DNA of 47,436 nt from Anthoceros angustus. Lineage: Eukaryota > Plantae > Anthocerotophyta. The stretch lies in NCBI GenBank assembly GCA_010909165.1, contig VJWM01000349.1, positions 1 through 47,436 of the forward strand. Direction: 5' to 3'. The translations under genes were made by a program, and so were the position numbers. The notes beneath the pieces were generated by a model. The model was not told the origin of the DNA, ran no database searches, and saw only the letters and a program-made list of their open reading frames with translations. Position 1 is the first letter of the stretch; each line of letters starts with the position of its first letter. This document shows, in pieces, positions 1 to 47,436 of this stretch.

Positions 1-580
1 CTCTCGCGCCATCTTCCACCCTTGGCGCTCACGGCGCTCCCTCATCTTCGACTCCTCAGTTCCTCGGAGTCCATTTTGATGGCCTCATCAAAATCGAGCC
101 TCAGCTGCTGTTGCGGCTCCTTTGATCATCATCATGAGGACCCAATGTCCTCCTCTTGGCCACGCATCACCTCATTGTTGGCCTTCAAAATCCTATTGTG
201 GTGAGCCCCAAGCTATGATATTGCATTTGGAGATCATCAATCTCATGGGCCACTCTCCATCTTCACTACCTTTAGGCATCCTTGAGGTGGTCAATTCCCC
301 ACCTTGACATGGAGGATACATTTTCCTCCCTCACTTGCCCCATTTGGTTGGCCATCTTTGGAAGGGCATAGTCACTTAAAATCTCCGTTCTCACCACATC
401 TGGCACCTTCTTGTGGTGCTCCTCCTCTGGAACCTCTTTTGTTCCAATTAGAGCCGTGGCAAGTCTCTCCCTCTCCTCCTGCCAAGCACTCTTTTCGCGC
501 TTCAATTCTTGCAGTCTTAGGTCTTGAGCCTCCAGCTCCGAACGCCTCTCTTCCTTCACAACGCACGAGTTCCAAGACAT
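1..580 (-). pseudogene. C-terminal coiled-coil part of the family-B LTR-internal ORF (fragment)
   Basis: Colinear with 25130-25690 on the opposite strand (ELEAQDLRLQELKREKSAWQEERERL ... HNRILKANNEV ... RRTLGPHDDD); frameshifted. Confidence 0.75.
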
Positions 581-682
581 GTAGGCCTCTTCCTAGACCC
601 CCGCTCCACCTCCTTACAAGATCCTCTCAGCTCATACTGCAAGCTAGCAACAAAAATCTCAAAATTTCATTGTTGCCAAGTA

Positions 683-693
683 CAGCAGCGCCA
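683..693 (-). other. Degenerate primer-binding site (tRNA-Asp type)
   Basis: Minus strand reads ...CCCACA TTTT TGGCGCTGCTG, the same LTR end, TTTT spacer and PBS layout as the intact copies at 33181-33211 and 39053-39080. Confidence 0.65.
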
Positions 694-1507
694 AAAATGT
701 GGGAAAACCGGGGCACTCCAGATTCCCCTCTGGCCACACTTATCACGTTTACGTTGGGTTTCGTCCCATGAGACTTGGGAGCAGTCGAATCTTGATCCGT
801 CACTACTGCGCTACACTACCTCAGCCTTCTAAACAAGCAAGGCGCCCTCTCACGCTCCCTCTCAGCGCGCCGCGCCCGTTCACCAAACCTCAACCTACAC
901 ACCACACAATTGCAGGTTCGTCTTACATCACGCGCCAGGGACCCCGACCCACACCGCGTCCCTACTCCTAAGACACTCTTCTCCACAGGGGCGCCTCTCT
1001 TGCAGTTGGGATTCGTCCCTTAGGCTGCACTGTGGCCTTAGTTTTCCTACACTCTAATCCTCCTCACAACTCTCTCAATCAACAACGCCCTCTTCTTCTC
1101 TACTCATCTACCCTTCCTTCCTCCACAATCTCCTACTCTAACACCAATTCTGGCTCATTAATTCCAACTCGCCCTACGGCTGGCACGGGGTCCGTCCAGG
1201 AATGTGAGTTCTTCCTTGGGCGGTTGCTATGTGGTTTGCAGGAGCGAGAACCTCCGAGTCTTTCCTGCAGTCTACCCTCAAGCCGAGTTCCTTGAGCATC
1301 GCCACACTCAAAGCAAAACAATTCACCGGCAACCATTCACAAGGGAGGCTAGCGGGCGCTGCAAAGAGCAAGCCCTCCACCCGGCCTCCCGCGCGTTCTC
1401 CCTCTCTACGGACCTGCGTTGGCTTGCGGCGGCCGAAATTCACGCACAAAGTGAAGGACTCGGGAGGATGGGGCGCAGACACGATAATTTTACTTCACAA
1501 GCTCCCT

Positions 1508-1517
1508 CCTTTTATAG
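1508..1517 (-). promoter_or_regulatory. LTR TATA box (CTATAAAAGG)
   Basis: Same motif and context at 32131-32140 and 37102-37111; variant at 26570-26579. Confidence 0.7.
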
Positions 1518-2185
1518 GGAGGTCCTCACATCTGACCTCCCACAGCGCCCTCACAGCCTTGCCTCCTTATTTTAGTGTATCCTGTTGCCGACTTTAAGTT
1601 CGACATCCAAGCATCTTGGGTAAAATTCTATTCTAGCAAATTCACCTATGTGAGCCTTAATGGCTCTGTCAACATTCCTATCTAGCTAGTCAACACACTC
1701 TCTGGGTGACAAGCATTAATGCATCCTCCTCTAAAGAAAAGTCTTCCCAAGTGGCATCTTGCCCCATGTCTTCAAGCTAATTTAAGGACTTCTTATGAAT
1801 CCCTTCCTTATCTTGATGCCTATCTTGAGTTCCTTCCTCCAATAAAATAGCCGGGCTCTCTTAGCCTTGGCTCATCCTCGACTTCTCCTCTTCCTCTCAC
1901 TTGTGGAGCAAGTGAGCTCCTTACTCTGCACCATGTTGGGAGGTTGGTCTTCTCCTTGTGATTCTTGCTCCATTCACAAGATCAACCCCTCTTCCTTCTT
2001 TCGCAAGGGCCAAGGTGCCTCCCTTGCCGTCAAATCCATGCTAGCGACCTTGAATCACGCTTCTTCCACCTCCTACCATGGTAGGACCTTCTCCACCTCC
2101 TACAGTAGGACCTCCTACCAGTCCCTCCTGCAGTAGGAACTCCTCCTACCACGGTGAGTTCCTCAGTTTCTTCTTCCTTACCCCT

Positions 2186-4061
2186 TCACAGGGTGATTCT
2201 CTCCACATGCAGCTTCTCCCCGCTTCCTGAAGTTTCTCCACTGCTTGGGACACTCTCCAAGTCTAAGGCTTCCGGTTGGACTTGCATGAGGGCCTCCCTA
2301 TCATCGTCATGAGGTCCCAACATCCTCCTCTCGACAAGTCGCAACAACTCGTTAGTGGCCTTGAGCACCTTGTTGTGAAGATGGGCTGCAAATCGTTGTT
2401 GTGCCATCTCAATTCTTGTAATCCTCAAGCCATACTCCATGCTCACACTTGCTTTTGTAAGCATCTCGCTCCAAGGCCAGCTCACGGTCTTGACATGGAG
2501 AGCCACATTCTCCGTCCTCTCATTACGGTTGGCGGATCAATCTCTCTTGTAGGGCATAATCGGAAATCTACGCTCCCTCGCCAACACTCTTTTGCCTCAT
2601 GACCTTCTCCTTTGCCATTTCTTCCTCCAACTCCCCTATCCTCCTAGGGAGTTGTGCATTCTCCGTTCTTTGGACTTCGTTCCATTTCCAATCTTTGGAC
2701 AAAATGTGTCCGTTCTTCCAGCTCTTCTTCCTTCAATTCCGACCTCCTGGTTTCTCCCGCTCCTTTTCCATGTCACTAATCTTCACGGCTGTGTGGCTAT
2801 GACCGCTCATGTGCGCCTACTTGCCTTTGTCTTTGTCCTCATTTCTTTTAGATTGCTCTCGTCTTGACCTTTCCTCCATTAGCAGCACTTGCTTGTCTTC
2901 CTTCTTTTCCCATGCACCATGTGAGCAAGTTGCTCCACCTTCTCCTCTCGATGCCAATTGCTTGGTAAGAGCCTTGTTCTCCGAATATGATGGTTTGTTT
3001 CCTGTTGCCTTGTCTTCAAGACTCTTTTCCAAGTGCTCCACTTGAGCTTCCATCCTCATAACATCCTCCGCATTTGGGTTTCTCGCCTACACCGCAATTT
3101 CCCTTGCTTGGTAGGTCCTTGTCTTCTCCCTCCGTCTTCAAGAATTCAACTCTCCTCTTGGCGGCTCCTATGTCTACCTTCTTTGAACATCTCCCCTATC
3201 GGCATCTCCTCCAACATGTCTAAGTCTCCTTTCTTACCTCGGGAGACTCAAGGCCTTTGCCTTGCTCATGGGATCTTACATCCCTTGCTTCCCTATGATG
3301 AGCTCCCGCTCATCACTTGGTGGGGCAACTCCTCCCACCGTGACTCCATCCGCTCGCCCACCTAGCAGGGCGGTTGCCTTCTTATCTCCCTCTTGGGAGC
3401 TTCCAAACCGTGACTTCCTTTCCCTCCTACCGTGGTGGAGGTGCTCCCTGGTAGGACTACTTCCCTACCGTGGTAGGACTAATTCTGCCATGTAGGCCTT
3501 GTCATGAGGAGGGACGAAGGGGTCCCAAACCCCGTGGGAACACCTCCCACCCTCAGGCGGGATTCACGCCATGGTAGGATCTATCCTACCTTCCATCTCC
3601 GCATCCTCCATGGTCCAAACTTCAAATCCCCTACAACTTCTCCTTGCAAGTCCTCCAGCATCCTCGGCCTATCTTTGAGGATTCCTTCCGGCAATAATGT
3701 CCCGGTGGTGCGGCACCTCCTTTAGGCGCAAAGCACCAAGCACTCCTGTCCCTCTCACAGGCGTAAGTACACAATGTTAAAGGGATGCTTGGAATCATCC
3801 AACTCCTTACTTGTGAGTAGCCCTCTACTTCCCACAATGCACTAGATAAGTGCTAAGATAGACCTTGGGTCTTCATCCGGCGCGTTGGGTTTTGAACTTC
3901 TCCGGTGGTAGGTGTATGCTTCATACATGATGAGCCCCAATCCCGCTCCTTGGTGATCTTCCATAGAAAATGGAGGAAGGTAGTGCTGAAATATGACACC
4001 CTTGGATTGCTCACCAAGCCCAAAACAATTCTTGTGAACAATCTCCACTTGGGCTCCAATT
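2186..4061 (-). pseudogene. Family-A LTR-internal ORF, central and C-terminal part (frameshifted)
   Basis: ORF pieces LEPKWRLFTRIVLGLVSNPRVSYFSTTFLHFLWKIT, WEVEGYSQVRSWMIPSIPL, MRMEAQVEHLEKSLED, LHNKVLKATNELLRLVERRMLGPHDDD in colinear order. Confidence 0.75.
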
Positions 4062-4317
4062 TGGTGAACATCTTGGAAGCCTTCTTGATTGCCATGATGG
4101 TGGAAAGAGGAGAGGAGAGGAGGAGGCAAGTGTACTCTCTCTCATTGAGATGAGGCTTGGAGGTATTTATACCCTCAATAGCTCCTAGGAAGCTCACAAG
4201 AAGCCCCTAGGAAGGAGCACAAGAAGCTTCCTAGTGATTAAGCTAAACTAATGATATCGACACCTAACTTAGACTAAGTGTATTAGTCTAAGTACATTGA
4301 ACTTTAATACCCTTACA
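4062..4317 (-). repeat. Copia 3' LTR (~256 bp)
   Basis: Minus strand TGTAAGGG...TATAAATA...TTCACCA, preceded by PPT-like AAGTGGGAGGT; host ORF resumes at about 4061. Confidence 0.8.
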
Positions 4318-4373
4318 ACCTCCCACTTAAAGGCCAATTTACCTTCGTAGGAGAATGGACTATCTCATGCCCA

Positions 4374-6369
4374 TCAGTGTCCGAGCTTGTGCAAATTGCT
4401 CCGTAGAGAGTCCCTTGGTAAGAATATCTGCAGGGTTCTGGTGTGAACCTTGACAAGTTGTACCCTCTTGTCATCTAACACCTCTCGAATGAAGTGATAC
4501 TTCACATCCACATGTTTAGTCTTCGCATGAAACACTGGATTCTTTGCCAATTGGATAGCACTCTGGCTATCACAATGCAACACTGGCGACTCAACCTTGA
4601 TCCCCAAGTCTCCCACTAAGCAGGCAAGCCATATGGCTTCCTTGCAAGCCTCGATTCTTTGCGCAACATACTCGGCCTCTGTGGTAGATAGCGTAATGCC
4701 GCAGATCGCCATGAGGCGCCCCTCCGTGCACATGAAGACATAACACGATGTGGACCTCCTTTTGTCCATATCCCTGCATAATCGTGTATGTACCCAACCA
4801 CACATGCATCTTCACTACCAAAACATATGCACAAAGCTTTTGTACCATTCGGATACCTCATAACTCCTTTTCCTCCCAATGCTTCTTGCGGTTTGACATA
4901 AAACACCCACTCCCACGCAAAGGCAATGTCGGGGCGTGTAGCAATCATTGCATACATCAAACTCCCTGGTGATGAGTATGGGACCTTCTCCATTTCGACT
5001 TTGTCCTCCTCGAGCTTGGGCAATCCCGGCGAAAGTTTCACATATGGAGGCAATGGGTACCCAATGGCTTCCCTTCTCCATGTTGAAACGTTGAAGCACC
5101 ACATTAATGTATTAATGCGAGACAAATAAAGCGGAGCTTATATGCATTCGACGAATCGCATGCCAATATGGCTCGCCTCTCCCAAGTCTCATTTCAAAGT
5201 GAGCATTCAACTTTGACTTCAACGAAATCTCGATCTTTTCGACAATTAGCATATCATCCATAGAGGATCAAAATGAGCAAGCTTTGATCCTTAGCTTGCT
5301 TCGTATAGGCAATGATCCTCATCGCTCGTTTGTAGCCTTGAGAAAGCATAAATGAGTGGAACTTGTGATACCACTCTCTGGGTTGTTTCAAACCATAAAG
5401 GCTCTTCCTCAACACGCACGGATGCTCTTTGCCCTTCTCAACAAAACCTTGTTGCATGTAGACGTCCTCTTGAAGGTCACCATGCAAGAATGCCGTCTTG
5501 ACATCCATCATACAAGTTCCATATCATTCACGGCAAAGCAAGAACACATCGCAAAGTTGTCATTTTGACTGGTGAGAAAATCTCATCAAAGTCAATGCAC
5601 ATTGTTGCTTGAAACCCTTAGCAACCAATCGTGCCTTGTACTTTGGTTTGCCATCATATGACCTTCATCTTGTACACCCATTTGCGGTGCCTTCTTATCC
5701 TTAGGCAACGGAACCAACTCCCAAGTTTGGTTCTTATCAAAATTTTACATTGCATGGCCTTCTCCCACTCTTTGTTACTGATGGCCTCTTTGTAAGAAGG
5801 GTTCCCCAATCTCGACATAACATAATCCAGATGGATCATACACATCGGAGGTGTAATCCTGCGACCTCAACACGAGCACCTCTATAGGTGCTTGTTCGAC
5901 TCTTGGTTCATCTGGGTGGAGGAATGTGCTCCACATTACCACGTTATCAACCCCCTTGATGATGTCCATCTTCTTGGAAGATCACCCTTCGCACCTCCAC
6001 AGTTGGAGTAGGCTTCCTGTGCATCTTGTTCTCATTGAAGAACACGTCGTTAATCGAACAACCTTTCTAGCCTCGGATCCACAAGCGGTATCCCATCTCA
6101 CGGAATCACCATAGCCAAGAAAAATACATTTCTTGGACTTAGGTGCCAACTTGTCCCGAAACTCTTTTGGAACATGGCGGTATGCCTCACGCCAAACACT
6201 CGCGGATGCTTGTAGGATGGTTTCTTTCCGGACCATAGCTCCTCCACCGCTCATCAATGACCTTATTAGGAGATCATTAATAAGATGAAGCAGTGAACAC
6301 ACGCCGCCCAAAACCCATTAGGCAATCCGAGTTTGACAACAAACTACGCATCTCTCATGTTGTTCATGG
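4374..6369 (-). pseudogene. pol: Copia pol remnant (integrase C-terminal part, reverse transcriptase, RNase H)
   Basis: RDKLAPKSKKCIFLGYG; MDVKTAFLHGDLQEDVYM; RKSLYGLKQ; GSLMYAMIATRPDIAFA; LSTTEAEYVA; CDSQSAIQLAKNPVFHAKTKHVDVKYHFIRE. Many frameshifts. Confidence 0.95.
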
Positions 6370-6584
6370 TGTGGAGCATAAAAGTTTGGGCAACTAGCTT
6401 AAATGAGTTGCTTGAAAGCAGCCCCACTCTTTTGCTAGAAATGGTTTGGTGAAGACATGCAAGGAAATTTTTGCTCCTTTTTGAGGCGGGAGTTGTAGGA
6501 CCATGTCGGGAAGGCAGAGGATATGCGGGGAAAAAGCGGGTCAAAAGCGACCTTGAGGAGAAAGGTAACCTACATGAGTGGTAG

Positions 6585-6800
6585 GTGTCCTACCAGAGAA
6601 ACTCCTACCATGGTAGTGAGGGTGGGAGATCCTACCGTGGGAGAATGACCACTGCTAGTGTTTTGATCACCTACCGTGTAGGAATAGCTCCTACCATGGT
6701 AGGAGAGGGTAGGAAGGTATCCTACCGAGAAACTCCTACCGTGGTAGGAGAAAGGAAGCATACCATGGTGGAGGATGTCCTACCACCAGTGGGAGATGGT
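6585..6800. repeat. Array of CCTACC(A/G)TGGTAGG palindromes
   Basis: Perfect 18-bp palindrome CTCCTACCATGGTAGGAG at 6688-6705, CTCCTACCGTGGTAGGAG at 6733-6750, and several degenerate units. Confidence 0.85.
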
Positions 6801-6990
6801 TCTAAGGAAGTAGCTTATGTTTTAGGCGGGATAGGCTTGCTATATATAGAGTCTTTTAGTGGACTAGATAAATAGGCCAAAATAGGTAATTAAGAAATTA
6901 GAGGCTAATTTTCGATTAGAAATTAGAAAAATAGGGAAATGGTATTTTAGTATAAGGAATTAGGAAACTAACATCAATGGTGAGAAAGGG

Positions 6991-7061
6991 GCCACGTGGC
7001 ACACATCCAAGGGCAGGATAGAATGGTAGTTACTTTTCTAACCCTTGGGTGACTTATAAAA
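6991..7061 (+). promoter_or_regulatory. Internal promoter: G-box GCCACGTGGC and TATAAAA upstream of the LTR ORF
   Basis: G-box 6991-7000 and TATAAAA 7055-7061; both are conserved in the second copy (46041-46050 and 45979-45985). Function inferred. Confidence 0.55.
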
Positions 7062-7569
7062 GTGGTGCTGCAGGAGGCCACTCGAAACTTGAGGCGGCCT
7101 CCAGAAGGCGCCGCCACACCTCAAGCTGCCAAGGCCCCCACCGCCGTACACGCCCGTCTGAGGAGGGAGGAGCTCGGCAAGGAGATCGGGCGCCCAAGAG
7201 AGGGAAGGAGGAAAAGAAGAAGAGAAGGGAGAAGAAGGTTGGGCGCAACCCAACACTCCAAGCTCGTGAGGGTGCCTAGGAGGGTGGAGCGTGGCAAGAT
7301 TGCTAGGAAACCGTGCGGAAGGGCTCCTAAATTGCTGTGGCGGTGTAAAGTCCGTGGGGAATTTTGTGAGCTTTCTCTTGCAGGAGAAATCGGGGTTTAG
7401 GGCGCCAAGGTGTAAGGACTGCAGGAGGAGGCAAGGGCAAGGACCTTTGAGCTGTGAGCAAGAGCAAATCGAGGAGGAGAAAGCGTTTGCAAGGATAGGA
7501 AGGCGGTCTGCGGGGTGCGGGGAGGCATCACTTTTCTTCAATTTCGTGCAAGTACTAACCAAGGAGGCC

Positions 7570-9669
7570 ATGACCAAGCCTACCATGACCAAGGGCAAGG
7601 TAGTAGCCAAGGAAGGAGCGTCCACCAAGGGAGGTGGCGAGGAGGCAAGAGGTCTAAGGCGGAGGATCGACCGGAGGTGGAAATTTGACATGCCTACGTG
7701 CTATGCAGGCCAGCTATCCTCTAGAGACCTTTCGGACTTTCGACCTTGGGCAGCGAGGAGAATATTCAGCTAGAGTGGGTGTATGGGACATTGGTCTTAC
7801 ACCAACCTTGAATTGATAGAGAGTGTTTTGCTAATTTGCGTGACGGAGAGGAATTGGCCGCCTTAGGATAGCAGACGGATCACGGTGTTGGGTAAGGAGC
7901 ATACGCCGGTATATGGCGGGGGGAGCGAGGATAGCGGAATCACGTTGATGGAAGGAAGCAGTGGAGGCAAGCGTGCATCAGCGGATCTTCCCAAGGAGCC
8001 CTTATATGCAAGGGGCATGAAGGCTAAGTCCAAGAACGGTTGGCGACGGACCAAATCTTGGAGCCCAAGTGGAGATTGTTCACAAGAATTGTTTTGGGCT
8101 TGGTGAGCAATCCAAGGGTGTCATATTTCAGCACTACCTTCCTCCATTTTCTATGGAAGATCACTCAAGGCGAAGCGGATTGGGGGCTCATCATGTATGA
8201 AGCATACACCTACCACCGGAGTTCTTGAAACGCGTCGGATGAAGGCAGGTCACCATGCTATCTTAGCACTTATCTAGTGCATTTGTGGGAAGTAGAGGGC
8301 TACTCACAAGTAAGGAGTTGGATGATTCCAAGCATCCCTTTAACATTGTGTACTTACCGGAGAGGGACAGTGCTTGGTGCTGCTAAAGGAGGTGCGGACC
8401 ACAGGACATTATTCTGGAAGGAATCCCTCAGAAAGATAGGCGGAGGATGTGCGGGAGGACTTGCAAGGAGAAGTTGTAGGGGATTTGAAGTTTGGACCCA
8501 TGAGGATGCGGAGATGGAAGGTAGGATAGATCCTACCATGGCGGGAATCCCGCTGGGTGGGAGGTGTTCCCACGGTGGTTTGGGACCCCTTTGGTCCTCT
8601 CATGACAAGGCCTGGGTGATTAGTCCTACCACGGTAGGAAGTAGTCCTGGTGGTAGGAGCACCTCCTACCACGGTAGGAGGAAAGGAAGTCACGGTTTGG
8701 AAGCTCCCAAGGAGATAAGAAGGCAACCGGCCCGTTAGGGGGCGGCGGATGGAGTCACGGTGGGAGGAGTTGCCCACCAAGTGATGAGCGGGAGCTCATC
8801 ATAGGGAAGCAAGGGATGTAAGATCCCATGAGCAAGGCAAAGGCCTTGAGTCTCCCGGAGGTAAGAAAGGAGACTTGGACATGTTGGAGGAGATCTGCGC
8901 ATAGGGAGATGTTCAGCAAGGTAGACATAGGAGCCGCCAAGAGGAGAGTTGAATTCTTGAAGGCGGAGGCGGAGAAGACAAGGACCTACCAAGCAAGGGA
9001 AATTGCGGGTGGCGGAAACCCAGTGGAGGATGTTATGAGGATGGAAGCTCAAGTGGAGCACTTGGAAAGAGTCTTGAGGCGAGGCCGAAACAAACCATCA
9101 TATTCGGAGAACAAGGCTCTTACCAAGCAATTGGCAGCTCGAGAGGAGAAGGTGGAGCAACTTGCTCACATGGTGCGCACATGGGAAAAGAAGGAGACAA
9201 GCAAGTGCTGCTAATGGAGGAAAGGTCAAGGCGAGCAATCTCAGCAAATGAGGACAAAGGCAAGTAGGCGCACATGAGCGGGTCATAGCCACAGTGTGAA
9301 GATTAGTGACATGGAAAAGGAGCTGGGAGAAATCCAGGGCTGGAATTGAAGGAAGAAGAGCTGGAAGACGGACACATTTGTCCAAAGATTGGAAATGGAG
9401 CAGAAGTCCGGAGAGAATGCACAACTCCCTAGGAGGATAGGGAGTTGGAGGAAGAAATGGCAAAGGAGAAAGTCATGAGGCGGTGGTGCGGCATATGTTG
9501 GCGGTGAGGAGATTTCGGGCTGATTATGCCTACAAGAGAGATTGATCCAAGCTGCAGAATGAGAGGAGAGAATGTGGCTCTCCATGTCAAGGCGGTGAGC
9601 TGGCCTTGGGCAGATGCTTACAAAAGCAAGTGTGAGCATGGTGTATGGCTTGAGGATTATGAAGAATTG
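7570..9669 (+). pseudogene. Family-A LTR-internal ORF, resembling Athila extra-ORF / putative plant transposon protein, with coiled-coil tail (frameshifted)
   Basis: MTKPTMTKGK..., CYAGQLSSRDLSDFRPW, YTNLELIEECFANL, WRLFTRIVLGLV, LWKITQG..DWGLIMYEAY, STYLVHLW. Family assignment is by motif resemblance only. Confidence 0.7.
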
Positions 9670-11351
9670 TCCCAATGCGGCTTGGCTCCTCTCGAAATCT
9701 TCCACAAAATTGGGGAAGTTGGTGCCGAAGTGAAGTCCGTTGGTAATTCACCAACCACAACACAATCTTTGCAAAGAGCCTCCACTTCAGCTCCTTGATA
9801 CTATCCGTCTTCCATCCATTCTTGGCATGGCCTTCACTCCTCCATCCATCATATCGAGGACCTCCTGCGGAATTTCCGAGAGGGCAATCCTCTTCCCTCC
9901 AGTTGTCCTCTCGAGGAGAGAGATTTCTGAGCTCTCCTCCTCCAGCCTTCCATACACTTGTCGGTCCTTGGGTCGGGTGGAGCATTCCTCTCTCCAGCAA
10001 GGTTGATGAGGTTGATGTAACACTCCTCAATCAATTCCAAATTGGTGTAGGCCCATTGGCGGCCATACACCCATCCCAATTGGATGTTGTCTTCTTCTGC
10101 CCATTGCCGAAAATCGACCAAATCGCGGGGGTTGAGCTGCCCCGCAAAACAAGTGAATTGGGGCATCTCGACTTCACCCCCTCCTGGCGGCGCAGCCTCC
10201 GCTGCCTTCTTTCCTTTTCCTCCTCGTGAGGAGGAACCCTTGGCAGGCGGTTCCTTCCCCTTGCCTTTTCCAGCTCGAGGCATGGCGCCTTTTCACTCTC
10301 CAAACGCTTCTAAGGAAGAGAATTACTCCCCAATTCCACGCGTTGAGGGCTCCAAAGCCTCACTCCCAAACCTCCTTCCTTGTCAGCTGTGACATCCAAC
10401 TGAGGCACAAGTACACATTAGCCACGGCTTGAGCCCTCCAGCTGCTGCCAATTCCCTCTCGCATAATTTCTCCTGTGGCAGGCGCCCGGGTAAACAGCAA
10501 ATGGGGCTCCTTCCTGCTCTTTGACCTCCACGGTCCTCACGCTTCGGTGCTCCAGGGTGCCTCCGTCTTGAGCTCTGCTTCCGGCCTCCAAAAGCGCGCT
10601 CCTCCTGATTGCGAACTCAAAGAAAACTTCCCACAATCCAGGATGTTGGATGCCTTCCTCTTCGCTCCGCCACGCTCAGTTAGGGCTTTCTCTCTTTTCT
10701 CAGCTTGCGCGCCGTCTTCCTCTCGTTCGCAGGTTGCAGCGACAGCGATGGCGATGTCAGCCCACTCTTTTCCTTCTCCTTCGCGCTTACTCTCCAACTC
10801 CAGTCACAGTCCTTCACGAAGTGTGGACGTTCCAGCTCGAAGAGAAAGTTGGCGCTTCCAAAACTGCACTTTGCCCTCCTTGGATGACCGCCACCTGGAG
10901 GCTTCACAACCCTAGATTGGGTTGATCATTCTAAAATACCTAATCCTAAACTGCCTATTTTCCTATCCTATCCGCTACCCCTAACTAAGGACCTTCTAAT
11001 TAATCTTATTTATCTATTTCCCATTGGTAGGCATATATAGTGGATATCCCCTTTATTCTAATTTCCGTTTCGGGAGTCCTCGTCGGAAAGCCTACGGTGG
11101 TAGCCTCTGCGGTAATTTTTTGCTCTCCAGGCGTAGTGTGGCGACCTACCGTCCTTTTGACGCCCATGCCTCGTGGGGTCATTTTGACCCGTTCTTTTCC
11201 ACAGGATATCCTCTACGCCTTCCTAATATCCTACAACTCGACTCCAAGCTTCTCGGAAAATTTCCATGTCCCCTCAATTGTTTTCGGCCAAGAAAAGTCG
11301 GCTCATCCCTGCAGCTCGTTTGGACGGGTTGCCCAAACTTTACGTTCCACA
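9660..11351 (-). mobile_element. Gypsy family-B long LTR, 5' part
   Basis: Starts TGTGGAACGTAAAGTTTGGGCAAC at 11351; colinear with 22558-24070. Confidence 0.78.
9670..10283 (-). pseudogene. Family-B LTR-internal ORF, N-terminal part
   Basis: MPRAGKGKGK...CFAGQLNPRDLVDFRQWAEEDNIQLGWVYGRQWAYTNLELIEECYINL...KNGWKTDSIKELKWRLFAKIVL; a clear homologue of the family-A ORF. Confidence 0.75.
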
Positions 11352-11442
11352 TCGCTAGGGCTTGGGCCACCAAGGTGGAACCAGGCAACTCAGCCCCCAC
11401 ACCGACGGCGTGATAAGGCGGATGGAGATAAGGCGGCTAGCA

Positions 11443-11592
11443 TGTTAAATATAAAAGGGTGCGGCTAGTTAGGGTTGGTCATGTGAACCGTTTTTGAGTT
11501 GCATATATAGTGAGGCCATATGTATTTGTTCAACACACTTTTTGTTTAATCATTTTTACAAAGTCTGTTTTTCGCTCCTCGCAAAATAAACA
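11443..11592 (+). repeat. Copia 5' LTR (150 bp)
   Basis: TGTTAAATATAAAA...AAATAAACA; direct repeat of 17203-17338. Confidence 0.93.
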
Positions 11593-11604
11593 TGGTATCA
11601 GAGC
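11593..11604 (+). other. Primer-binding site, tRNA-iMet
   Basis: TGGTATCAGAGC immediately after the LTR. Confidence 0.95.
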
Positions 11605-11630
11605 TCAGCTTTGGATTCTATCTTCCTTGA

Positions 11631-12210
11631 ATGATGCCGAGTCGCGAAAGCCCGCGTAGGTGGTATAGAAGAGGCAGCCGCACTCGCCGTGGAGGAATCT
11701 CTCCTCCACAAGCACATGGCACCCCCCTAGAAACTATTCTAGACCTGTATGAACAGGATTACCCCTACATCGGTCAAGGACTTTGCTACTTGAGCACTCG
11801 GGACCGGGCGAAGATCACGTCCATTACAAGCAGAATCACATGGTTGACAATGCATGCAAGATGCGCCAAGAGGGTCGAACCACGATTTGTTTTATCGCCG
11901 ATCAACAAATCCTCACGGCTCCTCCCGTCCAGAACTACCATGTGATTGTCCTGCACCCAGCGACAAGGGCGATCAAGACGCCGTAGCTAGACTATTTGCA
12001 AGCGTCACTAGGGTCGAGAGATCCTTATCTGAAGTGCTGTCGAATCAGGAAGAAATCAAGACCAGAGTTGATCAACTTGATAACCTGTCAGGACGAGCAA
12101 TCATAGCGACAGCAAGCTCAATCAAATACCAGATCAATGAAGTGGTTGATCTCATGAAAAAGATTGAGCTTGGGCCCAGGAGGAGAAATCAACATATCTC
12201 CCTCCGGTGA
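11631..12210 (+). pseudogene. Possible extra ORF in the copia leader (about 190 aa with one frameshift; basic N-terminus, coiled-coil C-terminus)
   Basis: Overlapping ORFs 11631-11945 and 11854-12210 (VARLFASVTRVERSLSEVLSNQEEIKTRVDQLDNL); no recognised family. Confidence 0.4.
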
Positions 12211-12709
12211 TTGCATCTTGACCATTTCCGCTGAGCGGCGAGGCTGGCGCTGGCGGGCGACGCTAGCGTCACCAATCTTGATGAGCGTCGCGCATCCTCC
12301 ATGTCACTCGCGGCCATCTTGTAGCGTCGACCCCCTTTCGCATCTCAGGACCTCAGGATCCAGAACCTACGATCGCGCCTCTTCACACATTCTGGATACG
12401 CGACGGTTTAGTTAGGTTCAATCTCTTCACCAAGAACACTTCCTTCCCTGCGAATCAAATATTAGAAGTCCTGCAAGGAAAGTCAATCAGCGCGGTAACA
12501 TTGTAATTAGTGTTTTCTCTTCCACAAGTCATAACTTAAGGAAGGTCACATTACGCATGTACCTAGCGTCTATAGATCAAGCCCGCTTGGTCGTCTCAAC
12601 TTCTGATCCGGGCGAATACCACCTCATCCATGGCTTACGGCTCGGGGCGGCTCTCCCAATCTTGCGGGACCATCCTTTACCTCTGAACTCAAAGAAAAGG
12701 ATCGATTCA

Positions 12710-15700
12710 ATGGAACAAGATACCAAGTCTGGAAAGTTTGAATGAAGTCCACTTTGGTTGCGAGGTGTCGGGCGTAGTCGATGCTACACTTAAGAAACGA
12801 CCACTCTCCTCCTCCTTGATTAATGACATCCAAAAGTGGGACCAAGCGAACTCAATAGCACTTGCTCTACTTATTGGAGGCACGGATGCGACCTCGTGCA
12901 CGATGTCGAGTATCTCACCGATTCTTGAGATTTGGAATCAACTTGCAGCCACATATGGGCAATATTCTTACCCTATGTGCGCCAGGAATTCTATGTGAGG
13001 GAGGGAGACAAAGTGGCATCTCATGTCACCAAGTTCCGCCACCTGAGAGCTCAAATAGTTGCCCTTGGCTGCAAGATGGACGAGGTGGAGGCTGTTGCTC
13101 AACTTTTGAGCAGCCTCCCCTCCTCCTACCAAAATTTTATCTCCACACAAAATGGACCCATACGAATTGCTCATCAAGCATCCTCTGCTGGTAACCCTGT
13201 CACCATTAAGCTTGAAGAAGTTATTGGTGCCCTTTTTCAGGAAGAGCAAGGACGCCTATTTGCCACGTGGATCTAGAAACAAAAGCCCGACAAGGTGCTT
13301 ACTCGGTTTAAGAAATCAAGGGGACACACGGTGGTCGGGTCGATGGTGCCCCATCTTCTCAAGTGCCCAAGCGGACGAAGCTATCGTGTGGTGGGACATT
13401 GGGCACGTGAGTGCCGCAAGAAGAAAAGGCGTGGTGAGCCACACGACCACAATCCACAAGACCGTCGGCAAATGTTGTTGTCAAGGAGAAAGGAGAAAAC
13501 TCTAAGGCTACGGTGAAGATCCTCACGTCAGAGGACAACTTCATCACACGCCATGTGATGATTGGTTCTGGACTCAGAGCCCGCTCATATCTGCAACAAC
13601 AAGAATTTATTTTCTAGTTTAACAATGTGCGAATGAAGGATAAAGTCCCTTGGTGATGAAAGGAGTGACACTAGCCTTAAAGTTGAAGGACATGGGCAAT
13701 GTACCTTCATTCTCGGCGACAACACAACTTTGAAGATCGATGGAGTTCTATTTGTACAAAATGGCCAAGAATCTTCTCAATGAGCAAGATCATGCGAGCG
13801 TATGAGATACGTGTCGTGATGATACTGCTGCTTTACAGGAAGAATTCCTTTGGCGCATGTGCATTTAGAGGTATCCTCGACCATGACTTGTCTGAGTTAG
13901 AAGAGGTGTTCTCCTTCATCCTGTAAGTCATTCTTCGTTTTCATCAATATGAAGTCAACCCATTAGCATCTCGTAGCCATGCGCTAGGACACGCTAACAT
14001 AAACTTATTGACATGTCACGCATAGGTTGCCACAGAGAACCCCTACACCGCTTGTTTTAGGATCTTCCCATCGTGAGTCGTGCATCCTTGCCAAAGCGGA
14101 AGAGCTACCATTCCCCAAAAGCCATAGAGCAAAGACATCCTTGCACTTGTGCATGCGATATCTCTGGAAAGATCCACGAGCCATCTCTAGGTGGAGCAGC
14201 ACTATCTAACCCTCAGACGACTTTAGTCGGTACTCTTGGACCTTTCCCATGCACCAGCGACACTCTCATGCACTTTAGCGTGGCTCCCACTTGCACAAAG
14301 ACAATCGGATGCCTACTTAAAGTCCTCAGCGGTGATAATGGGATGAATTTGTCAACAATGCCTTTGATGATTACCTTCAAGAACAGGCATTCAAAGACAA
14401 CTTATTGTTCCATACACTCAGCAACAGAACGGAGTTGCTGAACGTAAAAATCAGACGCTACTTGGAATGACCAGGAGCATGCTACTACATGCCAACTTAC
14501 CTCAAGAGTATTGGGCGGAGGGTTATACGACGTATATATATGAGGATACTTACCACATCCGGACAAACTCCTTATGAGGTTTTCTCGCATCGAAAGCCTA
14601 GTTTGCTCCACCTCCGAGTATTTGGATCCAAGGCCTTCGCCTATATTCCCTAAAAACGCAAAGTTAGAGGACCGAGCTCAACGCCTACTTTTGTGGGTAC
14701 GGTGAACATGTGAAAGCGTACAAACTCTATGACCCGACACTCAATCATTAGTCCTTGCCCAGTGTCACCTTCAGAACCTTTGCACACATTACTACCAACC
14801 CACACCCTCTAACCCTTTAGAGGAGTAGATGCAAATGAAAGCTTTGATCTCACCTTCCCTACGGATGACGTGAAGAACCTCCAACCTTCCATCCGCAGAT
14901 GTAGATGACTCTATAGAGGCTCCCCCATGTTGCCCCTCACCCTCAGTGACCCGGGTGAACCAGATGATCTCGCAAATGATAGTTCAAATTCGGGATGAGG
15001 AGGATGTCACCGGACCCCGTTGACTGAGAACGACTCTCTGAACTACCCCTACGACGCTCCACACGCCATAGGCCACCTCACCTGGTTAGAACCCTATTAT
15101 CAATCCATCGATTTTCGAACATCTTGATTTTGGTGCTATACAGAATATCCTCCGAGGAACCCCTATCATACAAGGAAGCCCTCCATGGCCCATTGCTCCA
15201 AGTGGCGGGCATGGAGGATGAATACCAATCTTTGCTCAAGAACAAGACTGCAAATCGACCTCCCACCGACGCAAAGCCATCTCTTGTAAGTGGGTTTTAA
15301 ACTTAAACTCAACAAAGGGGATTGCGGATACAAAGCCGGTGGTGGCAAGAGGATTTACCAGTTGAGGGCCTAGATTACCGGAAACATTCTCACTTGTTCG
15401 AGCACAATCCATTCGCATCTTCGCTCGCAGAGTTGAACCTTGACTTACAGAAATGGATGTGCACGGCCTTCCTCTATGGAGACCTGGATGAAGACACATG
15501 GTGCACAAGGATATGAAGATCCCGAACATCCCACCAAAGTGCTTAAATTGCTCAAGTGTATATATGGACTAAAACAAAGTGGCGAATATGGTATATCACT
15601 ATGCATATTTACCTTTCGATATCCTTTGTCCAAAGCACAGACTCTAATGTTTACCGACTCGGTCGAGGCGGCGTCATATTAGCCTATATGTTGACGATGT

Positions 15701-16535
15701 CATTCTTGCCACAAACAAGAACACTCATTGGCGATGTTAACAAAGCTAAGTACCAAGTTCGAGATGAAAGACATCGGAGAACTTAAATCTTTGGGAGTTC
15801 AAATCTTAAGTGCGAGAGGAAGGGCTCGATAGTTCACCAAAGATAAATATATCAATGATATTTTGCAAGTTCAAACTTGTGACTAGACCCTCGACTACTC
15901 CTTTCGCTATGGGCGTGAAACTTACCATCTCCCGGCCCACAATCCCGAAGAAATTAAGGACATGAAGGATGTCCCCTGCATGGGTTGCGATCTAATCTTC
16001 TTAGCGAACGACAAGGCCGGATATCCGATCTGTAAGCACAGTATCACAATTTGGAGAATCCGTGAAGAACACATTGGGCTGCTTGTGGATTTTCCGCTAT
16101 CTCAAAGGAACCCACAATTATGGACTCTTCTATCGAAGGACCGGATCAGGGGCTACGCTGGATTATCTTCCTACACTGAATTGGTCGTGTAAAAAGCAAT
16201 CTTCCATAGCCTGTCTTCCACGTAAGCGGTACAAATCATTGACAGATGCTTCAAAGGAGGCTGAATGGGAAAGGACCTTCCTTCATGACCTCGACCCGGA
16301 CCAGACACCTACCCTATCATGTGTGATAACATGTCTTAGCCCTTGTAGCCCCACGCTTTCACGCACTAAGCATATAGAAATTCAACATCACTACATTAGA
16401 GATGTGGTGGGCGTGAGTCGTGAAGGTGGGTTATGTGCACACAGACTAACGTCGCGCGTGCTAACGAAGGATTGGCAAAGCATAAACACTACCAACATCT
16501 TTCGGGGCTGGGCACTATACCAAGTATTTGGATAA
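12710..16535 (+). pseudogene. gag-pol: Copia gag-pol polyprotein (frameshifted)
   Basis: Gag EGDKVASHVTKFRHLRAQIVALG...LLSSLPSSY and knuckle GHWAREC; protease WVLDS near 13565; integrase QQNGVAERKNQTL near 14420; RT TAFLYGDLDE, CIYGLKQSG, YVDD near 15686; RNase H RTKHIEIQHHYIRD. Confidence 0.92.
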
Positions 16536-17202
16536 CTTATCCGGTGGGGTGGGGTGGGAACCCGAAGGTTCCCTTGGGAATTGTGTTGTGCTCGCCTCCT
16601 TGGAGGAACACGGAGCTCGACCGCACACATTTCACATTAGTGAAACGAAGAGGGAGATGGATGCCTTGCGGAGGATGAAGCTTACCTTAAGACCTAATCT
16701 CCAACGCGATACTTCTCTCATATGGCTTCACATCCTCTTTGTCACCCACGGTGGTGCCTCGTCACGACATAAGCTCCGGCTCTTATTCTTTCCATGGATC
16801 TTTAGCTTAGCCGTGATTGGGGCCGCATGTATGGTAAGCGCATCCCGTTGATGCTCTTGCTCCTCCGTCCTTCCCCTCGACCCGGCAAAGGACCATGTTT
16901 AGCGTGGCATTGACCGCGGCTACATTTGTTCCAGTGTGGGACATGGTGTCCACAGTGGTGATTACCGACGACGGTGAATCCTTCTCATGGATTATCCTTC
17001 CTCTCCTTCTACGATACACTTGAGCACTCGTAGCTCGTTCCCCTTGAGTCCTCATGCTTTCGATTGTCTGCGTGGAGTAGTGCTCGAGATGAAGGCATAA
17101 GCGAAGCCAAATGCAGTAGTAAAGAGGATGGTGAAGTCGGGCGTGTTTTCGCTAGGCAGGCGTGTGTGAGCGGTTTACCTAACCTAGCTTACCTTTAGAA
17201 AG

Positions 17203-17338
17203 TGTTAAATATAAAAACTAGTTAGGGTTGGTCATGTGAACCGTTTTGAGTTGCATATATAGTGAGGCCATATGTATTTGTTCAACACACTTTTGTTGAA
17301 TCATTTTTACAAAGTCTGTTTTGCTCCTAAAATAAACA
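17203..17338 (+). repeat. Copia 3' LTR (136 bp)
   Basis: Direct repeat of 11443-11592 with TG...CA ends. Confidence 0.93.
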
Positions 17339-17872
17339 TAGTTAGCCCACCGAGCTGGCCACCAGCCGAGAATAGGAGTGTAATAAAGATGCCAACCCAT
17401 GTAGTATAAGAGGGCTGAGTGCTCTAGTAAAGGATCTTTCTCTTGGTGTTGATGCGCGTTCCTTCACCCTTGTGCTCGCTAACGTGAGTCTCCGAGTCTT
17501 TGGAAAGGTGCACGGCTGCCTCGGAGATCGATCCAGTCCCGTGACGGACCTAACATATGGTGGTGTGCAGACAACGACCGGGACCCTTGCTCGTCCGAGC
17601 AACCTAACGTGGCTGGACCCAGGTGAGCGGAGGAACTCCGGAGGCGTGTAGAGCCGGATGGAGAGGCCAGTGAATGACGGAGGAGGTCCGACCACGAGCC
17701 GCCCATTTTTTCAAGGACGTTGAGTGTCGCGAGAGATGTGGAGATTTTGGCGTGAGTGATTTTAGATGAGTGTAACGAGAGTGGTAAGAGGGATGACAGA
17801 AGTACGAGGGACTGACGGAATGATATACGACGCAAACGAGTCTAAACGCTTGGCCTCACCAGCCCTGTCGGT
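17339..17872 (+). mobile_element. Fragment of a family-D-like LTR (host of the copia; its left part is 11352-11442)
   Basis: GAATAGGAGTGTAATAAAG...GTAGTATAAGAG...ATCTTTCTCTTGGTGTTGATGCGCGTT aligns with 43150-43590. Confidence 0.7.
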
Positions 17873-18267
17873 GGACATCACGGTAGATAATAGCATGGAA
17901 GCGATAAGCGATGTGTTTGAGTCCGAACTACGTAAACGATCAAACGCCACAACGGAGCCCATCATTCTCTTGGGAGCGGACCCCTTAGTACAACAACACG
18001 GATTATGCGCTACCGCTATCAAAAGTCGCGCCACGAATCTTGAAGGCAAACACATCGACATACTCCCTAAGCACACTACAAAACTCCTCTTCTCCGTCCT
18101 AGATACTTAGAAACCTTGACTATCTTGCTAGGTTCTAACTCCAAGTCTTCTACTCCCGGTCTACATATGTCCCTCCTGACCGCCACCTACTAGTTCCGAG
18201 ATCCTCTCTCGGAAAATCACGATCATAGGCCTTACCCCTCCAAAAGGCTACTCCTTCCCTATGTGCC

Positions 18268-18846
18268 TCATCCTTCCGACTCTTCTACGACATCTTCTAC
18301 ATGCAAGCAGGAATACACCAAATCACTCTTTATTTCGGCGACCTCAACTGAGGGTCCCCGGTAGGCTCGGTCACTGCCCGAGGAGCTTACCCCCGTACTT
18401 CCCGAGGTGTACCCATCGGACTGGAGCGCGGACTCCCCCTCATAGGGTGCCTTGCTCCATGACACGAACGCGACCTCTGCAGGTCCCTCCCTACTTGACT
18501 TGAAGGTGACGCCACTACGACCGAAATCAAAGACACAAGAGGTACCATAAAGCCAAGGTCTGCCTATCAAAACCTTATAGCCTAAATCCGACACGGGCCT
18601 CATAACAATGTAGGTGAGGTGGAAGGCGAGACCTCCAATCACAGTTGGTACGTTCCTCAACACTCCCAGTGGCTTCCTCCTTGTTTGGTCAGCCATCCGC
18701 AAAAATACTCGGACCGGATGAAACTTGGTGAACCCAAGTTGATGAGCTGTTTCCTCCGTCATCAAGTTGACTCCCGATCCTGAATCCAATGGCACATTGG
18801 GCACCAAGCATCCCGCAATCTCAACCTCAATCTCGGGTGCCCCCAA
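18268..18846 (-). pseudogene. pol: Gypsy aspartic protease
   Basis: IEVEIAGCLVPNVPLDSGSGVNLM...LRMADQ...YKVLIGRPWL: retropepsin DSG motif and the distal hydrophobic-GR motif. Confidence 0.92.
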
Positions 18847-19308
18847 ATCAACAAGTTACCCACGTCACCTCCGCCGGCCTCGTCCCCTATAGCCTCGGGG
18901 ATGCCCCGATCGCTTCCTTTACAATCTTGGGACCTTGACTTCATAGCAACCGCCTCAAGTTGACCACGGTCACAATGTGTCAATGGAATCGAGATTTTAT
19001 CGACAAGGTTTCCTCCTCACATGACCACGGTCGATTCCGACCTTATTGGTAAACTTCCCGAATCCATGGTCCATCCTCGGGTGGGACTCCATACCGCGGC
19101 TCCACAATGTCTCGGCTCCCTTCTCCCTCGAATGTTGGGTGAGCCGCTCAACTCTTCCTCCAAAGATTGCCGCCACTTACTGGTCGAGACGAGAAACGTA
19201 GACCATTCCTCCCCTCATTAGCTTTTCCTGCTCCGCTACCGAGGTGCCGCCTACCCCTCAGAGTGCCGACCACTGCAGTGAGTCCGCCTACCGCCCCGGT
19301 AGGTGGGG

Positions 19309-20143
19309 TCATTCCTCCCCTCCTCGGGCGGCTGCCTCCGGAGGCCAAGGTGAGTCATCCCTCACCTTCCTCCGCTTCCTTTCTTCCTCGTGGCCGCGCC
19401 TCTTTTCCGACCTTCGATCCTTCTCCCGTCGCTCCGATCTGGTGGTCACCTTGGCCACCATCAATCCTTCATCCGCGCTCATCTCTCCCTCATACCCTTC
19501 TTCCACAATTCCTGATGTCACACTGGAGTCGTCGAGGAAATCGTATTCCGCCTCCACCTTCAGCATGGGCGTCGTGGTTACTGTAATCGCGGTTTCAGGG
19601 TTGGTTCGTGTCTCCTCCGCCGCAGGCTCCGTGAACCTGACCCCTGGTCGCGTTGGTGCCACTCGCGCCACACCCGAACACCTGGGATCCCCCATCTTAT
19701 GCCCCAATTCCTTGCATACCTGACAAAAGGGCACATAACCCACTTGCTTTCGGGGTTCTGGGCAATCATTCGAGTAATGTCCTAGTGTGCCACAATTATA
19801 ACAACATCCTTGTGGAATTGCCATCGGCCTTTGTGATGGATCAGGCCTCCATGGACCTGGCGACGTCGGTCGCGATCCATACCTCGAGGGTACTGGTGTT
19901 GCAGGTTGGTAAGTTGCCCTCATGGATTGAGGTGGCCGACTTCCGGTGACCGCTTGCACCTGGTAAGCTTCATCCACATACCAATAGTCCCCAGGCATGA
20001 CGGCTTCCACATGGTTTACAGCATGCCGTGGTGCACAAATACATTCCCTGTTGGTGTGTCCCATTTGATGGCAAATTGAGCAATACACCAACTGTCTCGC
20101 CGGCGAGGGAGACCTCCGTGGAGCTTGGTTCTTCACTGCCTTG
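19309..20143 (-). pseudogene. gag: Gypsy gag C-terminal segment with three zinc knuckles
   Basis: CSICHQMGHTNREC and CYNCGTLGHYSNDC (CX2CX4HX4C), CQVCKELGHKMGDPRC (CX2CX4HX6C). Confidence 0.9.
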
Positions 20144-22557
20144 TGTGGGAGGCAGATCCCGGGGCTCCCGAGATTCACCCTCTAGTGGCCACACTTATCC
20201 CACTATCCGCTAAGTACAATAGGTTTCGTCCCATGAGACTCTTGTTTGTCGGGTCACTGTCCAAGGCACAAACCACACACCTCTTCCACACCCCCAAGCT
20301 CCCTCAGTGGAGCAACCTCAACTCACTCCGCAGGCGGCCCCACGCCTCCGTCTTTCCTCCGTCAATCACTTCGGACCTACAATGACACCCCTCGACTATA
20401 GGTCCACACCCCGCGGCGGTGGGTGAGGCTACGCCGTGGGACCCCCTCGTTGCAGCGACTTCACCACCGTGATCTTCCACTATTCCTTTCCCATTGCCTT
20501 CCCACAATTGGCATCCTCAACCACCAACTCGGCGGCAGCGCTCCCATGTTGCTCCGGGAATCGCCTCGGGACCTACCCAACAACAAACAATTGTAGGGCC
20601 TACCCTCCTACCACTTGTAGGAGTTGTAGGAGATCTGGCTGGTGGGCGGCACACCCTCATTCCTACGTGGGAGGAGACACCCTATCCCAGCATGCGCGTG
20701 CATCCTACCACCGGTAGTCGCACTGGCCGGACATAGGTTACCTCGCCCTAGTTCAAGGCCTCTCCAACTTCCGAGGCGCTCCAACTACAACTGGCGCCCA
20801 CAAAACTCCACACTAGCGGCCACGACACCTCCCTTGCTCGTCCATCTCGCTCACGGACCTGGACATCCTACGGTCGTAGGTCCCACCCTCTGGTGTCCAT
20901 CCCTCACACAAGGGACCCCCTAGCGGCGACTTCTCCACCCGTGATTTTGAGACCTTAGCTTCCGGTCTCGGTTTGGTGCAGTTGGGACCCCTCCCTTAGG
21001 CTCGACTTGGGCCTTCTTCTTACTCCTAATCTCTACCTACTCCTCTACTCAACATTCAACTCCACATTCTCCTCAACACTCACCTCAACTCAACTCCTCA
21101 TCCTCCTAATCTAACCTTACTTCAAGCTCACCTAGCCCTTACGGCACAACACAGGGTGCCCTAAGCCAACAAGTTCTTCCTTGGGCGGGGTTGCTATGAG
21201 TTTGCACAGGGCGAGAACCTCCGAGTCTTTCCATAGTCTACCCTCAAGCAGAGTTCCTTGGGCATCGCCACACACCCAAAGCAAAGCAATTTCCAACCAT
21301 TCACAGGGGAGCAACACCGGGCGCCCGCAAGGCGAGCCCTCATAAGCACTCCACCATAAACTCCTCTCTAACCTTCCGTTAGCTTCACGAAATTCCTTCA
21401 CAAGGAGCAAAGGACTCGCAGTTTGGGAAAGGCCGATATTTTCTTCTCAAACGCCTTATAGGGCTCATACATAAGGCCTCCCTTGGCCACACCTCCCCTT
21501 ACTTTTCCCTCGTTCTTCCTCAACCACTATAAACTAATAGCCGCCTAAAGCCGCATTAAAACCACTACCCACTCGCTTTCGATCATCATGACAATCACCT
21601 AGAAAACTCTCAATCTCCCTATTTTAACAATAAGTATGACTGGCTGCGTTAAAATCCTAAGAGTTCTCACTCCAAATCCTAACCAATCTACCATAAATCC
21701 TCCACTTGCCTCGGCATTGACTCCTAGCAGTGCTCCGCATAATTCCACAGTGGTTCCTCTGAGCCACACACACTCAACATCATGAAATCTAAAGCTTGGT
21801 GGAGAAGAGACCCATGCTCTTCCGTGGTTTGCCTCCATCCCTCCACAATTATGAGCCTCCACTTGTCATCCCCAATATTTTCACAATGAGCTCACTCCAA
21901 GCTACCAACCCCTTCAATTACCTCCATGGCATCTCTGCCGTCGCCTTGTGATCCTCGGATGTGGGCCACCCTCTACACCTCCTACGGACATAGGGTCAAC
22001 TTGTTATACCTCCCTCGGACGTGGGTCAAATTCTTCTCGCCTCCACACTCTCCACTACAGAAGGTCTCCGTGAGATCTTGCTCCATGCCTTCCTCTTCCT
22101 CCTCCAGTCATCCTCGGCCTTCCATACACACCCGGATGTGTTGGGCTGTCGGCCACCAGATCGGTCCTTGCATCCCTATTCTCCGTTCCTCAAGTTCCTC
22201 TGGCTCCCTAGCGGCAGCTTGCCCTTCTTAGGTGCAGGCGCTTTCACCATCTTACACCCTTCAAGATAACTGCACAAACAAGCTTGCACACCCCACCTTG
22301 TTTCTACCTAGTCGCCACCTATTTCTACACATAATTTACGAGCTTTCTTCACTTACAAAATCCACCAAGAGAGCGACCTTTCACTTACTTCCTCTTCACT
22401 CACAGTCCCACCTAGCTCAAGCAGCGTCCTCACAGCATACAGCTCTTTATGCGCCCAATCCCTCACTTGCAAGGTCCAGGCACGAAAAATTTAGCCCGTG
22501 CCCTCTTCCATTTGCTTCAAATCCTTCACACAACTCCTTTGCACCTTCTCCTTACAC

Positions 22558-25500
22558 CTAGGCCTTAAAGTTTGGGCAACCCAAAGCAGGGAGGAGACAA
22601 GTTTGATTTTTTTGGCTAGCGATTGAAGAAGCATGCGAAAAATCTTGGAAAAGTTGTAAAATATTGTTAGGAAGGCGAAGAGGATATCCCGGGGAAGAAG
22701 AATGGGTCAAACGACCCCAGAAGCGGAGGCGTCAAAGGTAGGTGAGACTACGCCGTGGGCTGCCACTCTGGTGAGGAAGCGGACTACATGTGGTGGCAGA
22801 CTACCGTGGTAGGCTGACGAATCTCGGCTAAAAAGGAAATTTAGAATAGAGGGGGGATATCCACTATATATGCTCACCAATAGGGGAATAAATATATAGA
22901 GTAATTAGAAAGCGGTTAATTAGGGATAGCGGGCAGGATAGGAAAATAGGTAGTTTAGATAGAATTAGGATTTTGGAATGATGAACCCAATCTAGGGTTG
23001 TAGCCGCCAGGTGGCAGACATCTAAGGAGGGCAAAGTGCGTTTGGGCGCTTCTCCACTTCAAGACAGAGAGGCTGGCGTTGGACGCAAAGGAAGGAAGAG
23101 GCGCCATCATGCGAAGAGAGGCGCCATCGCCACGAGCAAGCGGGAGTGAGGCAAGGGGGCGCGCCATCGAAAGGAGAACCCAACGCGGTGGCGGTGGAAG
23201 GAAAAGCGGCGGGCAAGTGGGACTCGCACGCCTCGGCCGGAGAGGAAAGTGTGGGCGAGCGCCAGAAGCAAACTGCGTGGTCATAGAATTGAAGGCGGGA
23301 AGGCGTTGCGAACAATCGGCGGCGCCTGGAAGAAGGACAACGGGAGGAGGCGGCTGAAAGACTCGCCAGGCTAACGTGTCTGCGGTGAAGTGGTTGCTAC
23401 CCCAAGGGAGGTTTGGAAGAAGTTTGGGAGCACTTTGGCATTGGAAGTAATTCCTTCCTTTGAAACACTTGGAAAGGAAGCGCCATGCCTCGAGGAGGAA
23501 AAGGCAAGGGAAGGAGCCGCAGCAAAGGCTCTACCTCGCGAGAAGGAAAAGGGCAAAAAGCGCGGAGGCTACGCCGCGAGGAGGAGCTTTTGATGCCACA
23601 ATTCACGTGCTGGGGCAACTCAAAGATTTAGTGATTTCGGCGTGGGCGAGGAGAGAGAACATCCAATTGGGATGGGTGTATGGCCGCCAATGGGCCTACA
23701 CCAATTTGGAATTGATTGAGGAGTGTTCATCAACCTCCATCAATCGGAGCGCCCGCCGCGGAAAGGAATGCTCGCGGATCCTGGGCGTGAGCATTCGGTG
23801 TATGGGAGGGGAGGAGAGCTCTTGCTCTCCTCGAAAGGTCGAATGGAGGAAGAGGAGCCCTCTCGATTCCACAAATTCCTCGACATGATGGATGGGAGTG
23901 AAGGCCCATGCCAAGAATGGCTGGAAAGCAGAGCATCAAGGAGGCTGGAGGCTCTTTGCAAAGATTGTTGGGGTTGGTAAATTACCAGGACTTCTTATTT
24001 CAGCACCAACTTCCTCCAATTTTGTGGAAGATTTCCATGGAGGAGCCAAGCATTGGGGCACCATCATGTATGAGGCCTACATCCACCAGGAGAAGCTCCT
24101 CAAGCCAAATTCGGTGGATGAGGAAGGGCCAAGGCCACTACCTTAGCACCTATTTGGTGCATTTGTGGGAAAGCAGGGACTTCTCACAAGCAAGGAGTTG
24201 GAAGATGCTTGGCATCCTTGAGATAATCCATCTCCGCCCTTGGAAAGGCCTTTGCCTTTTGCATTGAGGAAGGCGGTGGGGAGGGACCTCCACAAGCATG
24301 CTAGAGCAAGGAGGATGTGGAGGCAACAAGGTTGCGGGGTGGGAATCTTTTCCCCAGAGCAAGAAGAGGAGAGGAGCGGCCGAGGAAGGCCGAATGGTAG
24401 TCTATGAGAGGAGGACTACCGGGAGGGTGGCACCCCAAGGGTGGGGAGTCCCCACCATCTCATTTGTGCCTAGGAGGGCCACCTACCGGTGAGGCGGCCT
24501 ACCCAAGGTGGGCACTACCGTGGTGGGGAGTCTACCACGGTAGGGCGGACTACCGTGGGAGCACCCTCGCGGTGGCGGCACCCTGTGGTGCGACCCTCTG
24601 GTAGGAAGGAAGAAGCGGCCCGGGCGCCTCCGCTTGGAGGAAGCGGATGGAGGCGGCAGTGAGGGACCCGCCGCGTGATGGCGATGGCAGAGCTGGAAAT
24701 TTCCAGCAAGAAGAGGAGGAATTAGGGCCCTAGGAGAATTCTTGAGTGCTTGTGAAGCACTCGGCGTGGATTTGAAGGGGCTAGGGAGACGCTCCTTGTG
24801 GGCATGCCGAGGAAGTGAAAGCCCAAGACATGGCGGAGGAAGGCGGGGACCAAATGGCAATTGGAGGCCATGGAGTCCGATGACAAGTGGAGAAGGGCAG
24901 AGAAGCTCCAGCGACCTCATGGATGGAGGCGGAGAAGGTCCTAGGGGAAGGTTGTCACAGAGAGAGCCATTCGGGCAACAACCCAAGGATTCATGGAGGC
25001 AAAAGGCGGAGGAGCATTTTGCCCAATTAGAGCGAGCGAAAGGGCAAAAGCGGAGGCTCGGAAGGGAGAAGGTGGCGGTCCAAATGGGCCGAAGCAGTGA
25101 TGGCTACCCAAGCCATCAAAATCCGGACATGGAAGAATTGCGGACCGGTAATTTGGAAGAGGCGAGCTGGAGGCTCAAGACCTAAGACCAAGAGTTGGGC
25201 CGAAGAGTGCTTGGCGGAGGAGAGGAGACTTGCCAAGCTGGCACTGGAACAAAGGAGGTTCCAAGGAGGAGCACCACAAGAAGGTGGTGCAGATCTTGGT
25301 GGTGAGGAAGATTTTGGGCGGACTATGCCCTTGAGCAAGATGGCCAGCAGTGGGAAGTGAGGAGGAGAATGTGACCCTCCATGTCAAGGTGGGGAATTGA
25401 CCACCTCAGGGGCCTACAAGGTAGGTGTGAGGATGGAGAGTGGCCACGGAGATTGATGATCTCCAAATGCAATATCATAGCTTGGGGCTCACCTCCACAA

Positions 25501-27390
25501 TAGGATTTGAAGGCCAACAATGAGGTCTTGCGTTTGGCCAAGAGGAGGACATTGGGTCCTCATGATGATGAGGAGCTGCAAGGGAGGCCTCCGATTTTGA
25601 TGAGGCCATCGTGAAATGGACTCAGAGGAGTCGGAGATGGGGGAGGCGGTAGCGCCAAGGGTGGAAGATGGCGCGGAGGCAAGGAGGGGACAGCCCACCC
25701 TCACGGGGTCAACCTACCACGGTGGGTGACCACTACCACGGTGTCGCCGGACTACCGTGGTGACCACCTCTGTGGGTGTCGCGGACTGGGGTGAGCAGTG
25801 CCAGCGGGGAGCTGAGTCGGGCGGGCTGGCCGAGGATGAAGGAGCCGGGGTCCGTGGTATACCCCTGGAGGAGCGGTGGTGGTGGGGAGACAACCCAGGA
25901 GGAGACTAAAGGCGGGGTCCGTCGAGGAAGGAGGGTGAGAAGTTCCCTCGCCCACGGATAAGGGAAGGGCCGGGGCGGGGAGAGTCAATGCAAAGGGCCG
26001 GAGAAGTTAGACATGGTGGCAATTGGGAGAAGAACTCTTTGATGCTCCATGATAGGTATGGACAAAAAACAAGAGGAAAGGAGCAAAGATTCCACCCAAG
26101 GCGGGATGGAGAAAGAAGGAAAAGGCGACTACCATGGTAGGTAGTCACCCGATGATCGCGGACTACCGCGTAGGGTCGATAGCAGGCGCGAGCGCGGAGG
26201 CTGGAGAAAAGGCGCTGGCGCGATTGGGAGGGAGGAATCGGTGCGCCGCGGAGAGGAAGGCGGTGTACTTGCCCATTAGGAAGGCAGGATCAGGAAGGGA
26301 GGGAGCAAGGAGGCGAGGCCAATCCACAAGGACACGTCACCACCCCCAAGATAAGGACTAGAATGGTCAATGACCATAAATGAGCTTGGGGAATAGGAAG
26401 GATAGGTGGTGTGGTGACATCCTTTAAGGATGATCTTAGGTGAAGTTACTAGAATAGAATTTACCAAGGACAATAGACTTAGCCTTAAATCTTTGGCGGT
26501 AGGAAATAATAGAAAATTGGAAAAGGTGACTGTAGGGTCACCTAAGGGAGGTTGTATGTGGAAGGCCTCCTATAAGAGGAGGAGGATTTCACAAAGTAAA
26601 GTATCATGTCTTGCGCTTCCTCATCGAGTCCTTTGCCATTCTGGAGGAATTTCGTGTTGTGAGCCAACCAGTCTGGTAGAGAGGAAGTCGCGGTGGTCGG
26701 AGTGCTTGGTGGAGGACTTGCTCAAGTGCCTAAACGAGTTGCTCCCTTGTGAATGGTTGTGTGAAATTGCTTTGCTTTGGGTGTGTGGCAATGCCCGGGA
26801 ACTCTCGGTTGATCCAGGAAAGACTCCTGGAGGTTCTCACAGTGTCAAACTCATAGCAAGGAAGAACTTCTGGTGGAGGCCAGCGGTTGTCGTAAGGGCG
26901 AGTCGAAGCCAGTGAAGCCCAGGCGAGGTTAGAATAGGAGGAAGAGGATGAGAAGATGAGTAGAGGATTAGAGGTGTAGGTGTTGGTGGAGAGGCGAGCC
27001 TAAGGGAAGAATCCCAAATGCAAGTAAAGCGCTCACAGGTGGAGAAGAGTGGTCTTAAGTAGGGACGAAATCGCGGTGTGGATCGGGGTCCACAGGCGCC
27101 GTGATAGGCTCCCTCGAGGCGGGACACCGCAATGTGTTGTGTGTGTTGTAGGTCGAGGGTTGGTGATTTTGAGCGGTGCAAGTGGTGCAGTGCTGTAAGA
27201 GGGAGAGTGAGGCGCCTTGCTTGTTAGAAGGGCGAAGTTGTGTCTCTGCGGTGGCGATCGGGTGTCACAAGACCTCGAACTTTCACACAAGTCTCATGGG
27301 AATGAAACCCAATGCAGAAGCGGCGATTGGGATAAGTGTGGCCGCTATAATGGGAGGACCTCGGGAGTGCCCCGGGTTTTCCCTACCACA
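22558..27390 (+). mobile_element. Family-B solo LTR (~4.8 kb) containing a long ORF
   Basis: Left end ...TAAAGTTTGGGCAAC (first bases degenerate), right end GATAAGTGTGGCC...TACCACA, TATA at 26571, no PBS after it. Host LTR is continuous across it with flanks TACAC and CACAC. Confidence 0.8.
23485..25770 (+). pseudogene. Family-B LTR-internal ORF, full span (about 750 codons, frameshifted; end approximate)
   Basis: ENIQLGWVYGRQWAYTNLELIEEC, WRLFAKIV, LWKIS..HWGTIMYEAY, LSTYLVHLWESRDFSQARSW, coiled-coil tail, RRTLGPHDDE. Confidence 0.72.
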
Positions 27391-28763
27391 CACACACATG
27401 GGCACCGCGTTCTCACCAAGTCCTTGCCCTAGTTCCCTTGCATGCACAAGCTCTTCCTCTCAATTCCTCGCAGGCTTCCTAGGTGCCACTCCCTACACAC
27501 CCCGCTTGCATCACCCCGCTTGCATGGCCCTTTGGTAGTGATAGTGAAACTCCTTGATATAGGCCGTTGATTCCCTGCCATGTGGCACCATTTCCACCGC
27601 CCTCTGTTTAGAGGCCCTACTTGTTAAAAGCACCCTACACTACCTACCCCACATATTTATGTTCTATTATTCCTAATATATCCTATTTATCCACAACCTT
27701 GCATATGCAGTCTTCTTTAGCAACTTCCTAGGTTTGTACCTGCCTTATCTGGAAAGCTTGCTGCCCAAGGTACCCATATATGTAGGGTGTCGCACCCCAC
27801 CTCACGTAGGGAGACCTCACCACTCCCTACGGTAGGGAGACACTCTCATCCTACCTATCTACCTACCTACCTAACGACCTACCTAGTTACCGCCCGTAGG
27901 GAGTCCCTGCTACCTACATCCTACCCATGTAGGGCCACCCTGGTCACCCTACATACTACTTGCATCTCTGTCCCCTACTTATGGACACGCACCGTCCTAC
28001 CAACCCTCCTTGCTACCCATTTCTCCTCGCGGCCACCACAACAGCCTCCCTTCACTTTGACTTGACAGCAAATTCCGCCATGATGCACACCCTGTGATCC
28101 CTTCACCATGTGCCCACACGCCTTCCTATGGTTTGGCCACACCTCCATCTTGCAGCCCGATACAAATTCATCTGAGTGCTCTACCACTTTCCAGTTCAAC
28201 ACACGACCCTATCATGCCATCCTCACATCGTGACTCCACCGAGAGCACTTCCACGTGCCTCAATGGCCTCCTCTTGCAACCCTTGTGGCTTTCACGAACA
28301 TGAAATCTCGCCCCATCCTTGCACCATTGCTGCTCCTCTCATCTTGGCTCCCGGCCTAGAGCCACACTCATCTTGAATTCCACCATTACAGGCACTTGGC
28401 CCATCTTCTCGGCAAGCCACACACCTCTACCTGCAGTCCTCCTCGCAAAAATCTCAACAACGTGAGCACTCCTGTCTCACTTCTTCCACACGTGGTATTA
28501 CTTGCCTTCTTAAACTAGGTGATGGCCCCCAATAATCGGGCCTTTGCCTCTGCAGTGTCAGCGCTGTGAACCTCAAGCTACTTCCCTTAATTGCCTTCAC
28601 CCTCTACTCCTCATTCTCCAACAAATTGCGTCAAGATCTTCTGACAATTCTCTTTCACTTCACTTCACTTCTCTCCCGTTTGCTTCAGCTCTGCTCTAGT
28701 TTTGCTCTAGTTTGATCCCTTTTGATCCAAAAAGTAGGAGTGCCCAAACTTTTATGTTCCACA

Positions 28764-29603
28764 CCTTGAAATTTGGTCAATCTCTTCGTTAGAGCCTCCA
28801 CTTGTCTTGCAATTCCGCCTCCTATGGCAGACGTTTCTCCCTTCTCCATTCGACGAGCCGTTTTCCCTTTCCTCTCCTTCTCCAACGCGCGTTCCGCTTC
28901 TTCCTGCCTCCTCTTGACCTTCTCCAAGTCCTTTCTCATTCGCCGTTCGTAGGCCTTCTCTGATTCCTTGTCCGATGGAGCTTTCAGTTCCCTGCCTCAC
29001 TTCGATGAGGATGAAGGTGACGAAAGCTGAGGAGGAGAGGAAGACGAGGAGCTCGATTGCCTCGATCCCTTCCTCTTCTATGACCCGCTTTTCCTCCTTC
29101 TCCCCAACTCGGTCCCATTCCTTAGCTAATCGAATGGCTCGGTCTTGTCACGTCTGCTTGCACTTCCATTTTTGGGACAATCCGCCTCACAAACCAATCC
29201 AACTGCTCTTGTGAGTACCGGTGGGTGGATAATCTCTCGCGCACACTTTGGAACTCGATCTAGGTAACCATAGAACCTCCCACATAATCAAATGATTCTC
29301 TCTTCTTCCTACGGACGGTCCTCAGTTTTGCCAGGGTATGATGAGCTTAACTGAGTCCTCGGAAGCGATTCAAGAAAGCCGCTTGAGCCTCCCAAGTCGG
29401 TGCCACCAAATGAGTGCGACCATACCATTGTTGCGCATGCCCTCTCAGCAGTCCAGGAAAGATGCGCAGTCAATCGGCGACTCCATCCTCCAAGTTGGCG
29501 TGGGAGACGTGCTCGAAAGTTCTCACAAACGCCTCCGCGTCATCCCCCTTCTTCTTCTCGCCAAATTTGACATATTATTGGCGACTGTGGAGCTGTGGCA
29601 GTG
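28764..29603 (-). pseudogene. gag: Gypsy gag middle segment (capsid-like core and coiled coil)
   Basis: Hand translation: LPQLHSRQ*YVKFGEKKKGDDAEAFVRTFEHVSHANLEDGVAD*LRIFPGLLRGHAQQWYGRTHLVAPTWEAQAAFLNRFR, a retrotransposon Gag pattern. Confidence 0.85.
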
Positions 29604-32600
29604 TGGAATATGAAAGTTTGGGCACTCCTACTTTTTGGATCAAAAAGGATCAAACTAGAGCAAAACTAGAGCAGAGGACGGAGAATTGAAGTGAAGTGGA
29701 AGAGAATCAAGATCTTGAGGCAATTTGTTGGAGAATGAGGAGTAAGAAGTGAGGAGCCAAGCAAAGTAGGTTTTGGCTGTGATAAACTGCGGGGGACCAC
29801 CACCAAGTTTGAGGAAGGCAAAGTAATTTGCCACATGTGGAAGAAGTGAGACATGGGCGGTGCTCATATTGCTGAGATTTTGCGAGAAGGAGGACTACTA
29901 GGTAGAGATGTGGCAAGGGGGTTTTGCAGAAGATGGGCCAAGTGCCGTAATGGTGTGCAGGGCTCTGTGGCTCTGGGTTGGGAGCTCGGCATGCGAGAGG
30001 AGCAGCAATCTTGCAAGGATGGGAGCGAGGAGCTCATGTTGAGGTGAGCAGCCACAAGGGTTGCAAGAGGAGGCCATGGCGCGAGGCTCACATGGAGTCA
30101 CGATGAGGATGGCATGATAGGGCCGTGTGTTGAACTAGGAAGGCCAGTGGTGGCACTCACGGGCTGAATTTGTAGGGGCTGGATGGAGGTGTGGCCAAAC
30201 CATAGGAAGGCGTGTTGCGGGTGGCATGAGGATCACTGGCAGGCGTGCATCATGGCGGCGGTGAAGGGCCGGTGGTGACGCGGATATGGATAGCAAGGAG
30301 GGTTGGTACGAGATGTTGTGGAGGCGTGAGAAGTTCACCGAGGATAAGTTCATTTTATTCTTGATGAGTGTTATGCAAGCCAATTGGGTGTGTTGGACAA
30401 TGGAATGTAAGAACTCGAGTTAAGCGTCCTAGGGGTGGATCGACGGATGGGGGCCTTTGTGTGAGGTGTTATATTTAGTATGAGATTGGGAGTGTTGAGT
30501 GGTGCACCCTACGGAATAGGTGTAGGGTGGCGGTGGGCGTAGGGCATGGCACTCCCCTCGTAGGGAGGTGCACCCTACGAGGAGAAGTGAGGCGTGGCAG
30601 GAGAAGGTGTAGGGGGTGGTGGCCCTACATGGAGGAGGTGTAGTGAGGTAGGTAGTAGTGGGGTATGAGGGGACCCTACATAGGGGCAGGGTCCCTACTA
30701 TGTATGTGGGTAGGGATGCGTAGGGATGGTAGGCGGTGCGTGTCCCTATGTGTCCCCTGTATCGATGTAGGGAACAAGGTGTAGGACAAGTAGGGGATAG
30801 AGATGCGGGTAGTATGTAGGGTGAGGGGTGGCCTACATGGGTAGGATGTAGGGTGGCGGGGCTCTACGGGCAGTTAGGTAGGTAGATAGGTAGGATGAGA
30901 GTGTCTCCCTAGGAGTGGTGAGGTCTCCCTCGTGGGCAGCGGAGGTGGGGTGACACCTACTTGGATACTTGGAAGCTTACTTGGATACTTGGGAAGCAAG
31001 CTTTCAGGATGTACAAACCTAGGAAGTTGCAAGAGGGTGCATAGGCAAGGTTGTGGATAAATAGGATATATTAGGAATAATAGCACATAAATATGTGGGG
31101 TAGGTAGTGTGGTGTGGCCATGCAAGGTGTGTGAGTGGCACCTAGGAAGCTCGAGGAATTGCGGAAGAGCTTGTGCATGCAAAGGAATGGAAAGCTAGAG
31201 CAAGGACTTGGTGAGGCGGTGCCCGTGTGTGTGCAAGGAGAAGGAGGGTGCGTGCATAAGGAGTTGTGTGTGAAGGATTTGAAGCACAACTGGAGAAGAG
31301 CAAGGCGCTGAATTTTGCGTGCCTAGGACCTTGCAAGTGAGGGATTTGGGCGCATAAGGAGTTGTATGTTGTGAGGACATCAAGTTTGAGCTAGGTGGGA
31401 CTGGAGGAGGAAGTAAGTGGAAAAGGGCTGAAGTTGCTCTCTTGGTGGATTTTATGTGGTGAAAATTGTGTGTGCAGGTGACAACTAGGTGGAAAGCAGC
31501 ATGGGCGTGCCCCAAGCTTGTCTTGTTTGTGCGATTATTTTGAAGGTACAAGATGGTGAAAGCGCGCACCTAAGAAGGGCAAGTTGGTTGCTAGGAGCCA
31601 GGAAGAGGAGATGCTTGAATTTAATTGCACAGCAGGAGGCTAGGCATGGTGGCATTCATATGGAGGACAGCCCAACACATCCGGTATATGGAAGGCCGTG
31701 AGGATGACTCGGAGGAGGAAGAGGAAGGCATGGAGCAAGATCCGCTCACGGAGACCTTCTTGCGGTGGAGAGTGTGAGGCGGTAGGGCCATAAGAAGTGA
31801 CCCTCGTCCGTAGGAGGTGTAGAGGGTGGCCCTACATCCGTAGGATCACCGGTGCGGATCTAGAGGTAATTGAAGAGGTGGTGGTAGCTTGGAGCGTGGG
31901 CTCATTGCTTGGGGAGACTTTTCTTTAGGGAGGACAGGCATTAATGCTTGTCAACCCAGAGGGTGTGTTGACTAGCTGGATAGGAATGTTGACAGAGCCA
32001 TTAAGGCTCACATAGGGTGAATTGCTAGAATAGAATTTTACCCAAGATGCTTGGATGTCGAACTTAAAATCGGTAGGATACACTAAAATAAGGCGGCGGT
32101 GCAGAGGGGCGCTTGAGGCAGAGGACCTCCCTATAAAAGGAGGGAGCTTGTGAAGTAAAATTATCGTGTCTTGCGCTCCCAAAGTCCTTTGCTCCTTGTG
32201 AAGGAAGTTCGTGGTGCAAGCTAACGTGGCGTAGAGAGGGAGTTTGCGGTCGGAGTGAGGGCTCGCTCCTTGCGGCGCCTCTGGTTGCTCCCCTTGTGAA
32301 TGGTTGTGAAATTGCTTTGCTTTGGGTGTGTGGCGATGCCCAAGGAACTCTCGGCTTGAGGGTAGACTACAGGAAAGACTCCCGAGGTTCTCGTGCAAAC
32401 TCATAGCAACGCCCAAGGAAGAACTTGTTGGCTTGTAGGCGGACCCAGGTTGTCGTAAGGGCGAGCTAGGGCCGGTGAGCTTGAAGTAAGGTTAGATTAG
32501 GAGGATGAGGAGTTGAGTTGAGGTGAGTGTATGTTGAGGAGAATGTGGAGCTGAATGTTGAGTAGAGGAGTAGGTAGAGATTAGGAGTAAGAAGAAGGCC

Positions 32601-33189
32601 CAAGTCGAGCCTAAGGGAGGGTCCCAAATGCACTAAACCGAGACCCAGGCTGGGCTAAGGTCTCAAAATCACGGGTGGAGAAGTCGCTACCGTAGGGGGT
32701 CCTCGTGCGTGAGGTGGACCTACCATAGTGGGACCTCTGAGGATGTCGTTGTAGGTCCAGGAGTGGTGATCGGAGAGGCGGGAGTGGCGGCCGTAGAGTT
32801 GGTGGTTGAGGTGTGCCAATTGTGGGAAGGCGATGGGAAAGGAATAGTGGACGATCACGGGTGGTGAAGTCGCGTTGCAACGTAGGGGTCCCTACGTGCG
32901 TGGCCGACCCTCGCGTGGGGTGTGGACCTATATAATCGTAGGGTGTCGTTGTAGGTCTAGAAGCGGTGATTGGAGCGGCATGGTGAGGCGTGGGCTGCTG
33001 CATGGAGTGAGTTGAAGTTGCTCCAGTGTGTGAGGGAGCTTGGGTGTGAAGAGGCGTGTGGTTTGTGCCTTGGATGGTGACCTGACAAACAAGAGTCTCA
33101 TGGGACGAAACCTATTGTACTTAGCGACAGTGGGATAAGTGTGGCCACTAGAGGGTGAATCTCGGAAGCCCCAGGGTTTTCCTCCCACA
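29602..33189 (+). repeat. Family-C 5' LTR
   Basis: TGTGGAATATG...CCTCCCACA; TATA 32131-32140; direct repeat of 34517-38211. Confidence 0.92.
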
Positions 33190-33193
33190 TTTT

Positions 33194-33211
33194 TGGCGCC
33201 GTTGCCGGGGA
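33194..33211 (+). other. Primer-binding site, tRNA-Asp
   Basis: TGGCGCCGTTGCCGGGGA, the Athila-type PBS complementary to the 3' end of plant tRNA-Asp(GUC). Confidence 0.92.
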
Positions 33212-34500
33212 CTCTTTGCTTTGGCAAGTCGGCAGTGGAAGAGGCATGAACATTGTTGAGAATCTCTAATCGGGGGATGCGAGGATGAAGTTTTATTGTA
33301 GGCATGGAGAGGAGATCGCCCCTGCTGATTTTTGCAAGTGGTGTGAGAGTTGCATGACGTGTAGAGGAAGAAGCCGAGGAGAGAGCTCTTGCGGAGGAAG
33401 CTACATGTGCTAACATCTTCAAGTGTTCTGTTGAGCAAGAAGAGGTAGTTTTCTAAGAGCAGGAGAAGGTTGTGCTCACGGACAACAAGAGGAAGGAGGT
33501 TGTCGAGGAGTTCTTGTGGGGTGAGGGTCAAGAATTCGAGCCAGTTAGTAGTTTCGAGGGATTTGGAGGAGCTAAGAATGCGAGCATGAGAGCGGCTATT
33601 GCTCATGGGGCGTTGGTTAGAAGAAAGAGCTTGAGAGTGGGCATATGTTGTTGCTTCCCAAGATTTCATGAGGATGATGTCTAGGAGGAAGTGGAGGTCG
33701 TGCTCTTGACCAATGGATAGTTTATGGAGGCTAGGTGATGGCGAGGGCTTTACTTTGAGGAAGAGGGCCCGGGGACATGCTCAAGGTACGCTTGCCTTGA
33801 TTGTGTGGTTGAGAGGAGGAACTTGAATTCGAGCTTGGAGGGCTTGGATGCTTCTTTTGGCATCAAGGAGGAAGTAATTGTGAGCGGTTGTGTAGCTATT
33901 CGTGGGAGATGTCTAAGGCCATTGAAGAGAGTGCTTCCAATTTATTGTCAGGAGTGTTCTTGTATGTGACGGGTTGGTACCGTGCTCAAGATGGGGTTGC
34001 CTATGTTGCAAGGAGGAGTCAAGTGGAGGAGCTATCTCAAGGAGGTTGCTTCAAGTTGCATCTTGAGGCTTTGCTTTGTCTTGATATGAGCAGATTGGAG
34101 ATGGAAGACAAGGAACGAGGTGGGAGAGAGTCACTTGAAGGAAGTTGGAAGAATTTGAGGAGGAATTGCGGATTGAAGTGGACATCTTGAGGAAGGAGTG
34201 ATGACCAAAGCCTTGAAGAGAGGAATTGCAAGCTTTGAAGTTGCTGTGAAGGATTATGTGGAAATTTGGTGGGAGGCTTGGGAGCATTCATGGCACATTT
34301 AGAGCTCCGAGGTCTTGGAATTTGGAAGATGTCCTTCCACAACATGCATGTGAGATGGAGAGGTTGTGTTTTACAAGGAAGTGATGTTTTGTATTTTCAC
34401 GAAAGTGTATGCTAGGAATCTAACATGACCACTTGTCACTACGATGAATGGTGGAAGGCGATGGAGTATCTACAATGGTAGGTTGTTTGCGGGGCAAACA

Positions 34501-34514
34501 AGTGAGGTGGGGAG
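34501..34514 (+). other. Polypurine tract
   Basis: AGTGAGGTGGGGAG, 2 nt before the 3' LTR. Confidence 0.8.
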
Positions 34515-34516
34515 TA

Positions 34517-37500
34517 TGTGGAATATGAAAGTTTGGGCACTCCTACTTTTGGATCAAAAGGATCAAACTAGAGCAAAACTAGAGCAGAAATGAGCGAGGA
34601 GAGAATTGAAGTGAAGTGGAAGAGAATTGTCAAGATCTTGAGGCAATTTGTTGGAGAATGAGGAGTAGAGGGTGAAGGCAATTAAGCCAAGGAAGTAGCT
34701 TGAGGTTGCTGCCGCTGTTGATAGGCTTGCGAGGCAAAGGCACGATTATTGGGGACCACCACCAAGTTTGAGGAAGGCAAAGTAATTTGCCACATGTGTG
34801 GAAGAAGTGAGACATGGGGTGCTCATATTGCTGAGATTTTGCAGTAAGGAGGACTGCTAGGTAGAGATGTGTGGCAAGGGTTGCTGCGGAAGATGGGCCA
34901 AGTGCCCGTAATGGTGGAATGCAGGATCTGCGGCTCTAGGTTGGGAGCTCAACATGCGAGAGAGGCGGCAATCGGTGCAAGGATGGGAGCGAGGAGCTCA
35001 TGTTGAGGGTGAGCAGCCACAAGGGTTGCAAGAGGAGGCCATGGCGGTGCGAGGCACATGGAAGTGCTCTGGAGTCACGATGGGAGGATGGCATGATAGG
35101 GCCGTGTGTTGAACTAGGAAAGGCCATGGTAGAGCACTCACGGCAGCTGAATTTGTAGGGCTGCAAGATGGAGGTGTGGCCAAACCATAGGAAGGCGTGT
35201 GCGGTGGGCGCAACATGGTGAAGGATCACCAGGGTGCATCATGATGCGGAATTTGCGGTGGGGCTGCAAGTCAAAGTGAAGGGAGGCCGTTGTGGTGGCC
35301 GCGAGGAGAAATGGATAGCAAGGAGGGTTGATACGAGATGTTGTGAGGCGTGAGAAGTTCACCGAGGATAAGTTCATTTTATTCTTGATGAGTGTTATGC
35401 ACAAGCCAATTGGGTGTGTTGGACAATGGAATGTAAGAACTCCAGAGTTAAGCGTCCTAGGGGTGGATCAAGAGATGGGGCACCTTTTGTGTGAGGTGTT
35501 ATATTTATCGCATGAGAGCTAATTGGGAGTGTTGGGTGTGCACCCTACGGGGTAGGTGTAGGGTGGCAGTGGACGTGAGGCATGGCACTCCCTACATGGA
35601 GGTGCACCCTAGCGGTGTGGAGGTGTGGGATGGCACGAGGAAGGTGTGGGAGGTGGCCCTACGAGTGGAGAAGGTGTGGGCGGAGGGTCCACAGGAGGTG
35701 CAGGGTAACAGGGGACCCTACATAGGTAGGCAGGGGTCCCTACATGTATGTATGTGGGTAGGACATCGTATGGGTAGGCGGTGCGTGTCCCTCGGTCCTC
35801 CTACCGAGTAGGGAACAAGTAGGGGATCTGGGTGCAGGGACAAGTAGGGGATGGTGGGATGTGGGGTGTGGGGGCCCCTGGGCATTAGTTAGGTAGGTAG
35901 ATGGGTAGGATGAGGTGTCTCCCCTCGTAGGAGTGGTGAGGTCTCCCTCATTGGGCGCGGAGTGGGTCACCCTACTTGGATACTTGGAAAGCTTACTTGG
36001 ATTGGGAAGCAAGCTTTGATAAGCGGTACAAACCTAGGAAGTTGCTAAAGAAGCATAGGCAAGGTTGTGGATAAATAGGATATATTAGGAATAATAGCAC
36101 ATAAATATGTGGGGTAGGTAGTGTAGGTGTGGCCATGCAAGCGGGGTGTGGGGAGTAACCTAGGAAGCACAAGGGTGCAGGAGAGCTTGTGCATGCAAGG
36201 AATGCAAAGGAAAGCTAGGCAAGGACTTGGTGGGGAGCGGTGCCCGTGTGTGCAAGGAGAAGGAGGTGTGCATAAGGAGTTGTGTGTGAAGGGATTTGAA
36301 GCACAACTGAAGAGAGCAAGGGCTGATTTTTGTGTAGGACCTTGCAAGTGAGGGATTTGGGCGCATAAGGAGTTGTATGTTGTGAGGACATCAAGTTTGA
36401 GCTAGGTGGGACGTGGAGTGAAGAGGAAGTAAGTGGAAAAGGGCTGAAGTTGCTCTTGGTGGATCTTATGTGGCGAGTGAAGAAATCTCAATTGTGTAGC
36501 GAGGTGACAACTAGGTGGAAGCAAACATGTGGGCCAAGCTTGTCTTGTTTGTGCGATTATTTTGAAGGTACAAGATGGTGAAAGCGCGCACCTAAGAAGG
36601 GCAAGTTGGTTGCTAGGGAGCCGAAGAGCAGAGAGCCGCCAGCAGGACAGACACATCCGGTATATGGAAGGTAGAGGATGACTCGGAGGAGGAAGAGGAA
36701 GGCATGGAGCAAGATCCGCTCACGGGAGACCTTCTTGCAGTGGAGAGTGTGAGGCGGTAGGGCCATAAAGTGACCCCTTCCGTAGGAGGTGTAGAGGGTG
36801 GCCCTACATCCGTAGGATCACCAGGGCGGCATAGAGGTAATTGAAGAGGGTTGGTGGTAGCTTGGAGTGTGGGCTCATTGCTTGGGGAGACTTTTCTTTA
36901 GAGGAGGCATTAATGCTTGTCAACCCGTGAGGTGTGTTGACTAGCTAGATAGGAATGTTGAGAGCCATTAAGGCTCACATAGGTGAAGTTGCTAGAATAG
37001 AATTTTACCCAAGATGCTTGGATGTCGAACTTAAAATCGACAATAGGATACACTAAAATAAAGTGAGGCGGGGCCGAGGCGCGAGGTATGTGAGGACCTC
37101 CCTATAAAAGGAGGGAGCTTGTGAAGTAAAATTATCGTGTCTTGCGCTCCCAAACCATGAGTCCTTTGCTCCTTGTGAAGGAAGTTCGTGCAGCAAGCTA
37201 ACGTGTAGAGAGGGAGTTTGCGGTGGTCAGTGCTTGGCGGAGGCTCGCTCCTTGCGGCGCCTCTGCAGTTGCTCCCTTGTGAATGGTTGTGTGAAATTGC
37301 TTTGCTTTGGGTGTGTGGCGATGCCCAAGGAACTCTCGGCTTGAGGGTAGACTACGGGGAAAGACTCCGGAGGTTCTCGCTCAGTGCAAACTCATAGCAA
37401 CCGCCCAAGGAAGAACTTGGCTTGTAGGCGGACCCAGGCGGTTGTCGTAAGGGCGAGCTAGGGCAGTGAGCTTGAAGTAAGGTTAGATTAGGAGGATGAG

Positions 37501-38211
37501 GAGTTGAGTTGAGGTGAGTGTATGTTGAGGAGAATGTGGAGTGAATGTTGAGTAGAGGAGTAGGTAGAGATTAGGAGTAAGAAGAAGGCCCAAGTCGAGC
37601 CTAAGGGAGGGTCCCAAATGCACCAAACCGAGAGGCGGAAGGCTGAGCTAAGGTCTCAAAATCACGGGGTGGAGAAGTCGCCCCTGTAGGGGGTCCCTGT
37701 GTGGGCGGTGGACCTACCGCCATAGGGTGGGACCTACGACTGTAGGATGTCGTTGTAGGTCCAGGAGTGGTGATCGACGGAGCAGTGCGGGAGTGGCGCG
37801 GCTGCTGTTAGAGTTGGTGGTTGAGGGTGTGCCAATTGTGGGAAGGCGATGGGAAAGGAATAGTGGACGATCACGGGGTGGTGAAGTCGCGTTGCAACGT
37901 AGGGGGTCCCTACGTGCGTAGCCGCTGACCTACTGCCGTGGGGTGTGGACCTATAGTCGTAGGGTGTCGTTGTAGGTCTAGAAGCGGTGATTGACGGAGC
38001 AGCATGGTGAGGCGTGGCTGCTGTCTGTGGAGTGAGTTGAAGTTGCTCCAGCTGTGTGAGGGAGCTTGGGGTGTGAGGCGTGTGGTTTGTGCCTTGGATG
38101 TTGGTGACCGACAAACAAGAGTCTCATGGGACGAAACCTATTGTACTTAGCGGCATTGGGATAAGTGTGGCCACTAGAGGTGAATCTCGGAAGCCGGGGG
38201 TTTCCTCCCCA
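34517..38211 (+). repeat. Family-C 3' LTR
   Basis: TGTGGAATATG...TTTCCTCCCCA; TATA 37102-37111. Confidence 0.92.
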
Positions 38212-38855
38212 GTGCGCCCTCCCCACCGCTGGCTCCACTCATGTTGCTCGTCCCGGCCGTTGTCGCTACCCCTATGCTTCTCCTTCCCTCGGTGGACCAG
38301 AAGACCGATCGGGATCTTTGGGTGCTGAAATTCTGAACCGACGGAGGAGTAGCGACCTCCCCTGTGGTCCGTTCCAAGAGATCGAGCCGAGCAGTGATAC
38401 GATCGAGGCGTTCAGCCAAGTCCTCCGACCAGGCCTGAAATTCCCCACTACTTACAACCTCGCTTATCGATTCTGGAAGTGGAGTGACTCACCGAGAAAC
38501 CCAATGTTGTGGAAATTCCGTGTATCGATCATGAGTGCAGGCACTCGGGAAGATGTCTCCCCACTACTGTACACCAATTTCTCCTCCACAACCTCCTTCC
38601 TTTGGGTCGATGATCTCCCCTTCTTCCTCCACCATTCCTCGGTCCCCCCGTCTCTCCTTCGTGTGTCGCGGCAAGGATGGCGTCCTCTTCGATCGCCCGT
38701 AGCTCGTGTTCTTCCTGCTGTCGACGGGTGGCGGCAGCAGCAATTTCCTCCCTTAATCGGTTTCTCCGTGAAGCTCGTGAATCTCTCGCAGTGACAGGCG
38801 GGGGCGACCTTCCACGTTCCTCTTCTCGGGTCTTCCCCTTACCAGACATTTGCAA
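38210..38855 (-). pseudogene. gag: Gypsy gag N-terminal segment
   Basis: First ORF after the PBS (MSGKGKTREEERGRSPPP...; MAERLDRITARLDLLE...GGEGAL); continues in frame into 29598 once the insertion is removed. Confidence 0.78.
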
Positions 38856-39052
38856 GCATCCTCATGACCTCCAACCCACAGTTGTTAAGAAGGAAGCAAC
38901 CCACACCCTTTAGTGTCCCAACCATTCACCCCTATGACAACTAGAGGACGTGAAGTTCCTTCTTCACAACATATGGTCGACCCTCAGTCCCTTTTCAACC
39001 ATTTGGCAGCCTAACGATGGAAGCTACAAAACTTCAAGCTTTCAGCAACAAG

Positions 39053-39070
39053 TCCCCAGCAACGGCGCCA
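39053..39070 (-). other. Primer-binding site, tRNA-Asp
   Basis: TGGCGCCGTTGCTGGGGA after ...CCCACA TTTT. Confidence 0.9.
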
Positions 39071-39074
39071 AAAA

Positions 39075-39324
39075 TGTGGGAGGGAAAACCCCGGGGCTTC
39101 CGAGGCTTCCCCCTCTAGCGGCCACACTTATCCCACTGTCGCTTCGTACGTTGGGTTTCATCCCATGAGACTCATGTGAAAGTTTGAGGTCTTGTGATAA
39201 CCGATTGCTACCTGTAGTGACACAACTTCTCAGCCTTCTAAACAAGCAAGGCGCCCTACTACCACCCTCTTCACAGTGCACGCTTGCCGCTCCGGAAGAC
39301 TACCACCTCAACCTACAACGACAC
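39075..39324 (-). repeat. U5 end of the host 5' LTR (closest to the family-B type)
   Basis: Aligns with 27140-27390 and 698-900. Confidence 0.85.
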
Positions 39325-42300
39325 TGCGGACTACGGACTTCCTTGGGGTTAAGAAATAAGTAGGGTTTTGTTTTTTGTAGGGCGGAGGATAAAATAAGGC
39401 GGAAGGAGGAATAAGCACGGATAGCACTCGGTTACTCGGGAGTATACTCGGGACTGCGGAATGGGCAACGTACCCGGACCTACTATGGCGGGACTACGTC
39501 GGGAACAGCAGGATAAGTCCGGACTCACTCCAGTCCAAAGCGGGATAAATAGAGAAAGTAACTTAGAGTGAGGACGGACTGGCGCCACGTGGGCGCCACA
39601 GTGGAGGTCGGGCATGCATGGCAGGGCCGTAGCGAGGCCGTTATAGCGGTATTCACGCCGCGGGTGCGGCGTAAAGGCAGTCGCGGCGTAAGGCGAAATG
39701 GCGTAAGGTCGAAATAAGCCATGCGGACCTGGCGATTCAGACGAGGAAAGGCGCCTTCACGGTTACTCCGGCGGCGAAGGAAGGTCATTTATTGCGCGAC
39801 CTCGAGACAATTCTCGGTCTCTTGCGCTCACGCCGGCTCTGGCGCTATCTCTTTGGCGCCCAGCACCTTCGGCGTAGTCACCGGGGTTGGAGGCGGGCGC
39901 GGAGCGCATCGTGCGGTGAACTCCGGCCAGCTGGCGACAAGGAGCAGGCGATGGCACCCAAAAAGCTGCGGAAGTTTGGGAGCCATGGAACCTCGTGGCG
40001 CAACATTGTGACCCGGCGCTACCGGACTTTGGGCCTGGGGAGGCGGGAGGGGTGGTGCGAGTGGCACTTGGATGCGTTCAGGAGTCGGGCGTTGACGTGT
40101 CACTCTACGGTCGGGAGTTCGCCGGAAGATGTTGGCGGTCAACAAGGAGGTGCGGTCCAAGAACCTCGGGAGGACCAGGCGATGGACCTTGGAGGTCTGA
40201 GGCGTGGCCTACCGCCCAAAGGAGGAAGAAGGGGGTGGTGCGGGCCCCTCAAGGCGAAGGGAAGATAGGGCCGGCAGCAGTGGCGATCTTGAGGCACAGG
40301 ACCTTGAGGACCACCAGCGGTGGTGATATCACCCTGGACGGTCGAGTAGGCGGTAGCCGGATCATTGTCCATTGGAACACACTCACCAAGGTGGATCACC
40401 TTGGTGATAACCTGTTAGTATTCTGCATGCGCGGCGGGGAAGAGGCGGTGGGGAAGGATTATCTTCGCCCGGTTTAGTCGAGAGCCCGCAAGCTCGGGAG
40501 AAGCCCTCGCCATGCAGGGGCATCCCCATGCACGATCCATGTGGGGACATTTGACTCTGAAGGAGGAGAGCAGGCGGGCGCTCGGGAAGGGAGGCCTGGG
40601 AAGTGGGCGAACAGGCGCCGGGGGAGGCCGACCGAAGGCCAAAGCGGACCGGAGGAGGGCGGCGGGAGGATTCCGGACTCCATCGTGCAGGCGGACCCTC
40701 ACCACCAGTATGGGAAGAAATCCCTTCCCTCCTCACAGTGCCTAGCCGGGCGGCCGGTCGGCGAGAAGCGGCCCAGGCCCCATGGCCACACCGGCCACAG
40801 CCTGTGCGGGCCCGCGGACCGAGGAGGGAACGAAGAGGCAAGGCAGCGGCTATGCGGCACCTCGGGCGGTGCGGTGCCGCCACACCTTGCAGGTGAAGCG
40901 GAGAAGCGGTAAGGAGGCGAAGGGCCGCCGAGGCGAGAGGACAGCGGCCGGCACGGGCCGGTCTGTCGGGCAGAAGGGCAAAAGGGCTTGCTCCGGACCC
41001 TCACCTCCTCAGAGCCCAGGAGAAAAAGGCGAGAAGGAGCTCGCGGCCAAAGGGCCAAGGAGGGTGGCTCGAGCTCGGCCTCGGGACCTAAGGGTCTGAT
41101 TAGGTCGAGAACCCAGTCCGGACTTACTCGGGACAGCAGTATGGAGGTCCTGGCGGACCGTGAAATCGGCTCACTCTGGACTTTGTGGGAGCCTCACGGC
41201 GGTGTGGAAGAAACACGGGTCACTCTGCCGTCATAGACGGTATGCTTTGGGGTCTCTGCGGGATGGCGAAGACCCGGAGGTGAAAGCCACCGGGCGCATG
41301 GTACTCCTCCGGGGAGGCGGTTGGAGGGGCCGGGGAAGGCCAAAGCTCTCGGCCGGATTGAGAAGGAAGCGGGAGGCTGAGGAGGAAATCTGGTCCATCC
41401 AGGCCGGACTAAATTCCTTCAGTGGAGGGCGGTGAAGCAGGCTAAGGAGGCCCAGCCTGAGGACCTGCGGGCGGAGGTAGCGCGGAGGCGGAAGAGGCCG
41501 GGCGCAAGCGGGCTGCGGGACTGGAGGCGGCAGACTAGACGAGCCAAGGCGGAGGCTCGGTGAAGGTGGCCAGGAGGCGGAAGCCTGGCCGTCCGCGATC
41601 ACTATCAGGCGTGATCGGGCCGGTGGAGGAGGGTAGCCAGCCAATCCCGAAGGCGGCGGTGGCAGAGCAAGCACGGACGGCGTCTGGGTGAGGCCGGAAA
41701 TCGGGGACCTCGGGCGCGAGGAGGTAGAAGGGAGGCGGAGGAATGACGAGGACACCTTGGAGTTACAACTCCAAGGCCATCAGGCGACAAGGGGTTCTCA
41801 AGGAGAATCCAAGACTTGACGGAGATAGGCGCCTCGGCTCTGCACGAAGATGGAGGCGAGGTGGCGGAAAGCGGACCGGCCAGGCCAAAGTTCGCGACGA
41901 GATGGAGGATCTCGGACTCGGCTCGGGAGGTGGGGCAGCGGCGGAGATGGAGGACGCAAGGAGACTTTGGCTGACTCAAACTATCATTGAGAGGAATGGT
42001 AGTGCGGGACATGGTCATGAGCAGCAGCCAAAATCGGCTCCTCTGTTGGCGGTCGATGCGGCGATGGAGCAGGAGGCGGGGCGTCGCCGAGATGGAAGAA
42101 CTGGCGAAGCCGATCGCGTTGCAGCCGTCGGAGCGGGAGATGGCGGAGTTAACGGCGGAATGGACAAAAGCGAGGCGGGCAGACAAGAAGGCTGGTCGGT
42201 GAGGAAGTCGGAAGAGCAGCTGCGCTATGGCGGGCAGGCGGCGGCGGCAGGCGGAGGAGTTGGAGCGGGTGGAGCAACGGCGGCGGTGCGGGAGGTGGCC

Positions 42301-43657
42301 GGCGACCTGGCGACCTCGCGGCAGGCTCCGGCTATCAAACACGGGCGGAGGTGGAGCAACAAGCGCGGGCTCGGCTCCGGAGCACCTATGGCGAAGGAGT
42401 ATGCTCGGGCGCCGCGTGGAAGAGCAATCCGGCAAGTGGATTCGGACTTTGCCTTACCTGAGCTCCAAGTATGAGGCCTCTCGCCCTGCAAATAAACGGA
42501 CCCTGGAAGGCTCGGAGGGAAGAAGGGCAGGGGCAGGGACCCTAGGGGCCCGTTTGGGCGGCGGCGGCGGAGCCCAAGAGGAGGCGGGGCCAGCGGACCC
42601 CAAGGTAAGTTCACCACCACCCGCTCGGGAAGGGGTGGGGCACGAGTGCGGAGGAGGGAGCCAACCCACCAAGACAAGGGTCGGGGTAAGGAGGAGGACC
42701 TAGCGATCTGAGGTCCACGGAAAGTCCGGAGCTTGGGGCCGGACCCCGTGTAAGTCGGACCACGAGGTCCGAACCCAGGCAGGCCGGACCAGCCGGTAGG
42801 ACTCGAAAAGCCGGACCCACAGGTTCGGACTCGGGTCGAGCCGGACCTCGAGTCGGGACTTGGCGATGAGGAGGAGCCCCGCCGACTTCGCTGGGGGCGA
42901 TGGCCGGTGGCCCCGGAGGGACCCATGGGAGGCCGAGGAGGATGGCGTCGTGGTAGCAGTCGTCGACGCGCCGTGTAACTGGCGAGTTCGGGGAGGAGGG
43001 TCCTCCGGATCATCCGATTAGTGCGCCGTAGTGTCGGAGGAGATTGGACCACCAATCCCAAAGGCGGAACTCGGGACCTTCCGCCGGCGAAGGAGATAGG
43101 GAGGAATAGGATGGTAGGCGGCCGATTAGGGCATCTTGGTGACGTCATTTCGGAATAGGGGTGTAATAAAGCGCCGACACAGGCGTAGTATAAGAGAATT
43201 TACAGATAAATCATCTTTCTCTTGGTGTTGATGCGCGTTCTTGCGGACCTTGTGTGTCTTCTTGCTAACGTGAGTCTGAGTCCGGCGGCGGCACTCGGAG
43301 GATTGATCGGGGTCTGGTAGCGGACCTAACGTGTTGTGGTGTGTGCGGGAGGTGGGGACCCGTGCTGCGTCGAGCAGCGGCGGCCGGAGCGTGTGGCCGG
43401 AGGGACTTGAGGCGTCTGAGCCGGACGGAGAGGCCGGTGAGCAGCGGAGGAGGTCGGCTGTAACCAGCGTCTTCCTTAAGGCGGATAAGTGTAGTGTGTG
43501 GAGAGGCAGACGAGGTGTGAGAGGCGAGCGTGTGAGCGAAGCAGACTGAGCAGGTCCTTAAGCGTTTGGGCCATACCGGCTGCGGTGTTTGTCGCGGTAG
43601 TTAGGCGTGAACTAAGGGTGTGTGCGTTGGGGTGAGCAGGGGACTCTAGGGGCCACA
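39325..43657 (+). mobile_element. Putative family-D long LTR (~4.3 kb)
   Basis: Begins TGCGG where host LTR homology stops and ends GGCCACA, followed by TT and PBS-like TGGGGACAGCAGGGGA (43660-43675). TATA-like TATAAGAG near 43189; R/U5 part repeated at 17339-17872. Confidence 0.6.
39951..42980 (+). pseudogene. Possible degenerate ORF inside the family-D LTR (limits approximate)
   Basis: MAPKK start and GC-rich, stop-poor coding-like sequence with coiled-coil pieces (EMEELAKPIALQPSEREMAELTAEWTKARRA); no family recognised. Confidence 0.4.
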
Positions 43658-43689
43658 TTTGGGGACAGCAGGGGAGAAGAGCCTCAAGG

Positions 43690-46686
43690 TCCTTGTCTTC
43701 GCCTCTGTCTTCAAAATTCAACTCTCCTCTTGGCGCTCCTATGTCTACCTTCTTGAACATCTCCCCTATGCAGCATCTCCTCCAACATGTCTAAGTCTCC
43801 TTTCTTACCTCCGGAGACTCAAGGCCTTTGCCTTGCTCATGGGATCTCACATCCCTTGCTTCCCTATGATGAGCTCCCGCTCATCACTTGGTGGGGCAAC
43901 TCCTCCCGTGACTCCATCGCTCGCCCACCTAGCAGGGTTGCCTTCTTATCTCCTCTTGGGAGCTTCCAAACCGTGACTTCCTTTCCCTCCTACCGTGGTA
44001 GGAGGTGCTCCAGTAGGACTACTTCCTACCGTGGTAGGACTAATTCTGCCGTGGGCCTTGTCATGAGGGGAAGGGGTCCCAAACCCTGGGAACACCTCCC
44101 ACCCTCGCAGCGGGATTCACCATGGTAGGATCTATCCTACCTTCCATCTCCGCATCCTCCAGCGGTCCAAACTTCAAATCCCCTACAACTTCTCCTTGCA
44201 AGTCCTCCTGCACATCCTCGGCTATCTTTGGAGGATTCCTTCCGGCAATAATGTTCGGTGGTGCGGCACCTCCTTTAGGCAAAGCACCAAGCACTCCCTG
44301 TCCCTCTCACAGGCCAAGTACACAATGTTAAAGGGATGCTTGGAATCATCCAACTCCTTACTTGTGAGTAGCCCTCTACTTCCCACAAATGCACTAGATA
44401 AGTGCTAAGATAGCACTTGGGTCTTCATCCGCGTTGGGTTTGACAACTTCTCCGGTGGTAGGTGTATGCTTCATACATGATGAGCCCCAATCCGGCTTCG
44501 CTCCTTGAGTGATCTTCCATAGAAAATGGAGGAAGGTAGTCTGAAATATGACACCCTTGGATTGCTCACCAAGCCCAAAACAATTCTTGTGAACAATCTC
44601 CACTTGGGCTCCAAGATTTGGTCTCCGTTCTTGGACTTAGCCTTCATGCCCCTTGCATAAGGGTAAGGGCTCCCTTGGGAAGATCCGCCGTTGATGCACG
44701 CTTGCCTCCACTTTCCTTCCATCAGCGTGATTCCGCTATCCTCGCTATCCAGGCTGCCATATACCGTATGCTCCTTACGGTCCAACACGTGGATCCGTCC
44801 ATGCGTTCCTATCCGGTAAGGCGGCCAATTCCTCTTCCGTCTTGCGGTTAGCAAAACTCCTCTATCAATTCAAGGTTGGTGTACCAATGTATACACCCAC
44901 TCTGGCTGAATATTCTCCTCTGCCCTGTCGAAAGTCTAAAGGTCTCTAGAGGATAGCTGGCACATAGTAAAGTGGCATGTCAAATTTCCACCCTCAGGGG
45001 TCGATCCTCCTGCCTTCTTGCCCGCTCCTGCGCCACCTCCCTTGGTGGACGCTCCTTCCTTGGCTACTACCTCCTTGCCCTTGGTCATGGTAGGCTTGGT
45101 CATGGCCTCCTTGGTTAGTACTTGCGAAATTGAAGAAAAGTGATGCCTCTCCTGCAATTCCTGCCCACACCGACTTCTATCCTTGCAAACGTTTCTCCTC
45201 CTCGGTGATTTGCTCTTGCTCACAGCTCAAAGGTCCTTGCCCTTGCTCTCCTCCTGCAGTCCTTACACCTTGGCGTCCCCAAACCCGATTTCTGCAGAAA
45301 GCTCACCAAAATTCCCCGGACTCTTACACCTTTTTTAGGAGCCCTTCCTTCACGGTTTCCTAGCAATCTTGCCACGCTCCACCCTCCTAGGCACCCTCAC
45401 GAGCTTGGCAAGTGTTGGGTTGCGCCCCAACCTTCTTCTCCCTTCTCTTCTTCCTCAATTTCCTCCTGCTCTTTCTCTTGGGCGCCTGGCGGACTTCCAC
45501 CTCCTCGCTGAGCTCACGCCCTTCTTCTTCACCTTGCCACAAGCCACCTGGCCTTGCACCCTAGCCTTCCCAAGCACCAACTCTGCCTGTTATGATTTGA
45601 AACGAAATTCTCCTCCAAAGTTCCTCACGAGTCCTTACACTTGTGTCTCCGATTTGGGAGCTTTTCCTTCACAATTTCCTCGCAATCCTGCCACGCCCCA
45701 CCCTTCCTATCGCTCCTGCAAAGTTAGGGAGGTGTGGTTTGCCCCCTTGCACCTCGTTTCCCTTCCCTCTTTCTCTTTTTCTTCCTGCACCTCCTCTTGG
45801 CGTCCTGCTGCCTTTTCTCCTCCGTTGCCCAACTTGCGCCCTTCCTCTTCAGCTTAGCATGGGCGTGTGTCAGCGTTGCTGTATGGGGCCTTGGGAAGCT
45901 TGAGATGTGGTGGCGCCTTCTGCGGTGAGGTTGTCTTGTTGAGTTTTGAGATATGGCCTCTGCGGGCACTGCGACCACTTTTATAAGTCACCCAAGGGTT
46001 AGAAAAAGTAACTACCATTCTATCCTGCCCTTGGATGTGTGCCACGTGGCCCTTTCTCACCGTTGATGTTAGTTTCCTAATTCCTTATACTAAAATACCA
46101 TTTTCCCTATTTTTCTAATTTCTATTTCTGAAAATTAGCCTCTAATTTCTTAATTACCTATTTTGGCCTATTTATCTAGTCCACTAAAAGACCCTATATA
46201 TAGCAAGCCTATCACACTAAAACATAAGCTACTTTCCTTATATCTCTCCTGGTAGGACATCCTCCTACCATGGTAGGCGTTTTCCCTTTTCTCCTACCAC
46301 GGTAGGAGTTACTCCTGGTGGGATACCTTCCTACCCTCTCCTACCATGGTAGGAACTATTCCTACAGTAGGTGATCAAAACACTAGCGGTCATTCTCCTA
46401 CGGTGGTAGGATCTCTCCTACCCTCGTCTACCATAGGAGTTTCTCCTCGGTGGTAGGACACCTCCTACCACTCTCATGTAGGTTACCTTTTTCCTCACCG
46501 GAAGGTCGTTTTGACCCGTTTCTTTTTCCTGCATATCCTCTTTGCCTTCCCAGACATGGTCCTACAACTCCGCTCAAAAGGGCAAAAATTTCCTTGCATG
46601 TCTTCACCAAACCATTTCTAGCAAAGAGTGTGGGCTGTTTCAAACGAACTCATTTAAGCTAGTTGCCCAAACTTTTGCATTCCACA
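43690..46686 (-). mobile_element. Gypsy family-A long LTR, 5' part (second copy), with ORF from 45103 and palindrome array at 46240-46480
   Basis: Starts TGTGGAATGCAAAAGTTTGGGCAAC at 46686; colinear with 6370-8990, with extra sequence around 45520-45850. Confidence 0.82.
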
Positions 46687-46959
46687 ACACCTACCAGCGA
46701 CGCCCACGGGAGCCACGCCAGGACAAAGCGAGTCGTCGAGGCGGAAGGTGGCTCCCAACGCGCCAAGGAGCACACAGTGCCTCTTACCTACGGTGTACGA
46801 GGCGGAGGATGGAGGCGGAGAGGGCCGCTCAAGGCAGACACCGGGCGGCCGTCGGGCTCTGTCTCGGCAGAGGAGGAAATCAGCCCGGCTTGTGGGCAGT
46901 GCCTCGGTCACGGAGCTCGCCTCGGTGGCCACTTATCCACAGTGGGTTGAATCGTAGGG

Positions 46960-47124
46960 CTCCAGTTCAACGAACCTGCCGGCGGACAGACCGTCTTTCA
47001 TCTGCATATTCATGTCATCCCCCGCTACGATGGCGCGCCCCTGCGTCCCCATTCAGGACAGATGGAAGATCCTGAAATTCTCAAAGAAAATGCTGAAAAG
47101 CTGCGCGCCGCCATTCACGCCTGA
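46960..47124 (+). CDS. HIT (histidine triad) family protein, bacterial type, 5'-truncated
   Basis: LQFNEPAGGQTVFHLHIHVIPRYDGAPLRPHSGQMEDPEILKENAEKLRAAIHA*; HxHxH triad in GQTVFHLHIHVIPR; unbroken frame. Confidence 0.93.
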   Translation, partial: LQFNEPAGGQTVFHLHIHVIPRYDGAPLRPHSGQMEDPEILKENAEKLRAAIHA

Positions 47125-47195
47125 TCGCACGTCCACGGTTTGAAGAACGGCCGCCCCAATGCCATACTGCGGCCGGCGCCGGGAACGCCGCGTAC

Positions 47196-47202
47196 GGGAG
47201 GA
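47196..47202 (+). promoter_or_regulatory. Shine-Dalgarno site
   Basis: GGGAGGA 5 nt before ATG 47208. Confidence 0.75.
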
Positions 47203-47207
47203 CTCTC

Positions 47208-47436
47208 ATGAAGGCTAAATTGGCAGGCGCGACGGCGATCGCTCTGGCTGTGACGCTGTCTGCATCGGGATCTGTCGCACTCCAGACGGAAAATGCGCCC
47301 TATCCCGGCCCAGAGCCATCGGCGGCCCAGAAAGCAGAGATGGCCGCAGCGCCCGAAACCTGGCCGATGAAGATCGACGAATTCCTGGCGAAGGAATACC
47401 TCACCCGGGCCGACGTCGTGCTGACGCGCCGCGACT
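47208..47436 (+). CDS. Bacterial exported protein, runs off the window; possibly YiiX/YebB-like permuted NlpC/P60 family
   Basis: MKAKLAGATAIALAVTLSASGSVA signal peptide, open to the end; YLTRADVVLTRRD resembles the GDxxxxR motif of that family (weak). Confidence 0.7.
   Translation, partial: MKAKLAGATAIALAVTLSASGSVALQTENAPYPGPEPSAAQKAEMAAAPETWPMKIDEFLAKEYLTRADVVLTRRD

Follow-up and report, generated by a model that had tools for sequence, protein, structure and literature searches.

The window, by which is meant the whole 47,436-nt stretch of the Anthoceros angustus contig VJWM01000349.1, contains LTR sequences of families A, B, C and C' together with parts of a further element, E (Table 1). 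Its focus is the family B insert, which is likely the solo LTR of a gypsy-type element and which has a coding region upstream of its main TATA.

Table 1. LTR copies in the window and features within family B (window coordinates)
Feature	Position	Strand	Remark
B0: fragment of the family B ORF, 3' part	5..555	-	
A1: family A ORF 3' part, TATA (1516), LTR end (698), then PBS	688..4065	-	
A2: family A LTR start and ORF (ATG 7570)	6370..9669	+	truncated
B2: B-related LTR start and ORF N-terminus (ATG 10283)	9668..11350	-	truncated
Family C' solo LTR, non-coding, host of the B insertion	20144..28765	-	perfect CAAGG target duplication
Family B, likely solo LTR	22558..27390	+	4833 bp as read
LTR start motif AAAGTTTGGGCA	22567..22578	+	single occurrence in B
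Palindrome CTACCRYGGTAG, 5' copy in B	22801..22812	+	
AT-rich island with TATATAT	22860..23000	+	present in B, B2, A2 and A3
U3 coding region, indel-broken	23485..25730	+	~750 codons as read (estimate on noisy sequence); 3' end approximate
Conserved globular, likely helical domain	23560..24300	+	common to family A; strongest coding signal
Mid-ORF palindrome cluster	24515..24561	+	no stop depletion
E/K/R-rich, likely coiled-coil region	24750..25300	+	
Palindromes at or after the ORF end (25714, 26129)	25714..26140	+	
Main LTR TATA and predicted start site	26570..26610	+	CTATAAG at 26570; homologous to A1 1516 and C 32132/37102
LTR end GATAAGTGTGGCC...CCACA	27331..27390	+	GATAAGTGTGGCC once in B, at 27331; PBS absent after end
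Family C non-autonomous element: LTR pair, PBS-Asp, 1.3 kb internal region	29602..38211	+	
Host element E: B-like LTR end and PBS-Asp	39060..39330	-	
A3: family A LTR start and ORF (ATG 45103)	43687..46686	-	truncated

A preliminary description of this DNA had used family C to define the LTR of the clade, and this definition holds: the element consists of a direct-repeat pair (29602-33188 and 34517-38211) of non-coding LTRs of 3.6-3.7 kb, with the PBS TGGCGCCGTTG at 33194 and a purine tract ahead of the second LTR. Both ends of B are homologous to the LTR so defined, and the traits earlier ascribed to B, namely homologues of the LTR ends, the LTR TATA and the lack of a PBS, were all seen, with one start and one end motif. 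No PBS was detected in 22558-27390 with up to one mismatch, nor was a second LTR start or gag-pol found inside or adjoining B. The insertion is clean, as position 22557 pairs with 36250 and 27393 with 36252 of the C LTR. The approximate TSD claimed for B is weaker than described: the target is otherwise uninterrupted, but the candidate duplication (TACAC/CACAC) matches at only 4/5 positions within a CA tract, and the ~10 nt preceding AAAGTTTGGGCA are garbled, so that the 5' TG terminus of B is not readable; a 5' TG is present in B2, A2 and A3, and the 3' CA is present in B. The real length of this LTR is likely ~5.1 kb, because the window is 3-10% shorter than an accurate contig.

The same arrangement recurs in the other copies, in keeping with the initial view of B as a solo LTR bearing a gene upstream of the TATA: the order of start, ORF, TATA and end is common to B, B2 and A, with the coding region between the LTR start and the main TATA. 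B2 is colinear with B from the start motif into the ORF, a single HSP running across the first 1.5 kb of B, while A1 is colinear with B from the promoter to the LTR end; families A and B are ~65% alike. The PBS reported after the A copy at 698-4061 was also seen, partly garbled, behind the LTR end at 698, and because A1 ends with this LTR end and PBS, its sequence identifies it as a 5' LTR with the ORF in U3. A single independent contig of 4405 nt supports the reconstruction of the family A LTR from three pieces: it extends from close to the LTR start across the ORF as far as the TATA, covering 6561-8681 and then 3422-1482 with no pure skip. This contig comes from run X2, whose RNA nature is a guess, and its first base lies ~290 nt ahead of the proposed internal TATA, a misfit with that TATA being its start. 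At the other end it stops 27 nt past the main TATA, which would predict either a very short R or an antisense start.

The window is noisy. The two LTRs of family C differ by 206 gap events and 143 substitutions, with transitions about as frequent as transversions, and in 3896 bases compared the 4405-nt contig departs from the window at 147 letters, with a further 313 bases in gaps. Since copies differ chiefly by indels of 1-2 nt and the contig by many gaps, the frame breaks are likely read errors, of long-read-grade noise. Parts of the window may in addition be chimeric, given abrupt junctions at 9668, ~555 and 43687 and a bacterial-looking tail.

The ORF of B begins at an ATG whose gcgccATG context is common to B2 and aligns with ggccATG in A, and the AT-rich island upstream is a candidate internal promoter. 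The ~750-codon ORF proposed earlier is not open as read, with no sense frame in B running free of stops for more than 168 codons, but sense stop triplets are depleted across it, with 57 observed against 76.4 expected (z -3.1; ratio 0.75). The corresponding ratio is 0.76-0.80 in the A copies and 0.38 in B2; copia pol controls in the same window give 0.70 and 0.82, flanks 0.86-1.03, antisense strands 0.89-1.13 and C LTRs 0.98-1.00. Depletion is absent from the mid-ORF palindrome cluster (55/55, 1.00), the pooled C-terminus (0.99), B0 (1.12) and the final ~400 bases of B. In 20 gap-free ORF blocks the differences between A and B lean synonymous in the best sense frame (73 synonymous, 106 non-synonymous and 0 stops), as against 52, 132 and 12 in antisense and 30, 75 and 10 in 19 non-coding control blocks, but the blocks draw repeatedly on related copies and are not independent. 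Mod-3 tests were weak, as was frame-free periodicity, which reached p<0.05 in 2/6 ORF tests versus 1/5 non-coding controls. Frameshift-aware alignment scored sense above antisense in 4/4 ORF pairs and 0/4 controls, a result of little weight as the method overfits and produces third-position bias in controls too. Overall, protein coding by the U3 region is supported statistically.

Searches with pieces of the predicted product returned no homologue, which is weak evidence given such short and noisy queries. Word-based searches with two short, noisy ORF fragments yielded 0/473 and 0/6 candidates, a phmmer search of 1.84 billion representatives with a noisy 103-aa piece had no hit at E<=0.001, and in Pfam scans of 41 and 17 short, noisy window fragments the ORF pieces had no match above cut-off. 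PF03078 and PMD/MAIN were likewise not matched by the short ORF fragments, which is a weak test; a suspected resemblance to Transposase_32/Athila ORF-1 motifs was not confirmed. The family A homologue of the E/K/R-rich region has a sub-threshold match to a CENP-F leucine zipper (E 0.027). A predicted fold of a 57-aa piece consists of three helices (pLDDT 65, pTM 0.31), is uninformative and found no PDB match. As 19-residue hydropathy peaks at 1.37 in any sense frame, the product is predicted to have no membrane segment.

The coding families are also marked by the 12-bp palindrome CTACCRYGGTAG, which has 23 matches in the window versus 0.22 expected, 22/23 of them in A/B sequence. Larger clusters lie in family A at 6605-6747 and 46265-46409, and the family C LTRs contain related CTAC-N4-GTAG sites. 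Speculatively, this clustering hints at an element-specific regulator.

Clade placement draws on family C and element E. The PBSs at 33194 and 39060 are of the tRNA-Asp type, as in FIDEL, and also match Diaspora. Only the B-like end of the element E LTR remains, the rest being lost; its identity is 88%, compared with 94-97% within families. Downstream parts of E comprise gag (29601-29155 and 20151-19330) and protease (18849-18271), both liverwort-like, and the protease relatives are liverwort gypsy polyproteins (best 57%). An added RNase H was absent from 6/6 scanned protease relatives (6 of 26 scanned), which would fit Athila and Tat Z alike. The tRNA-Asp PBS and the liverwort-like gag and protease point to the Athila/Tat-Z group of Ty3/gypsy. 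No gypsy RT was found in the window, where neither family A nor family B is represented by a full-length, pol-bearing element, and a search of metagenome and viral contigs for the LTR-end and PBS pattern returned 0 loci. One supposedly related locus proved to be an unrelated, phage-like chance match.

Several other explanations deserve consideration. B might be a two-LTR element altered by deletion or recombination, or a chimera made in assembly, in which the 5' part of an LTR, a 3' ORF of the internal region and the 3' part of an LTR are joined. The noise and several abrupt junctions of the window, the garbled 5' end of B, and the cover of B, where 4/30 bins are without X1 cover and no contig spans the insert, are compatible with such an origin. 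It would, however, take two deletions, of the PBS and of the second LTR start, occurring twice in families ~65% alike, whereas the start motif runs continuously into the ORF in B2, A2 and A3 and the independent contig is continuous from ORF to TATA; we consider it improbable. A decayed ORF relic, carried as a passenger without function, would explain why all window copies are broken as read, yet the breaks resemble read errors, the coding signal is on a par with the copia pol controls of this window, and the A/B differences tend towards synonymous changes, which leaves this reading with a very small share of the probability.

Two further alternatives accept the LTR. In one, the LTR would hold not a single frame of ~750-800 codons but a pair of ORFs, or a gene whose transcript is spliced, and the palindrome cluster in the middle would be the spacer or the intron, in line with the lack of stop depletion there (55/55); the palindrome itself contains TAG, however, which biases the stop test, the X2 contig spans the cluster without a skip, and the A copies have open frames through it. 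A parallel exists in Athila, whose env mRNA is spliced (PMC7197481), but on balance this structure appears rather unlikely. The other accepts a real gene and holds that its product is a particle, RNA-handling or env-like protein, the palindromes being host TF sites or RNA hairpins, and we place it somewhat short of even odds. In its favour, clustered U3 enhancers are common, and related sites occur in the non-coding C LTRs. A particle protein would accord with the prediction of Athila domains as coiled-coil pentamers (PMC13547354), whereas the lack of a hydrophobic segment speaks against an env-like protein.

The reading preferred here, with a probability of roughly 0.78, is that B is the solo LTR of an Athila/Tat-Z-type Ty3/gypsy element whose ~4-kb U3 contains a protein-coding gene. 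Because reverse transcription uses the 3' LTR as the template for U3 on both sides, the gene would be copied into both LTRs, giving two copies per full-length element, and LTR-LTR recombination would leave it behind in a solo LTR that would keep a complete gene, in one frame, with its own promoter and expressed. The gene would likely be the former 3' accessory ORF of the clade, brought into U3 by an upstream shift of the site of plus-strand priming; Wright and Voytas are said to have described in 2002 a second, upstream PPT in Athila, which may have become the LTR boundary. The ORF product, with a basic N-terminus, a helical domain and a coiled coil, is tentatively predicted to be a nuclear accessory factor that would bind the CTACCRYGGTAG clusters of its own LTR and keep the family active, a role possible at well under even odds. 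The non-coding C family, with the related CTAC-N4-GTAG sites in its LTRs, may be served by this factor as well. Still more doubtful is the wider proposal that a bryophyte gypsy lineage moved accessory gene, promoter and binding sites into U3, making every solo LTR a self-contained cassette for an element-specific anti-silencing or trans-activating protein.

Known systems share parts of this organization. The MMTV sag product is a membrane superantigen, and the MMTV U3 measures ~1.2 kb, compared with ~4 kb in B. According to the accessible text of one study, MMTV and betaretroviral sag lies mostly in U3, as the ORF does here, is retained in solo LTRs (490/527 contigs) and has a described internal U3 promoter, although it belongs to vertebrate retroviruses and is unrelated in sequence (PMC4667437). 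In the portions available of an account of the OTA superclade, the Athila clade (Athila4, Calypso, Diaspora, FIDEL) resembles the present elements in a tRNA-Asp PBS a few nt past the LTR, long LTRs, a 5-bp TSD (here in C') and a sense accessory ORF downstream of the pol position; its LTRs measure 1.5-2.5 kb versus ~5 kb here, and its ORF, with membrane segments or PF03078, lies between pol and PPT, whereas the ORF here is inside the LTR and has no such segments (PMC6317226). Liverwort Tat Z1/Z2 'zero-structure' elements and hornwort Tat A are likewise bryophyte OTA elements, whose accounts treat pol and, in their accessible parts, do not mention an LTR-borne ORF (PMC10508981, PMC13468544). Ogre, Retand/Grande and other Tat elements also have LTRs of up to ~5 kb and, as far as the available text goes, accessory ORFs of which some are nuclear, with SMC-like or DNA-binding predictions, and one has its own promoter, but these are internal, before gag or antisense after pol, and not in the LTR (PMC7264820, PMC11963269, PMC1142308). 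VANC of VANDAL is similarly described, in the text accessible, as an accessory TE protein with a coiled coil and a short motif clustered in the element, although VANDAL is a DNA transposon and VANC binding and demethylation are demonstrated, whereas binding by the product here is a prediction (PMC6719617). In the openly accessible papers searched, no case of a U3-borne gene in a plant retrotransposon came up; subscription papers, and supplements such as the REXdb LTR tables, may hold some.

Plant LTRs are regarded as non-coding and solo-LTR formation as a disarming step. A U3 gene would survive that step and double per element, like MMTV sag, and in annotation these solo LTRs would pass for orphan host genes. 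With candidate target sites in the same LTR, these families would offer a tractable case for the function of Athila/Tat accessory ORFs. If the cassette proposal is true, deletion of retrotransposons by the host would spread a regulator rather than remove it.

Element C, which is non-autonomous, carries a pair of LTRs that start with TGTGGA..AAAGTTTGGGCA and end with GATAAGTGTGGCC..CCACA, the PBS (TTTTTGGCGCCGTTGCCGGGGA) lying after the first LTR and a purine tract preceding the second. An identical tRNA-Asp PBS is found in FIDEL (PMC2844528, in excerpt), and Diaspora and Calypso have the same one 5 bp past the LTR (PMC1142308, in excerpt). The gag gene of a host gypsy element, E, is interrupted by both C and the related solo copy C′, and B lies within C′, so that E forms the outermost layer of the nest, C and C′ the middle one and B the innermost. 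The LTR end of E scores best against B (281, 88% identity, versus 177 against A and 165 against C). Of 438 candidates, 26 match its gypsy protease (best 57%), and all 12 with a named organism are liverworts (Riccia, Marchantia, Calypogeia), which makes a bryophyte host likely. Judged by PBS and protease relatives, the A/B lineage would belong in the OTA superclade (Athila or Tat Z), where LTRs of up to ~5 kb and extra ORFs occur (PMC6317226, in excerpt).

Features of the nested LTR retrotransposons and adjoining sequence
Feature	Position	Strand	Remarks
B, family B insert	22558-27390	+	4.8 kb
B2, truncated B-related copy	9668-11350	-	
B0, family B fragment	5-555	-	
A1, family A copy	688-4065	-	
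A2, family A copy	6370-9669	+	
A3, family A copy	43687-46686	-	
C, LTR pair	29602-33188 + 34517-38211	+	Direct repeat
C′, solo copy	28765 to 20144	-	Perfect CAAGG duplication
E, coding matches	29601-29155, 20151-19330, 18849-18271		Liverwort Gag-Pol proteins
E, LTR end	39075-39330		Followed by PBS
D, GC-rich unit	39331-43660 and 11353-11442 + 17343-18100		
Copia fragment	4066-6369		Inserted in A1, interrupted by A2
Full-length copia	11443-17342		PBS-Met at 11593, Retrotran_gag_2 match, two short LTRs; inserted in D-type sequence
Tail	46961-47436		Bacterial-looking; directly after LTR-end-like motif

A promoter segment of noise-level identity is common to both C LTRs (31908-32425, 36881-37417) and family A (1207-1751), and C′ has other sequence at the corresponding place (21428-21884); a promoter swap between families appears likely. 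In the 1.3-kb internal region of C (33210-34500), sense stops are depleted (0.76, z -3.3) and Cys-rich stretches occur; one fragment of it had no Pfam match.

B contains a single start motif and a single end motif, no PBS was found in it with one mismatch allowed, and the target sequence of C′ picks up again within a few bases on both sides. Since its first ~10 nt are garbled and its TSD is 4/5 and inside a CA tract, solo-LTR status is not provable from the termini alone; stronger evidence comes from the families. A single HSP (B 9-1503) aligns B2 colinearly with B, beginning at the start motif and extending into the ORF, and another (B 3825-4826) aligns A1 with B from promoter to end. The preliminary description of B as a solo LTR is supported, with an imperfect terminus and TSD. 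Coverage of B by sequencing run X1 is in short pieces, over 26 of 30 bins. That B is instead a deleted two-LTR element is improbable, as the same two deletions would be required in two families ~65% alike.

For family A, one 4405-nt contig of run X2 aligns first to 6561-8681 and next to 3422-1482, in that order; one stretch is replaced and none is purely skipped. It connects a point ~190 nt into the LTR, by way of the ORF, with sequence 27 nt beyond the TATA; in the window, A1 runs on to the LTR end and a partly garbled PBS. This contig backs the preliminary rebuild of the family. Worked out by hand from contig and window coordinates, the LTR measures ~5.4 kb and the coding region ~800-840 codons. 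That run X2 is RNA is a guess; its contigs carry no strand information, and none covers R/U5. It is at the predicted start site (1482, ~27-34 nt past the TATA) that the 4405-nt contig stops, which could reflect a very short R, an antisense start or a break in the assembly. The copia fragment is covered by a 4331-nt contig of this putative RNA run at depth 125.

A coding region in the U3 of A and B is well supported. Against 200 dinucleotide shuffles, B has 57 sense stop triplets where 76.4 are expected (0.75, z -3.1), with the dip at 23158-25250 in sliding windows. Ratios are 0.80, 0.76, 0.78 and 0.38 in A2, A1, A3 and B2, with B0 the exception (1.12); controls gave 0.70 and 0.82 (copia pol) and 0.89 and 0.73 (E gag), LTR flanks 0.86-1.03, C LTRs 0.98-1.00 and antisense strands 0.89-1.13. 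In 20 gap-free blocks between diverged copies, which share copies and are not independent, counts of synonymous, non-synonymous and stop codons are 73, 106 and 0 in the best sense frame, versus 52, 132 and 12 in antisense and 30, 75 and 10 in 19 non-coding blocks. Example stretches read WGTIMYEAY/WGLIMYEAY and AKRRTLGPHDD/VERRMLGPHDD. Weak frame-free periodicity counts against coding, as does the absence of stop depletion in the mid-ORF palindrome cluster and pooled C-terminus. Of the ~750-codon ORF previously ascribed to B, the coding signal (stop depletion, synonymous lean) stands, but the longest stop-free sense frame is 168 codons.

The window is of long-read-grade sequence, in which most differences between copies are 1-2 nt indels; for the two LTRs of C, 143 substitutions stand against 206 gap events, with transitions about equal to transversions. 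Family A differs from the short-read contig by 313 gap bases and 147 letters over 3896 bases, the contig being 3-10% longer. The frameshifts in the ORF copies are therefore likely to be read errors, and lengths underestimated. At ~555, 9668, 39330 and 43687, truncated elements are abruptly joined without element ends or target duplications, through what may be either in vivo deletion or read chimera. The tail's unbroken reading frame, which we take to be HIT-type with an HxHxH motif, had no Pfam match at E 0.01; the tail suggests a chimeric contig end. Unit D, unrelated to A/B by blastn, has stop-depleted windows (0.53-0.77) that precede a TATA-like site (~43190) and an end resembling that of an LTR (43657), and is possibly a third ORF-bearing LTR.

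The predicted protein comprises a basic low-complexity N-terminus, a conserved ~250-residue domain, likely helical in a low-confidence model, a low-complexity middle and an E/K/R-rich region, likely a coiled coil by a weak match. No 19-residue hydropathy window in any sense frame exceeds 1.37, and word-based, phmmer and Pfam searches with short noisy ORF fragments found no homologue. Two features are additional to the preliminary description. In 4/4 copies that include the stretch 300-470 nt from the LTR start, an AT-rich island containing TATATAT is present there; it could be an internal promoter, although the X2 contig begins upstream of it. The palindrome CTACCRYGGTAG, allowing up to 1 mismatch, has 23 matches in the window versus 0.22 expected, 22 of them within A or B sequence (6 in B), near the LTR start, mid-ORF and past the ORF; because the copies are related, the count reflects clustering within a family and not independent origins. 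CTAC-N4-GTAG occurs with other spacers in the non-coding C LTRs and in neither copia element of the window. Speculatively, the product might be a nuclear factor binding these palindromes, by analogy with VANC proteins, which act via short clustered motifs (PMC6719617, in excerpt); this is less likely than not, and a particle or RNA-handling protein is about as probable, in line with the coiled-coil pentamers predicted for Athila domains (PMC13547354, in excerpt).

Described OTA extra ORFs sit in the internal region (excerpts of PMC7264820, PMC11963269), whereas the A/B ORF lies inside the LTR. A literature search of open-access main texts turned up no plant retrotransposon with a gene within its LTR, and excerpts of hornwort chromatin and Tat phylogeny papers (PMC10952607, PMC13468544, PMC10508981) do not mention one. 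The layout resembles that of MMTV sag, with most of the gene in U3 and most copies surviving as solo LTRs (PMC4667437, in excerpt), but the A/B elements, unlike MMTV, are not a retrovirus. Within the limits set by noisy sequence and incomplete A/B elements, the gene-in-LTR architecture is unusual and probably real. The ORF is probably the 3′ accessory gene of the clade, which would have entered U3 as the site of plus-strand priming shifted in the upstream direction. The U3 of both LTRs is templated by the 3′ LTR, and solo LTRs are the product of LTR-LTR recombination. With the ORF placed 5′ to the TATA within an LTR that a PBS follows, the gene-in-U3 architecture, to which we assign a probability of about 0.78, therefore implies that each element would carry two ORF copies and each solo LTR one.
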